Below, one piece after another: positions 1 through 64,000 of a stretch of DNA of 64,000 bases. Made by a program: the position numbers and the translations under genes. Under the pieces are notes generated by a model. That model saw nothing but the letters and a program-made list of their open reading frames with translations. It ran no database searches and was not told where the DNA came from. Location: NCBI GenBank assembly GCA_041393415.1, contig JAWKKE010000001.1, forward strand, positions 778,363 through 842,362, read 5' to 3'. Source of the stretch: Thermoleophilia bacterium (GTDB lineage Bacteria > Actinomycetota > Thermoleophilia > UBA2241). Position 1 is the first letter of the stretch, and every line of letters begins with the position of its first letter.

Positions 1-281
1 GATGACCGTGACGAGACCCCGGCCGCGGCGCTCCTGAGCGGCCGATTGGCGCATGTTGGCTCCATAGGCGCGAGGTTGTTTGGCTGAATCCGGACGCCCG
101 CGGTAGACACGCACCCCAGCAACGTGGCTCTCCTCGGGATGGCGCGCAACGATGGCCTCCGCGAGCTGCAGCGGATCAATCTGTCCGTAGCGACTGGGGT
201 CACCGCGCAAGCCGAACGCTTCACGCGCTCCGTTGTAGACGTTCTGGTAGTCGAGAAAGACGACCGCGCGCGCCGAGCTCA
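1..281 (-). CDS. NYN (LabA-like) domain protein, N-terminal part; gene continues beyond the window start
   Basis: Minus-strand ATG at 281-279 follows a GGAGGG RBS. Translation is MSSARAVVFLDYQNVYNGAREAFGL..., matching the NYN-domain N-terminal pattern (V-F-x-D-x-x-N). No stop within the window, so it is absent from the ORF track. Confidence 0.45.
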
Positions 282-573
282 TCACCCTCCAAAGAAAAAC
301 CCCGCCAGTTCAGGCGTGAGCCCGGACGGCGGGGAGCAGTGACGGCATTGTACCGTACGATTGTCGGAAGGCAAGCACCTCATCTTGAGTCGTCCACCGT
401 GGCCACGCGCAGGTGGCTGCCTCGCCAGACTGCCGGAGCCCTCGGCGGGCGCTGGCTCGGGCGGGAGACGCCCACTCCATGCCGTTCAAGCAGTCGCGCT
501 GCCTGGGCGTGGATGCGATAGCCAAGCGGAGGCCCGTTCGGCGACGCATCTCGCATGTGACAACCGTGGATGC

Positions 574-825
574 TCAGTGCGTCTCGTCACTCACGACGTC
601 CATGTACGGTGCGAGCACCGCGCGAGCATCCGCAAGAGCTGCGGCCAACTCCTCGAGCTGGCGAAACTGCGGCTCCAGGTCGTCGGGCGACTCGATGAAG
701 AGCTCGAAGCTGCCGGAGGGTCCAGCGATGGTGGCGCGCAGGCTGCCGTCTTCGGCGTCAAGAACGGTGGTCTGGGCGTAGTCGCCGTGACGGGTGTGGC
801 TGAGCGTCTCGTAGCTGGTCGGCAT
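574..825 (-). CDS. hypothetical small acidic protein (83 aa)
   Basis: Complete ORF, leftmost gene of the leftward gene string; no recognisable motif. Confidence 0.3.
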   Translation of the reverse strand: MPTSYETLSHTRHGDYAQTTVLDAEDGSLRATIAGPSGSFELFIESPDDLEPQFRQLEELAAALADARAVLAPYMDVVSDETH

Positions 826-1040
826 CGTGCTCGCCTCCGTTCATCGCTTGGGAACGGACACGGTAGCTCTGCGGGCGCGACACAGCAAGGGCGGCAAGCG
901 TTGGCCAAGCGGCACAGGTTGGCCGAACCTCGGGGGGCAGAGAAAGGGCTGCACAGGGCGAGCTCGCCGACGCAGTGCCGACAGAACTGAACGACGAGCA
1001 CAGCACCGGAGCGCAGATGCCTCGCGCATTCGTGTGGAGA

Positions 1041-1913
1041 TCAGTCTCGTCGAGCAATTGCCTCCGCCACCGCCTGGGGCTCCACGCCGTTCTCCAGCGC
1101 CTCCGTGAGCCTCGAGAGGAACTCGACCGGCTCCACCTGTCCACTGAGAATCAAGTATCGAGCACTCTCGAAACCGGCTATGAAGTCCGCTGGCGGCACT
1201 GCACTCTCTTTGATCGATCCATATAGGGAGTCGGTGAGTTTCGTCAGGGAATCCGGCGATCGGGCGGCAAAGACTCTGACCGCATCGGCCACGAGCACAG
1301 CGACCTTCATGTGCCCAATCTGCGTAATTACCGTGAGCATCACAACAGCCTTGAGTGCATCGAGCATGACATCCGCCGGCAACTGCCTGAACGCGAAGAG
1401 GCGAAGAACTTCCGCACGCTCAATTGGACCCAAACCCTCAATGGACCGGTCTGCACCGATGCGCCGGAGCTCTTCCTCCGCGTCCTCGGCCGTGCGTGCA
1501 TGGTTCGACATTGCGACCGCGGCCTGTCCGTAGATGCTTTCTGAGCGAGCCGCAAGCTTGATGCTAGCGATCAGGATGACCACGAAGAAGAAGCCAGACC
1601 ACGTGACCATGAACGCAATGAATGCGCCTGATGTCCAGTCGACCGAGAAGGCGGCAAGAACGCCGGCCACGAGAGCTAGTGCAGCCTCGCCGAATCTGCC
1701 CGTTGTCGCGAACATGATGATGGCGACAAGGAACACCACGAGTAGAACAACGCCGACCATGAACGCGGCTGAGGTCAACGCGAGCATGACGACGCAAGTG
1801 ACGACCCCAGCAAGCGTGATGACCAGAAGAGGGGCAAGTCTATGGGCGGCTTGAAGAGCCCCAACCATCGTCGCCCAAGTATGACTGAATGTACTCTGTT
1901 GACGCCTACTCAC
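1041..1913 (-). CDS. hypothetical membrane protein (N-terminal TM helices plus soluble C-terminal domain)
   Basis: 290-aa ORF with 4-5 hydrophobic helices in the first 120 aa; 4-nt overlap with the upstream ORF 1910-2131. Confidence 0.5.
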   Translation of the reverse strand: MSRRQQSTFSHTWATMVGALQAAHRLAPLLVITLAGVVTCVVMLALTSAAFMVGVVLLVVFLVAIIMFATTGRFGEAALALVAGVLAAFSVDWTSGAFIAFMVTWSGFFFVVILIASIKLAARSESIYGQAAVAMSNHARTAEDAEEELRRIGADRSIEGLGPIERAEVLRLFAFRQLPADVMLDALKAVVMLTVITQIGHMKVAVLVADAVRVFAARSPDSLTKLTDSLYGSIKESAVPPADFIAGFESARYLILSGQVEPVEFLSRLTEALENGVEPQAVAEAIARRD

Positions 1914-2131
1914 ACGGACTCGCTCGGTTCACCGGACACGACGCGCAGCAGATCCGGCAGCTGCTTACGCTCAATCTCTCGCAGCGACACAATAAGCAAC
2001 TCGTCGGCTTCGCGTTCAGGAAGCATAGCGAGCAGCGTTGTGCCTATCGTCCCGAAATCGACGCCGTACTGAACTTGCGTGGTACCGGCACACACGCCCA
2101 CGTTCTTGCCAAAGATCGCCATCGTCATCAC
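1910..2131 (-). CDS. hypothetical protein (73 aa)
   Basis: ORF overlapping the start of the downstream membrane-protein gene by 4 nt (translational coupling). Confidence 0.3.
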   Translation of the reverse strand: MMTMAIFGKNVGVCAGTTQVQYGVDFGTIGTTLLAMLPEREADELLIVSLREIERKQLPDLLRVVSGEPSESV

Positions 2132-2415
2132 ACGATCGCTGACACCGTACGCGATACACCGAGGGTTATCATTCTCGCCTCAGCAAGATGATGGTAGTCC
2201 ATCGCCGTCGCCGACACTAAGACGGCCGTCGATCGCCCCAGGTCCCCCACACCCCTGCGGCGCCAGAAGTGCCTGCACACGGCGCCCTCGCCGACGCGGC
2301 GCCGACGGAAGCGACGGCTCGTTTAGTTCGTATTTCACGTCGCTCGCACCCGATCTTGAGCCGTTCTCGAGCCTGAGAGGGCCTCTAGACGCCTCCGAAA
2401 ACGAACTAAGGCGAA
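2132..2415. promoter_or_regulatory. non-coding region with inverted/direct repeats (cgtttagttcg ... cgaactaaggcgaactaagacg); putative promoter/operator for the leftward operon
   Basis: 284-nt gap with no plausible ORF. Contains tagttcg/cgaacta inverted repeats and a tandem gaactaag repeat at ~2325-2425. Confidence 0.3.
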
Positions 2416-2709
2416 CTAAGACGGCGCTATCTCGTCGTTCGTGCACGTCGTCGCGCACTCAGCGTCGAGCTCGGCCAGGTACTGGCGCATGCGCTCGTCG
2501 CCGTAGGTGGTGATCCAGCGTTCCCAAAGGAGATCGTCACCGGGCTCCCAGGTGGCTGAGCCGGCCGCTCGGAAGTAGCACCGCAGCTCGGCGCCGGCGG
2601 CCGCCCAGCGCTGCAGAAAGTCGAGCGTCTCGCGCAGCCTCGCCAGGCGCTCGCGCAGCTCCGCAGGACAAACGGGGGAGTGCAACTGGGGCAGGAGCTC
2701 GCGCCTCAC
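2416..2709 (-). CDS. hypothetical protein (97 aa), phage-like module
   Basis: ORF with 4-nt overlap to the upstream ORF 2706-3116. Confidence 0.4.
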   Translation of the reverse strand: MRRELLPQLHSPVCPAELRERLARLRETLDFLQRWAAAGAELRCYFRAAGSATWEPGDDLLWERWITTYGDERMRQYLAELDAECATTCTNDEIAPS

Positions 2710-3116
2710 GAGCGCCCCTCGATGTCGCCGAGATCACCTTCAAGGCGCGCGATCTCGGCTTCCACGGCCTCGAAGGTGAAGGGCCGCTCTGGCTGGCGCG
2801 TCGCGAGGCCAAGCAAGATGACGAGCCTGTCGAGCGTGCCCCGAGCACCGCGCAGATCGTTGCTTGCGAGCTGGCGACGGTGGATGAGTTCGTAGCCGGT
2901 GACGGCAAGCGCGAATTCGGTCGCTTGATCGACACCGGCCTCGCGACGCAGGCGGGCCAGCGCGTCGAGGACGTAGCCCTGTGCGGCGCGTTCGCCAACG
3001 CCCCACTTGTTCATGGCGTACTGGACCACAGAGCGTCGCGGGGCACGCGCGGCGAGAAGCTCGCCGAGCTCGACGAGACGCTGTTCGTACTCAGCCTTAC
3101 TGGCGCGCTTGGACAC
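2706..3116 (-). CDS. hypothetical protein (136 aa), phage-like module
   Basis: ORF in the same leftward string as the methylase and replication genes; overlaps the MTase 3' end by 20 nt. Confidence 0.4.
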   Translation of the reverse strand: MSKRASKAEYEQRLVELGELLAARAPRRSVVQYAMNKWGVGERAAQGYVLDALARLRREAGVDQATEFALAVTGYELIHRRQLASNDLRGARGTLDRLVILLGLATRQPERPFTFEAVEAEIARLEGDLGDIEGRS

Positions 3117-4371
3117 GCTCGGCTACCTTGCCGGTGAAGTTCTGCCAGCGCTCGACGGCGACCTCGACGAACTGCGGGCTCTGCTCGATCGCGTAGCAGA
3201 CTCTGCCGGTGGATTCGGCGGCGATCAGTGCCGTGCCGGAACCACTGAAGGGCTCGTAGATGAGATCGCCCGGCAGCGTGTGGTAGGTGATTGGGCGACG
3301 TATGAGCTCAACCGGCTTCTGCGTCGGATGGATGCCGCCGGCGCCGTCTTCGATCGCGGAGGCAACTTCCCACACCGCCGTCGCGTTGGCCGGCGGGCGC
3401 GTACCTGATCGTGGACGATCACCCTGCTTCCAGCCGTACATGAAAGGCTCGAAGTCGTACATGTAGTCGCAGCGGGTGAGCACCGGGCGGCTCTTCTTCC
3501 AGATGATGATTTGGTGCGGCAATAGACCGACGCTGCGCCAGGCCTCGAGGACGATGTCGACCTTCATCATGCCGAAAAACTGGTAGAGGAAGGGCTCGTC
3601 GGTCAGTGCGTGCTCAATCGCGGTCCTAAGGAAGTCGGCGTAAAAGGTGACGGCGCTTTCGTGATCGGTGTATGAGTCCCAGTGTTTCGTCTTCTCCTCG
3701 GAGGAGATGGCCTGTCCGTCTTTGCCCCAGGTCTGGGGGTGGTTGCCACCGTCGTAGTCAACGAGATACGGCGGATCGGTTGCCATGAGTGCGGCGCGCT
3801 TGCCGCCCATGACGCGTTGCACATCGTCGGGGTTCGTGCTGTCGCCACAGAGGAGACGATGCTCACCGAGGAGCCAGAGATCGCCGGCATTCGTGACCGG
3901 TTCTTCCGGTGCTTCCGGTACCTCATCCTCACCCGTGAGACCCTCCGTCGGGTTCGAGAGCAGAGCCGCCAGTTCGCGCGGGTCGAAGCCGGTGACTTCC
4001 AGGTCTACGCCGAGACCGAGGAGTTCGGAAAGCTCGAGCGGCAAGAGCTCAGCATCCCAGCTCGTCTCCATCGCCGTCCTGTTGTCGGCAATGCGGTACG
4101 CCTTGACCTGTTGCGGCGAGAGACCAGTCGCGACATGCACCGGCACCTCGTTCATGCCGAGACGCTGCGCCGCCAACAGTCGCGTGTGACCGACAATCAC
4201 GACACCGTCCTCGTCGACGACGATCGGTTGACGAAAACCGAATTCCTGCAACGAGGCCGCCACTTTAGCGATGGCGACCTCAGGGACGGAGCGCGGGTTG
4301 CGGGCATAGGGAATCGGTCTGTCGATCGGCCACAGGGTGACCGTGAGCTCGTCTTCATCAATGGTCTTCAC
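3097..4371 (-). CDS. ParB-like nuclease domain fused to N6-adenine/N4-cytosine DNA methyltransferase (orphan phage/ICE-type methylase)
   Basis: N-terminal ParB/Srx-like region (PIVVDEDGVVIVGHTRLLAAQRLG). C-terminal MTase with motif IV DPPY (LMATDPPYLVDYDGG) and a later FSGSGT SAM-binding-like motif. No adjacent restriction endonuclease. Confidence 0.8.
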   Translation of the reverse strand: MKTIDEDELTVTLWPIDRPIPYARNPRSVPEVAIAKVAASLQEFGFRQPIVVDEDGVVIVGHTRLLAAQRLGMNEVPVHVATGLSPQQVKAYRIADNRTAMETSWDAELLPLELSELLGLGVDLEVTGFDPRELAALLSNPTEGLTGEDEVPEAPEEPVTNAGDLWLLGEHRLLCGDSTNPDDVQRVMGGKRAALMATDPPYLVDYDGGNHPQTWGKDGQAISSEEKTKHWDSYTDHESAVTFYADFLRTAIEHALTDEPFLYQFFGMMKVDIVLEAWRSVGLLPHQIIIWKKSRPVLTRCDYMYDFEPFMYGWKQGDRPRSGTRPPANATAVWEVASAIEDGAGGIHPTQKPVELIRRPITYHTLPGDLIYEPFSGSGTALIAAESTGRVCYAIEQSPQFVEVAVERWQNFTGKVAERVQARQ

Positions 4372-4539
4372 GAGCGCCTCGCTTTCCTACTTCGTGACTG
4401 AACTACCTGCCTCCTTAAGAGAGGGGACCAGGTAGGGAGTTGTCGTCTCGCCGGCGTTCCTCTTCTTGTGTGGTTCCAAGAGAGCGTCTGGTGAGCTCTC
4501 AAACACCAGGGCCTCGAACTACCTGCCTGGGGGTCATCC
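4372..4539. promoter_or_regulatory. intergenic region with two ~40-nt direct repeats, each able to form a hairpin (gaactacctgcct...aggtagg(g/t)agtt)
   Basis: Read directly: cgtgactgaactacctgcctccttaagagaggggaccaggtagggagttg and cgaactacctgcctgggggtcatccttaagaggtaggtagttgc, between the replication ATPase gene and the methylase gene. Confidence 0.45.
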
Positions 4540-6033
4540 TTAAGAGGTAGGTAGTTGCGTGGCATCGCCACGCCTCCAGTAGCCGTAGGCGCGGCTCGAA
4601 GCCGAGCCGGCACCCTTGGCGCGCTCACAGGGTCGCTCGGGATCGTTCTCGTCGCAGAGCTCACGCAGCACGTCTTGTGCCTTGGGCTTGCCGATGCCGT
4701 TCGCCTGACAATGCTCGATGATCGTCGCCTCTGTGATGGCTTCCTCCTTGGTGGCGGGAAGCAGACCGAGGAGCATTTCGCGCAGATCGCGCTCCTTCAC
4801 CGCACCGACCGATCCGACAGATCGATAGCGGCCCGCATCGTCCATCTCGATCACCCAGTCCGGCGGTTCTGCGGCAAAGACGCGGCCGGTGACGGAGAGC
4901 TGGCGGCGACGCGGATGTGCATCGCCCTTCAGGTGCAGGAGCACGTCAAAGCCGCCGGCCAGCGCCGAACTGCCGCGTCCTGCCTCGCTGATCGAGCCAC
5001 CGCCTTTGCGGGCGTGACGCAGAACGAGCACCGCAAGGCCGCAGCCCGTCAGTCGCTCGATCACCCGTAGCGTCGCCAGCGCCACGCCGGCGTCGTTCTC
5101 CTCGTCGCCCTCGATGCCGGCCCAGAGGGAGAGGTTGTCGACGACGACGAGGTTGAGTCCGCGTTCTCTCGCGCAGCGCTCAACCACCTTGCCAATCTCC
5201 GGCCAGCTGAGAGCGAGCGCGTCGCGGTGGAAGAGCGTGCAGAAGCGCTCCTCACCGAGCAGGCCGGCGCGAGCGACTTGGGGCACGAACGAGTGCGGCG
5301 ACTGCTCGCTGAGGTAGAGGACGCCGCTCTTTCTGGTTGTTCTTCCGCACCACGGCTCGCCGTTGATCACGTCGCGCGCGATCGCCAGCGCCATGGTGGT
5401 CTTGCCCCGTTTGACCTCAGCCACGAGGTCCGTGCTGCAGCCGACGTAGAGCAGACCTTCGCAGAGCGCGACGGGTGTCTCAAGTTGCAGACCGGCGAGT
5501 GCAGCGCCGTCGTAGAGGGAGACGCCCACATGGTCGGCAATGTCGGTCTCGAGGAGGTCGCTGGACTCGGCCAGCAGACCCTGCAACTGCGTTCGGCTGT
5601 CGGCATCGAGGCGTCCTTGGGCAGACATGCCGATCTTCTCCAACGCGGCCCGCAGGTGCCGCTCACGCGCAAGTTCTTTGACGCGCGCGATGTAGCTGCG
5701 CACATGCGTCGCCGCCGGCGTCGTCTCGGCCAACACGCAGAGGTAGTCGCGCCCCGGAATGAGGTTGATGGCGCCGCTGCGCTCAAGCTCGGCCGCCACC
5801 GTGAGATGATCGACGTCCTCACCACGAGCGACGAGACGGCAGACGCCCGTATGGATCGCGCGGTGCGCCGCAGAGGCAAAGGCCGCTGTCTCGACCTCCT
5901 CGGCAACCACACGAGCCGCCACATCGTTCACAAGAGCGGCGCCCAAGCAGGCTTCCTCGACGCGCCGTTCGGGAAGAACGTCCGCTCGTGACGCCGCTTC
6001 CTTCGCCGTCACCGTTGCCGCGCCGCTGTTCAT
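4540..6033 (-). CDS. replication protein: DnaB-helicase N-terminal domain fused to RecA-like (AAA_25/RepA-type) ATPase
   Basis: N-terminal DnaB_N-like region (EACLGAALVNDVAARVV...HRAIHTGVCRLVARGEDVDHLTVAAELERSGAINLIPGRDYL). Walker A VKRGKTT. Walker B-like LVVVDNLSLW. Confidence 0.7.
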   Translation of the reverse strand: MNSGAATVTAKEAASRADVLPERRVEEACLGAALVNDVAARVVAEEVETAAFASAAHRAIHTGVCRLVARGEDVDHLTVAAELERSGAINLIPGRDYLCVLAETTPAATHVRSYIARVKELARERHLRAALEKIGMSAQGRLDADSRTQLQGLLAESSDLLETDIADHVGVSLYDGAALAGLQLETPVALCEGLLYVGCSTDLVAEVKRGKTTMALAIARDVINGEPWCGRTTRKSGVLYLSEQSPHSFVPQVARAGLLGEERFCTLFHRDALALSWPEIGKVVERCARERGLNLVVVDNLSLWAGIEGDEENDAGVALATLRVIERLTGCGLAVLVLRHARKGGGSISEAGRGSSALAGGFDVLLHLKGDAHPRRRQLSVTGRVFAAEPPDWVIEMDDAGRYRSVGSVGAVKERDLREMLLGLLPATKEEAITEATIIEHCQANGIGKPKAQDVLRELCDENDPERPCERAKGAGSASSRAYGYWRRGDATQLPTS

Positions 6034-6034
6034 C

Positions 6035-6295
6035 TCACTCGTCGTCCTCGACGCCCAACATGGCGATCAGCTTCGCCGTCGGCACAAGGATGCGCTTGGA
6101 CATCCGCAGCGTCGGCAGGCTGCCGTCCCTGGCGGCCGCGTAGGCAGTGCTCCTGCCGATGCCGAGGACGATCGCCGCCTCTTCGACGGAGCAGGTTGGG
6201 CCGCGGCGCAGGCACTCGGTTTCGACACTCCGCGAGCACATCGCCGCGCTCGCGCTCTGCTTGATTCTTTCCTCGCTGTCCATGCTTGCCTTCAC
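6035..6295 (-). CDS. excisionase/MerR-like helix-turn-helix DNA-binding protein (Xis-like)
   Basis: HTH_17-like segment VEEAAIVLGIGRSTAYAAARDGSLPTLRMSKRILVP; 86 aa; divergent to the integrase operon. Confidence 0.6.
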   Translation of the reverse strand: MKASMDSEERIKQSASAAMCSRSVETECLRRGPTCSVEEAAIVLGIGRSTAYAAARDGSLPTLRMSKRILVPTAKLIAMLGVEDDE

Positions 6296-6394
6296 CCTTC
6301 GTGCCGGTTATGATGCTGTGTGCTGGACAGAACGCCTTTCAAGCGTTACGTCCAGTGGCGTGAGCCTAGCAATACCGCATTAGAAGGTTCTTAT
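6296..6394. promoter_or_regulatory. divergent promoter region between xis-like (leftward) and hypothetical-integrase (rightward) operons
   Basis: 99-nt AT-richer gap (ttatgatgctgtgtgctggacag...) between divergently oriented genes. Confidence 0.35.
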
Positions 6395-7414
6395 ATGGCA
6401 CACGAGGCGAGGGTGGAGAGCGAGGAGGACGTCTACCGCGAGCTCGGACGCGCCCTCGGCGGTGCTCCCGATGCGACCGTCTGGAAGCTGCTCCAGCACG
6501 GTCGCTGGCCGCAGGACGTGATCGGCGAAGAGGCCAGCTTCGCGGAGCTGCTCTCTGAGTACCGCACGCAGCTCGCAATCATTGCCGATCGTCAGGTGCA
6601 GCCGCGCTCGGCTACGAGAGAGCCACTCGTGGTTGGCGCTCCGTGGACGGAGGCCCTGGCGAAGATCATGGCCCTGCAGGCGGCCAAGGATCCCTACGTG
6701 GTCGCCTTTCGCAGCCAGGTCCTGGGGAACAGACTGCTCGCCCCCGAGGAGGTGAACCCCTGGATCAGAGAGCGCCTCGCGGCCTGCGGCTCCTACACGC
6801 GTCAGACGCGTCCCGACATGCTCGGTGCCGTCGTTGGCCCGCGAGCCAACGCCTGGGAGTCCGAGCTCGCCGTGCAGGCTTACGTAGAGGGCAGCGCGCC
6901 ACCACGGACAACACAGGCCGAGTCGGAGCTCGACTTCCTCGACTGCTTAGGTGACGTCTTGATCAGTTCCTACGGCTTCTACGACCCCGACTCGCTACGC
7001 CGTTTTGTCCTCAGCGGCGAGACGCCGCGGCTGGCCGCCATCCTGGCTGCCGGTCGCTACCGCGAGGGCTTCCCGCAGGCTGGCGAGACGATCGTCATGC
7101 ACGTCAGTCCGCGCTGTCCCCCAAAGCAGATGCTGGCCGCCTACAGTGAGCTCCGGCAGCGCGTGCTTCCTGAGCGCCAACGCGTGCGCCAGCCCGACGA
7201 GGACGACCTCGAGCTCGCGGTCTTCATCGCCGAGGTGAACGACGGTCGCACCTGGGAGGACGCAGCCGCCGCTTGGAACGACGCCCACGAGGAAGCGCGG
7301 CGCTACCAAGAGAAGCGCTCCTTCTCTCGTGACGCACGCGGCGCCTACCAGCGGGTCGTGGGCAGTGAGATCGAGTGGCAGGGCAAGGCACAGGCCAGGC
7401 GAGGCCACAGGTGA
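6395..7414 (+). CDS. hypothetical protein (340 aa) co-transcribed with the integrase
   Basis: ATG at 6395 preceded by agaagg. Stop TGA overlaps the integrase GTG start (GTGA). No recognisable motif. Confidence 0.5.
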   Translation: MAHEARVESEEDVYRELGRALGGAPDATVWKLLQHGRWPQDVIGEEASFAELLSEYRTQLAIIADRQVQPRSATREPLVVGAPWTEALAKIMALQAAKDPYVVAFRSQVLGNRLLAPEEVNPWIRERLAACGSYTRQTRPDMLGAVVGPRANAWESELAVQAYVEGSAPPRTTQAESELDFLDCLGDVLISSYGFYDPDSLRRFVLSGETPRLAAILAAGRYREGFPQAGETIVMHVSPRCPPKQMLAAYSELRQRVLPERQRVRQPDEDDLELAVFIAEVNDGRTWEDAAAAWNDAHEEARRYQEKRSFSRDARGAYQRVVGSEIEWQGKAQARRGHR

Positions 7415-8664
7415 GAGGCTCCGTTCGTCATCGCGGCAACGAGCGCGGCGGTTCCTGGGAGTACATCTGCGATGTCGGTCTCGCGCCCGTGCAGCGCTGC
7501 CGGGAGTGCAAGAAGAAGTACTGGGTGGAACGGCGTCCCAAGGACAGCTGCCCTTCCTGTGGCGGCGAGCTCGTCGAATCCGAAGAACGTCGTCGTCAGA
7601 CCAAGGCGGGCTTTGCGACGAAGAAAGAGTGCCTGGCGGCGATGAACAAGGTCCTGGTCGCCGTCTCGGAGCACAATTACCAAGCGCCGAGCAAAGCCAC
7701 CGTGCGCGAGTACCTGACCAAGGAGTGGCTACCGGCAATCAAGTCAACGATCCGGCCCTCGACGTTCACCTCCTACACGCAGCACGTCGAGTGTCACATC
7801 TGTCCGCACCTCGGCTCGGTGAGACTGCAACAGCTCAGTGGCAGTCAAGTGAATGCGCTCTACGCGCTGCTTGCCGAACGCGGGGGCAAGAAGGGTGGAC
7901 CGCTATCGGCGCGCACGATTCACCATGTGCATACCTGTCTGCACAAAGCCTGCAAGGATGCCGTCAGGTGGGGCCTCATCACCAAGAACCCGCTTGAGGC
8001 CGCCGACCCGCCACGGGTGAAGGGTGGTGGTGCCAAGGAGATGAAGACCTGGACGAAAGAGCAGCTGCGCGCTTTCTTGGCGTCCGTGACAAACGATCGT
8101 CTCTCCCCGCTCTGGCACACCATGGCGATGACCGGGATGCGCAGAGGAGAGGCCTTGGGGCTGCGCTGGATCGACATCGACCTTGAGAACGCACGCCTCT
8201 CGGTGCGTAGGTCACTGGTGCCCACCAACCGCGAGGTCATCGTCAGTGAACCGAAGACGGCCAAAGGCAGAAGGGTGATCGCGCTCGATGCGGCAACCGT
8301 CGAGGTGCTGAAGGCCCAGGCCGCGCGTCAACTCGAAGAGCAACACCAGTGGGGTGACGCCTGGGTCGACACCGGACTCGTGTTCACGAAGGAGAACGGC
8401 GAGGCGCTCGACCCGGAGACGATCACGCGCTGGTTCCGGGTCGCCGTCAAGAACGCGATGCTGCCGGAGATCAGGCTGCACGACCTGCGGCACACGCACG
8501 CGACGCTGGCGCTGCAGGCCGGCATCCATCCCAAGGTGGTCTCAGAGCGTCTGGGGCACGCGACGGTGTCGATCACGCTGGATACCTACTCGCACGCCAT
8601 TCCGGCGATGCAGGAAGAGGCGGCAGCGATGATCGCAGCGCTCGTGCTGAACGGCGCCGCCTAG
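7411..8664 (+). CDS. int: tyrosine site-specific recombinase (phage integrase) with N-terminal CxxC...CxxC zinc-ribbon insertion
   Basis: C-terminal catalytic motifs HDLRHTHAT (HxxR) and LGHATVSITLDTYSH (Tyr nucleophile), plus the R in MRRGEALGLRW. N-terminal QRCRECKKKYW...DSCPSCGG four-Cys cluster. GTG start at 7411 overlaps the upstream stop. Confidence 0.85.
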   Translation: MRGSVRHRGNERGGSWEYICDVGLAPVQRCRECKKKYWVERRPKDSCPSCGGELVESEERRRQTKAGFATKKECLAAMNKVLVAVSEHNYQAPSKATVREYLTKEWLPAIKSTIRPSTFTSYTQHVECHICPHLGSVRLQQLSGSQVNALYALLAERGGKKGGPLSARTIHHVHTCLHKACKDAVRWGLITKNPLEAADPPRVKGGGAKEMKTWTKEQLRAFLASVTNDRLSPLWHTMAMTGMRRGEALGLRWIDIDLENARLSVRRSLVPTNREVIVSEPKTAKGRRVIALDAATVEVLKAQAARQLEEQHQWGDAWVDTGLVFTKENGEALDPETITRWFRVAVKNAMLPEIRLHDLRHTHATLALQAGIHPKVVSERLGHATVSITLDTYSHAIPAMQEEAAAMIAALVLNGAA

Positions 8665-8687
8665 CCGAATCGCCAACCACGCAAAGT

Positions 8688-9929
8688 CTACATCTCTTCC
8701 GCGGCCTCACACGCCAATCTCACGCTGGCTTCGTGAAATGCCTCGCATGTCTGCTGCGTCACCCTGTTCAGGATTCGCAGCACGATGATCGTGTCCAGAG
8801 TCGGCGCAACCGCGCCGAGAGCAGAACTGACTTGCGTCAGAGAGATACCGGCATTCTGGCCCGGATCAGACATCCCGGCATTGCTGGGGCCAGCCAGAAG
8901 CAGGTCGGTGTCGCCGAGCAACCCGAGCTTGAACAAGACTCCCTTCGGGTTCGCATGGACGTTGTGACTGGCGAGCCTATAGTGAGCCCTCATGTGGTCA
9001 ATGCCTGCGTCCTCCCGAATATCCCGGAACTTCGGGTCCTTCAGACCAAGCGCATCGGCTGCCCACCCGTATTGCCGGTCGAAATCCGCACCGTACTTCG
9101 CGACCAGTTCAGCGTGCCGTCGACGAGTCGCAGCCAGTTCCGCATCACTCATACGCTCGTAGCCAAGCTTCTCGCGACACTCATCGTAGTCCCGCACCGC
9201 TCTTGCCGACTCAACGGCTTCGTGGTCAACGTATCTCTGAGCGACCAGCTCTCCGTGATGTCGGAGGAACAGCGCCACCGCGGCAATCTCGTGAAGGGTA
9301 CGCCAGCGCGCCATCGCACCATCCGAGAACCCCTCAGCGAGCAGGCAGATGATCTCGTCTGTCACCTGGCACGCCCTCGCGTGCAGTCGCAACAGCACGT
9401 CGCAAAGCACGGGGGATTCCGTCTGCTCACAGCGTCTCAGAGTCGTGTTGACGAGATCGCCAAACTCACGCGACACGGTGAGCAGCATGCGCAGTAGGTC
9501 AATGCCTTCACCCCATCGCCCGTGGAGCCGATCGCGGAAGCCGTCGCGCTCCAGCAGTTGCCTCTCCTGCTCCAGCGCCCAACTCTCGCGAAGACTGGCG
9601 AGGATCAGCTCGGACGCTTTGTCGCCGACATCGTCGACGATTGCTGATACACCCTCTGTCATGAACGTGTCGAGGCGACCATCGATCCGCGCCAGATCAG
9701 CTGCAGTGATCCGTACCTCCGTACGCTCGTTTCCCATACCGTCGTCGAATGAGAACGAGTCGCCTGCGTCGTCCTTCAGATGGCGAAAGAGATTCTCACG
9801 CTCCTCTTCCCCGACGGGAATGCCCATCGCAGCGAGCTTCTCAGTGATGACGGTCGCTGCGATTCTGTAGGGAACATCCGCAAGTTCGTGGTCGAGAATG
9901 CGCTGATACGATCCCTCGTATTCCCACAC
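8688..9929 (-). CDS. hypothetical cargo protein (~414 aa); start uncertain, longest ORF extends to 10025
   Basis: Long ORF between the integrase and tRNA. The internal GTG at 9929 follows a GGGAGGGG RBS; the longest start is a TTG at 10025. No recognisable catalytic motif. Confidence 0.4.
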   Translation of the reverse strand: MWEYEGSYQRILDHELADVPYRIAATVITEKLAAMGIPVGEEERENLFRHLKDDAGDSFSFDDGMGNERTEVRITAADLARIDGRLDTFMTEGVSAIVDDVGDKASELILASLRESWALEQERQLLERDGFRDRLHGRWGEGIDLLRMLLTVSREFGDLVNTTLRRCEQTESPVLCDVLLRLHARACQVTDEIICLLAEGFSDGAMARWRTLHEIAAVALFLRHHGELVAQRYVDHEAVESARAVRDYDECREKLGYERMSDAELAATRRRHAELVAKYGADFDRQYGWAADALGLKDPKFRDIREDAGIDHMRAHYRLASHNVHANPKGVLFKLGLLGDTDLLLAGPSNAGMSDPGQNAGISLTQVSSALGAVAPTLDTIIVLRILNRVTQQTCEAFHEASVRLACEAAEEM

Positions 9930-10425
9930 AGTGACCCCTCCCGTCCGGCCGAGGCATCTCCCCGGCACGATGGCTGCTTGCCCCGACGCACGCAGGACAG
10001 CTCGCAGCGGCGTTCCGCTCCGCAACGAGCTTGACGCCCGGACTCATCATCCACGAACACGATCTTGTCCGAAGAGGTGTACAGAGCCATCGCCAAGGTT
10101 CAGCGATTACGCTAGCATTCCCCCGTGCAGGACCGAACGGTACCCAGCGTGGTGGAGGGCACCGCCGATGTCACCGTCATATGTATCTCGCGACACCTCA
10201 ACCTCGTTGGCGACAAACAAGACTGTTCCATGAAGTACTGCACGCGGGTCGAACGCCACGAGCGTCGATCCTGGCCGTCCAACGATCACGCAGACTGCGA
10301 GCGCCTGGCGCGCCAACCCGCCATCGCTGCCAAAGCCAACGAGGGCGCGACCATTCCACAACCCACCTCACCAGCTAGGCCGCGACAGGCGATCCGCCAA
10401 CTTGGAGAGAGTCATGCGTACCTAG

Positions 10426-11775
10426 CTAGACCCACAGATCGCCCAGGAGGTCCCCTAGTTTGATCGGACGGGATCCGTACTTGAGAATCCCCAGTCCCTC
10501 AAGCCGAATGCCGACAACAGCTCGCGAAACATCGAAGAGCCCGGCCAGTCGTCGTAGCGTGACGTGCAGGTTCTGTACATTGCATGGCTGACTGTCTACG
10601 AACAGAGCGCCGAAACCCTTGTCCACAATGCCGAGCTCTCCAGCTACAGTAGCGAAGGCGCTCAGAAACGCTTCCTGTGGCAGCAACAGGCATCCCGCGA
10701 GGTAGTTGGCCTGCCACTCCAGCCGGCCTACTTCAGAGGCTTGCGTCCAGGTATCTCCATCTAGCCCAAAGTCGCTTTCTTGACAGAACTCGCGCCGCAT
10801 GTACTCCCCGTGTTTCAGGATGTGGTGGGACAACTCGTGGGCGAGGGTGAACCTCCATCTCACGGGCGACTGGTTCCGCACGAATAGCTCTATACGCAGC
10901 GGATCGAATGAGATGGCACCTAGGACCTCCTCTGAGAATGCCTCTCTGCCGCCGGCTGGGTGCTCAACAAGCTCCAAGCCGCTTCGTCGGTTCTCGAGTT
11001 CAACTACTCTCTTGAGCGACGTTGGGCCGCTCTGGTACCCCGTCCGTTCGAGAGTCTCTCTGGCCCGGTCCTCGATGTAATCGGTCGGAAGGAAGGGGAC
11101 AATACTGCTGCCTCGGGATTCCCTGTTCTGCAGTCGCGCGACTTCTTGCTGTTGAAGGCCAGAACGCGACACAACATCTCCGATAATCTTTCGCAGAGAG
11201 TTAGTCGCTATTTCTGGAGTAAGGCAGTACAGATCGTAGAAATGACTTCGGAATGATGCTTGCGTAATGGCAGACTCTATTCGCTCTCTACTATCGATCT
11301 CTTTCGAAGTCGAGATTGTGGATGCCGAACGCCTGAGTTCCCATTTGAACTGATCGCCGTCGAAGTACCTCAGAACAGCGAGTTTCTTTGATTTGGCGAA
11401 TGCGAGGGCGCCAGACTGAAGGGCAGTTCGTGTAGCAAGTATGCCTTTGACGTTCGCACCTGTTACTTGATCGATCTTCTGGTAGAACTCCTCAACATCG
11501 TCAACCGGAACCAAGTGACTGTAGTTCTTGCACTCGACCAGAACGACCAGCGAAGGTTCCTCCTCTCCCGGAAGGCTGATCTCCACGGCAATATCAAAGA
11601 CGATGTCGCTGCCCCGCGCAGCGGAGTGGTAGGGCTGCTTGCGAAGCACTCTGCAACACTCTGCCTTCGCCCAGAATCTCCCGGCCTCTATCTCGCCTTC
11701 CAAGAGCTCCGCGATCCTGACCTCCAGCGCGTCGCCGCGCGCTACGGTGCTCTGTTGGCCCTTTGTCTTGCTCAC
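10426..11775 (-). CDS. fusion protein: N-terminal Mrr-like PD-(D/E)xK restriction-endonuclease domain plus C-terminal ImmA/IrrE-family HExxH metallopeptidase domain
   Basis: N-terminal GSDIVFDIAV...LVVLVECKNY (D...E-x-K of the Mrr catalytic domain). C-terminal HELSHHILKH (HExxH) in a DUF955-like context. GTG start at 11775 after an AGGAG RBS; the longest ORF reaches 11811. Confidence 0.6.
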   Translation of the reverse strand: MSKTKGQQSTVARGDALEVRIAELLEGEIEAGRFWAKAECCRVLRKQPYHSAARGSDIVFDIAVEISLPGEEEPSLVVLVECKNYSHLVPVDDVEEFYQKIDQVTGANVKGILATRTALQSGALAFAKSKKLAVLRYFDGDQFKWELRRSASTISTSKEIDSRERIESAITQASFRSHFYDLYCLTPEIATNSLRKIIGDVVSRSGLQQQEVARLQNRESRGSSIVPFLPTDYIEDRARETLERTGYQSGPTSLKRVVELENRRSGLELVEHPAGGREAFSEEVLGAISFDPLRIELFVRNQSPVRWRFTLAHELSHHILKHGEYMRREFCQESDFGLDGDTWTQASEVGRLEWQANYLAGCLLLPQEAFLSAFATVAGELGIVDKGFGALFVDSQPCNVQNLHVTLRRLAGLFDVSRAVVGIRLEGLGILKYGSRPIKLGDLLGDLWV

Positions 11776-12131
11776 TGTGGCTGCTCCTAGCGAGGGCCGT
11801 GGACGGCGCATGACTGGTCTGCTGCCGTCCGCACAGTCCGTCTACCGCGACTCGACTCTTCTGCATGTGACCCTACCACCAGCCCGACAGGCATCCATGC
11901 AGACTGGACGTGCACGCGAGGAGGCCCGGCAGTCGTGCCTGCGAGGGTGGGTCGCGCCTCCTGCCGCCACAGCCACTGCATGCCGCCTTGTGCGCGACTG
12001 TAGCGATGCCTCTCGTCAGCAGAATGTCGGCCGAATGTCGGCGTGGGCCTTCCGCGGCGCCCAAACGAGGCCACCGACGCCGAACGCCCCAGCACGGCGG
12101 CGCCCGGTGCAGCACCAAACAGCAGGGTGGG

Positions 12132-12207
12132 TGGTGCCCCCGGCTGGAATCGAACCAGCGACACCAGGTTTAGGAAACCTGTGCTCTATCCACTGAGCTA
12201 CGAGGGC
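12132..12207 (-). tRNA. tRNA-Arg (anticodon CCT), 76 nt, CCA encoded
   Basis: Reverse complement reads GCCCTCGTAGCTCAGTGGATAGAGCACAGGTTTCCTAAACCTGGTGTCGCTGGTTCGATTCCAGCCGGGGGCACCA. Cloverleaf has a 7-bp acceptor stem, GTTCGATTC T-loop and anticodon loop TTCCTAA. Confidence 0.85.
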
Positions 12208-12300
12208 AAAGTGCTGATTTGCAGGGATTTGTCTCTGCGGTGGCCCCGCAAAGGGTACCACAAGTTGCTAATTGGCTGCTAAATCTGCAGGAAACGCGGC
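12169..12300. repeat. direct repeat copy A: 46-nt perfect core (12169-12214 = tRNA nt 1-39 plus 7 nt upstream) followed by ~85 nt of diverged flank
   Basis: 12169-12214 is identical to 17545-17590. 12215-12300 is ~75% identical to 17591-17670. Confidence 0.8.
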
Positions 12301-12507
12301 GATGGCTATCGCGCCCGCCACTTGAGCAGAAACGAGCTGCGCCAGCCCGGCCACACCGGCGACGGCTGCGATCACCGCAGCGGCCACGCCGACAATCAGA
12401 TCAGCGGTCCGCCAGATCTTGCAGTTGGCGAACTGCGACTCGGACGCCCAGAGGCAGGCTTCGTATGCCCGGCTCGCCTCGGCATCGAGTTCCTCGACTT
12501 GCGACAC
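12268..12507 (-). CDS. hypothetical small hydrophobic protein (79 aa)
   Basis: ORF with an Ala/Val-rich C-terminal helix; overlaps the att-like flank. Weak support. Confidence 0.2.
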   Translation of the reverse strand: MSQVEELDAEASRAYEACLWASESQFANCKIWRTADLIVGVAAAVIAAVAGVAGLAQLVSAQVAGAIAIAAFPADLAAN

Positions 12508-12623
12508 CCCGGATTCCCCCCTTCAAGCAGCGCGCCTTCTGCTGAGCGTCCGTCTGTGGCTCAGTATATGCTCGGCTCGTCCTGCGAGAACGAGGAAAGT
12601 CGCAGCCAGACGGGGGGCGTTCG

Positions 12624-13148
12624 ATGGGACTGACGGAGGACATCATTGCGACCGCATGCGCGGTGGCGACGGCAGGGACGAGCCGGATAGCGGCCTGCGC
12701 GCGAAGCGGCGCAAGCTGTGAGGGCTGGCTGAAGGTCGAGCTGTTGCACGCCCTGGACGGGCTGCCGGGGGTCGTGGTGACCCCCGAGGTGGGCAACGTC
12801 GACCTCACCGTCCGCCGGGGAGACGAGCTGGTTCTCTGCGAACTCAAGACCTTCCCGACAAACTACGGCCGCGCCGGCAAGCCGATCACCAACTTCATCG
12901 CCGGCGTAGTGCGCGACCTGGAGAAGCTCGCCTCGCGAACCGACGAGAAGACGAGAGGCCTAGCGATCTGGATGGCGTACTACATCCCCGAGCCCGTACC
13001 GCCGCAGTGGCCGGAGCACCTGGCCAAGGTGAGGCGTGCCGCCGCCGAGCAGCTCCACGTCGAGAAGATCCGGCTCGATGGCCCGCGGTTCGCGCACCTG
13101 TACGTGATGCTCGCAAGACAGACAGACAGCAGCCGGAGGCGCTCGTGA
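12624..13148 (+). CDS. island operon gene 1: small PD-(D/E)xK-like nuclease-fold protein (174 aa)
   Basis: Motif arrangement E(KVELLHAL)...VDLTV...GDELVLCELK (D-x(n)-E-x-K). Stop overlaps the next gene's GTG. Confidence 0.45.
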   Translation: MGLTEDIIATACAVATAGTSRIAACARSGASCEGWLKVELLHALDGLPGVVVTPEVGNVDLTVRRGDELVLCELKTFPTNYGRAGKPITNFIAGVVRDLEKLASRTDEKTRGLAIWMAYYIPEPVPPQWPEHLAKVRRAAAEQLHVEKIRLDGPRFAHLYVMLARQTDSSRRRS

Positions 13149-13720
13149 TCACGGCCCAGATCCTCAAGAAGCAGCGGGACCGGCTGCGGCTCGACGACGC
13201 GGATTGGCAGGCGCACCAGCAGCTGAAGGCCAAGTTCGCTGCGGCGCGCAAGCAGAGGGACCCGATGTACCTCACGGAGAGCGAGTTCTTCGAGGTCGCC
13301 CACTGGAAGCTCATCAACCAGTACGGGCGGGCGAAGCGCTACCTAGAGAGCAACTCGGCAGAGCGCATCGAGGCCATCACGAGCCGCGCCCTCAGCTTCC
13401 GCGACCCGGACCCCGACATCGAGATGGTCGGCCGCGTCACCATGCTGCGCGTCCTCCCCGGCGTCGGCATGGGCGTCGCCTCTGCGATCCTCGCCCTCTG
13501 CTTCCCGGAGCAGTACGCCCCGATCGACTTCCGCGTCTGGCGCCAGCTGTTCGACTCCGACCTGAGCATGTTCGAGGTCCCGGAGTACCGGCGGTATCTC
13601 AAGAGGCTGCGCGAGCTGGCAGACGAACTGGCATCGCTCGATCCCGCCAACGACTGGCCCATCCAGCTCGTCGACTACTTCGCCTGGGAGTACGACGCCG
13701 CGACCTCCAAGGCGGGCTGA
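13145..13720 (+). CDS. island operon gene 2: hypothetical protein with helix-hairpin-helix-like LPGVGxxxA motif (191 aa)
   Basis: GTG start overlapping the upstream stop (GTGA). LRVLPGVGMGVASAILALCF resembles the HhH of HhH-GPD DNA-binding proteins. Confidence 0.45.
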   Translation: MITAQILKKQRDRLRLDDADWQAHQQLKAKFAAARKQRDPMYLTESEFFEVAHWKLINQYGRAKRYLESNSAERIEAITSRALSFRDPDPDIEMVGRVTMLRVLPGVGMGVASAILALCFPEQYAPIDFRVWRQLFDSDLSMFEVPEYRRYLKRLRELADELASLDPANDWPIQLVDYFAWEYDAATSKAG

Positions 13721-14496
13721 TGCAGGACCGGTACTTCGGCGACATCGGCGACTTCGCCAAGTACGGGCTGCTGCGCGCGGTCACGGCGGGCCAGCCGTCG
13801 CTCAGCCTCGCGGTGCTCTGGTACCTCGTGCCCGACGAGTCCCACACGAAGGACGGCCGCCACATCGACTACCTCGAACCGACGACCACGAACCTCGCCC
13901 GCTTCCGGACCTGCGATCCTGAGCTCTACGATCGGCTCGGCGACCTCGTGCGAGGTGGCCGCCGCGACGTCTCTGCGGTCCCGGAACATCTCCTACTCCC
14001 TGAGGGAACCGTCTACCACGCCACTCCGCTGGACTTCTCCACAGTGCCCTGGGCCACACGGGCGGCGCTACGCCAGCGCTGGCTCGGAAGCGCCATCGAC
14101 ACGGGCGCCCGCGCGGACATCATGTTCCTCGACCCCGACAACGGTCTCGAGGTGGGCTGCGACGCCTGCGATGCCGCAGGACCCAAGTACGCCTACTACG
14201 ACGACCTCTCGGGAATCTCGACTGGCCAAACGCTGATCGTCTATCAGCACGCGACCCGCACCGGGACCTTCGAGGAGCAGCTCGAGGGCCGCATGAACGA
14301 CCTGGGGCGTTGCCTTCGCCGGCCGCAGGAGAACCTCCTGGCCATGCGCTGGCGGCGCGTGAGCCCACGCGCCTTCATCTTCGCCCTGGCCGATTCACAC
14401 CGTGCTGTGATCCTCCACAGGCTCGGGGCGATGCTCGCCTCACCGTGGGGCGGGAACTTCGAGCTCGTGCGTTCCGAACTCCTCCAAGAAGCCTGA
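13720..14496 (+). CDS. island operon gene 3: conserved hypothetical protein (258 aa), no fold assigned
   Basis: ATG overlapping the upstream TGA (TGATG). N-terminus MQDRYFGDIGDFAKYGLL; internal IMFLDPDNG motif. Confidence 0.5.
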   Translation: MQDRYFGDIGDFAKYGLLRAVTAGQPSLSLAVLWYLVPDESHTKDGRHIDYLEPTTTNLARFRTCDPELYDRLGDLVRGGRRDVSAVPEHLLLPEGTVYHATPLDFSTVPWATRAALRQRWLGSAIDTGARADIMFLDPDNGLEVGCDACDAAGPKYAYYDDLSGISTGQTLIVYQHATRTGTFEEQLEGRMNDLGRCLRRPQENLLAMRWRRVSPRAFIFALADSHRAVILHRLGAMLASPWGGNFELVRSELLQEA

Positions 14497-15050
14497 TGGC
14501 TGACTCGGTCTTCTCAGCACTGCCGGCACAGACCCAGAGCGTGCTGGCGCAGCTCTCAGCCGCGGTCGAGGGCGTCCAACCCACCAGTCTCAGGTCCTGG
14601 AAGATCGAGCCGACGGTGCTGTTGGGAGAGACCGCCGCCGCCGGCCTCCTGCGAGAAGTTTCGGACTGGGCCGGCACGGGTCAGGCGTGTCTGTACTACC
14701 TGGAGTGCCGCTCGGCCGACATCGACCTCGACAAGGTCGAAGAGGCCTTCGTCCACGCAAAGGCGCGGAAAGCGCCGGCGCGTGCCTACCCGCGTCTGAA
14801 CTCGCCGGGCGCTTGCCTCTACGTCGGGTGCTCCCGGTCTTTGGCGAAGCGGCTCAGGGAGCATCTCGGCTACGGCGCGGAAACGACCTACGCGCTGCAG
14901 CTGGCGCACTGGGCGATCCCGCTCTCGCTGCAGCTGGGCTTCTTCTGCGCGAAGTACACGGAGGAGACTCCTCCCGGCGTCATGCAAGCTCTCGAGGACA
15001 CGCTGTGGGGAATCCGACGGCCGATGTTCGGTCGCAGAGGCGCCAAGTAG
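14496..15050 (+). CDS. island operon gene 4: GIY-YIG-like nuclease-domain protein (184 aa)
   Basis: ACLYYLEC (GIY-like), then ACLYVGCSRSLAKRLREHLGYG (YIG plus conserved R and E/H). Start overlaps the upstream stop (TGATG). Confidence 0.45.
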   Translation: MADSVFSALPAQTQSVLAQLSAAVEGVQPTSLRSWKIEPTVLLGETAAAGLLREVSDWAGTGQACLYYLECRSADIDLDKVEEAFVHAKARKAPARAYPRLNSPGACLYVGCSRSLAKRLREHLGYGAETTYALQLAHWAIPLSLQLGFFCAKYTEETPPGVMQALEDTLWGIRRPMFGRRGAK

Positions 15051-15103
15051 AAACGGCCCGCGAGCCACCACACAAGTCAGTGCTACTGAAGGAGCAAGCG
15101 CAT

Positions 15104-16123
15104 ATGGGATACGACACGGTCGACGAGAGCCTGCAGCGGGGCGTTGCCCCGGAGTTCATAGGGCACCTCACCTCCGGGGTGCTTCTCCCGGTGCTCGAGC
15201 GGGTGCGGCACGACGACACGCTGACCCTGGAGATCAGGAACGGCTACGTCGACGTCTACTACCGCGGCGGGCGCGTGCTCGGCATCCACGGCAACGGCAG
15301 GTCAGGGCGCTTCCGCGCAGAGTTCGACATGAACTACTGCAACATCGACCCGGCCTACTGCCCGACTCTGCCAAAGGAGCCAGCGAAGAGCATCGCCTCG
15401 GAGGACGACGCCCGCGAGTGGGTCGAGGCGCTTGCCTCCTACAAGCAGGTCATGGACGTCTTCTTCTCCGACCACCCGAAACTCGAGCGCGAGTTCCAGC
15501 AGAACGTCCTGCGCGACAACAACCGCCACCTCGTCGGCGAGCGCACCGAGTACACGATCCTCGACATCGAGTACGCTCAGTCGCCGCGCGCCTTCCCCGA
15601 GAACTCGAACTTCCGCTTCGACATGGTCGGCATGCTCTGGCCGACGCCAGGCCGCAATCGGCGTAGCCGCCTCGCCACGCCCGTGCTCATCGAGATGAAG
15701 GCAGGTGACGGGGCGCTCGCCTCCCATGCGACGGGCGACGGCAAGCGACTGCCGGGCCTCGCGAAGCACGTCGACGACATCGAGGCCTTCCTCGAGCCCG
15801 AGCCGCCGGCCGCGACCTCGCCGCGGTACGACCTGCTGCGCACCGAGCTGACGACCACGCTGCGCCTGAAGCAAGAACTCGGCCTGCCGTCCATCCCCAA
15901 GACGATGAAGACGCTGGAGATCGAGCAGTGGAACGACCGACCCCAGGTGCTCTTCATCCTCGCCAACCACCAGCCCGCTTCGACGATCCTCAAGAAGGAG
16001 CTCGCCAAGCTCCCGCCCCGGGTGCACGCCGACTACTTCGTCGCGAAGGTGTCCTACGCCGGCTACTCGCTGTTCTCTGACAACATCACGCCGCTCGACG
16101 ATTTCATCGCCGAGATCGGCTGA
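15104..16123 (+). CDS. island operon gene 5: PD-(D/E)xK-like nuclease-fold protein (339 aa)
   Basis: AAGGAG RBS 8 nt upstream of the ATG. YTILDIEYA ...(~40 aa)... PVLIEMKAGDG fits a D...E-x-K core. Confidence 0.5.
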   Translation: MGYDTVDESLQRGVAPEFIGHLTSGVLLPVLERVRHDDTLTLEIRNGYVDVYYRGGRVLGIHGNGRSGRFRAEFDMNYCNIDPAYCPTLPKEPAKSIASEDDAREWVEALASYKQVMDVFFSDHPKLEREFQQNVLRDNNRHLVGERTEYTILDIEYAQSPRAFPENSNFRFDMVGMLWPTPGRNRRSRLATPVLIEMKAGDGALASHATGDGKRLPGLAKHVDDIEAFLEPEPPAATSPRYDLLRTELTTTLRLKQELGLPSIPKTMKTLEIEQWNDRPQVLFILANHQPASTILKKELAKLPPRVHADYFVAKVSYAGYSLFSDNITPLDDFIAEIG

Positions 16124-16131
16124 GAGCGCCC

Positions 16132-17427
16132 ATGCACTACGAGGTCCGACGCGGCAGCCGCGAGATCGGCGGCATGTGCATCGAGGTCGGCGCGGACGAC
16201 GGGACGCGCGTCCTGCTCGACCTCGGCATGCCCCTGGTCGCCGCCGACGGCGGCGACTTCCCCTGGGGCACGCCGCAGCGGCCGACCGAGGAGCTGATCG
16301 CCGAAGGCGTGCTCCTCGACATCCCTGGCGTCTTCCCGCACGACCCGTCGGCGCCGGGCGTCGCGGCCATCGTCCTGACGCACTCGCACCTCGACCACTG
16401 GGGCCTCGCACACCACGCCCATCCCGCGATACCCGTCTACGGCAGCGAGGGGACCGTGGCCATCCTCGAGGTCGGCCGGGTCTTCTTCCCCGACGCCAAG
16501 CTGCCCGCCGACCTGCGCGTCCTGCCGAAGGACCAGCCGCTGCACCTCGGTGGCGTGAGGCTCACCGCGATCCCGGTCGACCATGCCGCTCCAGACTCGC
16601 GCGCCCTGCTGGTCGAAGCCGACGGCCAACGGCTGCTCTACACCGGCGACCTGCGGGCCCACGGTCGGACGGCCTTCCGCTTCGAGCGCATGCTGCGCGA
16701 CGAGCGTCTGCACGGCGTCGACTGGCTGCTCTGCGAGGGGACGACCCTGGGGTCATCGGGCGGCTCGCACGGCCTGCGTAGCGAAGCCGATGTCGAGGAC
16801 GAGCTGCTCGAGCTGGCGCGGGCGACGCCGGAGTCACTCGTGGCGGTCGTCGCCTCCGGCCAGAACCTCGACCGCCTGGTCTCCTGCTTCCGAGCCGCGC
16901 GTCGTTCCGGCCGGCAGCTGGTCATCGACCCCTACCAGGCCTACGTGCTCATGAAGCTGGAGAGCCTCAGCGGCAGCATCCCCCAGTTCACCTGGGACGA
17001 CGTGCGCGTGAGCTTCGTGCCGCACCAGGTCGAGCGCCTCAAGGACGCCGGCCTGATGGACCTTGCCCGCAAGATGAGCGCGCAGGCTCGGGCGTCGAGC
17101 GATGAGCTCGCCGCCGAGCCGGGCCGCTTCCTGATGTGCCTGCGAGGCAGCAGAGGAGGGACCAAGCTCTTCGACAAGATCGGGGCGGAGAAGGTCACAC
17201 TCGTCTGGTCGCTGTGGAGCGGGTACTGGAAGCGCGACTACTGCCCGATGCGAGAGTGGGCCGCCCGGCACGGGATCGGTGCGCACTTCGTGCACAGCGG
17301 CGGCCACGCCTGGCCCGAGGACCTGGAGCGTCTGAAGCAGGCCATCGGGGCCAAGGAGTCGTACTGGGTCCACACCGACATGCAGGCCCCGCTCGAGCCC
17401 GACGGGCCGCCGACGGCAGGTTGCTAA
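16132..17427 (+). CDS. island operon gene 6: metallo-beta-lactamase-fold hydrolase, possibly beta-CASP (RNase J/CPSF-like) nuclease (431 aa)
   Basis: HxHxDH motif (IVLTHSHLDHWG) plus downstream His/Asp residues. Begins 9 nt after gene 5. Confidence 0.65.
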   Translation: MHYEVRRGSREIGGMCIEVGADDGTRVLLDLGMPLVAADGGDFPWGTPQRPTEELIAEGVLLDIPGVFPHDPSAPGVAAIVLTHSHLDHWGLAHHAHPAIPVYGSEGTVAILEVGRVFFPDAKLPADLRVLPKDQPLHLGGVRLTAIPVDHAAPDSRALLVEADGQRLLYTGDLRAHGRTAFRFERMLRDERLHGVDWLLCEGTTLGSSGGSHGLRSEADVEDELLELARATPESLVAVVASGQNLDRLVSCFRAARRSGRQLVIDPYQAYVLMKLESLSGSIPQFTWDDVRVSFVPHQVERLKDAGLMDLARKMSAQARASSDELAAEPGRFLMCLRGSRGGTKLFDKIGAEKVTLVWSLWSGYWKRDYCPMREWAARHGIGAHFVHSGGHAWPEDLERLKQAIGAKESYWVHTDMQAPLEPDGPPTAGC

Positions 17428-17462
17428 ATAGTTGCTAAATCTGCGGGAAACCGCAGGCTCAC
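17416..17462. repeat. copy of the att-flank arm-type motif (gttgctaaatagttgctaaatctgcgggaaaccgcagg), tandem gttgctaaat x2
   Basis: Resembles 12258-12297 (caagttgctaattggctgctaaatctgcaggaaacgcgg). Lies just after the stop of the MBL-fold gene. Confidence 0.5.
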
Positions 17463-17544
17463 CCTCGAACCAGCGGCACGGCGAGCGCCCCAGAATGCCC
17501 CGGTTTACCCTCGAACGGCCCCGTTCGGGCACCCTCCCAGCCCT

Positions 17545-17670
17545 TTTAGGAAACCTGTGCTCTATCCACTGAGCTACGAGGGCAAAGTGCCTATTTGCAG
17601 GGCTTTCTCTCCGCGACGACTCGCCACAGGATACCACGAGTTGGCAATTCCCTGCTGAAGCTGCCGGCGG
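17545..17670. repeat. direct repeat copy B: partial tRNA-Arg (5' half, nt 1-39) 46-nt perfect core plus diverged upstream flank
   Basis: 17545-17590 is identical to 12169-12214. The tRNA match breaks off after the anticodon loop (cccttttagg vs accaggtttagg). Confidence 0.8.
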
Positions 17671-17799
17671 CGCGAGAGGCACCTCGGCCAGGAACCCACT
17701 CACTCCCCGCTCACGACGCGGTCGCTGATCCCAGAGCAGCGCGGCGACGGTCCGCTGCTCACTCTCCTGATTGACCCAGGCTTGTCGTACCATGGGCTC

Positions 17800-19071
<1,272 letters not shown>

Positions 19072-19146
19072 CTACTTCGATAGATTCGGTGTGACTCAGG
19101 CGCTCGCCGGGTCGGTGTCACGACGTCGACCAGAGAGAGGTGCACG

Positions 19147-20634
19147 ATGCCCGCTGGCAAGCCCAACATCCTCGTCCTGTGGGGAGACGACATCGGCCTC
19201 TGGAACCTCAGCTGCAACAACCGCGGCATGATGGGCTACCAGACTCCAAACATCGACCGCCTCGCCCACGAGGGCATCGGCTTCACCGACTTCTACGGCC
19301 AGCAGAGCTGCACCGCCGGCCGCGCCGCCTTCATCACCGGTCAGAACCCGCTGCGCACGGGACTCACCAAGGTCGGTCTGCCCGGCGCCGACTTCGGCAT
19401 CCGCCCCGAGGACCCGACAATCGCTGAGCTGCTCAAACCGCTAGGCTACGCGACCGCGCAGTTCGGCAAGAACCATATCGGCGACCGGGACGAGCACCTG
19501 CCCACCAACCATGGCTTCGACGAGTTCTTCGGCAACCTCTACCACCTGAACGCTGAGGAGGAGCCGGAGCATGAGGACTACCCGAAGGACCCGGACTTCA
19601 AGAAGCGCTTCGGGCCGCGCGGTGTGATCCACAGCTGGGCGCGGCCGGACGGCACGCAGAAGATCGAGGACACGGGTCCTCTGACGCGCAAGCGCATGGA
19701 GACAATCGACGACGAGGTCACGGCGCGCACCCTCGAGTACCTCGACGAGGTCACGCAGGAGGACAAACCCTTCTTCATCTGGTGGAACTCGACGCGCATG
19801 CACTTCCGCACGCACGTGAAGCCGGAGAACCGGGGCATCAGCGGGCAGGGCGAGTACAACGACGGCATGGTCGAGCACGACCGCCACGTCGGCATGATCC
19901 TCGACAAGCTCGACGAGCTCGGCATCGCCGAGGACACGATCGTCATGTACTCGACCGACAACGGCCCCCACTACAACTCCTGGCCGGACGCAGCGATCAC
20001 ACCTTTCCGCTCGGAGAAGAACAGCAACTGGGAAGGTGCCTACCGAGTGCCGGCTTTCCTGCGTTGGCCGGCGAAGTGGCAGAGCGGGGTGACGCTCAAC
20101 GGTATCGTCGCCCATCAGGACATGCTGACGACCTTCCTCGCAGCAGCCGGCGAGCCGGACGTGGCCGCCAAGTGCCGCGCCGGTCATGATGCCGCCGGCA
20201 AGACGTTCAAGGTCATCCTCGACGGGAAGGACATGAACGCCTACTTCGCCGGCGAAACAGAGGACAGCCCGCGCGAGTCGTTCTTCTACGTCAACGACGA
20301 TGCCGAGCTCGTCGCCCTGCGCCACGGCGACTGGAAGTTCGTGTTCAAGGAGCAACGGGCGCACCAGCTCGCACTCTGGCTCGAGCCCTTCGTCGAACTG
20401 CGCGGCCCGAAGATCGTGAACCTGCGCCGCGACCCCTTCGAGCGCGCGCTTACCGATTCCAACACCTACTACGACTGGATGATCGACCGCATCTTCATGG
20501 TCGTTCCGGCACAGGCGCTGGTCGCTCGGACGATCGAGGAGTTCAGAGAGTTCCCGCCGCGCCAGAAGCCCGCATCATTCAGCCTCGACCGTGCACTCGA
20601 AAAGCTCCAGGAGTTCACCGGCAGCCAGAGCTGA
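19147..20634 (+). CDS. arylsulfatase-family sulfatase (Cys-type, variant C-T-A-G-R active-site pentapeptide)
   Basis: LVLWGDDIG...QQSCTAGRAAFITGQNP sulfatase signature region. Adjacent to the cognate maturase. Confidence 0.8.
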   Translation: MPAGKPNILVLWGDDIGLWNLSCNNRGMMGYQTPNIDRLAHEGIGFTDFYGQQSCTAGRAAFITGQNPLRTGLTKVGLPGADFGIRPEDPTIAELLKPLGYATAQFGKNHIGDRDEHLPTNHGFDEFFGNLYHLNAEEEPEHEDYPKDPDFKKRFGPRGVIHSWARPDGTQKIEDTGPLTRKRMETIDDEVTARTLEYLDEVTQEDKPFFIWWNSTRMHFRTHVKPENRGISGQGEYNDGMVEHDRHVGMILDKLDELGIAEDTIVMYSTDNGPHYNSWPDAAITPFRSEKNSNWEGAYRVPAFLRWPAKWQSGVTLNGIVAHQDMLTTFLAAAGEPDVAAKCRAGHDAAGKTFKVILDGKDMNAYFAGETEDSPRESFFYVNDDAELVALRHGDWKFVFKEQRAHQLALWLEPFVELRGPKIVNLRRDPFERALTDSNTYYDWMIDRIFMVVPAQALVARTIEEFREFPPRQKPASFSLDRALEKLQEFTGSQS

Positions 20635-20693
20635 GCCGCCCGTCTGGACTGGCGAGGCGAAGGCGAAGGCGAGCAGCACGATCGCGACACCCA

Positions 20694-21434
20694 ATGAGTG
20701 GCGCGAACAACCAAGAGATCGGCATGAGAAGGTCAGAGCGCCGACAACTGAGAGCCGCGCGTGCCGAGCGGCGGGCCGCAACGCCTCTCGCTGGCGCCGT
20801 CGCCGGCATCCTTTTCGCGCTCCTGTTCTCCCTGAGCGTCGCACTCCTCGAATCGAGCATGAGCGACCTGCCGCACGACACCGGCTCATGGCTGGCCACC
20901 AGCGTCGGACGCCTCAAGCTGGCGATCGCGCTCATACCCTTCGCGGGGCTGTTCTTCCTATGGTTCATCGCCGTGGCGCGAGAGAGACTGGGTCGGTTCG
21001 AAGATCAGTTCTTCGCGACCGTCTTTCTGGGCAGCGGTCTGCTGTTCTTGGCAATGATCTTCGCTGCGGCCGCCGCGGCGGGAGCGATTGCAGCCACCTA
21101 TGCAAGCGCTCCTTCCTCCTTCTCGACCAGCATCACGTACATCTACGCACGTCACATGGTCGCGCAGATCTTCAACGTCTATGCGCTCCGGATGGCAGCG
21201 GTCTTCCTCATCTCCCAAGCCACACTATGGCTACGAACCGGTGTAATGCCGCGATGGATGGCATTGCCGACCTACGGCGTGGCACTGGTCCTGCTGTTCG
21301 TCGTCTCGCAATCGACTTGGGTCGTGCTGATCTTCCCGGCCTGGGTCTTGGTTGTCAGCGTGTACATCCTCGTCGTGAATCTCACTCAGGCCGACGCAAC
21401 GCGCCTCGAGGAAGAGGAAGACAAAGCCCCGTGA
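20694..21434 (+). CDS. hypothetical integral membrane protein (246 aa, ~6 TM)
   Basis: Multiple hydrophobic helices; no motif recognised. Confidence 0.45.
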   Translation: MSGANNQEIGMRRSERRQLRAARAERRAATPLAGAVAGILFALLFSLSVALLESSMSDLPHDTGSWLATSVGRLKLAIALIPFAGLFFLWFIAVARERLGRFEDQFFATVFLGSGLLFLAMIFAAAAAAGAIAATYASAPSSFSTSITYIYARHMVAQIFNVYALRMAAVFLISQATLWLRTGVMPRWMALPTYGVALVLLFVVSQSTWVVLIFPAWVLVVSVYILVVNLTQADATRLEEEEDKAP

Positions 21435-21484
21435 GGAGAGACTGTGTCCCCCCCTGACACCAGCATCGAGAACAGGAGAACGCG

Positions 21485-21829
21485 ATGAGCAACCAAGAGG
21501 CGGCGCCGGAGACCAAAGGTGTCACGGTGGAGTCACTGGCGACGGTCGACCTCGGCCCTGAGATAGAGGGCATGGCGGGACGCCAGCTGCGCATGCGCTT
21601 GGTAACGATCCAGCCCGGAGGCGTCTTCGGCCCGACTCATGACCACAAGGACAGACCGGGCATCGTCTACATCCTGCAAGGAACGATTACCGACCTCCGC
21701 GACGGCGTCGCCACGGACTATGGTCCGGGGGTTGGCTGGCCGGAGGACCGGAACACGACACACTGGCTCGAGAACAGGGGAACGATTCCGGCGCTGGAGA
21801 TCTCGGTCGACATCGTCAGACAAGAGTAG
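21485..21829 (+). CDS. cupin-domain protein (114 aa)
   Basis: AGGAGA RBS 8 nt upstream. IQPGGVFGPTHDHKDRPGIVYILQGT resembles cupin motif 1 (G-x5-H-x-H) with motif 2 downstream. Confidence 0.5.
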   Translation: MSNQEAAPETKGVTVESLATVDLGPEIEGMAGRQLRMRLVTIQPGGVFGPTHDHKDRPGIVYILQGTITDLRDGVATDYGPGVGWPEDRNTTHWLENRGTIPALEISVDIVRQE

Positions 21830-21886
21830 ACGCGCCACCGACGAGCAACCGATTCGACAATATGTGTGCGGCGATGAGAGCGGCCT

Positions 21887-22426
21887 CTACGACACCGCTC
21901 GACCCATCTCGAACGCCTCGTCCAACAGTGGGCTTCCTTCGACGTCGTGCTTCTCCCACAACCCTGTGCCGAAAAGGACGCCCTTCTCCTTCGCACCCTC
22001 GAGACACGAGGTAAAGCCCCGCAATCCCTCCAGCGTCGGCCCCAGACGATCCCGACTCTCCACAGCGGCCGTCAGGATGAAATAGAAGTCCTTGTTCGTG
22101 AGCCTCCGCCAACACGCGTAGGTTCGGTCAATCAGTGTCTTCATCTGGGCACTCATCGAATAGAAGTAGACGGGAGTCGCCAGCACGATCACGTCCGCAG
22201 CGAGCATGCGATCCAGGATGGCGGCCATTTCGTCTCTCTGGACACACACGCCCGTGTGCCGGCACCCATCGCACGCGCGGCAAGGCGCGATTTCCTCATC
22301 CCTCAGAACAACCTTCTCAACCTCGTGGCCAGCCTCCTGCGCGCCGGCGACGAAACGGCTGCATAGCTGATCCGAATTGCCCTCTCTCCGCGGGCTGGAC
22401 GAAAGTACGAGCACTCGCTTCTTCAT
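21887..22426 (-). CDS. flavodoxin-like fold NAD(P)H-dependent FMN reductase / iron-sulfur flavoprotein family
   Basis: MKKRVLVLSSSPRREGNS (FMN_red N-terminal signature), a Cys cluster CRACDGCRHTGVC, and VIVLATPVYFYS. Confidence 0.6.
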   Translation of the reverse strand: MKKRVLVLSSSPRREGNSDQLCSRFVAGAQEAGHEVEKVVLRDEEIAPCRACDGCRHTGVCVQRDEMAAILDRMLAADVIVLATPVYFYSMSAQMKTLIDRTYACWRRLTNKDFYFILTAAVESRDRLGPTLEGLRGFTSCLEGAKEKGVLFGTGLWEKHDVEGSPLLDEAFEMGRAVS

Positions 22427-22554
22427 GCCACTACGCCCTTCTCAAGGTGATTACTGTTCGCAGGACCGGCCTGAACGGAAAGCCAGCGGGGGCGGAGTCG
22501 CTCCCTTTCGACCCCGCCCCCGCTGTCGTGACCGATCCAGCGTCTGCGTTCGGC

Positions 22555-23784
22555 TCAGTCGAAGGTGTACGCCTCTTCGCCGAGCTCGCCCTTATCGAGC
22601 CCCATCCTCTCGAGCTCATCAGGCACGCGCACCTTCTCGAAGATGTTGATGCCTTTGAGAATCAGCCAGGTGACGATGAACGAGTAGGCGCCGATGATGA
22701 CCACAGCAAGAACCTGAACGCCGAAGAAGCGGGCGTTGCCGGCCAGCAGCCCGTCGGCCCCAGCAGCGTTGACCGCCGTCGTGGCGAAGACGCCCAGGAG
22801 AATGGAGCCCATGATGCCGCCCACGCCGTGCGCGGCCCAGACGTCGAGGGCGTCGTCCCACTGCATGTACTTCACGAAGCGGACGGCCAGGTAACAGACC
22901 GACCCCGCCAGGATACCGATGATGAACGCCGACCAGATGGGGATGTACCCGGCGCAAGGGGTAACGCAGGCCAGGCCGGCGACCGCCCCCGTAAAGGCGC
23001 CGATTAGGCTCGGGTGGCCGTCCACCTTCCAAGTAATGAAGAGCCAGGTGCACATCGCGATCGAGCCGGCGATATCGGTGTTCACGAAGGCCATTCCGGC
23101 GATGCCGTCGGCGGCCAAAGCAGAGCCGCCGTTGAAGCCGAACCAGCCAAACCACAGCAGCGCGGTGCCGAGGCCGACGAAGGCGATGTTGTGGGCAATG
23201 CCGCGCTCGCCTGGCGCGAAGTGCCGCCGGCCAACAACCCAGACAGAGGCCAACGCGGCCATGCCGGCGCTGACGTGGACGACCATGCCGCCAGCGAAAT
23301 CGAGCGCTCCCCACTTCGCCAGAAAGCCACCACCCCAGACCCAGTGGGTGAAGGGCACGTAGACGAGCAGGCTCCAGAGTGCCAAGAACTTCAGATAGCT
23401 CTTGAACTTGACCCGATCGGCGAAGGCCCCGGTTATGAGCGCCGGCGTAATGATGGCGAACATCTCCTGGTAGGTGAAGTGCGTCACCGCAGGAATGGTC
23501 GGCGCCCACGGCCCCGGCGCCTCGCCGACGCCCTTCAGAAAGGCCCAATCCAAGTTGCCGATGAGCCCGTGGAAGTTGTCTCCCGAGAACGAGAGCGAGT
23601 ACCCGACGGCAACCCAAATGAAGGTGACGACTCCCATGCTGATGAAGATCTGCATCATGATCGACAGGAAGTTTCTCCGTCGAACGAGGCCTCCGTAGAA
23701 GAACGCGAGGCCAGGAGTCATCAGTGCGACGAGCGCCGCACATATGAGGATGAACGCAGTATCCCCATGATTGATTTCGCCCAT
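22555..23784 (-). CDS. amt: ammonium transporter (Amt/MEP family)
   Basis: AFILICAALVALMTPGLAFFYGGLVRRRN, 11-TM architecture, and a conserved DFAGG-like motif (ALDFAGGMVVHVSAG). Confidence 0.85.
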   Translation of the reverse strand: MGEINHGDTAFILICAALVALMTPGLAFFYGGLVRRRNFLSIMMQIFISMGVVTFIWVAVGYSLSFSGDNFHGLIGNLDWAFLKGVGEAPGPWAPTIPAVTHFTYQEMFAIITPALITGAFADRVKFKSYLKFLALWSLLVYVPFTHWVWGGGFLAKWGALDFAGGMVVHVSAGMAALASVWVVGRRHFAPGERGIAHNIAFVGLGTALLWFGWFGFNGGSALAADGIAGMAFVNTDIAGSIAMCTWLFITWKVDGHPSLIGAFTGAVAGLACVTPCAGYIPIWSAFIIGILAGSVCYLAVRFVKYMQWDDALDVWAAHGVGGIMGSILLGVFATTAVNAAGADGLLAGNARFFGVQVLAVVIIGAYSFIVTWLILKGINIFEKVRVPDELERMGLDKGELGEEAYTFD

Positions 23785-24016
23785 GGCGAAAACCCCTCCT
23801 ATGTGTGTCCGATCTCAGGCTCGGCGCCCTCAAGGGAGTACGTCGGCGCGCCCCACCATCGCATCGAACGTTGATCGAGCCCGATGGGGATCCCCTCCAA
23901 CCATCGGCCCGCTTGAGAATCACCCTAGTCCTCTTGCGCCGTCTGTCACGATCACCGTGTAAACTACGGCAACATGCAACGCACGAGCGCGACCACGACG
24001 TGGCCTGAGGTGACAG

Positions 24017-24577
24017 ATGGAGAACGACCAGAACAAGCAGCAAGTGGTCAAGGAAGCGTGGCTGGGCAACCTTCCCGACGGCGAACAGATACATCCGGCC
24101 GCTGCGGCCGCCGCCGCCCGCATGCGCGCCCGCCTCTTCGACTCTGTCGCCGACACCTGGATCCATCGCGTCGAACTCAAGGAGGGCGGCAAGAGATACA
24201 GGCTCTGGGCCATCGGCAAGGCGCAATCGAAGAAGGAGTTCATTGCGCCGGCGGCCGACACGCGTCTCAACGCCATCGCCAAGCGCGCCCACACCGATGG
24301 CTGGGATCCCAAAGGCAACGAAGTCGATTTCCGGATATGGGAGCCTGTCACACTACAGAATCGCGTCATGGCCGGCGGCCCGTTCATCTACGGGACTCGC
24401 GCAGAGGCCGTCGAGGCGCTCGCCGAGCTTCTCTTCGAAGGGTCGGCCATCCTTCTCTCCAAGGAACGTGAGAACGGACGTCTGGACGAAGCTGTGCACG
24501 CGTGGATCGATTACATGCACAACCGCGTGGAGCAGCGGAGTTCGCGCTACGAGACCGTAGAAGACGACATGCTCTGA
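24017..24577 (+). CDS. hypothetical protein (186 aa)
   Basis: ORF with a GAGGTGA RBS-like sequence upstream; followed by a hairpin terminator. Confidence 0.4.
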   Translation: MENDQNKQQVVKEAWLGNLPDGEQIHPAAAAAAARMRARLFDSVADTWIHRVELKEGGKRYRLWAIGKAQSKKEFIAPAADTRLNAIAKRAHTDGWDPKGNEVDFRIWEPVTLQNRVMAGGPFIYGTRAEAVEALAELLFEGSAILLSKERENGRLDEAVHAWIDYMHNRVEQRSSRYETVEDDML

Positions 24578-24579
24578 GG

Positions 24580-24618
24580 AATAGGCGGGCGAGACGCCTG
24601 CCTATTCGCCTATTTTCT
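24580..24618 (+). terminator. putative rho-independent terminator (aataggcgggcgagacgcctgcctatt + tattttct)
   Basis: Imperfect GC-rich hairpin immediately after the stop at 24575-24577, followed by a T-rich run. Confidence 0.4.
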
Positions 24619-24909
24619 GGCTTTCAGCCTCATCCCAGCGGCAAGTCCGTCGATACCCTTACACGAGAGAGGGTGAGGGCAGACAAACGGCACAAGCCCG
24701 CAGGTGCGCGCGTTCGTGCACGCCCGCACAGAGCCGTCTGATCCTCGCGACCTAGGCGCACCACGACGTGTCGCCAACCGCCGCACTCTCACTCACGCCT
24801 CAACGTGTCGATGCGCACGGTCGCCGAGGCATGTACGGGCGCGTCCCGTGTTGAGAAACAGGACGCACGGCGGGAGCGGCGTACTTGCCGCAGAGTCAGG
24901 GAGGGACCA

Positions 24910-25296
24910 ATGGGACTGCAGTGCTGGATCGCGAACGAGCCGAACGAACCCCAAGGACTCTCCGCTCAGGATGTCGCGCCCTTCATCGAGTTACACCTAC
25001 CGCTATGCGACTGGAGCGTTCGCAGCGGCTCCGTGAGCTTCAGCGGCAAACGCTATCTCACCGTTGCCTACGAGGTGGCAGGCATCTCATTGGGCCGGCC
25101 GTGGATCAGCCCCGAAACAGTAGGCGACATGGCGACGCGATTCGCGCGTCTAGACCCCATAGAGACCGTCGAGGAACTCAACGCCACGGATATCGTGTAC
25201 GCCACCACACCGCTCTCCGTGGACGAGTACAACGCACTCCTGAGGCTCTTTCAGACATGCACGGCCGCAAGCCTCGGGATCTGCAGCGATTGGTAG
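24910..25296 (+). CDS. hypothetical protein (128 aa)
   Basis: ATG at 24910 preceded by GGGAGGGA; the longest ORF starts at 24805. Confidence 0.4.
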   Translation: MGLQCWIANEPNEPQGLSAQDVAPFIELHLPLCDWSVRSGSVSFSGKRYLTVAYEVAGISLGRPWISPETVGDMATRFARLDPIETVEELNATDIVYATTPLSVDEYNALLRLFQTCTAASLGICSDW

Positions 25297-25318
25297 ACGC
25301 TGCAGATGGATAAACCAC

Positions 25319-25392
25319 GAGGGGGACGGCACCCGCATCGTGTGCCGTCCCCCTCAATCGGTCTCTAAAGACCGCAACCCAGAAACTGGGGG
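25319..25392. terminator. cluster of three hairpins between convergent genes (gagggggacggcac...gtgccgtccccctc; ggtctctaaagacc; cccagaaactggg); likely bidirectional terminator
   Basis: 14-bp perfect inverted repeat read directly, plus two shorter ones. No clear U-tract. Confidence 0.4.
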
Positions 25393-25400
25393 TGCTCTTC

Positions 25401-25550
25401 TTACTTGCTCTTGCCGATCTTGAACATCTTCGTACCACAGTCAGGGCAAACACCCTGAGTCGCAGGCTTACCATTCTTCATGGTCACAGCCTGCTCATCC
25501 TTCATCACTTTCTTTGCGCGACACTTGACACAATAGGCCTCAGTCGCCAT
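25401..25550 (-). CDS. small zinc-ribbon protein (49 aa; CxxC...CxxC)
   Basis: MATEAYCVKCRAKK...GVCPDCGTKMFKIGKSK with an AAGGAG RBS 7 nt upstream; the longest ORF extends to 25658. Confidence 0.5.
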   Translation of the reverse strand: MATEAYCVKCRAKKVMKDEQAVTMKNGKPATQGVCPDCGTKMFKIGKSK

Positions 25551-25786
25551 ACGGAATCTCCTTTCGGACCTCGGGCCCTTACGCACGCAGGCCGGCAAGC
25601 TGTCTGCGTGCCGCCCCCACAACCGGGCGAGCATACTACTCGCCCTGCACGCACGCAACGAGCCTGGCGTTGCCGTTCTGCGCGACGGATCGATGGCGCG
25701 TTTGCTCGCCGCAACCGTCCTTGATAGAACGGGGCCATCGGCGAGGCGCCAGAAGACGCCCCGAAACCAGGCCTGAAAGGACGACT

Positions 25787-27115
25787 ATGCACAGCGAGCG
25801 CCAGGCCAGGATCGCCCAGCTCGTCAAGGACGAGCGAGTGAAGCACATTCAATTGTGGTTCACGGACATCCTCGGCAACCTCAAGATGGTCGAGATCCCC
25901 GAGCGCCAGCTCGCGAGCGTGCTCCAGAGCGGGGCTCCGTTCGACGGTTCCTCAATCACCGGATACGCCGAGATCGAGGAATCCGACATCGTGGCGATGC
26001 CGGATTGGGACACGTTCAAGCTCCTCCCCTGGTCGTCAGGCAACGAGAAGACCGCCTTCGTCTTCTGCGACATCCTCGGCCGAGATTTCGCGCCCTTCGA
26101 AGGAGATCCCCGCTGGGTGCTGCGGCGTCAGCTCGACCGAGCCGCGGCAATGGGGCTCGACTTCTACGTAGGACCGGAGCTGGAGTACTTCTACTTCAAG
26201 AGCCCGGACAAGCCCGAGGCCATCGACGAAGGTGGCTACTTCGACGTCCTCCCAGACGATCTCGGCAACGACTTGCGCAAGCAGACCATGCGCGCCCTGG
26301 ACAAGCTGGGCATCCCCATGGAGGCGTCACATCACGAGGTGGCTCCCTCGCAGCACGAAATCGATCCGCACTACGACAAGGCGCTGGTCATGGCCGACCG
26401 CGTCATGGTCACCAGGCTGATCGTGAAGGAGGTCGCTGCCCACAACGGCGTGCACGCGACTTTCATGCCCAAGCCCGTCTACGGGCACGCCGGAAGCGGC
26501 ATGCACGTTCATCAATCCCTTTTCAGGGGCAGCGACAACGCCTTCTTCAGCAACGACGACCCCAACCATCTCTCCGAGATCGCCCAGGGATTCATCGCGG
26601 GCCAGCTGCGTCACATGCGCGAGATCACCTCGGTCCTCAACCAGTACGTGAACAGCTTCAAGCGCCTGGTGCCTGGCTACGAGGCGCCCGTGTACATCAG
26701 CTGGGCGCACCGCAATCGCACGGCGCTCATCCGCGTGCCGCTCTACATCCAGGGCAAGGAGAGCACCGTGCGTGCTGAGGTTCGCAACCCCGACCCTGCG
26801 GCAAACCCATACCTTGCCTTTGCGGTTCTCCTCGCTGCCGGCCTCGAAGGCATCGAGAAGGGCTATGAGCTCCCGCCGTCGGTGGAACCGAACATCTACA
26901 AGATGAAGGCCGAGGAGCGCGACGCAATGGGGCTGGAGGCCTTGCCGAACAACCTCTACGAAGCGATTACCGCGACGAAGAACAGCGACCTGGTTCGGCG
27001 CGCACTCGGCGATCACTGCTTCGAGCGTTTCGTCACGAACAAGCTCAATGAGTGGTATGAGTACCGCGAATACGTCACCGACTACGAGATCAAGCGCTAC
27101 CTGCGCCAGCTCTAG
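25787..27115 (+). CDS. glnA: glutamine synthetase type I
   Basis: GS signatures: FDGSSI, KPVYGHAGSGMHVHQSL (ATP-binding region), NPYLAFAVLLAAGLEGI. ATG at 25787 after AAAGGA. Confidence 0.9.
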   Translation: MHSERQARIAQLVKDERVKHIQLWFTDILGNLKMVEIPERQLASVLQSGAPFDGSSITGYAEIEESDIVAMPDWDTFKLLPWSSGNEKTAFVFCDILGRDFAPFEGDPRWVLRRQLDRAAAMGLDFYVGPELEYFYFKSPDKPEAIDEGGYFDVLPDDLGNDLRKQTMRALDKLGIPMEASHHEVAPSQHEIDPHYDKALVMADRVMVTRLIVKEVAAHNGVHATFMPKPVYGHAGSGMHVHQSLFRGSDNAFFSNDDPNHLSEIAQGFIAGQLRHMREITSVLNQYVNSFKRLVPGYEAPVYISWAHRNRTALIRVPLYIQGKESTVRAEVRNPDPAANPYLAFAVLLAAGLEGIEKGYELPPSVEPNIYKMKAEERDAMGLEALPNNLYEAITATKNSDLVRRALGDHCFERFVTNKLNEWYEYREYVTDYEIKRYLRQL

Positions 27116-27198
27116 CGCACACGAGTCAGCGTGATGACTAGCAGGCCGGCAGCAGCGAAGCGAACCGTAGCGTTGCACTGCCGGCCTGCCCCCATTTC

Positions 27199-27954
27199 AT
27201 GGACTCAACCGCTCCGCTCCATATGAGTAATCGCGATCTCACGGCTCATCTAACCTCATGGATCCGCGCACAAGTCTCCCAGGCGGGAGCGAGCGGTGTG
27301 GTCTTTGGCGTTTCGGGAGGAGTCGATTCGGCCGTCACGGCAGCGCTTGCAGCACGCGCCTTCCCGGAGCAAGCACTCGCGGTGCTCATGCCGTGCCACA
27401 GCGACCCCCAGGACGCGATCGACGGAGCTCTCGTCGCAGAGCGCTTCGCCCTCGAGTACACGACCATCGACCTCGGCGCGACCTACGACACCCTGCTGGA
27501 GACCATTGCCGAGGCCAGTCCGGAAGCCGAAGCTAGCCGACTGGTGTTAGCCAACCTCAAACCGCGACTGCGAATGACCACCCTATACGCGCTCGCCAAC
27601 CAGCGCGGTTTCCTCGTGCTGGGCAGCAGCAACCGAACCGAGCTCGCAATAGGCTACTTCACGAAACACGGCGACAGCGGCGTCGACCTCCTCCCGCTCG
27701 GCAACCTCGTGAAGCACGAAGTCTGGGAGCTGGCGCGCGCCCTCGACGTCCCCGCGCGCATCATCGACAAGCCGCCGTCGGCAGGGCTGTGGGCAGGGCA
27801 GACCGACGAGGCCGACATGGGACTCACGTACGACGAGCTCGACGCCTTCCTGAACACCGGAGACGCCAACGACGACGTGCGCCTCAAGGTCGAAGCGCTG
27901 CACGCCGCAAGCGAGCACAAGCGTTCGCTGCCGCCGATGGCGCCACACGCCTGA
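27199..27954 (+). CDS. nadE: NH3-dependent NAD+ synthetase
   Basis: PP-loop SGGVDS (VVFGVSGGVDSAV), and NadE-like TKHGDSGVDLLPLG. Confidence 0.8.
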   Translation: MDSTAPLHMSNRDLTAHLTSWIRAQVSQAGASGVVFGVSGGVDSAVTAALAARAFPEQALAVLMPCHSDPQDAIDGALVAERFALEYTTIDLGATYDTLLETIAEASPEAEASRLVLANLKPRLRMTTLYALANQRGFLVLGSSNRTELAIGYFTKHGDSGVDLLPLGNLVKHEVWELARALDVPARIIDKPPSAGLWAGQTDEADMGLTYDELDAFLNTGDANDDVRLKVEALHAASEHKRSLPPMAPHA

Positions 27955-28037
27955 GCTGCGCTCACGCGGCACACTGAGCACACCGGCGTCGAATCCTTTG
28001 ATAGACTCTGACGCCCGTCTCGTCCGGAGGAGAAGTC

Positions 28038-29291
28038 GTGTCTATCGTCGTCCAGAAGTACGGCGGCACCTCGGTGGCCGATGCTGTTCGCATCGGCAAC
28101 GTCGCCCGTCGCATCGTCGCCACCTACGAGCAGGGCCACAGCGTGTGTGCGGTGGTGTCCGCGCGCGGCGACACTACCGATGAGCTGCTAGCTCTCGCCC
28201 ACGAGATCACGCCGAGCCCGCCGGAGCGAGAGATGGACATGCTCCTCTCGTCGGGCGAGCGCATCAGCTGTGCGCTCCTGGCTATGGCCATCGATCGACT
28301 GGGACGGGAAGCCGTGAGCTTCACCGGCTCGCAGGCCGGCATCGTCACCGACGCTGTCCACACCAAGGCGCGCATCGTCGACATCAACCCGTCACGCCTG
28401 GAAGAGGCTATGGCCAACGGCAAGATCGTTCTCGTGGCTGGTTTCCAGGGCGTGAGCACCGAGCGCAACGTCACGACCCTCGGCCGCGGGGGATCTGACA
28501 CCACGGCAGTGGCGCTGGCGCATGCGCTGCACGCCGATGTGTGCGAGATCTACACTGACGTCGAAGGCGTCTACACAGCCAACCCGAGCCTGGTCGCGAA
28601 GGCCCGCAAGATCAAGCGCATCTCATACGATGAGATGCTCGAGATGGCGGCCGCTGGGGCACAGGTCCTTGCCGTGCGCGCTGTGGAGTACGCCCGCAAG
28701 TACGACATTCCGATCCACGTGCGCTCAAGCTTCTCTGATCACGAAGGCACTTGGGTGAGAGAGGAAGACCCAACCATGGAGAGTCCCATCATCAGGTCCG
28801 TGACGTACACCACCGACGAAGCGCGCATCACCGTGCGCCGTGTGCCCGACCAGCCCGGCGTGGCCGCCGAGGTCTTCGGAGCGCTCGCCGATGCGCACGT
28901 CAACGTCGACATGATCATCCAGAACTCCAGCGAGAGCGGACACACCGATATCTCGTGCACCATCCCGCGCGAGGACAGCGGCGTCGCCGACTTGGCCCTC
29001 CGCGCAGTCGTAGAGAAGCTCGGCGCAAAAGGCTACGTCACCGACAACAACATCGCCAAGATCAGCGTTATCGGCGTGGGGATGCGCACCAACCCCGGCG
29101 TCGCTGCCATGATGTTCAAGACGCTGGCCAACCTCGGCATCAACCTGGACATGATCAGCACCTCTCCGATCAAGATCTCAGCAGTGATCTCCAAGGATCG
29201 CGTCAACGAGGCGATACGTGTTCTGCACGACGTCTTCGATCTCGACGCCACGTGCGTAGAGCACGTCGCCACCGATCGCGGGTCGTTCTAG
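28038..29291 (+). CDS. lysC: aspartate kinase
   Basis: [12 protein letters not shown]-terminus, AAK-family core, and C-terminal tandem ACT domains. GTG start after GGAGGAGA. Confidence 0.9.
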
Positions 29292-29293
29292 CG

Positions 29294-30340
29294 ATGGCCC
29301 GCGAGTACTGCGTCGCCATCGTCGGCGCAACCGGCGTCGTGGGCGGTACCGTGCGCGCGATTCTCGAGGAGCGCGGCTTTCCCGTTGGTGAGTTGCGGCT
29401 CCTCGCCAGCGCGCGCTCGGCAGGCCGACGACTAGACTTCGCCGGCGTGAAGCACGAAGTCCAAGAGCTCGGCACTGGCTCTTTTGCCGGTGTAGACCTG
29501 GCCTTCTTCGCGGCCGGCGGCGACATCAGTCGCGAGTACGTCCATACAGCGGTCGCCGCCGGCGCGACGGTAATCGATAAGTCCAGCGTATTTCGCCAGC
29601 ATCCCCTGGTGCCGCTCGTCGTGCCGGAGGTGAATGCAGACCATCTCGCCGCTCACCGCGGCGTCATCGCCACTCCCAACTGCTCCACCATTCAAATGGT
29701 TGTAGCACTACGCCCGCTGCACGACGCGGCTCGAATTCAGCGCATCGTCGTCAGTACGTACCAAGCCGTGTCCGGAAGCGGACACCGGGGAGTCGCCGAC
29801 CTCGAAACGCAGGTACGCGAATGGGCAGCAGGCGACGAAGTGCACCAGAGCTTCTATCCGCACCAAATCGCCTTCAACGTGCTACCCCACATCGATAGCT
29901 TCCTGCCCTCCGGCGCCACCAAAGAAGAGCAGAAGATGGTCGACGAGACCGTCAAGATCTTCGCGGACCCGGAGATCAGGGTGACAGCGACCTGCGTGCG
30001 CGTGCCCGTCTACGGCGCTCACAGCGAGGCGGTCAACATCCAAACGGAGCGTAAGCTCGACGCCGAAAGTGCACGTCGTCTCCTCGCCGCGGCTCCAGGC
30101 GTGGAAGTCATCGACGATCCGAGCAACCTCGTGTACCCCATGCCGCTCTCAGCCGAGGGTCACGACCCTGTGTACGTCGGTCGCATTCGCGAGGACGCGA
30201 CGATCGCCAACGGTCTCGATCTCTGGATCGTCGCCGACAATCTCCGCAAGGGAGCCGCCCTCAACGCGGTGCAAATCGCCGAGGAACTCGACGCTCGCGA
30301 TCTCATCGAGTCCGGCCCGGGTATACTGGAGCGGCAATGA
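29294..30340 (+). CDS. asd: aspartate-semialdehyde dehydrogenase
   Basis: VAIVGATGVVG Rossmann N-terminus, active-site region IATPNCSTI; immediately follows the aspartate kinase gene. Confidence 0.9.
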   Translation: MAREYCVAIVGATGVVGGTVRAILEERGFPVGELRLLASARSAGRRLDFAGVKHEVQELGTGSFAGVDLAFFAAGGDISREYVHTAVAAGATVIDKSSVFRQHPLVPLVVPEVNADHLAAHRGVIATPNCSTIQMVVALRPLHDAARIQRIVVSTYQAVSGSGHRGVADLETQVREWAAGDEVHQSFYPHQIAFNVLPHIDSFLPSGATKEEQKMVDETVKIFADPEIRVTATCVRVPVYGAHSEAVNIQTERKLDAESARRLLAAAPGVEVIDDPSNLVYPMPLSAEGHDPVYVGRIREDATIANGLDLWIVADNLRKGAALNAVQIAEELDARDLIESGPGILERQ

Positions 30341-31335
30341 GCGACAGCGCAACCAAGAGCCCCGGTCCAAACGACATCCGCGAGGTTGTCATCGTAGGTT
30401 CCGGACCCGCTGGGCTTGCCGCCGGTATCTACTGCGCGAGAGCCCGTCTCGACACCGTCATGCTCGATCGCGCCATGGCTGGAGGAGTCATCGCGGTCAC
30501 CGAACTCGTCGAGAACTTCCCCGGCTTCCCCGGAGGAGTATCCGGCTTTGAGCTCGCAGATCGGCTGAAGCGTCAAGCTGTTCAATTCGGCGTTGAACTG
30601 CGCGAGATCGACGCGGTCACCGGCATCCAGACCGAAGACGACGGCACGTACACCGTCATCAGCGACGAAGGTCGCTTGCGTACGAGAGCGGTGATCCTCG
30701 CACCGGGACGCGAAGCACGGCGAAGCGGCATTCCAGGCGAAGAAGAGTTCATCGGCCGTGGAGTGAGCTGGTGTGCCACCTGCGACGGGGCGCTCTACCG
30801 CGGACGCACCGTCGCCGTTGTTGGCGGCGGCGACTCCGCTGTTGAAGAAGGCATGTTCCTCACCAAGTTTGCCGACCGGGTGTACCTTGTTCATCGCCGC
30901 GACGAACTTCGAGCCGCTGAAGTCGCGCAGGAGCGCGCCTTCTGCAATCCCAAGTTCGAGTTCGTCTGGGACTCCGTGCCCACTGCCATTCTCGGCGACA
31001 GTGTCGTACGCTCACTCGAAGTTGAGAACGTCAAGACAGGTCATCCGCGCAGCTTGCCGGTTGACGGCGTCTTCTTCTACATCGGCAACATCCCAAACAC
31101 GGGCTTCCTCGGGGAGTTCGTCCAGCTCGACGACAACGGTTACATTGTGACGAACGAGCTGCTGCAGACACGCTTGCCGGGTGTCTATGCCTGTGGCGAC
31201 GCACGGGCAAACGCCCTCAAGCAGATCGCCACAGCAGTAGGGGAGGGAGCCCTCGCCGCTATGCAGGCCGAGCGCTACCTCTCAGACCTGGCCTGTCAGC
31301 TGCCAACAGAAGACGGCGCCCCCGCGGGCGAGTAA
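30337..31335 (+). CDS. trxB: thioredoxin-disulfide reductase
   Basis: VIVGSGPAG FAD motif, redox-active CATC (WCATCDG), and GGGDSA NADPH motif. Confidence 0.85.
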   Translation: MSDSATKSPGPNDIREVVIVGSGPAGLAAGIYCARARLDTVMLDRAMAGGVIAVTELVENFPGFPGGVSGFELADRLKRQAVQFGVELREIDAVTGIQTEDDGTYTVISDEGRLRTRAVILAPGREARRSGIPGEEEFIGRGVSWCATCDGALYRGRTVAVVGGGDSAVEEGMFLTKFADRVYLVHRRDELRAAEVAQERAFCNPKFEFVWDSVPTAILGDSVVRSLEVENVKTGHPRSLPVDGVFFYIGNIPNTGFLGEFVQLDDNGYIVTNELLQTRLPGVYACGDARANALKQIATAVGEGALAAMQAERYLSDLACQLPTEDGAPAGE

Positions 31336-31358
31336 CCGCCGCGCCAGAAGGAGAACCC

Positions 31359-31673
31359 GTGGACGCTGTCTCGCAGGATAGTTTCGAATCCGAAGTCATC
31401 TCGACCCCAGGCAAGGTGCTCGTTGATTTCTGGGCCGAGTGGTGTGGACCGTGTCGCATGATCAGCCCCGTCCTCGAAGAGATGTCCGGCGACTACGAGA
31501 ACGTCAAGTTCGTCAAGATCAACGTGGACGAAGCTCCAGCTGTAGCACAGCAGTTCGGCGTCATGAACATCCCCACCATCCTCGCCTTCGAGAACGGCGA
31601 GGTGAAACAACGCGTGGTGGGAGCCATGGCGAAAGCCAAACTGATCGACGAGCTCAGCTCTTTCTTGGCCTAG
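31359..31673 (+). CDS. trxA: thioredoxin
   Basis: WCGPC active site in VDFWAEWCGPCRMISP. GTG start after AAGGAGAA. Confidence 0.85.
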   Translation: MDAVSQDSFESEVISTPGKVLVDFWAEWCGPCRMISPVLEEMSGDYENVKFVKINVDEAPAVAQQFGVMNIPTILAFENGEVKQRVVGAMAKAKLIDELSSFLA

Positions 31674-31683
31674 GAGTCGGAGC

Positions 31684-32463
31684 CTACGCGCATTCGAAGC
31701 GTAGACCGAGAATATCGTAGCTGAATGAGATCGCGTCGTCGGTGAAGGCGACGTCCATTGCGATCTGAGCCGCAACCGGCAGCGCGCGAAACCGCTTGTT
31801 CACGGATGCCGCACGCTCACTAGTTGCTCCGGCGGTCTGCAGCCAGAAGGAAAGGTCCACGGTGCTGCGAGCGACCATCGAACGCGACGCATGCAGGCCG
31901 GCATCAGCAGCCAGGCTCTCCAGTTCTGCCTGTCTGAAGTAACGGCGATGGGCCGGCTGACGAAGCCGAGCGATGTCGTTGAAGACCGCGTCCAGACTCT
32001 CGTCGACAACTGGTTCCACAATCACGAGGCGGCCGCCCGCGGCGACGACACGGCGTAACTCCTTCAGGGCCGCGACCGGATCGTGGGACTGGCTGAGCGA
32101 TTCGCATGCGATCGCCAAGGTGAACGCTTTCGCTTCATACGGCAGCGCAAACAGGTCAACCTGCCGGAAGGAGATCGTCTCCACACCAAGCGCTTTGGCA
32201 AGACGACGCCCTTCTTCCAGTATGTCTGCCATGTCGGCAACAGCGTCAAGCGCCTTGACCATCGGCGCCACCGTGAGCGCAGCAACGCTCGGCGCAACAG
32301 AGTAGTCCATGACGACGTCGGCGGCCGTCGGTTCCGCCAGCGAGATCAGCAGTTCAACCGTTTCGTCGCGTGCGTTCTCAACTTCGCTCGTGAACTCACG
32401 AGCGAGAAATCCGCCACTGGTTGCCGCTCTGCTGCGTCGCACCCACACTCCTTCGGCTGCCAC
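31684..32463 (-). CDS. putative class I SAM-dependent methyltransferase (divergent)
   Basis: GRLVIVEP post-motif II region typical of Methyltransf_11/25; motif I is atypical. Weak call. Confidence 0.4.
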   Translation of the reverse strand: MAAEGVWVRRSRAATSGGFLAREFTSEVENARDETVELLISLAEPTAADVVMDYSVAPSVAALTVAPMVKALDAVADMADILEEGRRLAKALGVETISFRQVDLFALPYEAKAFTLAIACESLSQSHDPVAALKELRRVVAAGGRLVIVEPVVDESLDAVFNDIARLRQPAHRRYFRQAELESLAADAGLHASRSMVARSTVDLSFWLQTAGATSERAASVNKRFRALPVAAQIAMDVAFTDDAISFSYDILGLRFECA

Positions 32464-32548
32464 CCTCTTCAGGCTCCCAAAGATCTTACCTGCTACGTCG
32501 GCACTCCGGACGGGAACTGTAGTTCAGTTCCGCAGCCAACAACCAGAC

Positions 32549-33898
32549 TCAGAGTCGACCGGCGGCGCGCAGCAGTTCATCTAGACCTACGGGTTCGAGG
32601 CCCTTGGCGCGGAGTCCTTCTACCATCGCGGGTATTGCCTTCTGCGTGTTCCATTGAGTATGCATCAGTATGATGCTGCCCGGACCGGCGTGTTCAACCG
32701 CGGCCCGCGCCACCTCCTCCGAGGAGATCCCGGTCCAGTCCTCAGTATCGACATCCCATCCCACAACGAATGCATATCCCGCGTCGCCCGCCGCCTTCAT
32801 TGTCGTCTCGTTGTAGGCGCCGTACGGCGGTCGGAAGAACGGTTGAGGTACGGCGCCGCACGCTTCGAGCCAGGAGGCCGTGTTCTTGTCAAGCTGACGA
32901 CGAGCTTCATCGTAGCTGATGGTTCGGAAGTCTGGATGATCGTACGAGTGGTTCCCGAGCGTCATGCCCAGCGCGACCGCCTCTTGAGCAACCTCCGGGT
33001 AGCGGTCGACACTCACACCCGTGCAGAAGAACGTACCCTTCGCTCCCCGCTTCGCCAGAGCTTGCATGATGTGTCGCCACGCGTAGCCGGAGCCCCCGTC
33101 GAACGTCAGGGCCACGAGATTGCCTGCTTCGGGCACACTATTGATGAGCTCGGCCTTGACCGGTGCGTCACACACCAACGATGCCGTGCCCGTGGTTTCG
33201 TTTCCGGCGGCGTCCCGAGCAACAACGTCGAGGCGATAGGTGCCCGGAGACAGAGCCGCGCCGTCATCGGTTGCAGCACGCCACTCGACTGTCTCATCAC
33301 CATCAGGTGCGTGTGTGTCACCCTGTTCGCCCACAACCGTGCCAAGCGTGTCGACAACTGCCCACTTCACCTCTGCATCCGCCTCAGGGGGAACCGCAAA
33401 TGACAACGTAACTACTTGGGCGCCTTCGATCCGTGCTGGCGAAACCGCAACATCGCGCACCTCCGGCGGCGCAGTGTCGATGCGCACCTCACAAGAAACA
33501 GACGTCTCGTCCGAACTCGACCTGACCTCAACCGTGTGCACTCCATCGTTACTGTGGTCCAGGGGGGCGGCTATCCGTGCCGACTTGCCGCGAGTCCAGA
33601 CACCGCCATCAACACGCCACTCGGCGACTGCCGAGACACCCGAGGCATCTTTGAATCGGAGAGTGACCGGCCTGTTGTGCCAATCGTCGTCAACACCGAC
33701 GATGCGCAGACTACCGGCCGTGATCTCGCGCTCCGTGTGCAGCGTTCGCGCCCACAGCGATCCCCAACCGAGCGCCCACACAATGGCTCCCACGGCGCAT
33801 AGAGAGATTGCGACGACCAAGATCCCGACGGTCACGCGCCGCCGCCTACGCCGGCGTGCCACACGATAGTTGGTTCGCACGGCGGGTGGCTCGCTCAT
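32549..33898 (-). CDS. membrane-anchored polysaccharide deacetylase (NodB homology domain) with Ig-like repeats
   Basis: N-terminal Arg-rich region plus TM helix, central repeated beta-rich segments, and a C-terminal NodB core (TFDGGSGY...GNHSYDHPDF...RPPYGAYN). Confidence 0.7.
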   Translation of the reverse strand: MSEPPAVRTNYRVARRRRRRRVTVGILVVAISLCAVGAIVWALGWGSLWARTLHTEREITAGSLRIVGVDDDWHNRPVTLRFKDASGVSAVAEWRVDGGVWTRGKSARIAAPLDHSNDGVHTVEVRSSSDETSVSCEVRIDTAPPEVRDVAVSPARIEGAQVVTLSFAVPPEADAEVKWAVVDTLGTVVGEQGDTHAPDGDETVEWRAATDDGAALSPGTYRLDVVARDAAGNETTGTASLVCDAPVKAELINSVPEAGNLVALTFDGGSGYAWRHIMQALAKRGAKGTFFCTGVSVDRYPEVAQEAVALGMTLGNHSYDHPDFRTISYDEARRQLDKNTASWLEACGAVPQPFFRPPYGAYNETTMKAAGDAGYAFVVGWDVDTEDWTGISSEEVARAAVEHAGPGSIILMHTQWNTQKAIPAMVEGLRAKGLEPVGLDELLRAAGRL

Positions 33899-33963
33899 AC
33901 GCGCCTACGCCACCGTGGCGGCAGCGCCCTCGGAAGATGTATGCCGCGCCGGCGCCAAAGCGG

Positions 33964-36900
33964 CTACTTGCGTGTTGAATCGAAGACGGTTCCGCTCGCC
34001 GTGAGCCCGATCTCGATGTCGACTCCCTCGATGCGAGCCCTCTCGCAGTGTGTGCCGTCCGCGCATCCGGTAGACAGTCGCGTTGCGAGAATCTCGGCCG
34101 CGATCGTCTCGGCGTGGCGCTCGATGAGCCCGACGAGCTCGTCGGGAACCGCGAGCGCCACGATGACCGTCTCTTCGATTCGTAGATCAGCGTTCTTTCG
34201 CGCGAGCTGGATGGCATGCACGATCTCGCGCGCAATCCCCTCCTCGCGAAGCGATTCGTCGATCGCGATATTCAAGGCGACGGTACGGCCACCTTCGGTT
34301 TCCACGCGATACCCCTCAGCGGACCCGGTTTCGATGAGCAGATCGTCGGGGGCAAGCTCGATCGCGCCGTCGGGCATGGCGATCGAGACGCTGCCGCTAT
34401 TGCGCAGTTCCGCGACAAGGATCGCCGCGTTCCCTGCGCGTAGCGTAGCTTGGAGAGCACCGAGCTGACGCCCCAACCTCGGGCCAAGAACCTTGAGATT
34501 CGGCTTGACGGTATACGTCACGAGCTCACCCTCATCTGCGACGAGGCGCAACGCTTTCACGTTGAGCTCATCGAGTACAACATCACGCAGAGCTTCGACG
34601 GCGAACCGCTCGTCATCCGGCAACGCGACAACGACCTCAGACAGCGGCTGACGCGTCTTGACGGCAGCGCCATTGCGCGCCGCCCGGCCCAACTCGACAA
34701 CGCGCCTGGCAATTGCCATGGCACGCGAGAGCTCATCGTCGGCGGCATCAGGGCTGACCTCTGGCCACGAGCAGAGATGCACGCTTTCGGGCGCCTGCGA
34801 ATCGACAGATCGAACAAGGTTCTGGTAGAGCTCCTCCGCGACGAACGGCGCATAGGGCGCCATGAGCTTGGCCACCGTCACTAGCGCTTCGTACAGAGTG
34901 TGGTAGGCGGCAAGCTTGTCGGCGTCGCTCTCGCTCTTCCAGAATCGCCGCCGGCTGCGTCGCACGTACCAGTTGCTCAAGTCGTCCACGAACTGCTGGA
35001 TTGCGCGCGATGTGCTCGTGGCGTCGTAGTCCTCCAGCCCCTCCGTGACGACACCGACCACTCGGTTGAGCTCGCCGAGCAACCAGCGATCGAGTAGCGG
35101 ACGCTCGGCCAACGGGACCGTCCGTTGTGTCGGATCGAATCCGTCGATGTTGGCGTAGACCGTGAAGAAGCTGTACGTATTCCACAGCGTGAGAAGGAAC
35201 TTCCGCACAACCTCGTCAACCATCTCGGCACTGAATCGACGCGGGCTCCAAGGGTTCTGCGTCGCAAACAGGAACCAGCGCAGTGCGTCGGCTCCCTGCT
35301 TGTCGAGGATCTCCTCGGGTTGGATGACGTTGCCCCTGCTCTTACTCATCTTCTGTCCGTCGGCATCGAGGATGTGCCCCAGACACAGAACGCGCTTGTA
35401 GGAGCTCTCGCCTTCGACCAAAGTCGAGACAGCGAGGAGGCTGTAGAACCAGCCGCGAGTTTGATCGATGGCCTCGGCGATGAAGTCGGCGGGAAAACGC
35501 TGGGAGAAATCGTCGGCATGCTCAAAGGGGTAGTGCCACTGAGCGAACGGCATGGATCCGGAATCGAACCATGCATCGATGACTTCATCGACCCGGTGCA
35601 TGTCGGAGCCGCATTCGGGGCAACGGATCACGACTTCGTCGACGTACGGGCGATGGAGCTCGAGATCGTCCGCCACCTCGCTGATCGCCATCTTCTTCAA
35701 TTCGTCCACGCCGCCGATGCAGTGCGCGTGTCCCTCAGAGCAGCGCCAGATGGGCAGAGGGGTTCCCCAGTAGCGGTCGCGACTCAGCGCCCAGTCCACG
35801 TTGTTGGCGAGCCACTCACCGAAGCGACCCGTCTTGATGTGTTCTGGATACCAAATGACATCGTCGTTGGCTCGCAGCAGTTGGTCCTTGACCGCCGTTG
35901 TGCGCACATACCACGTTGCCTTCGCGTAGTAGAGCAGCGGAGTATCGCAGCGCCAACAGAACGGGTAGCTATGCTCAAAGGGCTCAACGCCCAGGAGCAG
36001 ACCCCGCTCCTTGAGCTCAGCGATGATATGCGGGTCCGCATCCTTGACGAAGATCCCAACCCAAGGTGCAACCTCCGGGATGAACCTGCCCTCCGTATCG
36101 ACGGCGTTGATCACCGGCAGGTCGTTCTGCCTTCCCACACGCATGTCGTCCTCGCCGAACGCAGGAGCAATGTGCACAATCCCCGTACCTTCGGTCGTCG
36201 TCACGTAATCGCCCGCAACGACGAAGTGAGCCCGCTTCTCGGGCGCCAAGAAGTGATACGGAGCGTCGTACTCGAGCCCGAGCAAGTCACGCCCAGTCAA
36301 CTCACGTTCGACGGTGACCTCGCTGCCGAGGACCTTCTCACAGAGATCGCGGGCAAGCACGAAGTACTCGCCGCGACTGGCGACAAGCACGTAGTCGACG
36401 TCAGGGTGAACAGCGGCGGCCGTGTTGCTGACGAGTGTCCACGGCGTCGTCGTCCAGACCGCCAGTGAAACCGAAGAACCGTCTGTGACGCCCAGCGCAA
36501 CCGCAGACGCAGTTGTGAGCGGAAGCCGCACGTAAACCGAGTTCTCGGTGACGTCATGGTAGCCCTGCGCCACCTCATGACTGCTGATTGCGGTGCCACA
36601 ACGCGGACAATACGGAACCACCTTGTGGCCCTGGTAGAGAAGCCCCTTGTCCCAGATCTTCCGAAGGATCCACCAGACGGTTTCGATGTAGTCGTTGGTG
36701 TAGGTGTAGTAGGCGTCGTCGAGGTCAATCCAGAAGCCGATCCGCTCCGTGAACGCATCCCAGTCGGCCAGATAGGCAGTGACGCTCTCTCGGCAAAGAC
36801 GATTGAACTCTGCAATGCCGTATTCCTCGATCTGCTTCTTGCCGTCGATGCCCAGACGACGCTCGACTTCGAGCTCGACGGGCAAGCCGTGGGTATCCCA

Positions 36901-37188
36901 TCCGGCCTTACGCGGAACACGATAGCCGCGCATGGTCTTGTAACGCGGATAGATGTCTTTGAAGATTCGCGAGAGCACGTGATGCGACCCTGGGCGACCA
37001 TTGGCCGTCGGTGGACCTTCGTAGAACAGGAAGGTGGGTGCATCGGCGCGCGATTCGAGGCTCTTCTCGAATATCGCATTCTCCTTCCAGAACGAGAGAA
37101 TGCGCCGGTCGAGCGCCGGAAAGTCGACGCGCGCCGATACCTCACTGAAGCGGGGGCGATAGTCGCTCACCTGACTCACTTTCATCAC
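33964..37188 (-). CDS. ileS: isoleucine--tRNA ligase (type 2, ~1074 aa)
   Basis: KMSKS (KMSKSRGNVI), WALSRDRYWGTPLPIW, IFKDIYPRYKTMRGY, and C-terminal Cys-rich zinc region. The HIGH region reads PGSHH. Confidence 0.9.
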   Translation of the reverse strand: MMKVSQVSDYRPRFSEVSARVDFPALDRRILSFWKENAIFEKSLESRADAPTFLFYEGPPTANGRPGSHHVLSRIFKDIYPRYKTMRGYRVPRKAGWDTHGLPVELEVERRLGIDGKKQIEEYGIAEFNRLCRESVTAYLADWDAFTERIGFWIDLDDAYYTYTNDYIETVWWILRKIWDKGLLYQGHKVVPYCPRCGTAISSHEVAQGYHDVTENSVYVRLPLTTASAVALGVTDGSSVSLAVWTTTPWTLVSNTAAAVHPDVDYVLVASRGEYFVLARDLCEKVLGSEVTVERELTGRDLLGLEYDAPYHFLAPEKRAHFVVAGDYVTTTEGTGIVHIAPAFGEDDMRVGRQNDLPVINAVDTEGRFIPEVAPWVGIFVKDADPHIIAELKERGLLLGVEPFEHSYPFCWRCDTPLLYYAKATWYVRTTAVKDQLLRANDDVIWYPEHIKTGRFGEWLANNVDWALSRDRYWGTPLPIWRCSEGHAHCIGGVDELKKMAISEVADDLELHRPYVDEVVIRCPECGSDMHRVDEVIDAWFDSGSMPFAQWHYPFEHADDFSQRFPADFIAEAIDQTRGWFYSLLAVSTLVEGESSYKRVLCLGHILDADGQKMSKSRGNVIQPEEILDKQGADALRWFLFATQNPWSPRRFSAEMVDEVVRKFLLTLWNTYSFFTVYANIDGFDPTQRTVPLAERPLLDRWLLGELNRVVGVVTEGLEDYDATSTSRAIQQFVDDLSNWYVRRSRRRFWKSESDADKLAAYHTLYEALVTVAKLMAPYAPFVAEELYQNLVRSVDSQAPESVHLCSWPEVSPDAADDELSRAMAIARRVVELGRAARNGAAVKTRQPLSEVVVALPDDERFAVEALRDVVLDELNVKALRLVADEGELVTYTVKPNLKVLGPRLGRQLGALQATLRAGNAAILVAELRNSGSVSIAMPDGAIELAPDDLLIETGSAEGYRVETEGGRTVALNIAIDESLREEGIAREIVHAIQLARKNADLRIEETVIVALAVPDELVGLIERHAETIAAEILATRLSTGCADGTHCERARIEGVDIEIGLTASGTVFDSTRK

Positions 37189-37235
37189 ATGGCCGGAGCC
37201 GCGATTCTACCAGACGCCGCGCTGCGCTAGACTCG

Positions 37236-37979
37236 GTGGATATGGTCACGACACACAACGCATCTCGGCAACTACCCGACGAAGGACGCGTTCTCGCCGT
37301 TCTCGATTTCGACGGTACGATCACAGCGGCAGAGAACCTGGAGATCGTCCTGCAACGGATGGTCGGAGATGCGTGGCGACCGCTTGAGGATGAAGTTCGT
37401 GCCGGTCGCCTTAGTCACGCGGAGTGCTTGCGTCGCCAGATCGGACTCGTTCGAGCGTCGCGCACGGAGTTCCTCGACGCTCTCCTGTCTGTCGCCACGC
37501 AGACGCCCGGTTTCGCCGGCTTTCTCGCCGATCTGCATCAACGGGGAGGGCGCGCCATTGTCGTTAGCGCCGGCTTCAGTGAGGCCATCGGCGCCTTCTG
37601 GCGGCGCGAGCGTTTGCCAGCGATCAGCATCTTCGCCAGCGAAATCGATGAGTGCAGCTCAGATGGGCACAGATCCCTGGCGCTCGCGTTCCACCCCGCC
37701 TTTGGCGACTGTCCGCGCTGCGGGATCCAAGCGTGCAAGGGCGCGATCGTCCACGCCCAGCGTCTACCCGGAGATATCGTTGTAGCCTTCGGCGACGGCG
37801 CCAGCGATCTCTGCCTGGCGCGCGCGGCCGATCTCACCTTCGCGCGCGGCCACCTCTCCGAGCTCTGTCGCGCAGAAGCGCTCCCGTGGCTTCCTCTTAC
37901 CGACTTCACGAGGGCGCAGCACGACCTCGACCAATGGCTGACCGCGCCCCCATCTCGCCGGCCTCAGGAGGCGCCGTGA
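37236..37979 (+). CDS. HAD-superfamily hydrolase (subfamily IB-like)
   Basis: HAD motif I LAVLDFDGTIT; motif III/IV region AFGDGASDLCLAR. Confidence 0.6.
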   Translation: MDMVTTHNASRQLPDEGRVLAVLDFDGTITAAENLEIVLQRMVGDAWRPLEDEVRAGRLSHAECLRRQIGLVRASRTEFLDALLSVATQTPGFAGFLADLHQRGGRAIVVSAGFSEAIGAFWRRERLPAISIFASEIDECSSDGHRSLALAFHPAFGDCPRCGIQACKGAIVHAQRLPGDIVVAFGDGASDLCLARAADLTFARGHLSELCRAEALPWLPLTDFTRAQHDLDQWLTAPPSRRPQEAP

Positions 37980-38545
37980 GAGACACGTCCGCGACGATCC
38001 CGAGCCCTGAGGTTTCTGAGTCGTCGTCTATCACATATCATGGCGGCGCCCGTGCGGCCGCGCCGCCCAGCACTTCTCCATCTGCAACGAGCGCGACCGT
38101 TCCCTGCCCTGAGCCAGGTATCCGTGTGAAGCGACGCCTCAAGCGCGGCGGAAAGCAGTTCGTGAAGTTCGCGATCGTCGGTGGCATCGGCACGGCGGTC
38201 AACCTGGCCGTTCTGAAGATCGCTCTCCTCACTTGGGGTCACGCCTCGACCACCACGCCACTCACGGTTGAGATCGCCGCCAGCGCGCTGGCCTTCATGG
38301 TCGCCGTCATCAACAACTTCCTCTTCAACCGCTGGTGGACATTTCGATCCACTGGTCCCGCGCACGTCGAGTTCGGCAAGTTCCTCACGGTAAGTCTGGC
38401 TGGCCTTGCCCTCAATACCCTCGCATTCTCGCTCTTCCGCGGTCATCTGGCCCTTCCCGTGCTTCTCAGCCAGCTCCTCGCAATCGGATGCGTTCTGCCA
38501 TTCAACTTCCTGGTGAACAAGTTCTGGAGCTTCCGCAGCGCGTGA
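37976..38545 (+). CDS. GtrA-family membrane protein (polysaccharide-synthesis accessory)
   Basis: QFVKFAIVGGIGTAVNLAVL...NNFLFNRWWTF GtrA signature. GTG start overlaps the upstream stop. Confidence 0.6.
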   Translation: MRDTSATIPSPEVSESSSITYHGGARAAAPPSTSPSATSATVPCPEPGIRVKRRLKRGGKQFVKFAIVGGIGTAVNLAVLKIALLTWGHASTTTPLTVEIAASALAFMVAVINNFLFNRWWTFRSTGPAHVEFGKFLTVSLAGLALNTLAFSLFRGHLALPVLLSQLLAIGCVLPFNFLVNKFWSFRSA

Positions 38546-38583
38546 ACCGCGACGCCCCCGACATCCTGTCTCGTCGCGCGAGC

Positions 38584-39825
38584 ATGACCGTCGCACTGCT
38601 GCTCAGCACCGGTCTCACATTGCTCGTACTCGTCGCCCTGTTCCCCAACCTGTGGTATGGGCTGCACGACATCACCGACATCCCGATCTACCACAACTAC
38701 GCTCAGCGCATGGCGGCGGGAGAACAACCGTACACACAAGAACTGAGGATCGAGTACCCGCCGCTCGCCGTTCCGTTCTTCCGGCTTCCCGGCCACGTGG
38801 ACGACCTGGCCAGCTACATGCGCTGGTTCAGCATCTGGATGGGCATCCTCACGTTGGCCACGGCCGCCATCACCACCACTGTCGCCTGCCGGGTTTGGCC
38901 ATACGGCAACCGAGCGTACGCGGCCGCCGTACTGTTCCCCGTCGGAGTCGCGCTCACTGGAGCCATCATCGTGAACCGCTACGACGTCGCCGTCGCACTC
39001 GTCATGGCGGCCTTCTTGCTCTGCCTCATCAGGAGATGGTTCGTCTTGTCGGCCGTGGTCCTCGGCCTGGGCTTCGCTCTGAAGATGACACCGGCGGCAA
39101 TGCTGCCCCTCGTCCTGATCATGGCTGGCCCGCCGAAACGCTGGATCTGGCCAATTGTCGCCTTCATCGTTGCAGCTGCAGCACCATTCGTGCGTCCACT
39201 TCTCAACTCCGCGGACGGCGTCTGGTACGTCTTCCAGTACCACCTGGGGCGACCCCTTCAGATCGAGAGCGTTCTGGGCACGCCGATGCTCATCGGGCAG
39301 ATGCTCGGCGCCGGTTGGGCTAGGTACGGCTACAGCTATGGGTCTCACTTCCTGATAGCACCTGGCGCAGGCATAGCCGCCGCGGCCTCCGGAGGACTCA
39401 CACTCCTCGCGATCGCCGGCATCTACGCACTCGTGTGGCAACGGCGTCGCAGCATCACAGACAGCCCAGAGGATCAGATCCTCGTCGTCCTCGCCATCAC
39501 ACTCGCCCTCATGACATTCAGCAAGGTGCTCTCGCCGCAATACATGATCTGGCTCCTGCCCACGTGGACGCTCGTAGCAGCCCGAGATCGGCTCTTGGGT
39601 ATTCTGGGGGCTCTCGTGCTCCTTCTAACTCAGGTTGAGTTCCCGTCCTTGTATGGTCGGCTCCTCGGCATGCGGCCCGAAACGCTCGCCATTGTGAGCA
39701 CGCGCAACATCCTGCTTCTGCTGTGGCTGGTATTCGCCGCGTGGCGCCTCTGGCGAATACCGACGTCCGACAACCGCACCCCAGCACGAGACACCGAGCT
39801 CTCTGCTGGAGCTCAGCACCCCTAG
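38584..39825 (+). CDS. GT-C fold glycosyltransferase (DUF2029 / GT87-like polyprenol-phosphate-sugar-dependent mannosyltransferase family)
   Basis: ~11 TM helices, first-loop acidic/aromatic region (YHNYAQRMAAGEQPY), and GtrA-adjacent context. Confidence 0.55.
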   Translation: MTVALLLSTGLTLLVLVALFPNLWYGLHDITDIPIYHNYAQRMAAGEQPYTQELRIEYPPLAVPFFRLPGHVDDLASYMRWFSIWMGILTLATAAITTTVACRVWPYGNRAYAAAVLFPVGVALTGAIIVNRYDVAVALVMAAFLLCLIRRWFVLSAVVLGLGFALKMTPAAMLPLVLIMAGPPKRWIWPIVAFIVAAAAPFVRPLLNSADGVWYVFQYHLGRPLQIESVLGTPMLIGQMLGAGWARYGYSYGSHFLIAPGAGIAAAASGGLTLLAIAGIYALVWQRRRSITDSPEDQILVVLAITLALMTFSKVLSPQYMIWLLPTWTLVAARDRLLGILGALVLLLTQVEFPSLYGRLLGMRPETLAIVSTRNILLLLWLVFAAWRLWRIPTSDNRTPARDTELSAGAQHP

Positions 39826-39903
39826 CCAGTCGCCGCTGCGGCGGCCCGAGACGCGATGGCGCGACCCCCGCGCAGCTACCGCGACACGCTCAGCTCCCGG
39901 ACG

Positions 39904-41580
39904 TCAACTGCGTGGCTTGATTGATCGGATGCGGGAGGAATCCCGCCGCGAGCGCGCCCACCGTGGTTGCCAGCGCATCCCATCGACGATCGCGGCATGC
40001 TCGCTCCACGCGAGAGTGTGAGACGCGACCATGCCGCGATCGCGCACCGGTCGAAGACTGCTCACTTCGCGTTCGTCGTAGACGTCTTCTGTCAGCGATA
40101 CGACCTCGTGCAGCCGCATTCCGGCGCCATAGCCCGAAGAGCAGTCCTGGCTTGGACGAAAGAGGCGACCCTGGACAACGAACGGCTGTCCAGCCGGACG
40201 CGATCGATGAACATCACAGACGACTGGATTGCCCTTGTGGGGCCGCCAATCGCCGGCGAGCGGGTGATCAGCTACGAACACGTGCAGAGTATCGCGGGGA
40301 GTCAACCACGCATGCTCCGACACGGTCGCGAACAGCCACCACCTGCCGTCGAACTCGACGAGAGAGCTGTCACAAGCGTACAACCCGTCGATCAGGGTTC
40401 GATCGAACTCCCAGCGCCACGGGTACTCGACACAGCGGTAGGCATCGACGCGCCGCAACTGGCGAGACTCGGGAACCATGTAGAGCTCGCCGTCCACCGT
40501 GAACGTCGCCGGGTACGAGAGGTGGCAGTCTGCTCGCTGAAGCACGGGTCTTGCTTCAATCAGAGCGCCGTGATCATTGAGCCGCAAGAGCGCGATGTGC
40601 CCTCGACGAGAAGCGAACGGATACTCCTCGACTAAGACCAACGTCTCATCGCTACCAGAGAGAAGGTGCGGGTCGGCCCAGAATCGATCCCTTGGCGGCA
40701 CAATGTCCGCGAGTGCTCGAAAACAGGACAACGTGTCCTCAGGGGGACACGTTTCGCTCGACGGCTGTCCCTGGACAATGAACCACTGGCCGCGCCAGAA
40801 GACCCGTCGCAGACTGAACGCCGCAGATCGGACGGCGTGACGGGCGAGAAGCACCAGAAGGCCGAGCGCACCGGGAGCGCGTTTCGCGGTGCGCGCCACA
40901 CCCGGCGCGAGAGGCGCGGCATAAACGCCACCGGCGGCGAAGGCTTCCACCTGCTGGATGACCAGGGGGATGCTCTTCCAAAGAAGTTGAACACGGTTCT
41001 CGGCGCCAAACAGAGGGTGTGTGCTGAACAGCGCCCGACGCAGGGTGTCGCCCCTCTGACGATCACCGGACACGGAGAAGAGTGTGCATTGAGTCGATTC
41101 CTCGGCGGCCAGCACCGGAGCGTATCCGGAGGAGGCTTCGGCCCAGGGACGGTGTCCGTCGTGATCAAAGCACCAAACGGGACACCTGATCTCTGCTGCC
41201 AAACGCGTCGCCACTGACTGATCCACAGCGGCGACGATCAAGGCAGTGTCCCGTGGCCTGCCCACCACAACCTCGAATCCCGCCTCCTCGAGATCAACCA
41301 TGACCCTTGGATCCGGGCTTGAGCGACAGATAGCTCGCTGCAAGTGACGATCGATCGTGCGATAGGCGTTCCACAGGCGCAGGCCCGAGCGACGTGTCAC
41401 TGTCGCGCTCGCGTCGCTATCCGTAGCGAGGAAGACGGTCAGCTCGACTTCGGAGCTCGCCTCTAGCGCCTGGGCGAGAGCAACGGTCCACTGCGGAACG
41501 ACCGCCTGCGCGACTGCCAAGCCAACCCGGACTCGACCACCCATCGCGTCCGCCGTTGTCCATTCTGTTCTCACACGCAC
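39904..41580 (-). CDS. hypothetical protein (558 aa); paralog of the 51083-52738 product
   Basis: Shared C-terminal blocks (WEFDRTLIDGLYACDSSLVEFDGRWWLFA / WEYRRTLIDGVALVDASIVFWDGLWWLFA; GQPFVVQGRLFRPSQDCSSGYGAGM / GVPFVHGGRLYRPAQDGSGGYGHGI). Function unknown. Confidence 0.4.
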   Translation of the reverse strand: MRVRTEWTTADAMGGRVRVGLAVAQAVVPQWTVALAQALEASSEVELTVFLATDSDASATVTRRSGLRLWNAYRTIDRHLQRAICRSSPDPRVMVDLEEAGFEVVVGRPRDTALIVAAVDQSVATRLAAEIRCPVWCFDHDGHRPWAEASSGYAPVLAAEESTQCTLFSVSGDRQRGDTLRRALFSTHPLFGAENRVQLLWKSIPLVIQQVEAFAAGGVYAAPLAPGVARTAKRAPGALGLLVLLARHAVRSAAFSLRRVFWRGQWFIVQGQPSSETCPPEDTLSCFRALADIVPPRDRFWADPHLLSGSDETLVLVEEYPFASRRGHIALLRLNDHGALIEARPVLQRADCHLSYPATFTVDGELYMVPESRQLRRVDAYRCVEYPWRWEFDRTLIDGLYACDSSLVEFDGRWWLFATVSEHAWLTPRDTLHVFVADHPLAGDWRPHKGNPVVCDVHRSRPAGQPFVVQGRLFRPSQDCSSGYGAGMRLHEVVSLTEDVYDEREVSSLRPVRDRGMVASHTLAWSEHAAIVDGMRWQPRWARSRRDSSRIRSIKPRS

Positions 41581-41693
41581 TCCATCTCATCCGCTGCAAG
41601 CTGCAACACGCTGCTAGAATACGGTCCACTCCTTAGGATGTGACCGATGCAGCGGCATGCCTGGTCACCAAGCATACGCTGGGAGCAGACGTG

Positions 41694-42938
41694 CGTATCC
41701 TCGTTGCCAACAAGTTCTGGTACCGCCGAGCGGGACTCGAGCGGGTCATGTTCGACGAAATCGCCTGGCTCGCTGCCGAAGGGCACGAGATCGCGCACTT
41801 CTCGACGCGCCATCCGGAGAACGACGCGTCTCCCTGGGAGAACTACTTCGTGCCCTACTTCGAGCTTGGTATCCAGACTCAGATCTCACGCCGCGAACAA
41901 GCCATCGCCGCTCAACGTCTCTTCTGGAACCAGGAAGCTGAGGCAAGTTTTTCACGTCTCTTACGCGACTTCCGCCCAGACGTCGTGCACGTCCACGGCA
42001 TCCACCGACAGCTCTCGCCCTCCATCCTGGCAGCGGCGCAGCGAGCACATGTACCTGTCGTGCAGACGCTCCACGACTACCACCCCATCTGCCCTGCCGA
42101 CGATCTACTGTTCGCCGGCAGCCGCGCCTGCGATCCACCACGTTGCACGCGCTTCAACGTATCACCCTGCGCACGCTTTCGTTGCGTTCAACACAGCGCA
42201 AGCAAGAGCTCCCTGGCGGCCGCTGAGCTGCTTTGGCGTCGATGGGTCCTGCACTACGAGCGACTCGTCGACGCGTTCATCTCGCCGAGTCGCTATCTGG
42301 CAGACGTCGTGACCAGCCACGGTGTTAACAAGCCAATTCATCTCCTGCCGAACGCTATTCCCGACCCCGGCACGGCACTCGTCGGCAACACAGCCAGCGA
42401 CGAATTCGTCTACGCAGGCCGTCTCTCGCGCGAAAAGGGGCTGCCTACACTCCTCCGCGCCGTGGAGCTCGCCGGCGTACGTCTTGCCGTGGCCGGCGAC
42501 GGGCCCCTACGGGCGTCGCTCGAGGCAGCAGCGCCCAGCACCGTGCGCTTTCTCGGCCGATTGGACGGAGACGACGTCAATCGCTTGCTCGCAACAAGCC
42601 GCGCAGCCGTTGTGCCCTCGGAATGGGCCGAGAACGCCCCCATGGCCGTCCTGGAGCCCATGGTCCTCGGTCGCCCCGTGATCGCCACACGCATGGGAGG
42701 AATTCCGGAGCAGGTTCGCGACGGCGTTGATGGTGTCATCATCCCGCATGGCAATCCGGTCGAGCTTGCCGCCGCGCTACGCGTACTCGCCGAGGATCCA
42801 GCCTTGGCCGACCGCCTCGGGCGTTCCGCTCGAGAGCGTGCCATCACGCGTTTCGACCCTGGCGTCCATACCCGAGACCTCGTCGACATCTACCGTGGCG
42901 TGGTAGCGCAACGTAACCGCAACGTCAGGCGAGCCTGA
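41694..42938 (+). CDS. glycosyltransferase family 4
   Basis: N-terminus VRILVANKFW..., C-terminal GT4 motif EWAENAPMAVLEPMVLGRPVIATRMGGIPEQVRDG. The longest ORF starts at 41640. Confidence 0.7.
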   Translation, partial: RILVANKFWYRRAGLERVMFDEIAWLAAEGHEIAHFSTRHPENDASPWENYFVPYFELGIQTQISRREQAIAAQRLFWNQEAEASFSRLLRDFRPDVVHVHGIHRQLSPSILAAAQRAHVPVVQTLHDYHPICPADDLLFAGSRACDPPRCTRFNVSPCARFRCVQHSASKSSLAAAELLWRRWVLHYERLVDAFISPSRYLADVVTSHGVNKPIHLLPNAIPDPGTALVGNTASDEFVYAGRLSREKGLPTLLRAVELAGVRLAVAGDGPLRASLEAAAPSTVRFLGRLDGDDVNRLLATSRAAVVPSEWAENAPMAVLEPMVLGRPVIATRMGGIPEQVRDGVDGVIIPHGNPVELAAALRVLAEDPALADRLGRSARERAITRFDPGVHTRDLVDIYRGVVAQRNRNVRRA

Positions 42939-44128
42939 TGAGAGTTGCCGTCGTAGGGTCTCGGGGCATGCCCGGCGTACCGGGCGGCATCGAACGCCAT
43001 GTCGAAGAACTCTACCCCAGGCTCGCCAAGCTCGGTGTCGACGTCACCGTCTATGCCCGGCGCGAATACGTCCCTGAACACACGTGGGTCGACGGCGTGC
43101 GAGTCGTGTCGCTGAGATCAGTTGGAGGGCGCTACGGCGAAGCGCTCTCCCACACTACGTACGCCCTCTTGCACGCGTCACTTGGCCGCTACGACCTGGT
43201 ACACATGCACGCGATCGGCCCCGGCGTCACTCTGCCGTTGGCTCGCCTCCTCGGCCTACGTCCCAGCGTTTTCACTTTTCACTCATTCGACTACCTGCGC
43301 TCGAAATGGGGACCGCGAGCACGCGCTTTCCTCCGCTTCTCAGAACGAGTGAGCGTGCGCTACGCCGACGCCATCATTGCGGTCTCGGAAGCCGGCCGCA
43401 ACCACATCGCACGTACATACGGGAGACGTGTAACGCGCATCCCGAACGGCCCGGGTAACCTCCGCACCCGGCCCCCCGGCACGTGCCTCGCCCGCCTCGG
43501 CCTGCAAGGCCGCCCCTACATCCTGTCGGTCGGCCGCCTGAGTCCCGAGAAGTGCCTCGAAGATGTCATCACGGCGGCACGACGCGCGGTGCCGGACGTC
43601 CCACTAGTACTCGCCGGAGATACGAGCTACACAGATGAGTACATTTCTAGTCTGCGTTCAATCGCCGGGCCCCAGGTCGTGTTTCCCGGCTACGTTCACG
43701 GAGCCGACCTCGAGGAGCTGTACTCTTCTGCGCTGGTCTACGTCATTGCCTCCGAGATCGAGGGCCTCTCCGTCAGCCTCCTTGAGGCCATGTCGCTCGG
43801 TTGCCCGGTTATCGCCAGCGACATCCCCGGCAATCGCGAGGCACTCGGCGCACCGGCAGCAGGGCTCACGTTTGCCGTCCACGATACGGCAGCACTCGAG
43901 GCCGCGATGAAGCTTCTGGCCGACGACGCGCCAGCTCGGGCTGAGTACGCCGACGCTGCACGCCGGCGAGTGCGAGAGGAATTCGACTGGGACGCCGCCG
44001 CAAGGGCGACCCTCGAAGTCTACGAGCACGCGCTTCACGATTCGAGCGTACGTCGGACCCATCGCAACCAGCGTCCACCAGAGCGTGCCGCACAGGCCGA
44101 CAACGAAGGGACGGGCTTCGCATCGTGA
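42938..44128 (+). CDS. glycosyltransferase family 4
   Basis: MRVAVVGSRGMPGVPGGIERHV N-terminus, C-terminal EIEGLSVSLLEAMSLGCPVIASDIPGNREAL. ATGA overlap with the upstream gene. Confidence 0.75.
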   Translation: MRVAVVGSRGMPGVPGGIERHVEELYPRLAKLGVDVTVYARREYVPEHTWVDGVRVVSLRSVGGRYGEALSHTTYALLHASLGRYDLVHMHAIGPGVTLPLARLLGLRPSVFTFHSFDYLRSKWGPRARAFLRFSERVSVRYADAIIAVSEAGRNHIARTYGRRVTRIPNGPGNLRTRPPGTCLARLGLQGRPYILSVGRLSPEKCLEDVITAARRAVPDVPLVLAGDTSYTDEYISSLRSIAGPQVVFPGYVHGADLEELYSSALVYVIASEIEGLSVSLLEAMSLGCPVIASDIPGNREALGAPAAGLTFAVHDTAALEAAMKLLADDAPARAEYADAARRRVREEFDWDAAARATLEVYEHALHDSSVRRTHRNQRPPERAAQADNEGTGFAS

Positions 44129-45288
44129 CCGAACCGACGCAGAGCGACACTCCGGCCGTCCGCTTCAACTACGCGACTTCCCTTAGTTCAAACGACGTCG
44201 ATCGATGGCGCGCCTTCGCGAGACGGGTGCCGTGGGCACACTACAAGCAAGACCCCAGTTGGGCCGAAGTCGTTTGCTCCCCCGAGGCAGATGGGTCGCG
44301 TCAACCGGTGTTCTTCACGGTCGAGCGAGACGGAGAACTCTGTCTCACAGCTCTCGGCATCCGCCGTCGCGTGCCCGTACCGGGCAGGGTCTTCTGGGAG
44401 TTCGAGAAGGGTCCCGTGTTCGCCGACAACGACGCCCTCGAGGCCTGGCTGAACTTCCTGCTCGCTCGCGTGGGCCACGAAGCCGCCCGACTGCGACTCG
44501 CTCCATCCATGCCTTTGGCGGAAGGCGGAGACGAGGTGGAGACTATCCTCGAACGCGCCGGTTTCACCCGTCGGCGAATGCTCGGCGGATGGGCGACACT
44601 CTGCGTTGGCCTTGAGGCCGAAGAGAACGAGATCTTTCGCTCGTTTCGCTCGGCGACACAGCGCGCGGTGCGCAAGTCACAGCGACTGGGTGTCAGCGTC
44701 GCCATCGACGACACAGCCGGCGGCTGGGCCGTGCTCGCCGCCCTGGAGACCGAACTCTCCCAACACTCACCCGTCAGCGCCGTTTCGCCAGACACCATCG
44801 CCCAGATCAGCAGAACGTGGCTGCGCCACGGCGCCGGCGGCACAGTCATGGTGGCTCATCACGACGGACGACCACTTGCAGCGGCGCTCCTCATCATCGA
44901 TGGACTCACCGCCCACCTTCCGCTCATACCTTCATCGCGTCGCGTGCGGGATCTCCCGGCGAGCCATCTCCTCGTTTGGGAGGCTGCTCGTTGGGCACGC
45001 CGACATGGATGCACCCGCTTGGACCTGGACGGCTACAGCCTCGTCGCGCGTCCGGGCGAGGCGCTCTGGGGCATCAATCAGTTCAAGCGGGGCTTCGCAT
45101 CGCTCGACAACCTGACACGTTCGGTCGCCATCCATGAGCGCATCGGCTCGCCGCTCGTCGTCGCCTCGGCGGACGCAGTCCGGGAAGCTCAGGGCCGCTG
45201 GCAGCACTGGCTCCGCGCACGTGAGACCGCAAGGAACGAAGCGGCCAACGATGTCCGGGAAAGAACGCGCCCCGAGGAGTCGGCATGA
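44125..45288 (+). CDS. FemAB/CelD-like GNAT-family acyl/aminoacyl transferase (copy 1 of 3)
   Basis: GTGA start overlap. FemAB-family-like architecture with C-terminal LVWEAARWARRHGCTRLDLDG. Confidence 0.5.
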   Translation: MTEPTQSDTPAVRFNYATSLSSNDVDRWRAFARRVPWAHYKQDPSWAEVVCSPEADGSRQPVFFTVERDGELCLTALGIRRRVPVPGRVFWEFEKGPVFADNDALEAWLNFLLARVGHEAARLRLAPSMPLAEGGDEVETILERAGFTRRRMLGGWATLCVGLEAEENEIFRSFRSATQRAVRKSQRLGVSVAIDDTAGGWAVLAALETELSQHSPVSAVSPDTIAQISRTWLRHGAGGTVMVAHHDGRPLAAALLIIDGLTAHLPLIPSSRRVRDLPASHLLVWEAARWARRHGCTRLDLDGYSLVARPGEALWGINQFKRGFASLDNLTRSVAIHERIGSPLVVASADAVREAQGRWQHWLRARETARNEAANDVRERTRPEESA

Positions 45289-46514
45289 CGCCCGCCAGTA
45301 GCTGGCGCATCACAGAGCGACGTGGACAGACGGCGCTGCGCGACCTCAAAGACAACTGGCGAAGGCTCTATCTCGAGACTCCCGATCGACAACGCTACCA
45401 CCTGTATCAGGCATGCGCGGCGTTTGTTGATCACCTCTGCCCATCTTGGGATAGCTTCCGCCTGCTGACGCTTATGCACGGCGACGAACTCCGCGGCATC
45501 TGCCCGCTGATACCGCGCACCGTCGACACTCTCGGGGCACCTATGCCGGTGTGGTCGCTTCCCTGGCACCTGCATTGGCTTGTCACAGACGTCCTTTGCC
45601 CCGACGACGACGCCAGACGACAATTTCTTCCGGTAGTCGTGAGGCACCTCAGTAGGCACGCGGAAGGAAGACCTATCCTCCTCATAGGCCCGGCGCAACA
45701 ACAGTCAGCCCTCTGGGAGGGACTGCACGCACTGCGCCCCTCTTCATACTGCATCGAGCCAGCGATGAGCTCTGCCGTCCTGGATTGCCGGCTGTCGTAC
45801 GACGATCTCATGGGGCGCCTCTCCAAACACTTCCGACGCAATCTCCGTAGCCATCGCAGGAAGCTCCTCGAACTCGTCGATGTTCAGTTCCTGACGCACG
45901 CAGAAACAGACGACGCCGCGGCCGCGCTAGAAACATTCCTTCACATTGAAGCTTCCGGGTGGAAGGGCACCTCAGGCAAGCGATCAGCCATATCGCTCAA
46001 TCCATGCACCGAGGCGTTCTATGGCGATCTGGTGCGGCACGGAGTCGAGGACGCCGATCGCTGCGAGCTCAACGCGCTCCACGTCGGCGACATTTGCATT
46101 GCCAGTCAGCTCTGCATGCGCAATGGGTCCACCTATACCATCCTCAAGATCGCCTACGACGAAGCCTTCGCCCGACTCGGCCCCGGACAGCTTCTCTTGG
46201 CGCACACGATCGAGCGATGCTGCGCCGACCCTGCCATTCACCGCCTTGACTTAGTCAGCGATGCGGGATGGTGCTCCGATTGGCATACCGACGCACTGCC
46301 GATGCAGCAGGCCTACATCGCCATCGGACGGCTCAGCGGAATCCCCTCCGTGTCGCTCCTGCGCTTCCGTTTCGGGCCGCTCCGTCGTCTCGTGCGTGGA
46401 GCGCGAGCGCGCTCCGGAGGGACGCACGACGCCCAGACGGGACGCGCCTGCTATGAGGGCCGTCCCGAAGAAGCAGCGACGACAACCGATACAACGCGGT
46501 CGCATGCTGGGTGA
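45285..46514 (+). CDS. FemAB/CelD-like GNAT-family transferase (copy 2 of 3)
   Basis: ATGA start overlap. IEASGWKGTSGKRSAI and LDLVSDAGW motifs shared with copy 3. Confidence 0.5.
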   Translation: MTPASSWRITERRGQTALRDLKDNWRRLYLETPDRQRYHLYQACAAFVDHLCPSWDSFRLLTLMHGDELRGICPLIPRTVDTLGAPMPVWSLPWHLHWLVTDVLCPDDDARRQFLPVVVRHLSRHAEGRPILLIGPAQQQSALWEGLHALRPSSYCIEPAMSSAVLDCRLSYDDLMGRLSKHFRRNLRSHRRKLLELVDVQFLTHAETDDAAAALETFLHIEASGWKGTSGKRSAISLNPCTEAFYGDLVRHGVEDADRCELNALHVGDICIASQLCMRNGSTYTILKIAYDEAFARLGPGQLLLAHTIERCCADPAIHRLDLVSDAGWCSDWHTDALPMQQAYIAIGRLSGIPSVSLLRFRFGPLRRLVRGARARSGGTHDAQTGRACYEGRPEEAATTTDTTRSHAG

Positions 46515-47652
46515 CTTGCGCATCGAAGAGTACCGCGGCGCCGATGCATTTCGAGCGCTGGCGGCCGATTGGCACCGACTGTACTTCGCCCTCCCAACAC
46601 GAGTGCATTCAACCGCCTATGAGGCCCACCTGGCCTACTTCGAGACGCTCATGGCAACACCGGAAAGGTTTCGCTGCCTCGTGGTCTCGGACGACAGCGG
46701 CCGGCGAGCTCTATGTCCGCTCGAAGCACGGGTAGATCGACTCCTGGGAATTCCGGTACCTGTTTGGGGTGTCCCGGTGCATCCGCATCTACCATTCGCC
46801 GACATCCTTTGCGGAGACGACGAAGTGCGACCGCACGTCATCCCACTCGTCCTCAAGTACTTGCAGTCTCGACCTGAAGGTCGGCACCTCTTCACCGTAG
46901 GTCCCGTGGCTGCAACGTCACAACTGTGGACGGGTCTCAACCGCCTTCCCCGTTGGAGCTACGCCATCGACACACCTTGGCAGGCAAACTACTTCGACTG
47001 CTCGCAGGGCGTCGAAAGCCTCGTCGCGCGATTCTCCAAGAGCTTCCGCACCAAAGTGCGCAAGGCAGAAAGACGCCTGTCGACCCTCCCCGATGCGAGC
47101 TTCACGACGGCGGCATCCGCAGACGCGCTTGCCGCCGCATTTACCACCTTCCTTGATGTCGAGGCTTCGGGGTGGAAGGGTGCGAATGGCACCCGCACGG
47201 CAGTGCGCTTCCGCACGGGTCAGCCGGAGTTCTTCCGCAGATTAGCGCTACCCCTTGGAGGTGGCGATGGATGCGAGATCAACAGCCTGTATGCGGAAGG
47301 CAAGTGCATCGCCACGCACTACTGCGTGCGTTCGGGAGAGGACTACGCCATTCTCAAGAGCGGGTACGACGAGTCGTACGCGCGCTTCAGCCCAGGTCAA
47401 CTTCTGCGTCTGCACACGCTGACGCGATGCTGCGATGACCCGACGATACGTCGCTGCAGTCTCGTAAGCGACTACGACTGGCAGCAGATCTGGAATCCTG
47501 AGTCGATGGCCGTGCGTACCGTGTACATCGCCGTAGGCGGTACTGCTTCCGGCAGAACGATTGCCGGCCTCTACCGCTTCCGGCTCGGCAGTGGCAGGCG
47601 GGCGGCGCGCTGGCTACGTGCCAGGACTCGCCGCCCGCCCACCAAGAGCTAG
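46504..47652 (+). CDS. FemAB/CelD-like GNAT-family transferase (copy 3 of 3); start ambiguous (46453 or 46504)
   Basis: VEASGWKGANGTRTAV and CSLVSDYDW are paralogous to copy 2. Confidence 0.45.
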   Translation: MLGDLRIEEYRGADAFRALAADWHRLYFALPTRVHSTAYEAHLAYFETLMATPERFRCLVVSDDSGRRALCPLEARVDRLLGIPVPVWGVPVHPHLPFADILCGDDEVRPHVIPLVLKYLQSRPEGRHLFTVGPVAATSQLWTGLNRLPRWSYAIDTPWQANYFDCSQGVESLVARFSKSFRTKVRKAERRLSTLPDASFTTAASADALAAAFTTFLDVEASGWKGANGTRTAVRFRTGQPEFFRRLALPLGGGDGCEINSLYAEGKCIATHYCVRSGEDYAILKSGYDESYARFSPGQLLRLHTLTRCCDDPTIRRCSLVSDYDWQQIWNPESMAVRTVYIAVGGTASGRTIAGLYRFRLGSGRRAARWLRARTRRPPTKS

Positions 47653-47662
47653 GACCCGAAGA

Positions 47663-50600
47663 CTACTTCACGGTCAGATTCTTCCACGTTCTCTTCGACT
47701 GACTGTTCCCGGCCTTGTCGGTCGCCTGAATCGACCACTTGTACTTGCCGCGATTGAGCTTGCACGTCCACCGGTAGCGGAGTATCCCGTTCGAGGCGCG
47801 CGCCGGAAGAGTCAGTGTCTTCTTGACCTTGCCCTTCAGCGTAATCACGAGCTTGACCTTGGCAATCGGACTCATCGCCACGCCAGTCGGATTCGGCTCG
47901 AGCACAGAGTAGCGGAAGGTAGCAGTCTTGCCGCGCTTCACGCTGAAGCTGCGGAGCGCCTTGGTCTGCGGACCATGCGTATCGATGTTGACATTGGTGG
48001 ACCGCACTTTCTCCACATTGCCGACCGCGTCGACGGCGCGATACTTGACGCTCGTCGTGCCCTCATCGCCTATCTTGAGCTTGGCCGCCGTCGTCCACGT
48101 CTCGCCGTCCAGTGAGTACTCGATGTGGTCCACGCCCGACCCTGTATCGGACGCCGTGAACATCAAGGTGACCGGCGCCTTGCGCCAAGTTGAACCGCCG
48201 CCCTGCGCAGAGGAAACAGGCGCCACGGTATCGATCTTCACGGTGAAGGTAGCGATGCGGGATGTGTTGCCAGCCGCGTCCATCGCGCGATACTGATAGA
48301 GAGTAGACCCCTCGTTTTCGGCAGCAAGGACCACCACATCCGCACTGCCGCCGGCCTGGTAGATCCATGCGCCCGACTTGCCGCGGCGATACTCGATGCC
48401 GGCGACGCCCGACGCTGCCGGCTCGCCGGGATCAGTGGCTGAGAGCGAAACGGTGACGTCTGTCGCGTGCCAAACGTCGTCTGCGCCAGTAGTGCTGACC
48501 GTAGGAGCCAGCGTATCGATGCGCACCTGGAAAGCCCGCGTCTCGCTGACGTGGCCAAGCACGTCGACCACGTTGTACTCGTACTCATGTACGCCATCGC
48601 CGCTCACGTCGAACGATGCGCGCGAGCCAACGATCACGGTCCATGCGGAATCGCCGACGATATGGTACGCGATGCGATCCACTCCCGCGACGTCCTGCGC
48701 GGTAATGACCACCGTAGCTGTGCCGTTGTGCCAGGTCTCGCCGCCACCCTGCACCGACGAAGTCGGGGGAGTCGTGTCGATCTTGACTGCAAACGTGCTG
48801 ACGCCAGAGACGTTGCCGGCCGCATCGGTTGCCCGATACTGATAGGTGTGTATCCCGTCGTTGCCCGCGGCCGGAACTGTCAGCTGTGTGCTGCTGCCGC
48901 TCACCTTCGTCCATGCCGCGCTGTCACCCTCGCGGTACTCGATGTTCGCGACACCGGACGAGTCCGGCGCATTTGGATCGCTCGCGTTCAGCGTTACCGT
49001 CTGATCGCTGCCGTGCCAATTGCCGTCGACGCCAACCACGGCCACGGTGGGAGCAGTACCGTCCAGCTTGACGTAGAACGACTTGACGGCGGAGGCATTG
49101 CCGGCAACGTCACTAGCCCGGCCCTGAAGCTCAATGGATCCTTCCCCGGACAGCTGAACGTCCACGCTCGTCGCGCCCACGAGCGTCCATTCCGGATCGG
49201 TGCTGAGCCGATACTCGAACGTGGCCACTCCAGAGGCAGGGTCGCTCGCCGTCAGACGCACCGTCGTGGGGCTCGTGCGCCAGACGCCCGTTAGTCCCGG
49301 CGCCGTAATGCTCGGCGCCGTCTGATCCACCTTGACGCGCACTTGCTTGGCGGTCTCGACATTGCCGGCTTTGTCGACGGCGCGGTAGTCGAGCGTGTGG
49401 TTGCCGTCGCTGCTCACGGTCGCCGAGGCGCCGGCCGTGTAGGCGCCAGAGTCCAAGCTGTACTCGGTGTGATCGACGCCGATGCCAGTGCCGTCACTGG
49501 CCGAGAAGGTCGCCGTCACCGGCGTCGTGTGCCAGGCGTCGTCGATGCCGGCGATCTGCGAGACAGGACGCAGATCGGCGTTCAGGGAGCGGTAGATGTT
49601 CAGGCGCCCGCCGGTGACCATCTTGCCGGCGTAGACGGGGAAGACGTCGACGCCGCTCATGATGCGGTCGACGCGCTGCAGGGCCGTCTCTGCCGGGTAC
49701 TGCGCCGCCATCAGAGCGACGGCGCCGGCGGTCATGGCGGAGGCGGGGGAGGTGCCGGAGTTACCAGCATAGGTTGGGCCTGGTTCTGTACTGTAGATTC
49801 CGCTCCCCGGCGCAGCGAGGTCCACGGTCGTCGGCCCCCAGTTGCTCCAACTCGGCAGCACTTCGTCCTCGTTCGAGGCAGCGACGCTCAAGATGTTGCT
49901 CGCGTTGTAGCCCGAGGGGTAGTGCGCTATGGCATCCGTGTTGAAACCCTCGTTACCCGCCGACGCCGTCCAGACGATGCCCGCCGTGCCGGCGGCGCGG
50001 ATGGCATCTTGCATGAAGGGATCGTAGGGCACGTTGCCCTGCCCCCAGGAGGTGTTGATGGCGACGACGTTCACGCCGTGATTGACGCGTTGATCAATGA
50101 TGTAGTACGCGCCTTCCAGGGCGCCGGCCGCCGTACCCACAAGTGCCGTCCCGTTCCACCCCAGACAGCGCACCGCCATCAGCCGCGTTGTCCAGTTGAC
50201 ACCGACGGCGCCGATGCCGTTGTTGCCCTGGGCGCCGATGATGCCGGCCACCCAGGTCCCGTGCGCTTGGCCGTCCATGGGATCGCCGTCGTTCGCGTAG
50301 ACGTCGATGCCGTAGACGTCGTCGACGTAGCCGTTGCCGTCGTTGTCGATACCGTCGCCGGCGATCTCTCCGGGGTTGTGCCACATGTTGTTGACCAGAT
50401 CGGGGTGCGTGTAGTCGATGCCGCTGTCGAGGACGGCAACGACGACACCGGCAGATCCGGTCTGTGTGTCCCAGGCCGACGGTGCCGCGGCACGGCGCAG
50501 CCCCCAGTTATCGAGGAGGTAGAAATCGTTCGGGTAGGTGGCCTCGGGCTCGAAGCTCACGTCGACGGAGACCCGCTGGACACCCTCGACCTGCTTCAAG

Positions 50601-50905
50601 GCGGCAGCGAGATCCTCGCCCGACCTAGCCCGAGAACGCAGCACGTAGAGATGGCTGCCGTCGCTCACGCCCCAGCGATCGATCTCATCCACGAGCGTAG
50701 CCTCAAGAGACGACGCAATTGCCGCCGCTTCGTCCCGGCTGACCCCCTTGGCGACCTCAACCAGGACCTGGCTGACGCCTGCGGCGGGAACGCTGCTCGC
50801 GGCCGCATGAGCACCCGCGGCGCCCAAGCTCAGCCAGAGCAGAGGAATCACGAAAAGGCTGCTCACAAGCACAAATGAGCTTCGTCGAATGGTTCGTACG
50901 TGCAT
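47663..50905 (-). CDS. secreted subtilisin-like (S8) serine peptidase with long C-terminal array of Ig-like repeat domains
   Basis: Signal peptide, then catalytic Asp (VAVLDSGIDYTHPDL), His (HGTWVAGIIGA) and Ser (GTSPASAMTAG). At least 6 repeated ~90-aa beta-rich modules follow. ATG at 50905 after AGGGAGAGAGAG. Confidence 0.75.
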   Translation of the reverse strand: MHVRTIRRSSFVLVSSLFVIPLLWLSLGAAGAHAAASSVPAAGVSQVLVEVAKGVSRDEAAAIASSLEATLVDEIDRWGVSDGSHLYVLRSRARSGEDLAAALKQVEGVQRVSVDVSFEPEATYPNDFYLLDNWGLRRAAAPSAWDTQTGSAGVVVAVLDSGIDYTHPDLVNNMWHNPGEIAGDGIDNDGNGYVDDVYGIDVYANDGDPMDGQAHGTWVAGIIGAQGNNGIGAVGVNWTTRLMAVRCLGWNGTALVGTAAGALEGAYYIIDQRVNHGVNVVAINTSWGQGNVPYDPFMQDAIRAAGTAGIVWTASAGNEGFNTDAIAHYPSGYNASNILSVAASNEDEVLPSWSNWGPTTVDLAAPGSGIYSTEPGPTYAGNSGTSPASAMTAGAVALMAAQYPAETALQRVDRIMSGVDVFPVYAGKMVTGGRLNIYRSLNADLRPVSQIAGIDDAWHTTPVTATFSASDGTGIGVDHTEYSLDSGAYTAGASATVSSDGNHTLDYRAVDKAGNVETAKQVRVKVDQTAPSITAPGLTGVWRTSPTTVRLTASDPASGVATFEYRLSTDPEWTLVGATSVDVQLSGEGSIELQGRASDVAGNASAVKSFYVKLDGTAPTVAVVGVDGNWHGSDQTVTLNASDPNAPDSSGVANIEYREGDSAAWTKVSGSSTQLTVPAAGNDGIHTYQYRATDAAGNVSGVSTFAVKIDTTPPTSSVQGGGETWHNGTATVVITAQDVAGVDRIAYHIVGDSAWTVIVGSRASFDVSGDGVHEYEYNVVDVLGHVSETRAFQVRIDTLAPTVSTTGADDVWHATDVTVSLSATDPGEPAASGVAGIEYRRGKSGAWIYQAGGSADVVVLAAENEGSTLYQYRAMDAAGNTSRIATFTVKIDTVAPVSSAQGGGSTWRKAPVTLMFTASDTGSGVDHIEYSLDGETWTTAAKLKIGDEGTTSVKYRAVDAVGNVEKVRSTNVNIDTHGPQTKALRSFSVKRGKTATFRYSVLEPNPTGVAMSPIAKVKLVITLKGKVKKTLTLPARASNGILRYRWTCKLNRGKYKWSIQATDKAGNSQSKRTWKNLTVK

Positions 50906-51082
50906 CGCTCTCTCTCCCTGTACGCCAACAGCCACGAAACCAGATATCAGTGGCCAAAGGTTGCCCCGTACCGTCGAAGTTCCGCCATTAAAGCACGGAC
51001 CGCACACAGCAAGTCCACCCCGCCCGTTCACCTATCCGCTGCGAGTATGCCGCGAGCGAGCCCCCATCAGCGACGCGGCCCG

Positions 51083-52738
51083 CTACTCGAGCATGCTTTG
51101 GGATCCGGGGCGGCGAGGATCACGGGGGACACGTTTGCAGAGATCCATGACGACCGTCGCTCCTGCACGATTCAAGGTATGCATGCCGCAGCTGTACCGG
51201 ATCCACGCCGAGGTGAGCTCCGCGTGACGCTGGTCCCTGTACTCGTCCGGCGTGAGGCGGGCAACCTCAAACAGTGCGATGCCGTGTCCGTAGCCGCCGC
51301 TACCGTCCTGAGCGGGTCGGTACAGCCGGCCTCCATGGACGAACGGCACTCCGGCCGGCCGCGCAGCGGTGATGTCCGCGCGCAGCGGATTGAGCGTGTG
51401 TGGGCGCCAAACGCCCCGCACCGGATCGTCCGCACAGTAGACCATCAGCAGTTCCGCTGTGCGCACGCTTGCCGGCTTCTTCACGCTGGCGAACAACCAC
51501 CACAGGCCATCCCAGAACACAATGCTGGCATCGACCAGGGCAACACCGTCGATGAGAGTTCGGCGGTACTCCCAACGGTCAGGGACCCTGAGGCACTCGT
51601 AGAGATCAAGTCGGCCGGAGGCGGCATTCTCCGGGATCATGAAGAGCCGACCGGCGTGCGCGAACACACACGGATACGAAAGGTGAGACTGCAACTCGAG
51701 CGCAACCACCTTGTCGCGTGGTGTGCCGTCCGGTTCGAGCGTGACGGCTGCGATGCGGCCCTTGCGACTAGCGTACTCGAACTCCTCAAAGAAGACATAC
51801 TCACGGCCCTCGTATGCAATGACGAACGGATCCGCCCAGTAACAGTCTCTTGGCGGTTCGAGACAACGCAGAGCGCGCGGATCCGGCAGCAGTGTCTCCA
51901 CCGGCTGCCGCCCTATCAGCAGTTGCCACTGATGGTCAGTCACCGCCTTGTCCACTTGACGACGAACGCCCTGAACAAAGAATCGGGCGGCGGCGGCATA
52001 GGACACACGACTCGGCGGAGGCGGTACGTCTGATCCGCTCAACGACGACCCGTTCCTGCGCCCTCGGACAGCAGTACCTCCTTGCCCGCCAGGCCAATTC
52101 GCCAGCAACTCGGTGAGAAGCTGGGAGGCAGACGCGGCGAGCGATTCTTCCGTGAGGATCGCCGAAGTTGGATGAGCAGGGCAGACACAGTCGAACCGGT
52201 CCCGCACAGCGGACGTTCCGGCTGGCGTTTGGAGCAGCCAGAAAGGGACAGTCTGCCGACCAGCGAGGATCGCAGAGCGCAGGTCACAGCCACGAGCATC
52301 GGCGCGCCGCAACGGCACGCCGCCGAGGATCCAAACAGCCGCGCCGCGTGCATCGGCGCCCTCGCGATGATGATCCTCGGCCCGTAGATCGAGCGCCAGG
52401 TCGGCGCGTGCGCGCGAAGAATGAACGCCGCTACGCTCGAGCGTTACAACGTCAACGTTATGTGCTCGCGCCCACGTGCGGATGTCCTCGCCGACGGTAA
52501 GCTGCCGGCGATGACCAAACAGGAGTTCGTCAAGCCTCGCATGCAGGCGATGAGCCGCATCTCGCAGAGCAGGCGACCCCTCGACCGGGAAGTCCTCGAG
52601 CGTGACGGAAGTAATCGCGGCAAGACCCCGCTGCATCACATCGTCCAGGAGCAGAGTCACCCAGCGAGGTACTTCTGGATCGGCGAGCAAGACTTCCAGT
52701 CGCGGAATCAACCTCGTGCCATCATCCACATCGCTCAT
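51083..52738 (-). CDS. hypothetical protein (551 aa); paralog of the 39904-41580 product
   Basis: Paralogy blocks as listed for 39904-41580. ATG at 52738; the longest ORF extends to 52954. Confidence 0.4.
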   Translation of the reverse strand: MSDVDDGTRLIPRLEVLLADPEVPRWVTLLLDDVMQRGLAAITSVTLEDFPVEGSPALRDAAHRLHARLDELLFGHRRQLTVGEDIRTWARAHNVDVVTLERSGVHSSRARADLALDLRAEDHHREGADARGAAVWILGGVPLRRADARGCDLRSAILAGRQTVPFWLLQTPAGTSAVRDRFDCVCPAHPTSAILTEESLAASASQLLTELLANWPGGQGGTAVRGRRNGSSLSGSDVPPPPSRVSYAAAARFFVQGVRRQVDKAVTDHQWQLLIGRQPVETLLPDPRALRCLEPPRDCYWADPFVIAYEGREYVFFEEFEYASRKGRIAAVTLEPDGTPRDKVVALELQSHLSYPCVFAHAGRLFMIPENAASGRLDLYECLRVPDRWEYRRTLIDGVALVDASIVFWDGLWWLFASVKKPASVRTAELLMVYCADDPVRGVWRPHTLNPLRADITAARPAGVPFVHGGRLYRPAQDGSGGYGHGIALFEVARLTPDEYRDQRHAELTSAWIRYSCGMHTLNRAGATVVMDLCKRVPRDPRRPGSQSMLE

Positions 52739-53806
52739 CGTTCTCCGCGCCCGCGCGCGGCGGCCTCCACGTACAGGGCTGCGAACTCCTGAGCCATACG
52801 CGCAACCGTGAATGCCGTGGCTACACGAGCCCGCCCGGCAATTTCCATCGCTCGCGCACATCCTCGCGGTCGCGGAGGAACGTGACGAGCCCAGCGTAAC
52901 CGCGTCTTCGGCGGGACGACGATCCCGGCATCGCCACCGAGCACCTCGCGGCATCCTCCACTATTGGCGCAGACCACGGAGACCACATGCCATGTACTTC
53001 CACGACGAATTGGGCACTTCCAGCAAGAACGGAGGGATCGCCACTAGCACTCCAACATCTGACCTACGAAGGTACCCCACCACCGCGCTCAATTGAAACT
53101 CGATCAGGCCGCCCGGACCAGATCTTCCGCCTCGTCGATGATCGATCGATCCGCGCCGGCACCAATCAGCACAAACCTCCAGCCATGGATCGACCGCGTG
53201 TAGCGCGCGAGCCGCACGCAACACCGTGCGGAAGTCTTTGGGCGGATCCATCCGAGCGGCCATGACGACCGTGAAGCGATCGTCGAGGTGTCGATGTGGA
53301 TCTTCGGACGGCACGGTCGTCAGGCGCTCAGCTTCGAAGGCGTTGTAGATCACACGGCCCTTCTCTGAGCTCACGCGCCACGCGTTCAGCCCTGCCCTGC
53401 TGTTGGCGACCACAAGGGTCGCAAATCGCATGATGCCCCGCCGCGGCCGTCCGCGCTCATGCGGAATGGAGCCCATGCGGATGGACCCGTCGACCAGCGG
53501 TATCCCGAGCGCGAGACATGCCGGCACTGCAGCCGCCGAGGGCATCCAATGCCAGGAATGAACAACATGCGGCCGCCATGCGGCTATGCAGCGCCACAAA
53601 TCCAGCGCCGGCGTGACGTCGACCCGAAACCGCCGCGGGCGAACGATCAGCGGCACGTTGGCGGCGCGCAACGGAGCTTCGTGCGGGCCCCCGTCCATCG
53701 CCCAGATGCGCACATCGAATTGGCTCGGAAGCGTGCGAGCAAGCAGCGAGAGTTGCCGCTCCAGACCGCCATTCGCCAAGCTATTCGTAACGAGAAGCAC
53801 CCGCAT
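52735..53806 (-). pseudogene. glycosyltransferase family 4 gene split by a frameshift near 52960-52990 (or sequencing error)
   Basis: The N-terminal GT4 domain (MRVLLVTNSLANGGLERQ...) ends ...EVPNSSWKYMACGLRGLRQ*. The remainder of the GT4 C-terminal domain (VVCANSGGCREVLGGDAGIVVPP...FAALY) continues in another frame at 52735-52986. Confidence 0.5.
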
Positions 53807-53920
53807 CGGTGCCTGCTCGCGACCGCGACCCATCGGCAAGTCACGCCCCTCGCCCGTCATTTGTGCTGCCTCCACGAGACGGATCAGGTGGTACTGGACT
53901 TCTCGCCGCTGATGCCGGCT

Positions 53921-55501
53921 CTACTCCGCATAGTAGTAGGAGTAGCTGTCGCCAGACTTACCATACCGCGGCGTGTGACCGAGGAGTACAAGGCCGAGCT
54001 TGCGACATTGGATCTGCTCGAGCTGCGCGGCGGCCTCCTCCAAGACCGGCCGCTTCGCTTGAGCGAGGTCGACCAAGAATACGAGGCCGTCGACAACGCG
54101 CGCGATCGACGCCGGGTCACCAACCGCCAGGATTGACGGCGCATCAACAATCACGAGATCGAAGTCCCGCTCAAGCTGCCTGATCAGCTCCGCGAAGCTA
54201 CGCGAAGCGACGACCTCGGCAGGGTTCGGCGGCGCGGGCCCGCTCGTCAGGACGTAGAGCGGTACACCCTCGTCCGTCGATACTCCCATCCTGGCGGCCC
54301 TGTGCGTATCTGGTGCAAGCACACCGAAAGGTCTGGTACGCAACGCTTGCTTCAGGCTCGTCTTCCCTGTCAACACTGTCGAAACGCCGAGAGCATTCGG
54401 CAGCTTCATGTATGTGTGCACCTGAGGACGTCGAAGGTCGGCATCCACGAGCACGACGCGGACCCCTGTGGCCGCGATCGAGAGCGCCAGGTTGCAGATG
54501 GTCAGAGTCTTGCCCTCGTGCTGCAAAGCACTGGTCAGAACGAATGACTTAAGATCGCCATCGATGTTCGCGTACTCGAGGTTTCCGCGCAGTTTGCGTA
54601 TGGACTCCGCCGCGGGATCATGCCCGCCGGCCAAGACCAGCAACGGCTGCTCCTGGATTGCCCGCGATGACAGCCTCCGCACTTTGCCGAGCACGGGCAG
54701 CCCGAAGATCTCCGCCACCTGCGCAGAGCTCCGCACCCGCGTATCGAGTTGCTCAAGCAGAATTGCCAGGCCGATTCCCAGTACCAGACCACCGGCCAAC
54801 GCGAGACCACCTGTCTTCGCTGGTTGCGGGGAGACGGGCTCGCTCGGCGGACTCGCGGGAATCAGAACCCGGAAGTTTCCCGTCGCCGTGTCTTCGCGAA
54901 TCTGCAGGTCGTGAAGTCGCTGCAAGAGAGTGGCGTACTCCGATGATTCTCTTTCGGCCGACGTATTGAAGGTGTCGAGCTTGGACTGGATAACATCCTC
55001 GGCCTCGCGAATCTGTTCTCGTTCCTGCTCCTTGCGATAGGCGACGAAGGCATCGGCGTAGGCTTCGGCGACGGTCGCCGCTACCTTCGGGTCTGGTCCG
55101 ATCGCCGAGATCACCACCGTCGATGGCTCGGAACTTCCGCTCGCCGTGCCCGGCACTGCAGACACGCTGTACGCCGTTACATCAACGTCTTCTCCGATCT
55201 CGTCGCGCGCGCGCTGAATGAGATCAGGGCTGGCTATCACCGCGGCGACACTGCCGAGCTCGACTTCACGCTGCGTTGGATCGATGTACGCGCTCACAGA
55301 CAGAGGATCGGAGACATCGATCGAGATCTCGTAAATGAGCGTCGTGGACGCCTCATACATCGGCGTCCTGCTCAGCGAGTAGGCCATGGCGAGAACGAAG
55401 AGAATGACGACCGTCGCAATGACTACCCACCGCCGGCGAACGACGACGCGGACGTAATCGCGTAGCGATGCTTCGTTCGTGTCGTTCTCGTCATACGCCA
55501 C
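53921..55501 (-). CDS. polysaccharide co-polymerase / BY-kinase (Wzz domain plus tyrosine autokinase)
   Basis: N-terminal TM plus Wzz-like periplasmic region. Walker A TSALQHEGKTLTICNLA, Walker B DLVIVDAPS, and C-terminal Tyr cluster GDSYSYYYAE. Confidence 0.75.
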   Translation of the reverse strand: MAYDENDTNEASLRDYVRVVVRRRWVVIATVVILFVLAMAYSLSRTPMYEASTTLIYEISIDVSDPLSVSAYIDPTQREVELGSVAAVIASPDLIQRARDEIGEDVDVTAYSVSAVPGTASGSSEPSTVVISAIGPDPKVAATVAEAYADAFVAYRKEQEREQIREAEDVIQSKLDTFNTSAERESSEYATLLQRLHDLQIREDTATGNFRVLIPASPPSEPVSPQPAKTGGLALAGGLVLGIGLAILLEQLDTRVRSSAQVAEIFGLPVLGKVRRLSSRAIQEQPLLVLAGGHDPAAESIRKLRGNLEYANIDGDLKSFVLTSALQHEGKTLTICNLALSIAATGVRVVLVDADLRRPQVHTYMKLPNALGVSTVLTGKTSLKQALRTRPFGVLAPDTHRAARMGVSTDEGVPLYVLTSGPAPPNPAEVVASRSFAELIRQLERDFDLVIVDAPSILAVGDPASIARVVDGLVFLVDLAQAKRPVLEEAAAQLEQIQCRKLGLVLLGHTPRYGKSGDSYSYYYAE

Positions 55502-55581
55502 AGTCGCCTCCCAGGCGTTTAGTCACACAAACACATGTATCGGCAGCGCACCCCTCCACCCCGAGGTGCGCAGCCCACCCC

Positions 55582-56280
55582 TCAGCTGAGATCCTCCCTG
55601 AGCAGCGAGAGCAACACCGCATCCCGGTGATGCCCGTCTCGCATCACACGCCGACGCAAGACGCCTTCACGCCGAAACCCGCAACTTTCAGCCAAAGCAA
55701 TGGCGTGCTCGTTCTCCGCCAGCGTAAGGCACTCAAGACGCTCCAGCGTCGTGCTGGAGAATATCCAGCGCACGAACATGGCCAGCGCCTCAGCCATGAG
55801 TCCTCTTCCACGCGCTTCAGGGATCAGCCACAGGCCGATGCTCGCCCGACCATAGTTCCAATCGATGCGGTGAACCTCCAGCATGCCGCACACGCGATCG
55901 GCTGCTGCTTCGACGACCGCGAGCACGAGACCTTCTCCGGACGATCGTTGATTCTCCTGGCTTTGAATCCAACGACGTGCCTCGTCAGGCGTTGCCAGCA
56001 TGCGCCAGTTCGCCCAGTAACGAAGGTCGGACGCACTGTCGATTGCCACGAGTTCGGCAGCGTCGTCCGCGTCGAAACGACGCAGAAGCACACGATCTCC
56101 CCGCAACGAGCGGTCGAGCCGAGGAAGCGGAGGACGCTTGGCGCCTTCTCGCACCACACGCCAGCCCAGTCTTGCCAGGCCGGCGTTCGTCGCCCGCAAA
56201 CATCGCCGGCCTGCCGCCTCGACTGCGGTCGCCATCTCGTGCACAGCCAAACAGCAGCCTGCTGCTTCCCGACGGCTCAT
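55582..56280 (-). CDS. GNAT-family N-acetyltransferase (RimJ/RimL-like)
   Basis: Acetyl-CoA-binding region LIPEARGRGLMAEALAMFVRW. The longest ORF extends to 56328. Confidence 0.55.
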   Translation of the reverse strand: MSRREAAGCCLAVHEMATAVEAAGRRCLRATNAGLARLGWRVVREGAKRPPLPRLDRSLRGDRVLLRRFDADDAAELVAIDSASDLRYWANWRMLATPDEARRWIQSQENQRSSGEGLVLAVVEAAADRVCGMLEVHRIDWNYGRASIGLWLIPEARGRGLMAEALAMFVRWIFSSTTLERLECLTLAENEHAIALAESCGFRREGVLRRRVMRDGHHRDAVLLSLLREDLS

Positions 56281-56395
56281 CGGCGAGCGCCTCCGAAGAG
56301 CGCCCTCGGCGAGCAGCGGAACATCCAAGACGGAGAGTGGCGGGCGAGCATCCTGACTCCCAGTGTAGCATCCACGGCGACCTCACGGACCGATC

Positions 56396-57706
56396 TCACG
56401 AACCAGCCGTCCGACCCGCAACCGCCTGCCTCCCCCCATCCGGTCCGCTCGACAAGACGGGCAAAGACGCCTGCGCATTCGCTCGGATATCCGCCGCCTC
56501 TCGGCGGCGAAGAGAACGATCGGCATCTACCAGCAGCGCTACCGGTATCGCAAAGAGCACGATGTTCTCGATGGCATCGAAGTTCGTATTGAAGAGACAG
56601 AACGCCAAGTAGAAGGCAAGGTACGACAACATGACCGCGCTCAATCGACTTGCGTGACGGTTCTTCCAGCCCAGCCTGGCAGCGGCCACTATAAGGGCGA
56701 AGACGAGCCCGGCTGAGACCACGCCCTGCTTGTCGAGAGCCTGGAAGACGAAATTGTGTGGCTCAAAGGCTTCGTCTCCGAGATCGACCAAGTAGTACGT
56801 ACGGTTCCACGTGTAGTCGCCGAGCGGGTGCACCCTGATGAAGTCCCATGCGAGCCGCGAACGCTCCACACGGTCTTGCGCCGTGGAATCAGATTGCGCA
56901 TTGAACATCGTGCGCAGCGAATAACTGGCGGCCTCACGCAGAACCGGCGACACCGAACTGAGAGCGATACCGACCACGATGCTCGCCACCGCGACGACGA
57001 CGATTCTCTTCGCGGAACGACGGGAGGCCAAGAACTGAACGGCCAGCGCAAACAGAAGCGCCACGTACCCGGCCCGGTGATTCACGATGATGATGCCGAC
57101 AACACCTGCAAGCGAGAGAGCGTAGGCTCGTAGACCGCGCCGCTCCAGAAACAGACCGGTGAGCGCCAACCAGCCGAACACGAGGACCGAACCACCCCAG
57201 AGGATACGGAGCCTGTACTCGGTACCCTCCCAGTAGCCCTGAGGGCCGTCCGTCGCGTAGCGATAGAGAGCGAACACAAGGAGCAGGACCGCGGCGGCAT
57301 TCACGAAGCCGACCAATTGGCGAGGAGGCACATAGCGCAGCCCAACGAAGACGAAGAAAGGAATGAGGACCATCCCGATTCGTCCCTCAAGACTCGTCAC
57401 CGCGTCGCCCACGGAGATGCCGTAGATAATCACGGCGATAGGCACGACGACCAGTACCTGGTACAGAACGTACGCAGCATTCAGACGAAGCACGAGGCGA
57501 TCTGCATTGGGAGGCGGCACTGGTCTCTTGAGCCCGATGGAGTAGAGCAACAGACCCACACAGGCCGCAAGGAGTACATCGAAGATGTACACCGGGGCGG
57601 ATCCCACCCAGATCAGCACCACGTGCGTGAGAACAGGTTCCGTTGCGATAGCGATTGCTGAGAACGCGACCAGGCAGACCACAAGCGCCCGCACGACGTA
57701 CCTCAC
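56396..57706 (-). CDS. polytopic membrane protein, O-antigen ligase/polymerase (Wzy_C)-like
   Basis: ~11-12 TM helices with one large external loop; sits between the BY-kinase and glycoside-active proteins in the locus. Confidence 0.45.
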   Translation of the reverse strand: MRYVVRALVVCLVAFSAIAIATEPVLTHVVLIWVGSAPVYIFDVLLAACVGLLLYSIGLKRPVPPPNADRLVLRLNAAYVLYQVLVVVPIAVIIYGISVGDAVTSLEGRIGMVLIPFFVFVGLRYVPPRQLVGFVNAAAVLLLVFALYRYATDGPQGYWEGTEYRLRILWGGSVLVFGWLALTGLFLERRGLRAYALSLAGVVGIIIVNHRAGYVALLFALAVQFLASRRSAKRIVVVAVASIVVGIALSSVSPVLREAASYSLRTMFNAQSDSTAQDRVERSRLAWDFIRVHPLGDYTWNRTYYLVDLGDEAFEPHNFVFQALDKQGVVSAGLVFALIVAAARLGWKNRHASRLSAVMLSYLAFYLAFCLFNTNFDAIENIVLFAIPVALLVDADRSLRRREAADIRANAQASLPVLSSGPDGGRQAVAGRTAGS

Positions 57707-57826
57707 GAGCGATCCTCCAGGCGTCAGTGAACTCTAGTAGCGCATGATGTCATGCTGTGACAGTCGGCAAAAGCGACGCATTCATGATAGACCGGGGACG
57801 TAGCCGTCACGCCGAGTCTGACATGC

Positions 57827-59128
57827 CTACTCGATCGAGTTCGGCGCGGTCACGTTGCCGCTGCTCCCGCCCCCTATGGCAAACAGTGTTGCCGCTCTCG
57901 GCACTCGCAGCGTGTTGCCGACGATCGTGTTGTCGCGAGCCTGCTCGAGTTCGAAGATGGTACGCCCCACATCGGCGACCACGGTGTTGCCCGTGAACTT
58001 GTTGCCGGCCCCTTTGAGGTAGAAGTACGCCACCTCAGGGTACTGAATCGCACCGGTATCGCGCGTGAGATCAAACAGATTGTCGCGAATGATGGTCTTA
58101 GGTGCGACAAACGACATGTCGCCGTGGCCCATCTTGAACGTGTTGTTGGAAGCACGGTAGACCGTGTTGCCCTCGATCACCACGTCGCGTGGGCTCTCCA
58201 CACATATCGTGTAACCCCAGCGAGAATCCTCGGCAAGACCACCGCCCTTGAGCACGCTGTCGCGTATGAGAGCAGGTCCGCTCGCCCGCACTTGCGTGCC
58301 CGAGATTGGCATGTCCGCGAGATCGACGCAGAATTCGTCGGTCGCCTCGAAGACGCAGTCCACAATCCTGAGATTGGACCACCCATGCACCACCGGCCCG
58401 CGCGACGAATCTGTGAAGGCCTCCAACCCCGCTCGCGGCGAGCCGCTGCGCACGCCGTTCGAGACGCCGATGTGGCAGCCCTTGAAGGTGACATCAGTCA
58501 CATGCGATCCACCCGCAGCGCCCACCTCGAAGACCGAGATGTTGTTGAAGTCACGCGAGTGCTGCGCATCCTCGACGCCCAGATTGCACTCCACTTTGCA
58601 GTCGCTGAAGGTGATGCGCGCGCAGTCATTGCCCATTCCGTATCCGAGCATGATCACCGCGCAATCCGCACTCTCGCCGCCGCCGCCACGAAACCGACAA
58701 CGAGCGAACGTGGAGTCATGAGCACCGGGGGAGAGGCGAAACGACTTACCCTCGGTGCCGATCTTGAGATCAAGTAGGGTGACGTGACTGCCAGCCTTGA
58801 CGGCCCCATGCAGCCAACTACGCTCCATCCCCGAACCAATCACGCGTACCCCATCCGGGATAGCGAGAGATGACAGGCGATACTCGCCCGCCGGCACACG
58901 CACCGTACCCCCGCTTCGCTGGGCCGCAACCTGCAGGGCCTTGCGAAATGCGCGCGTGTCATCGTGTCGCCCATCCCCCACAGCCCCGAAGTCCTTCACA
59001 CTGACGGTGAACAGCACTACCTTGCTGGGACTCGCGCCGCAGGCGATCGACGGCATGGCACCGGCAAGCAACAGAACACAGGCCAACACGCCGATCAACC
59101 GCGTGTTCGTGTGCGCCTCGAACGGCAA
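57827..59128 (-). CDS. secreted right-handed beta-helix protein (pectate-lyase-superfamily / glycoside hydrolase-28-like)
   Basis: Signal peptide, VKDFGAVGDGRHDDTRAFRKAL (Pectate_lyase_3 N-terminal signature), and repeated beta-helix rungs. Confidence 0.65.
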   Translation of the reverse strand: MPFEAHTNTRLIGVLACVLLLAGAMPSIACGASPSKVVLFTVSVKDFGAVGDGRHDDTRAFRKALQVAAQRSGGTVRVPAGEYRLSSLAIPDGVRVIGSGMERSWLHGAVKAGSHVTLLDLKIGTEGKSFRLSPGAHDSTFARCRFRGGGGESADCAVIMLGYGMGNDCARITFSDCKVECNLGVEDAQHSRDFNNISVFEVGAAGGSHVTDVTFKGCHIGVSNGVRSGSPRAGLEAFTDSSRGPVVHGWSNLRIVDCVFEATDEFCVDLADMPISGTQVRASGPALIRDSVLKGGGLAEDSRWGYTICVESPRDVVIEGNTVYRASNNTFKMGHGDMSFVAPKTIIRDNLFDLTRDTGAIQYPEVAYFYLKGAGNKFTGNTVVADVGRTIFELEQARDNTIVGNTLRVPRAATLFAIGGGSSGNVTAPNSIE

Positions 59129-59338
59129 CAGAAGATCCTCGCTTCCCGGCCCTTACGAAGCAGCCCGCTGCGGAGAGTAGCTTTCAAGTAACCACACCGC
59201 ACTCGGCTACCACAACCATCGTAAGGCCTTGTTCGCGCGGATTCCAGGAGAGCCCGGCAAGCGACAGATGGGCCCCGGGCCACGCGCGAAGCAAGGCGCC
59301 GGGGCCCTGACGGTCCCGCGAAGTGAACTCGAGACGCT

Positions 59339-61432
59339 CTAACTGGTCACGTCGTTCGGCGTAGTGACGTTGCCAGAGCAGCCGTCATCCAACTGGAAAA
59401 GCCGCGTTGCAGACGGCACTCGAAGCGCATTGCCCGTGATCACGTTGTCACGTGCTTGCTGCAGTTCGAAGACAATGCCCAGGGTGCCGCTCGAAATCGT
59501 GTTGCCGGTGAACTGATTACCGCCGCCCTTCACGTAGAGCGCCGGCGAGCCCAGCGGGATTCCCCAGTTTGTCGTTAGGTCAAAGGTGTTGTTGCGCACT
59601 ACCACCGCCGGATTGACGGTGCTCATGTCGCCACAACCCATCTTGAACGTGTTGTTGGCGGCACGATAAATCGTGTTGCCCTCAATCACCACACCCTTGG
59701 GGCTCTCTACGCAGATGGTGTAGTTCCAGCCGCCCTTGAGTGTGTTACCGCGGATCAGCGCTGGCCCACTCGCACGCGTACTGCTACCGGACAGCGTGCA
59801 GTCGGCAAGGTCGATGTTGTACCAGTCTGACGGCTCAAATACGCAGTTCACGACACTCAGATTGCTCCAGCCGTGCGTAACCGTGCCGTTGCTGTCCCAC
59901 GTATACGCTTCCAGATCCATGCGCGGGCAACCCGAACGCACGCCATTGGAGACACCGACTTGGCAACTGTCGAACGTTACGTTGTTCACGTGAGCGCCAC
60001 CAGCAGCGCCGTTCTCAGTGATACGGATGTTATTGAAATCGTTAGAGAACGAGGCGTTCTCGACACCGAGATTGCACTCGATGAGACATCCTCTGAACGT
60101 GATGCCGTCGCAACTCGACGTTCCATCACCGAGCGTGATGACCGGCGCGTTGCTGCCGGTGCCACCGCCGCCACGAAAACGAACGCCCTCAAACAGCGTG
60201 TTCGCGGCGCCGGCTGCGTTACGCACAGAGTACCCTGCGTCACCGAGCTTGATGTCCCGCACGACGACGTTCGAGCCGTAGTAGATCTTGGCCTTGAGCC
60301 AGCTCGCATCCATCCCCGCGCCTTGCAGCGTTACTCCATTTGGGATCGTGATCGCGTTCGCAGACGCCCAGGTACCAGCCGGAATGGTGATCGTCGTGCC
60401 AGCCTGTGCGCTCGTGATCTGCGAGTAGAGCTGCTCAGCCGAGAGTGTCGGGGTAGGCGTGGGAGTGGGGGTCGGGGTTGCTGTCGCAGTCGGAGTGGGA
60501 GTAGGAGTTGGCGTCGGTGTGGGCGTCACGGTCGGCGTCGGCGTAGGAGTTGGTGTCGGTGTGGGCGTCACGGTCGGTGTCGGTGTGGGCGTCGGAGTTG
60601 GGGTCGGTGTTGCTGTCGCAGTCGGAGTGGGAGTAGGAGTTGGTGTCGGTGTGGGCGTCACGGTCGGCGTCGGCGTAGGAGTTGGCGTGGAAGTTGCCGA
60701 GGGCGCGGGCGTAGGCGTCGGTGCCACGGCGCCATAGACCGATACCTCGTACACAGACGCCGGCACGGCTGAGGAGCTGGCCCCGACCACTCTGACTCGC
60801 ACAAAACGAGCGGTGGACGTCATCGCATCCGTCGTCGTTCCCTTGACGCGATTGGTGCTTCGATCGACGGCGGGCTCGAAGACAGCGCCGTCGTCGCTGG
60901 TCTCGAGAACGTACTTGTACGCGCGATTCGCCTCGTACCACTTGATCTGAATACCGGAGAGGTCGGCCTTCGCGCCGAGATCGACGGTCCACCATTGGGG
61001 ATAGTCCGCCGAGCTAGCCGCCCACCGGGACCCGAGCCGACCATCGTTGCCGGATGCAGCAGAAGTGCCCGAAAGGCTCGAACTCGCGCTGGAGGGGAGA
61101 GCCACCGAGAGCAGATCACCGGAAGGCGTCGGCGCCGGTCGGGCCGCGCTCAACGGAACCTTGCGCAGAACGATGTATTTCTTGTCTCGCTCGATGACCC
61201 GAAACGTGGGAACACCGTGAACTTTCGCGAAGTGCTGGCTCTTGTACACGACGAGTGTCCGCTTGTGACCGCGAACAACATCGTAGCTGCGGGCGTGCTT
61301 GATGATCCTGTAGCGAAGAGACTTAGAAGAGGCGGCGGCGTGCGCCGGAGAGACCACCAGGAGACTCAAGACCACGGCCGCGATGACGAGAGCGCTGGCG
61401 AGGCCGAAAGAGAGACTCAGTTTCCTTGTCAT
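59339..61432 (-). CDS. secreted multidomain protein: F5/8 type C (discoidin/CBM32-like) domain, Pro-Thr repeat linker, and beta-helix domain paralogous to 57827-59128
   Basis: Signal peptide, [20 protein letters not shown]...IKW (discoidin-like), ~85-aa (TPTP)n linker, and a C-terminal domain aligning block-by-block with the neighbouring beta-helix protein ([21 protein letters not shown] vs CKVECNLGVEDAQHSRDFNNI). Confidence 0.65.
60440..60730. repeat. tandem hexanucleotide-class repeat (ggcgtcggtgtgggagtagga-type units) encoding the Pro-Thr linker
   Basis: Read directly: repeated ggagtgggagtaggagttggcgtcggtgtgggcgtcacggtcggcgtcggcgtagga units on the plus strand (antisense of the TPTPTP coding). 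Confidence 0.7.
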
Positions 61433-61763
61433 TGGCACATGCTCCTCCGAGACAAGGAACGCACGAAGTCGTGGCGGCACGACGACGCCCAGGCACCATC
61501 CAGGGGAGACAGGAGGTCACACCGGCGTGACTCGCGTGAGTTCCATCAGCGTTGCTACGAGCAGTCGTCACCGCTCGTGTCTCAGATCGGCGATGCCCGC
61601 CAATCCCTAAGGGTTATGGACGAATGGCCGTCTTCCGATACGGCAACACGAAGGGCTCGCGTGTGGCCTCGAGTGGGCAACTCGCCAAGTCCAGGCAATG
61701 GCTGGCGCTATAATCGGCGGGCCGCGGGCGACGAGCGCGAGAACCGCGCAACGAGGGGGTAAC

Positions 61764-62702
61764 GTGACTGATCATTACTTGGTAACCGGTGGTGGTGGAT
61801 TCATCGGTTCACATGTCGTAAACGAACTCCTATCCCGCGGTCACCGAGTGCGGGTCCTCGACAACTTCTCGACGGGGCGTCGACAGAATCTGGCGCCGTT
61901 CCTTGACGACATAGAGCTCATCGAGGGTGACATTCGCAGCTACGAGCGAGCGACAACAGCCGTGAAGGGCGTCGACGTCGTGATCCACCTCGCCGCCCTA
62001 CCGTCCGTCCCCCGTTCGGTCCAGGACCCGCTGACAACCTCGGAGGTCAACGTCACCGGGACTCTCAACGTCCTTCTGGCCGCGCGCGATCACGGTGTGA
62101 GGCGCGTCGCCATGGCTTCATCGTCATCCGTCTATGGTTCCAACAACTTCCTCCCCAAACACGAGGAGCTCATTCCGCACCCCATCTCACCCTACGGGGT
62201 GTCCAAGCTAGCGGCGGAGCAGTACGCGATGGCGTTTCACTCCGTATACGGTCTGGAGACCGTTGCTCTCCGGTACTTCAATGTTTTCGGCCCCAGGCAG
62301 GATCCCAACTCGCAGTACAGCGGAGTGGTCGCTCTCTTTGTACGCCTCGCTCTCGAGAACAAGCAGCCGCATGTATGCGGAGACGGAACCCAGACGCGCG
62401 ATTTCACCTATGTGTCGAACGTGGTCGACGCAACGCTTCTCGCAGCTGCCGCTCCACAAGCAAGCGGATCCGTACTCAACATCGGATGCGGTGCGTCCTC
62501 GTCGGTCCTCGATCTCATCGCCGCTATCGAGCGAGTCTCCAGCCGCTCTCTAGATCCGGTCTTCGGGCCGCCACGGGCCGGTGACGTCAAGCACTCCTTC
62601 GCCAACATCGATCGGGCGCGAGCGCGACTCGGCTACGAGCCGCGCGTGCCCTTCGCCGAGGGCATCGCGAAGACGTACCAAGCGCTCGCCGACGACGAGT
62701 AA
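61764..62702 (+). CDS. NAD-dependent epimerase/dehydratase (UDP-hexose 4-epimerase family)
   Basis: VTGGGGFIGSHV Rossmann motif and active-site YxxxK region (SPYGVSKLAAE). GTG at 61764 after GAGGGGG. Confidence 0.8.
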   Translation: MTDHYLVTGGGGFIGSHVVNELLSRGHRVRVLDNFSTGRRQNLAPFLDDIELIEGDIRSYERATTAVKGVDVVIHLAALPSVPRSVQDPLTTSEVNVTGTLNVLLAARDHGVRRVAMASSSSVYGSNNFLPKHEELIPHPISPYGVSKLAAEQYAMAFHSVYGLETVALRYFNVFGPRQDPNSQYSGVVALFVRLALENKQPHVCGDGTQTRDFTYVSNVVDATLLAAAAPQASGSVLNIGCGASSSVLDLIAAIERVSSRSLDPVFGPPRAGDVKHSFANIDRARARLGYEPRVPFAEGIAKTYQALADDE

Positions 62703-62760
62703 ACGGCTCCTGTGGCATCCGGGAGCCCCAACGCAGACACCAGCGCCCCGCGCAGGGAGA

Positions 62761-64000
62761 TGAGCTTCGGGGCCAACGCGATCCTCAACGTCTCTTCCTG
62801 GTTCGTTCCCGCGCTGGTCGCCCTCATCGCCGTACCAATTACGGTCCGAGGACTGGGCGCGGACGCCTACGGGCTCCTCGCCCTCGTGACGGCCGTCACC
62901 GGCTATCTGGGACTTATGGAGATGGGCCTCGGAACAGCTATCGTGCGCTACCTTTCCTTCTACCGTGCGCTCAACCAGGGACGGCCGATGCTTGGCATCA
63001 TTCGTTTCGCGAGCACCTGGTTTGGAGCCGCAGGCGCGATCGGTGCCCTCGGATTGTTCTTCGGCGCGCATTGGATCGCCACAGTTGTCCTCCACGTCCC
63101 CGCCACACTTGTAGACACAGCAGTCGACGTTCTTCACATCACCGCCCTCGGCTTCTTCTCAGGCATGTTCGTGAGCGTCGGCGCCGCCATTCCTCAGGCC
63201 TTCCTGCGCTACGACCTTGCCGCGGGCATGACGGCTGTGTTCGGCGTTCTCGGCTCGGCAGGTCCCGCAGTACTCGTTCTACTCGGCTATGGGCTGACCG
63301 CGGTAGTGGCGTATGCAGCAGCCATTAACGTCACCACCGCTATCATCTATGCACTCATCGCACGGCATCTCTTCCGGCCGATCGACATCACCGCCGGCCC
63401 GGAATGGCGCACGATTCGCCGAGAGACGCTGCGCTTCGCAGGTGTCGCAGCGCTCAATCAGATTCACTCCGTGATCGCGTCGCAGACGTCGCGCGTCGTT
63501 GTCGGGGCAGCCCTCGGCGTAGCGGCGGCGGCGTACTACCAGGTGCCGTCGCTCCTCTCGTCACGCGTCAGCTCCATGCTGTCACGCGTGGCCTACGTCG
63601 TGTTTCCCACCGCCTCCGGCATGCGTGCCCGGGACGACCACGAAGGCGTGACGCGCCTGTATCTCCGTACGTCACGTCTCATCTTCGTCATCAACGGCAG
63701 CGTGACGATGGCCATGTGCGCCCTGTCGGCGCCGCTGCTGCAATACTGGGTGAGCCCGGAGTACGCACGTGAGGGAGCCGCCGCATTGGCCATCTTCTCG
63801 ATTAGCAACGCCATTAACGGATCGACGATGTCGGCCAGCTACGTCAATCTCTCGGCCACACGACCCGGCGTGAATCTGGCCTTCGCTTTCAGCAACAGCG
63901 CAGTCGCGCTGGCGACGATCTACCCCCTCACCGTGCGCTACGGAGTGACCGGAGCGGCGTTTGCCGGACTCCTCGGCGCAACAAACGTTCCGGTCTTCCT
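62761..64000 (+). CDS. polysaccharide biosynthesis protein / Wzx-like flippase (MOP superfamily); C-terminus beyond the window
   Basis: Translation MSFGANAILNVSSWFVPALVALIAVPITVRGLGADAYGLLALVTAVTGYLGLMEMGLGTAIVRYLSF... matches the Wzx/polysacc_synt N-terminal region. No stop within the window, so it is absent from the ORF track. Confidence 0.6.

Follow-up and report, generated by a model that had tools for sequence, protein, structure and literature searches.

Nearly all mobile elements that integrate into tRNA genes replace the 3' end of the gene, which is usually explained by the fact that no promoter is then needed. A reverse-orientation element that integrates into a tRNA gene was reportedly described from Mesorhizobium loti by Zhao and Williams in 2002 (J Bacteriol 184:859). 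Rare as it is, the reverse orientation is on record: PMC6563490 cites the M. loti element, reviews describe targeting of the tRNA 5' end as considerably less frequent than targeting of the 3' end, and PMC8371274 gives the tRNA 5' half as attB for the pTN3-like integrases and TKV-type elements of Thermococcales (Cossu 2017; Krupovic & Bamford 2008). Integrases of the usual orientation that act at the anticodon loop are given there as a sublocation class of Williams 2002 (PMC8371274). In streptococci, CIMEs and tandem accretion at tRNA genes arise by successive integration into the same target (PMC5704250), while in tRNA-dependent lysogeny the core is ~10 bp, the tRNA is not rebuilt and an element-borne tRNA compensates (PMC10865867). 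The Islander criteria for genomic islands call for an intact tDNA at one end, a cognate direct fragment at the other and an integrase inside; where the fragment is a 5' one, its place has to be upstream of the tDNA (PMC4383910).

Here we analyze a 5.3-kb segment (12215-17544) of a 64-kb stretch of DNA, hereafter the window. With good confidence we interpret it as an integrase-less, CIME-like integrated island, a member of a reverse-orientation family at tRNA-Arg(CCT) and the newest of several stacked units.

The tRNA-Arg Gene and Its Displaced 5' Half

The intact tRNA-Arg(CCT) gene at 12132-12207 on the minus strand is the only one reported by ARAGORN, and Rfam is concordant (RF00005, 69 bits). 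A direct repeat search pairs 12169-12298 with 17545-17674 (130 nt, 82% identity); the first 46 nt match perfectly and the remaining 84 nt are ~73% identical, close to the ~75% given in an earlier, sequence-only reading of this DNA. As that reading had proposed, the perfect repeat (12169-12214 and 17545-17590) duplicates the 5' half of the gene with promoter-proximal flank, and on the plus strand it runs from tRNA nt 39 to 1 and then through 7 nt of upstream sequence. Its further suggestion, that the two copies are attL and attR cores with diverged arms, agrees with the data below, the left copy being the attL core and the right copy, a displaced tRNA 5' half, the attR core. Together with the adjoining P arm, the attR core yields a sub-threshold tRNA match in Rfam (22.6 bits), and the 64-kb window holds no second copy of the tRNA 3' half. 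A perfect 46-mer repeat within 64 kb is far beyond chance.

Identity between the copies breaks off precisely at the 3' edge of the anticodon loop, after tRNA nt 39. The crossover, placed by the earlier reading in the 5' half or anticodon region, would therefore have to fall within tRNA nt 1-39, most likely in the 7-nt anticodon loop because identity ends there, and tRNA nt 1-39 with the region upstream would be island-supplied.

Could the repeat instead stem from a segmental or tandem duplication of the tRNA region that involved no mobile element and was followed by loss of one 3' half, or from misassembly? The upstream flanks of both copies are homologous (~73%), MAG contigs can be chimeric at repeats, and a Logan contig (L083) breaks inside the repeat. 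However, neutral decay would not have left 46 of 46 positions matching next to flanks at 73% (~0.73^46 < 1e-6), and the Logan break is the expected result of a 46-nt repeat assembled with 31-mers. The island interior and right junction are seen again in independent assemblies: L082 is 99.8% identical to the window over 14464-26122, and L083 corresponds to window 12185-17574. Moreover, the arm-core-arm architecture surrounds unrelated cargo in many independent contigs, and since related loci share the arms around wholly different cargo, a tRNA duplication artefact, which the earlier reading had named as something that would count against its proposal, does not account for them. We regard duplication or artefact as extremely improbable.

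Island Cargo

Between its intact arms the island carries a nuclease-rich operon of six plus-strand genes as sole cargo. Gene 1 (12624-13148, 174 aa) is weakly similar to YraN-type PD-(D/E)xK nucleases, with an NCBIfam match far under its cut-off, gene 2 (13145-13720, 191 aa) shows weak MutY/HhH-like similarity and gene 4 (14496-15050, 184 aa) is weakly GIY-YIG-like; GC3 frame analysis supports genes 1 to 4. Gene 3 (13720-14496, 258 aa) belongs to no recognisable family. Gene 5 (15104-16123, 339 aa) has PD-(D/E)xK-like invariant residues (D154/E197/K199), and its confident predicted model found no structural relative among solved structures. Gene 6 (16132-17427, 431 aa) has a metallo-beta-lactamase fold resembling RNase J / beta-CASP enzymes (Pfam Lactamase_B_2 at 1.5e-16, with an NCBIfam match too), and the gene's stop codon falls within the P arm's first motif. 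Homologues of gene 1 occur in right-side islands at two metagenome loci (L171 and L150), of gene 2 in L150 and of gene 4 in L171.

None of the six genes is a recombinase by Pfam, NCBIfam or PADLOC, and no transfer genes were seen among them. In tblastn with five integrase types, the 64-kb window returned solely 7375-8664, outside the island, and it holds no homologue of Int-R, the tyrosine integrase family (PF00589) associated with related islands. Lacking an integrase, the island would be a decayed, CIME-like derivative whose mobility is either historical or helper-dependent.

Attachment Arms and a Probable Promoter

The P' arm (flank A, 12215-12300), read on the minus strand toward the tRNA, comprises a leader block, the extended -10-like TGGTACCCT (12260 to 12252), tandem arm-like motifs (12264-12284) and CTGCAGGAAAC. 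L087 and L105 match this arm at 94% identity, its homology to dozens of loci ends sharply at 12295-12301, and the consensus of at least 67 non-redundant flanks contains tandem AGTTGCTAA and an extended -10-like TGGTAnnCT. The P arm (17416-17544) consists of two tandem copies of GTTGCTAAAT (17420-17440), the palindrome CTGCGGGAAACCGCAG (17441-17456), a spacer and CCCTCGAACGGCCCCGTTCGGGCACCCTCCCAGCCCT adjoining the core; its homology to other loci begins at 17416-17418, its final 37 nt are identical in L183, and mean column identity is 80% in an alignment of 12 listed loci, the window included.

At no more than one mismatch, GTTGCTAAAT occurs in the window solely at 12264-12284 and 17420-17440 (four matches, 0.8 expected). 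Across loci, tandem AGTTGCTAA x2 lies ~55 nt from the core on the P' arm (at least 67 flanks) and ~93 nt from it on the P arm, a fixed distance in 12 loci among the matches listed. Dozens of unrelated loci thus conserve, on either arm, the tandem motif noticed in the sequence-only reading. Short repeated motifs on both arms at fixed core distances are a lambda-type attP trait, and the tandem AGTTGCTAA are putative arm-type integrase binding sites; in Int-R, the stretch N-terminal to the catalytic domain is unassigned by Pfam. The third, weaker motif copy (17637-17671) is the positional homologue of the first in the repeat alignment and lies in flank B (17591-17674, minus strand), which shares ~73% identity with flank A, can be aligned to the P' arm family and retains the leader and TGGTATCCT with degenerate arm motifs. 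Flank B is probably the decayed P' arm of the previous occupant.

The box TGGTAnnCT is >95% conserved in at least 67 P' arms, ~45 nt upstream of the tRNA, and native flanks carry a similar extended -10 box ~12 nt upstream. The P' arm probably supplies the promoter of the rebuilt tRNA, a role suggested by conservation since a simple generic sigma-70 scan of the arm found no promoter.

Related Loci, Empty Sites and Stacked Insertions

A metagenome scan with the 39-nt tRNA half as query gave at least 121 copies in at least 120 loci, among which the frequencies of listed matches are biased. At least 53 intact tRNAs have the full conserved P' arm, at least 8 a partial arm, at least 8 a variant arm and at least 30 other flanks. 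A further 17 copies or more were scored as 5'-half-only. Two of these do not represent fragments: L118 carries an intact tRNA with an indel, and in L133 the 3' half has diverged.

Among the matches listed, Int-R is in every case encoded on the same strand as the tRNA, 0.16-3.6 kb past the P' arm; of the 24 long loci whose tRNA has a P'-arm flank, 14 contain it, versus none of five with other flanks (Fisher p = 0.04, from small numbers). Another right-side integrase (L191, L184) accompanies a different arm motif, an indirect hint that the integrase may bind the motif. At four empty sites (L086, L101, L162, L118) the tRNA adjoins a native extended -10 flank, with a DUF5679 gene within 96-257 nt and glnA after it, the usual order at such sites. 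One locus, L107, has a P arm, a 5' fragment, a native-type flank and DUF5679 at 127 nt; it is an attR on a native site, where its identity extends no further than the tRNA 5' half when set against L120 and L194. The earlier reading had proposed a comparison of this kind to define the empty attB. For this strain neither an empty site nor an excised circle of the island was found, and its sole close relative among the matches listed (L082) carries the island too.

It might be argued that the motif-bearing flank is simply the native tRNA-Arg(CCT) promoter of one host clade and the tandem motif a regulator site, leaving the P arm and the 5'-half fragment as the only marks of element ends. The flank is indeed very common and has a conserved promoter-like element, and flank B adjoins ordinary metabolic genes. 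Yet if the crossover falls inside the tRNA, whatever adjoins that gene's intact copy in a bounded island has to come from the element. The P arm, though no promoter, bears the same tandem motif, and Int-R adjoins the flank. Among the matches listed, DUF5679 lies within 450 nt of none of 65 P'-arm-type flanks versus five of 25 other flanks, so motif-bearing flanks never adjoin this backbone and native-type flanks do. We consider the native-promoter reading very improbable, and prefer to see the flank as an arm of the element, which may itself have originated from a native promoter.

Other loci carry islands in various states of decay. L091 combines the tRNA, a 2.7-kb bounded island with a 157-aa Int-R remnant, a P arm, a core, a P' arm and a full Int-R, and shows decay in place. 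L150 has an integrase fragment beside the homologues of cargo genes 1 and 2, the integrase is split over two adjacent reading frames in L173 and L200, and L146 (7.0 kb), L128, L195, L155 and L100/L180 hold bounded islands in which no integrase could be detected. On comparison of these loci, a family of small mobile islands appears to be widespread in uncultured Actinomycetota, stacking at tRNA-Arg.

To the right of flank B in the window, an older inserted region (17675-25300) encodes anSME (anaerobic sulfatase-maturating enzyme), a sulfatase, a cupin, a flavodoxin-like protein, an Amt transporter and others; it contains no integrase, nor a tRNA fragment at its right end. The conserved host backbone begins with the DUF5679 gene (25402-25551, minus strand), followed by glnA (25670-27115). 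Because the DUF5679 gene lies 96-257 nt from the tRNA at empty sites, ~13 kb (12208 to ~25300) is inserted relative to them. The island would then be the newest unit of a ~13-kb tandem accretion on the tRNA 5' side, its right-hand flank being a decayed arm of the older insertion (17591 to ~25300) and not chromosomal. That the older insertion arose by the same mechanism is suggested by flank B alone.

The Element on the tRNA 3' Side

A phage-like element of the usual orientation (E1, 1-12131), which runs off the window start, abuts the tRNA on its 3' side. It encodes a ParB-methyltransferase, a DnaB-like helicase, an excisionase-like HTH_17 protein and a plus-strand tyrosine integrase (7375-8664; Pfam Phage_integrase plus SAM_3), with low-GC cargo (DUF5677, Mrr_cat+IrrE) between integrase and tRNA. 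Homologues of this integrase, ~75% nt-identical, lie left of the same tRNA in at least 14 loci, which bears out the earlier idea of tandem islands at one tRNA.

The same reading had asked whether the neighbouring integrase binds the repeated motif. On this alternative the enzyme would bind GTTGCTAAAT, would have integrated the island and would serve elements on both sides of the tRNA. It is the sole tyrosine recombinase in the window and adjoins the same tRNA, and in most loci with both sides visible its family accompanies motif-bearing flanks. This co-occurrence, however, equals the general frequency of motif-bearing flanks (~70% of loci listed); the family is also found by native, motif-less right flanks (L179, L124), and some right-side islands stand where it is absent. 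The stretch from this integrase to the tRNA 3' end lacks the motif, the fragments that left-side remnants displace are 3' halves, as in the usual orientation (L157, L085), and it is Int-R, only ~26% identical to the E1 integrase, that sits directly beside the motif-bearing arm. The E1 integrase is thus probably not the enzyme of the island, and we give its service on both sides little credence.

Even less likely, in our view, is one large composite element extending from beyond the window start to 17544, with its own complete internal tRNA-Arg and a disrupted host tRNA whose 3' half lies off-window. E1 crosses the window edge, so that its far end is unseen, and phages with a compensating tRNA are known (PMC10865867). 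Against this, many loci have the left part without the right or the right without the left, intact tRNAs bound right-hand islands in L146, L128, L155, L195 and L091, and 39-46 nt of identity rebuilds the tRNA at the junction. We therefore see E1 as separate from and independent of the 5.3-kb island.

Proposed Integration and Its Implications

The family attP would span ~260 bp, made up of a P arm (tandem AGTTGCTAA sites, palindrome, spacer), a core equivalent to tRNA nt 39 to 1 and a P' arm (leader, extended -10-like promoter, tandem AGTTGCTAA), with a dedicated Int-R gene in complete members after the P' arm, reading toward the tRNA. Recombination with the chromosomal tRNA would link the 3' half already in place with the 5' half and promoter that the element brings, and would push the previous 5' half and flank to the far end (17545-17674). 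The copy in the window would be movable only with Int-R in trans.

More speculatively, and with only an outside chance of being right, the ~260-bp attP module could be no fossil but an active docking platform at which Int-R in trans captures, swaps and stacks integrase-less, defence-type cassettes in an integron-like manner. The putative arm-type sites would overlap the sole promoter of the rebuilt tRNA, so that integrase occupancy could tune the supply of this rare AGG-decoding tRNA; with an unrelated family replacing the 3' half, the whole tRNA gene would be mobile-element DNA.

The family carries a promoter-like box in an arm borne by ~70% of listed tRNA-Arg copies, and would accordingly offer a natural test case for why integration is biased toward the 3' end and how an element takes over expression of an essential gene. 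One tRNA would be used from both sides by unrelated integrases, and small defence-gene islands would build up at tRNA-Arg and then lose their integrases.

Comparison With Known Systems

By the Islander criteria, the end tDNA and a same-strand 46-nt fragment are both present, the 5' fragment lying upstream of the minus-strand tRNA, an allowed configuration, while the integrase required inside is lacking; island finders that require an integrase would overlook such islands. Tandem position beside related elements, retention of attL and attR and loss of integration genes are shared with CIMEs, here with recombinase and transfer genes gone and both arms and a perfect core intact. Classical CIMEs derive from ICEs or IMEs, target the 3' end and are moved by conjugation of a composite, whereas no transfer genes were seen in the island family and accretion is on the 5' side, so that the newest unit adjoins the gene and would bring a new promoter each time. 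The island may derive by decay from an autonomous relative: intermediate stages are found in L091, L150, L173 and L200, with no remnant in the window.

Unlike tRNA-dependent lysogeny, the island has a core of 39-46 nt and an intact tRNA at the junction. As with the anticodon-loop integrases, its identity block ends at the anticodon stem-loop, consistent with a 7-bp overlap at the anticodon loop and the stem as core sites (PMC8371274). It would be the mirror image of that class, since identity runs from the loop to the 5' end and not to the 3' end, and on the element side the sequence beyond nt 39 has no preserved stem complement.

Closest are the elements that use the tRNA 5' part, the shared segment here being identical over nt 1-39. 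The Thermococcales elements likewise rebuild an intact tRNA with element-side expression signals, yet these archaeal elements carry the att site within an integrase gene that integration splits ("suicidal"), and the tRNA is expressed from that gene's promoter (PMC8371274). Complete members of the present family keep an undivided integrase gene next to an arm with a promoter-like element of its own. The M. loti element reportedly recombines, as the island does, with the tRNA 5' part and restores it, and an element that does so must bring expression signals. The integrase that lies next to the att site in reverse-orientation elements is absent from the window's island and present, as Int-R, in its relatives. 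Host phylum (here Actinomycetota, Thermoleophilia-like), tRNA and integrase family all differ from those of the M. loti element, and here the comparison points to a widespread family with defined ~260-bp arms, tandem arrays and integrase-less derivatives.

Direct Repeats and Conserved Arms at the tRNA-Arg Gene

The sole tRNA gene of the window, a tRNA-Arg(CCT) at 12132-12207 on the minus strand (Rfam, 69 bits), overlaps with its 5' half the left copy of a 130-nt direct repeat (12169-12298 and 17545-17674, 82% identity) that bounds a six-gene island (12215-17544). The two copies match perfectly over their first 46 nt and at ~73% over the remainder; in the tRNA sense, the 46-mer comprises the 7 nt preceding the gene and its nucleotides 1-39, the identity ending one base beyond the anticodon loop, after which the right copy runs into unrelated sequence. 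No other copy of the tRNA 3' half was found within the window. Within the window, a tandem GTTGCTAAAT motif occurs only at 12264-12284 and 17420-17440 (4 matches vs 0.8 expected), and a third, degenerate copy, at 17637-17671, is homologous by position to the first one. The repeat is thus confirmed as the sequence-only reading described it (46/46 identical core, ~73% identical flank, and motif copies), and its interpretation of the repeat as att-like ends of an island is supported, with corrections.

We scanned metagenomes with the 39-nt tRNA 5' half as query; at least 120 loci were returned, and these decided the interpretation. Among the matches listed, 67 non-redundant sequences share a conserved module of ~95 nt upstream of the tRNA, here called the P' arm, with the consensus toward the tRNA ...GTTTCCTGCAGATTTAGCAAC-TTATTAGCAAC-TCGTGGTATTCT...CCCTGCAAATCGGCACAAT, then the tRNA, in which both TTAGCAAC repeats and GTGGTA are >90% conserved. 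In the window, the flank upstream of the intact tRNA (flank A, 12215-12300) is 94% identical to those of loci L087 and L105, and homology to P'-arm loci stops sharply at 12295-12301; the flank beside the right repeat (flank B, 17591-17674) is a diverged copy. Identity in the window spans 46 nt, vs 39 nt for the tRNA part, since flank A and the displaced flank B are both P' arms of the AAAGTGC subtype. At 12333-12349 (minus strand), just upstream of the P' arm in the tRNA sense, a terminator-like hairpin precedes TTTCTGCTCA and could insulate the tRNA promoter from transcription leaving the island.

Among the matches listed, 17 copies scored as containing the 5' half alone; two of these do not represent fragments, as L118 is an intact gene with an indel and the 3' half of L133 has diverged. 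On the non-tRNA side of the fragment, 135 nt form a second conserved module, the P arm (window 17416-17544), in 12 loci including the window, with a mean column identity of 80%. Its layout is a tandem pair of AGTTGCTAA, the palindrome CTGCRGGRAACYGCAG, a spacer, and a CCTCRAA...CCCG block abutting the core; homology to the window begins at 17416-17418, and the 37 core-adjoining nt are identical in L183. The P arms at L115 (952-1120) and L177 (6391-6559) carry four copies of the AGTTGCTA motif, not two.

The P and P' modules flank the tRNA half in the same orientation, and connecting them through the core yields a ~260-bp unit in which each arm has repeated sites, a predicted attP with the size and layout of the lambda type. 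Viral contigs scanned with the 46-mer, the integrase and the tandem motif yielded no match, nor did phage and plasmid records scanned with the reconstructed attP. A 5390-bp Logan contig considered as a circular form of the island corresponds to window 12185-17574; both its ends lie 30 nt inside a repeat copy, the break expected for 31-mers, and it is therefore uninformative on circular forms.

The displaced 5' half, together with the adjoining 39 nt of the P arm, gives a full-length, sub-threshold Rfam tRNA match (17506-17583, minus strand, 22.6 bits), carried mostly by the true 5' half. This region contains a hairpin (CGAAC-GGGGCC-GTTCG) and a CGAGGGT able to pair with the acceptor 5' strand, and the match may represent a relic or mimic of a whole tRNA in attP, or chance. 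At 17465-17479, 14 of 15 positions agree with the variable loop and T arm of the tRNA, which had suggested a complete-tRNA relic in the arm; this match was taken as chance because the stretch is not conserved in the 12-locus alignment.

Empty Sites and the Extent of Inserted DNA

Among the matches listed, 30 loci have unrelated upstream flanks. The native-type flanks inspected (L086, L095, L101, and L107) carry an extended -10 box ~12 nt from the tRNA, and at L086, L101, L162, and L118 a DUF5679 gene lies within 96-257 nt of the tRNA, followed by glnA, these empty-site genes being homologous to window 25402-25551 and 25670-27115. At L107, a P arm and 5' fragment adjoin a native-type flank with DUF5679 127 nt away, a configuration that represents attR on a previously unoccupied site. 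Its counterpart, an intact tRNA with the native flank, is present at L120, L124, L179, and L194, which are attB sites with the 5' side unoccupied. Among the loci listed with at least 600 nt of right-hand sequence, DUF5679 lies within 450 nt of the tRNA in none of 65 motif-bearing flanks vs 5 of 25 other flanks. Together with the empty and occupied sites, this distribution indicates that the motif-bearing flank is element DNA, the P' arm, and the inserted DNA in the window extends from 12208 to ~25300.

The block to the right of the right repeat (17675-25300) contains the genes for anSME (an anaerobic sulfatase-maturating enzyme) and a sulfatase, together with those for a cupin, a flavodoxin-like protein and an Amt transporter. 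It lies between the tRNA and backbone genes that at empty-site loci are the neighbours of the tRNA, so this seemingly ordinary metabolic block also falls within the insertion hot spot; no tRNA fragment was found at its right end. A search of genome contigs for an empty site through the anSME gene was uninformative, and the anSME region proved to be itself inserted. The closest anSME-bearing genomes are those of uncultured Thermoleophilia (MAGs, 81-85% nucleotide identity), syntenic from ~17780 only, and they provide no empty site because no tRNA lies near their anSME gene; an exact-protein look-up of anSME returned no match. A second MAG, 99.8% identical to the window (L082; GCA_036751705.1, DAIOUA010000004.1), has a contig that ends inside the island at 14464, which could reflect strain variation or a coverage drop.

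Integrases and Stacked Islands

A hidden Markov model (HMM) built from all tyrosine recombinases in the loci separated several families. One of these, Int-R (PF00589), is ~26% identical to the integrase of E1, the phage-like element on the tRNA 3' side, and is always encoded to the right of the tRNA (its 5' side) and on the same strand, 0.16-3.6 kb past the P' arm, and always with a AGTTGCTAA-type arm, the repeats of which it presumably binds. Int-R was found in 14 of 24 long motif-bearing loci vs none of five others (Fisher p = 0.04; among the loci listed), and the window contains no Int-R homologue or remnant. A third integrase (L191 and L184) adjoins, at a distance of 91 nt, a flank with the same leader and TGTGCCG repeats in place of the arm motif, so that a different integrase clade goes with a different arm motif. 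By sequence inspection, the complete Int-R elements L137 and L136 carry Vsr-Dcm, McrBC-like, DUF262, and HNH genes but none for transfer or virions, and they look like small defence islands.

At L091, the tRNA and its P' arm are followed by a 2.7-kb island that contains a 157-aa Int-R remnant; beyond it come a P arm and core, a second P' arm, and a full-length Int-R. Bounded islands without a detectable integrase occur at L146 (7.0 kb, with genes for secreted proteins, a transporter, and a MarR-like regulator), L128 (6.8 kb), L195 (8.5 kb, packed with IS elements), L155 (2.7 kb), and L100 and L180 (1.8 kb). The displaced fragment is followed by another P' arm at L091, L128, L155, L195, and L146, indicating that tandem accretion is common.

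Cargo of the Island

The island carries six tightly packed plus-strand genes (12624-17427, from GC3 frame analysis), with start and stop codons overlapping at three junctions. The last encodes a metallo-beta-lactamase (MBL) fold resembling RNase J/beta-CASP enzymes, the only solid family assignment among the six; the others offer weak hints of YraN-type PD-(D/E)xK, MutY/HhH, and GIY-YIG domains. PADLOC returned no match in the six-gene cargo, and no recombinase is present among the six genes. Nuclease-type hints recur across the operon, including a second PD-(D/E)xK-like protein in addition to the MBL/beta-CASP-like protein, and it may be an undescribed defence or DNA-processing system.

Gene 5 (15104-16123) has 193 homologues, with D154, E197, and K199 invariant in 44 sequences; its structure was predicted with very high confidence (pLDDT 92.9), and a Foldseek comparison of the model with solved structures gave no match at E <= 0.001. 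Homologues of cargo genes 1, 2, 4, and 6 occur in the right-side islands L150, L171, L100, L180, and L195, and gene 5 recurs with a gene-6 homologue shortened by ~370 nt in L081, a different element with an integrase, where the pair adjoins an HTH_17 gene; the cargo is mosaic. The stop codon of the MBL-fold gene (17425-17427) falls inside the first GTTGCTAAAT arm motif, and this junction is ~82% conserved in L100, L180, and L195.

The Element on the 3' Side

E1 extends left of the tRNA past the window start and encodes a ParB-methyltransferase (phrog_498, 1e-116), a DnaB-like helicase, an excisionase-like HTH_17 protein, and a tyrosine integrase (7375-8664). At least 14 loci have a relative of this integrase (~75% nucleotide identity) on the plus strand, 0.9-3.6 kb to the left of the tRNA 3' end, and some of these loci have native right flanks (L179 and L124). 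The variable integrase-tRNA interval looks like a cargo hot spot; in the window, a low-GC stretch (52-60%) at 8688-11811 between integrase and tRNA contains a DUF5677 gene and an Mrr_cat-IrrE/M78 fusion that matches the PADLOC CapP and RmrA models.

Decayed left-element remnants at L157 and L085 are bounded by 3'-half fragments (nt 76 to ~30), which indicates that E1 uses the usual orientation. Such 3' fragments were seen solely in these two remnants, and a search for the far end of E1 through a tRNA 3'-half repeat found none in the window or in 12-14 kb of relatives. Nothing but short contigs or the same strain came up for the helicase and for gene 5, which gave no extension of E1 past the window. 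Loci with the identical 39-nt 5' half (L085-L204) have at least six T-stem sequences with compensating changes (GGCTGG/CCAGC, GGCAGG/CCTGC, GGAAGG/CCTTC, GGTAGG/CCTAC, GGCTAG/CTAGC, and GGGCTG/CAGCC), and the 3'-half variants have no clear association with the left integrase.

A Model for 5'-Side Integration and Comparison With Known Systems

In the model that we propose, an Int-R element would recombine its attP with the tRNA-Arg(CCT) gene, and at a native site only nt 1-39 are common to element and target. Everything 5' of the crossover has to be supplied by the element, so the overlap is expected at the 3' edge of the identity block, the 7-nt anticodon loop. The product would consist of the host 3' half, the element 5' half, and a P' arm with a promoter-like box that may drive the gene, and the previous 5' half with its flank would come to lie at the far end; new arrivals would integrate beside the gene and push earlier units outward. 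Having intact arms, a perfect core and no integrase, the island at 12215-17544 would be a derivative resembling a cis-mobilizable element (CIME) as defined in PMC5704250, whose present mobility, if any, would require Int-R in trans. Both halves of the tRNA gene, along with its promoter, are probably of mobile-element origin in this genome, the 3' half by analogy, from the position of E1 and the remnants at L157 and L085.

The Int-R-type family is widespread, with a well-defined attP that bears a predicted promoter and a target common to an unrelated element on the opposite side. Recombination at the 5' part of tRNA genes is considerably rarer than at the 3' part and seldom met in bacteria (reviewed in PMC6563490 and PMC8371274), and examples named in part of this literature include an M. 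loti element (Zhao & Williams 2002) and archaeal TKV/pTN3-type elements (PMC6563490). The present case fits this known, rare 5'-side kind. While the anticodon-loop class (PMC8371274) has the usual orientation, the arrangement proposed here is its mirror image, and while the integrase gene of the pTN3 type is split, that of Int-R elements is not. Islander requires an internal integrase, which this island lacks, and tRNA-dependent lysogeny (PMC10865867) does not apply since the tRNA is rebuilt. Finally, the arrangement differs from classical CIME accretion in that stacking takes place on the 5' side, each unit bringing a new predicted promoter.

Follow-up and report, generated by a model that had tools for sequence, protein, structure and literature searches.

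A mobile six-gene cassette at a tRNA-Arg(CCT) gene in a Thermoleophilia bacterium combines separable nuclease-fold genes with a methyltransferase-fold gene

Introduction

Do six closely packed genes for nuclease-like proteins encode a single machine, or are they separable parts that travel together? This question is raised by a locus in a 64,000-nucleotide stretch, hereafter the window, of contig JAWKKE010000001.1 from a Thermoleophilia bacterium. An earlier note, made from the sequence alone, had described the locus as an operon for a multi-nuclease complex on an integrase-less, tRNA-flanked island. Restriction-modification (R-M) and type IV systems are compact mobile operons that reside in defence islands and combine a methyltransferase-fold gene with PD-(D/E)xK or GIY-YIG nucleases. 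The cassette studied here is likewise compact and mobile, and carries a methyltransferase-fold gene together with PD-(D/E)xK and GIY-YIG nuclease-type genes in a defence-island setting. We propose, at roughly even odds (about 0.5), that segment 12549-17544 represents composite cargo of an integrative element in tRNA-Arg(CCT), made of separable modules with a restriction-like defence role.

Results

Gene organization and selective constraint

The six genes (g1-g6, Table 1) are packed on the plus strand, and their coordinates and junctions read exactly as claimed in the earlier note. A GTGA overlap (13145-13148) with GGAGG located 6 nt upstream connects g1 and g2, and TGATG forms both the g2/g3 junction (13718-13722) and the g3/g4 junction (14494-14498). 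A 53-nt gap with GAAGGAG preceding g5 lies between g4 and g5, and an 8-nt gap between g5 and g6. No internal terminator above chance was found in the cassette. Most likely, the cassette genes are co-transcribed and in part translationally coupled.

Table 1. Features of the cassette and its surroundings in the window.
Feature	Position	Strand	Description
Tyrosine integrase	7375-8664		beyond the tRNA, 3.5 kb away, outside the repeats
tRNA-Arg(CCT)	12132-12207	-	ARAGORN; Rfam tRNA, 69 bits; integration target; no other complete tRNA gene in the window
Left direct repeat (attL-like)	12169-12298		tRNA anticodon loop, 5' half and ~90 nt of upstream DNA
35-nt box upstream of tRNA	12261-12295		repeat family D4; inside the left repeat
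Leader before g1	12549-12623	+	left edge of the conserved cassette (blastn)
g1	12624-13148	+	174 aa; ORF; small putative PD-(D/E)xK protein, YraN-like
g2	13145-13720	+	191 aa, GTG start; helix-hairpin-helix protein, putative DNA-glycosylase fold (Ogg2/MutY-like)
g3	13720-14496	+	258 aa; protein with methyltransferase fold of class I (Rossmann)
g4	14496-15050	+	184 aa; GIY-YIG superfamily nuclease-type protein
g5	15104-16123	+	339 aa; new PD-(D/E)xK family, partner of g6
g6	16132-17427	+	431 aa; metallo-beta-lactamase (MBL) nuclease, candidate beta-CASP type
Third copy of 35-nt box	17417-17451		repeat family D4; 86%; overlaps g6 stop codon
Right direct repeat (attR-like)	17545-17674		39-nt perfect tRNA 5'-half copy (17545-17583) and native upstream region

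GC3 in the six cassette frames ranges from 0.84 to 0.94. Comparison with the copy on another contig (L088) gave dN/dS values of 0.12-0.33 for all six genes, including 0.12 for g1, which is 94% identical between the two copies. The genes are therefore real and constrained, with purifying selection on each of the six. The dS values from the same comparison are higher for g3 (0.43) and g4 (0.73) than for g1, g2, and g5 (only 0.25-0.29), which indicates a mosaic history of the cassette. Seen as an R-M system, it is thus the putative modification/nuclease pair, g3-g4, that diverges faster than its neighbours. In agreement with the absence of ATPases and helicases stated earlier, none of the six proteins contains a Walker A motif, and no helicase or ATPase is encoded in or beside the cassette.

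Integration site and mobility

Although the island had been called tRNA-flanked, ARAGORN and Rfam identified one tRNA only; the right-hand element duplicates the 5' half of this tRNA over 39 nt and marks an attachment-site repeat. The left and right repeats (family D1) extend over 130 nt with 82% identity, of which the 39-nt part is perfect and the upstream part of ~90 nt is 82% identical. In tRNA-integrated islands and integrase-less cis-mobilisable elements (CIME), the repeat usually duplicates the 3' part of the tRNA. The cassette shares with them partial-tRNA direct repeats at both ends, but here the repeat comprises the tRNA 5' half and promoter-side DNA. The description as integrase-less holds between the repeats (12208-17544), where we found no integrase, and the cassette resembles CIME rather than an integrase-mobilised island in this respect; it does not hold beyond the tRNA, where a tyrosine integrase is encoded. 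The copy of the 35-nt box that overlaps the end of g6 may be an arm-type recombinase site.

DNA homology detected by blastn starts exactly at position 12549 in five out of five contigs (L088, L089, L090, L091, and L010). Their left flanks differ: L088 and L089 carry Nmad2/Nmad3, L090 another gene, and L091 prophage-like genes (ERF, Amidase_2, and HTH_17). L088 has the same right end after g6, again with the tRNA 5'-half copy. In L021, where the region 17415-17643 is conserved in two copies, the tRNA is accompanied by two further repeat copies, the tandem accretion at one site known from tRNA islands, and an integrase fragment at the equivalent place abuts a truncated g3. Close copies come from genome bins assigned to Thermoleophilia, Rhodoglobus, Opitutaceae, and Armatimonadota. 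The six-gene cassette is horizontally mobile.

Folds and motifs of g1, g2, and g4

The fold calls of the earlier note mostly stood, namely helix-hairpin-helix (HhH) for g2, GIY-YIG for g4, PD-(D/E)xK for g5, and MBL for g6. The assignment of g1 to PD-(D/E)xK is based on its motif, D60 followed by E73-L-K75 (E73-x-K75), and on a far sub-threshold match to NCBIfam YraN (1.4e-3; 18.6 bits, where the cutoff is 109); a search of the PDB gave no match.

The LPGVG motif of g2 (residues 104-108) is followed by a Gly/Pro-rich loop and an Asp about 20 residues on, the pattern of HhH-GPD glycosylases; P121 is invariant and D128 is present in at least 90% of 46 family sequences. The profile of this family, which comprises 478 clusters, matched the archaeal Ogg2 glycosylases 3knt and 3fhf at a marginal E-value of 2e-3. 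Further comparisons gave 0.012 for MutY, an E-value of 1.1 for the single g2 sequence against Mig.MthI (1kea), and matches to PF21790 for three of the 46 members. Whereas g2 shares the LPGVG hairpin and the conserved downstream Asp with Ogg2 and Mig.MthI, it differs from them in these marginal E-values, in lacking Lys where Ogg2 has its nucleophilic Lys, and in an N-terminal half without detected similarity. With Mig.MthI, there is already an example of a mismatch glycosylase gene that adjoins the methyltransferase gene of an R-M system.

Most members of the g4 family (31 of 37) match Pfam GIY-YIG (PF01541; best 1.1e-5), while g4 of the window itself falls below the cutoff at 0.019. The invariant residues Y67, Y109-x-G111, R119, H123, and E167 place g4 in the GIY-YIG superfamily, with an unusually long spacing of ~42 residues between GIY and YIG and a 60-aa N-terminal domain. 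It also matches phrog_19050 at 5e-14.

A methyltransferase-like fold in g3

The earlier note had reported no methyltransferase and could not place g3. We found that g3 adopts the class I methyltransferase fold, including a motif X tail at the N-terminus and an inserted subdomain of helices. The closest among solved structures is RlmJ, the 23S rRNA m6A2030 methyltransferase with DPPY as motif IV (PMC3814359), at a Foldseek TM-score of only 0.40 and 7-10% identity. Both proteins have the Rossmann methyltransferase fold, begin with a tail and a helix, carry a helical insertion behind strand 1, and have an Asp-Pro motif after strand 4. The tail of g3 is conserved as MQxRYxGDxGDFxKYGLL, and all 44 sequences compared have DPDNG (residues 138-142 of g3) in the place of motif IV. 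Only Asp-Pro is common to DPDNG and DPPY, and the adenine-positioning, stacking Pro-Tyr is therefore absent.

Alignment of g3 with RlmJ by hhalign (probability 0.4%, E-value 0.15) detected no homology, and the sole aligned segment pairs FLDPDNGL with LIDPPYEM. g3 had no match in Pfam, NCBIfam, or PADLOC, and a profile search of the PDB returned noise only. In contrast to R-M systems, with (D/N/S)PP(Y/F), g3 is thus not a recognized DNA methyltransferase, and its family is mostly solitary. Based on its fold, g3 has a putative methyltransferase activity, but it may also be no methyltransferase, because DPPY and detectable sequence similarity to RlmJ are both absent. The genomic context also differs, being mobile and defence-like for g3 as opposed to ribosome biogenesis for RlmJ. 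In some Dehalococcoidia, g3 is located between tpiA and miaA. The DPDNG site looks less like DPPY than like the acidic motif with which aminopropyl transferases bind the amine.

The g5-g6 pair

Invariant D154 and E197-x-K199 together with a nuclease-type fold identify g5 as a member of the PD-(D/E)xK superfamily, and its N-terminal domain is a YjbR/frataxin-like alpha/beta domain. g6 matches Pfam Lactamase_B_2 (1.5e-16) and contains MBL motifs 1-4 (D30, HSHLDH at 84-89, H151, and D173); by inspection, E203, H392 (SGGHA), and H414 (VHTD) are candidates for beta-CASP motifs A, B, and C. The PDB search matched 2az4 (3.7e-13) as well as RNase J and SNM1A. Like the beta-CASP nucleases EF2904 (2az4), RNase J, and SNM1A/Artemis, g6 has the full set of MBL motifs with HxHxDH, and it has a candidate beta-CASP insert and candidate His motifs towards the C-terminus. 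Unlike them, it misses all curated family cutoffs by far, as in the match to the RNase J family TIGR00649 (1e-9, 37 bits against a cutoff of 400), and its gene always has a g5-type PD-(D/E)xK gene as partner, a pairing not described for those families. Where at least 1350 nt of sequence flanks g5 on each side (36 loci), g6 is adjacent on the same strand in 26. In L096, g6 is 69% identical and its g5 partner is recognizable only by hhalign (99.4% probability).

HamMAB/nuclease-protease modules have been reported in Hachiman, AVAST, Lamassu, and DRT (Tuck et al. 2025, PMC12799240), in which the ComEC-like HamM is encoded upstream of a protease-HamA fusion and requires the HamB helicase (PMC12799240). 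The common feature with g5-g6 is an MBL-fold nuclease gene adjoining a HamA-type PD-(D/E)xK gene in an anti-phage context. However, g6 is of the candidate beta-CASP type, not ComEC-like, the similarity between g5 and HamA is weak, with neither a sequence-level nor a DUF1837 match, and no helicase, ATPase, or protease is encoded in or next to the cassette.

Genomic context of the homologues

As the earlier note had assumed, the six proteins belong to no named system among the models of PADLOC-DB v2.0.0, which gave no match for g1, g2, g3, g5, and g6 and one noise match for g4 (0.069). Pfam has no family for g1, g2, g3, and g5 and matched only g4 and g6. Homologues of g3, g4, and g5-g6 occur among recognized defence genes, and the g5-g6 pair is often found among restriction, Abi, TIR, and SIR2 genes; this evidence is anecdotal, consisting of individual loci and no controlled enrichment. 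The neighbours include AbiE, HNH, and NACHT (L006); SIR2, type I R-M, GmrSD, and TIR (L007); HNH, a methyltransferase, an OLD-like ATPase, and type III res (L094); a DISARM-like helicase, MZB, and PLD (L096); and McrBC, Eco57I-like, and Macro (L099). PADLOC matches near g5-g6 comprise mads, type II and III methyltransferases, DRT, and AriA. Some g5-g6 pairs reside among housekeeping genes, e.g., ComEC, HolA, and VanW in L008. The six genes are rare in viral contigs, with five loci for g3, three for g5, and one each for g2 and g4.

These contexts bear on the possibility that the island carries a DNA-repair cassette for base-excision or crosslink repair, in which g2 would serve as the glycosylase, g4, g1, and g5 as AP or structure-specific nucleases, and g6 as an SNM1-like 5'-3' exonuclease, with g3 as an unrelated passenger. 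The match of the g2 profile to 8-oxoguanine glycosylases, the weak matches of g6 to SNM1A and the ligase-associated exonuclease family, and the occurrence of the GIY-YIG fold in the UvrC nuclease are consistent with such a role. We nevertheless regard it as rather unlikely, as every similarity is remote, no gene for a ligase, polymerase, or helicase accompanies the set, the homologues lie beside restriction, Abi, TIR, SIR2, and DISARM genes and not beside repair genes, and the position next to the att site is that of cargo.

Conservation and modularity

The operon is kept as a block elsewhere. At least four other contigs, which differ in their left flanks, contain the whole array, with protein identities of 70-94%; L088 and L090 have all six genes in unchanged order, and contig ends cut the array in L089, L091, L009, and L010. 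Neither are the genes unrelated housekeeping families that fail to co-occur, nor is the operon absent in relatives, the two findings that the earlier note had named as contradicting its proposal. Block conservation, the uniform gene orientation with short gaps or overlaps of 1-4 nt, the lack of an internal terminator, and the co-occurrence of g4-g5-g6 in L096 and L097 would suit one integrated six-component system, in which base modification or excision by g3/g2 would be followed by incision by g4/g1 and degradation by g5/g6.

Profile HMM searches of all fetched loci argue against this system. They found the full six-gene form only in the narrow lineage of the window, but g3 without all other cassette genes in 88 loci, g5+g6 without g1-g4 in 55, g4-g5-g6 in two, and g4 alone in two. 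Outside this lineage, g4 was found upstream of g5 in none of 66 g5 loci and g3 in none of 48. The L005 contig has g5-g6 homologues more than 10 kb away from those of g3 and g4, g1 is frameshifted in L091 while g2-g5 there are intact, and dS is uneven across the block. The array is a composite of smaller modules that occur alone elsewhere, and therefore the cassette is probably not a single six-protein machine; we judge the integrated system to be unlikely. Thus, the unnamed gene set and the operon of the earlier note were borne out, but its single multi-nuclease complex was not.

Discussion

What, then, does the cassette do? RNA-directed functions, with g3 as an rRNA or tRNA methyltransferase and g6 as an RNase J-like ribonuclease in RNA processing or RNA-targeting toxicity, would accord with the structural match of g3 to RlmJ, its place between tpiA and miaA mentioned above, the similarity of g6 to the RNase J family, and the RMMBL RNA-specificity domain of one g6 homologue. 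This is improbable in view of the missing DPPY and missing sequence match of g3, the DNA-enzyme folds of its partners (glycosylase, GIY-YIG, and PD-(D/E)xK), and a location that is mobile and patchy and not universal. Least probable is a set of selfish element-maintenance genes, with free-standing homing-type nucleases (g4 and g1) and an addiction-type nuclease/modification set stabilising the island and not defending the host: although g4 occurs singly in several unrelated islands and the cassette lies at the end of an integrative element with a lost integrase, g4 lacks recognisable features of DNA binding or of a homing site, all six genes are under purifying selection, and the widespread g5-g6 pairing would be left unexplained.

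We therefore return to composite, restriction-like cargo. The element would have inserted into the anticodon-loop/5' half of tRNA-Arg(CCT), with att-type repeats bounding the cargo, and would have lost its own integrase. The cargo most likely consists of two or three restriction-like defence modules. In the first, g5 would recognise and cut or nick foreign DNA, and g6 would degrade it from the break made by g5. Since the pair usually lacks a methyltransferase partner, we propose that its restriction activity depends on modification, as in type IV systems, or is gated in some other way. The second, g2-g3-g4 with g1 attached, may follow restriction-modification-like logic: g3 would mark nucleic acid, and the glycosylase and nucleases would attack DNA lacking (or carrying) the mark, or repair damage caused by it. 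A glycosylase-fold protein and a beta-CASP nuclease would be non-standard parts of an R-M system. RNA targets are possible, because the closest structural relative of g3 is an rRNA methyltransferase and the closest sequence relatives of g6 include RNase J.

A bolder version seems unlikely to us, namely that g2-g3-g4 embodies a new R-M logic, in which g3 sets a non-canonical mark on DNA or a nucleotide that an Ogg2-like "restriction glycosylase" and the GIY-YIG protein read, and that at the same time g5-g6 is a separate, undescribed two-nuclease immune effector. As points against the composite reading, the tight coupling of g1-g4 and the block conservation may reflect cooperation of the six proteins in this lineage. 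With a methyltransferase-like g3, the logic of the cassette shifts from nucleases only to a modification enzyme plus nucleases.

Gene structure of the cassette

The six consecutive genes g1-g6 form a real, mobile and co-transcribed cassette assembled from parts that are independent elsewhere. We read it, with a probability of roughly one half, as small two-module defence-type cargo. One module would pair two nucleases, g5 and g6; the other would combine modification, glycosylase and nuclease functions in g2-g3-g4, with g1 attached, all enzymatic steps being predicted from folds and motifs.

An earlier note had placed six plus-strand genes here, and the ORF list matches it exactly. The junction sequences contain the GTGA, TGATG and TGATG overlaps and then the 53-nt and 8-nt gaps that it described, and the 53-nt gap ahead of g5 carries a GAAGGAG ribosome-binding site. 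Third-position GC reaches 0.84-0.94 in the six frames, and dN/dS against the close full copy in contig L088 is 0.12-0.33 for each gene. Because of these ORFs, junctions, third-position GC and dN/dS values, we regard g1-g6 as real, constrained genes. A promoter and terminator scan was uninformative.

Features of the cassette and its surroundings (window coordinates)
Feature	Position	Strand	Length	Remarks
g1	12624-13148	+	174 aa	ORF list
g2	13145-13720	+	191 aa	ORF list
g3	13720-14496	+	258 aa	ORF list; R2826_03640 in the source Thermoleophilia MAG
g4	14496-15050	+	184 aa	ORF list
g5	15104-16123	+	339 aa	ORF list
g6	16132-17427	+	431 aa	ORF list
tRNA-Arg (CCT)	12132-12207	-		sole tRNA gene in the window
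Direct repeat	12169-12298 and 17545-17674			repeat search, alignment
35-nt box, third copy	17417-17451			repeat search
ParB_N + N6_N4 DNA methyltransferase	3097-4371	-		left block
DnaB_N + AAA_25 protein	4540-6033	-		left block
Tyrosine integrase	7375-8664	+		left block
DUF5677 protein	8688-10025	-		left block
Mrr-type restriction nuclease + IrrE/ImmA M78 protease, unusual fusion	10426-11811	-		left block

Protein families encoded by the cassette

Scans of all six proteins against Pfam, PADLOC, NCBIfam and PHROGs gave a significant named match for g6 only and a weak one for g4, and none of the six contains a Walker A motif. The g6 protein matches Pfam Lactamase_B_2 at 1.5e-16 and the RNase J family at 1e-9, under the family cutoff. 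Among solved structures, the uncharacterised E. faecalis EF2904 is nearest (2az4, 3.7e-13), ahead of RNase J and SNM1A. With HSHLDH at residues 84-89 and E203, H392 and H414 as candidate motifs A, B and C, g6 is a predicted metallo-beta-lactamase (MBL) nuclease of the beta-CASP kind.

The g4 family comprises about 177 clusters and shares invariant Y67, Y109, G111, R119, H123 and E167; 31 of 37 members sampled match Pfam GIY-YIG. No Pfam, PADLOC or PDB sequence match was found for g5, which has invariant D154, E197 and K199; word search gave about 190 clusters for its family, and metagenomes more than 360 loci. For g1, the putative PD-(D/E)xK assignment draws on a motif and a sub-threshold YraN match. 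Single g1, g2 and g4 queries of PDB sequences yielded nothing usable, and g3, g4 and g5 profiles only noise. The families of g2, g3 and g5 are sizeable and have neither a Pfam model nor a solved relative. Against 72,556 plasmids, tblastn found no match for g5 and three distant, solitary 'hypothetical protein' matches for g3, whose neighbours were uninformative.

The g2 family (478 clusters at 50% identity; one locus in a viral scan with a narrow alignment) resembles archaeal Ogg2 8-oxoguanine glycosylases at a profile E of 2e-3, spanning the hairpin and the catalytic Asp. LPGVG occupies residues 104-108 and the near-invariant Asp is residue 128; no Lys stands at the Ogg2 lysine position. We consider a repair cassette an unlikely alternative reading.

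Modular composition

The g5 loci examined comprised 80 from metagenomes plus a few more; 36 of them extend at least 1350 nt on both sides. In 26 of these 36, g6 adjoins g5 on the same strand (19 downstream, 7 upstream), and one of the other ten carries a different beta-CASP gene at a distance of 400 nt. A g4 gene was found upstream of g5 in 0 of 66 loci, and g3 in 0 of 48. Profile HMMs over all loci recovered g3 alone at 88 loci, g5 with g6 at 55, g5 alone at 32 (mostly short contigs), g4 with g5 and g6 at two and g4 alone at two. The six-gene form appeared only in the lineage of the window, and g2 was never near g3 relatives. A single six-part system would have to be that one lineage's arrangement of genes that these tallies mostly find apart, and we give it little credence.

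The g5-g6 pair lies beside AbiE, HNH and NACHT genes (L006), beside SIR2, type I restriction-modification, GmrSD and TIR genes (L007), beside DISARM-like genes (L096) and, in a Bacillota-like genome, between ComEC, HolA and VanW (L008). The g6 homologue in L096 shares 69% identity, and its diverged partner is recognised as g5 by hhalign alone, at 99.4% probability. When 115 neighbours of 19 pairs were scanned in one pass, MADS components, type II and III methyltransferases, DRT and AriA turned up alongside ordinary genes, which is suggestive of a defence association but falls short of a controlled enrichment. A lone g4 occupies an integrase/Rep island with HNH, methyltransferase, OLD-like ATPase and type III res genes.

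At L005 11033-11917, g5 is intact but its g6 partner (83% identical) is missing residues ~40-160 and with them the HxHxDH metal site. The pair has probably decayed; the g3 and g4 homologues of this contig are over 10 kb distant.

Predicted methyltransferase fold of g3

The earlier note could not place the 258-residue g3, whereas the structure model gives it confidently a predicted class I methyltransferase fold (pLDDT 92). RlmJ, the 23S rRNA m6A2030 methyltransferase, was the sole Foldseek match under E 1e-3 (TM 0.40), and spermidine synthases ranked next in both structure searches. The invariant FLDPDNG of g3 sits where RlmJ has motif IV, LIDPPYEM. It was also the sole segment aligned by hhalign between the g3 family and E. 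coli RlmJ, at a probability of 0.4%, which is not significant. In RlmJ, Y4, H6, K18 and D164 are essential, and the structure has an N-terminal tail and a helical insertion (PMC3814359). A helical insertion is present in g3 too, as is a conserved tail at a comparable position (Q2, R4, Y5, D8, G10, D11, F12, K14); the residue equivalences are presumptive, and two of the three testable RlmJ features failed. Between this likeness and these failures, RNA-directed functions appear very unlikely.

The g3 family exceeds 1100 clusters at 90% identity, with relatives in more than 500 bacterial and archaeal species representatives; Chloroflexota predominate, and Methanosarcinales, Planctomycetota, Bacillota and others are also represented. 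Its homologues often lie 4 nt downstream of a dCTP-deaminase-like protein with a C-terminal transmembrane tail (L003, L004), an association seen in 17-23 of 71 g3 loci, mostly Dehalococcoidia. A short adenylosuccinate-synthetase-like gene is found near these homologues, and an AAA_18 kinase often follows. Together these genes may constitute a nucleotide-centred module of their own, which in L004 is surrounded by Mrr, resolvase and IS genes. We rejected the PurA-like and DCD-like neighbours as a shared pathway of the cassette, because the cassette has no such genes and the association comes mainly from a single class, Dehalococcoidia.

On a viral-type contig (L099), the Macro-domain gene next after McrBC and Eco57I-like genes shares 4 nt with a g3 homologue. 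ADP-ribose-hydrolase-type genes directly adjoin cassette-gene homologues at L099 8982-10723, L096 9765-12064 and L104 9923-12741; an ADP-ribosylglycohydrolase overlaps the end of a g6 homologue in L096, and a microbial PARG follows a g5-like gene in L104. Such neighbours may point to a common theme of ADP-ribosylated nucleic acid, or may reflect nothing more than chance within defence islands. Considering the altered catalytic motif and the nucleotide-metabolism, ADP-ribose-hydrolase and restriction neighbours, the chemistry of g3 may therefore be new.

Mobility and probable mosaic history

The operon is conserved beyond the window: the full array recurs in L088 and L090, and L089, L091, L009 and L010 carry it cut by contig ends. 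DNA homology begins exactly at window 12549 in five contigs. To the left, the DNA differs: Nmad2/Nmad3 ('nucleotide modification associated') genes lie directly beside the cassette on the opposite strand in L088 (291-1750) and L089 (1529-2865), another gene in L090, and ERF, endolysin-type Amidase_2 and HTH_17 genes in L091, where g1 is frameshifted. The window lacks Nmad2/Nmad3 genes, and a literature search on them returned only unrelated papers. The right end of L088 again carries a copy of the tRNA 5' half. Different left DNA with a shared right end indicates that various integrative elements carry the cassette as cargo at their att-proximal end. Such cargo might consist of selfish or maintenance genes, a reading that we consider very unlikely.

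Protein identity to L088 is 94, 90, 78, 70, 92 and 90% from g1 to g6, the lower values for g3 and g4 against 90-94% in their neighbours covering window 13720-15050 and L088 3044-4385. The uneven dS (0.43 for g3 and 0.73 for g4; 0.25-0.29 for g1, g2 and g5) points to a mosaic history and suggests that the middle of the cassette was exchanged or diversifies faster.

The earlier note described the island as tRNA-flanked, whereas the window has a single tRNA gene; a second at the right end was rejected after tRNA and Rfam scans, and the Rfam scan of window 11000-19000 found nothing besides the tRNA. The two copies of the direct repeat agree perfectly over their first 39 nt, which run from the anticodon loop to the tRNA 5' end, and are 82% identical over the next ~90 nt of upstream DNA. 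The att repeat thus copies the 5' half of tRNA-Arg(CCT) with promoter-side DNA, the reverse of the 3'-half duplication of usual tRNA islands; no 3'-half repeat was found in the window. A hairpin-like conserved stretch (CGAACGGCCCCGTTCG) precedes each partial repeat copy. The island was also described as integrase-less, which holds between the repeats but not left of the tRNA, where a tyrosine integrase is encoded. Window 3097-11811 forms a second mobile-element-like block.

In L021, a related Thermoleophilia contig, the tRNA is followed by two further repeat copies; the three (402-577, 8463-8645 and 11250-11435) indicate tandem island accretion. An integrase C-terminal fragment adjoins a truncated g3 there, which, with the repeats, is consistent with a decayed element whose integrase was formerly next to the tRNA.

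Between the repeat and the cassette edge, the lineage-unique 250 nt contain a 79-aa minus-strand ORF (12268-12507) that would encode a hydrophobic Ala/Val/Gly-rich stretch; it gave only Pfam noise and may not be a gene. Directly right of the island (17782-20634), a radical-SAM/SPASM protein with a SEC-C motif, by reading of the anaerobic sulfatase-maturase type, precedes an arylsulfatase-like gene. These are ordinary chromosomal genes of the native flank.

Comparison with known systems

PADLOC v2, a check the earlier note had named, matches nothing in the cassette. The nearest analogy to g5-g6 is the pairing of an MBL nuclease with HamA in HamMAB, a nuclease-protease anti-phage module (Tuck et al. 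2025, PMC12799240). HamMAB relies on a ComEC-type MBL together with a protease fusion and a helicase, all three of which the cassette lacks. Literature on beta-CASP/MBL pairs in defence yielded only the HamM/protease work, which concerns a different MBL clade. For g2-g3-g4, the nearest analogy is a restriction-modification operon with a companion glycosylase, weakened by g3 matching no DNA methyltransferase model. On these comparisons, we rate the cassette as akin to restriction-like nuclease modules on mobile elements. If the modules are ordinary restriction-type nucleases, the value would lie mainly in annotation, as names for families. The g5-g6 pair is a clean candidate for a minimal two-nuclease defence module that is absent from PADLOC v2.
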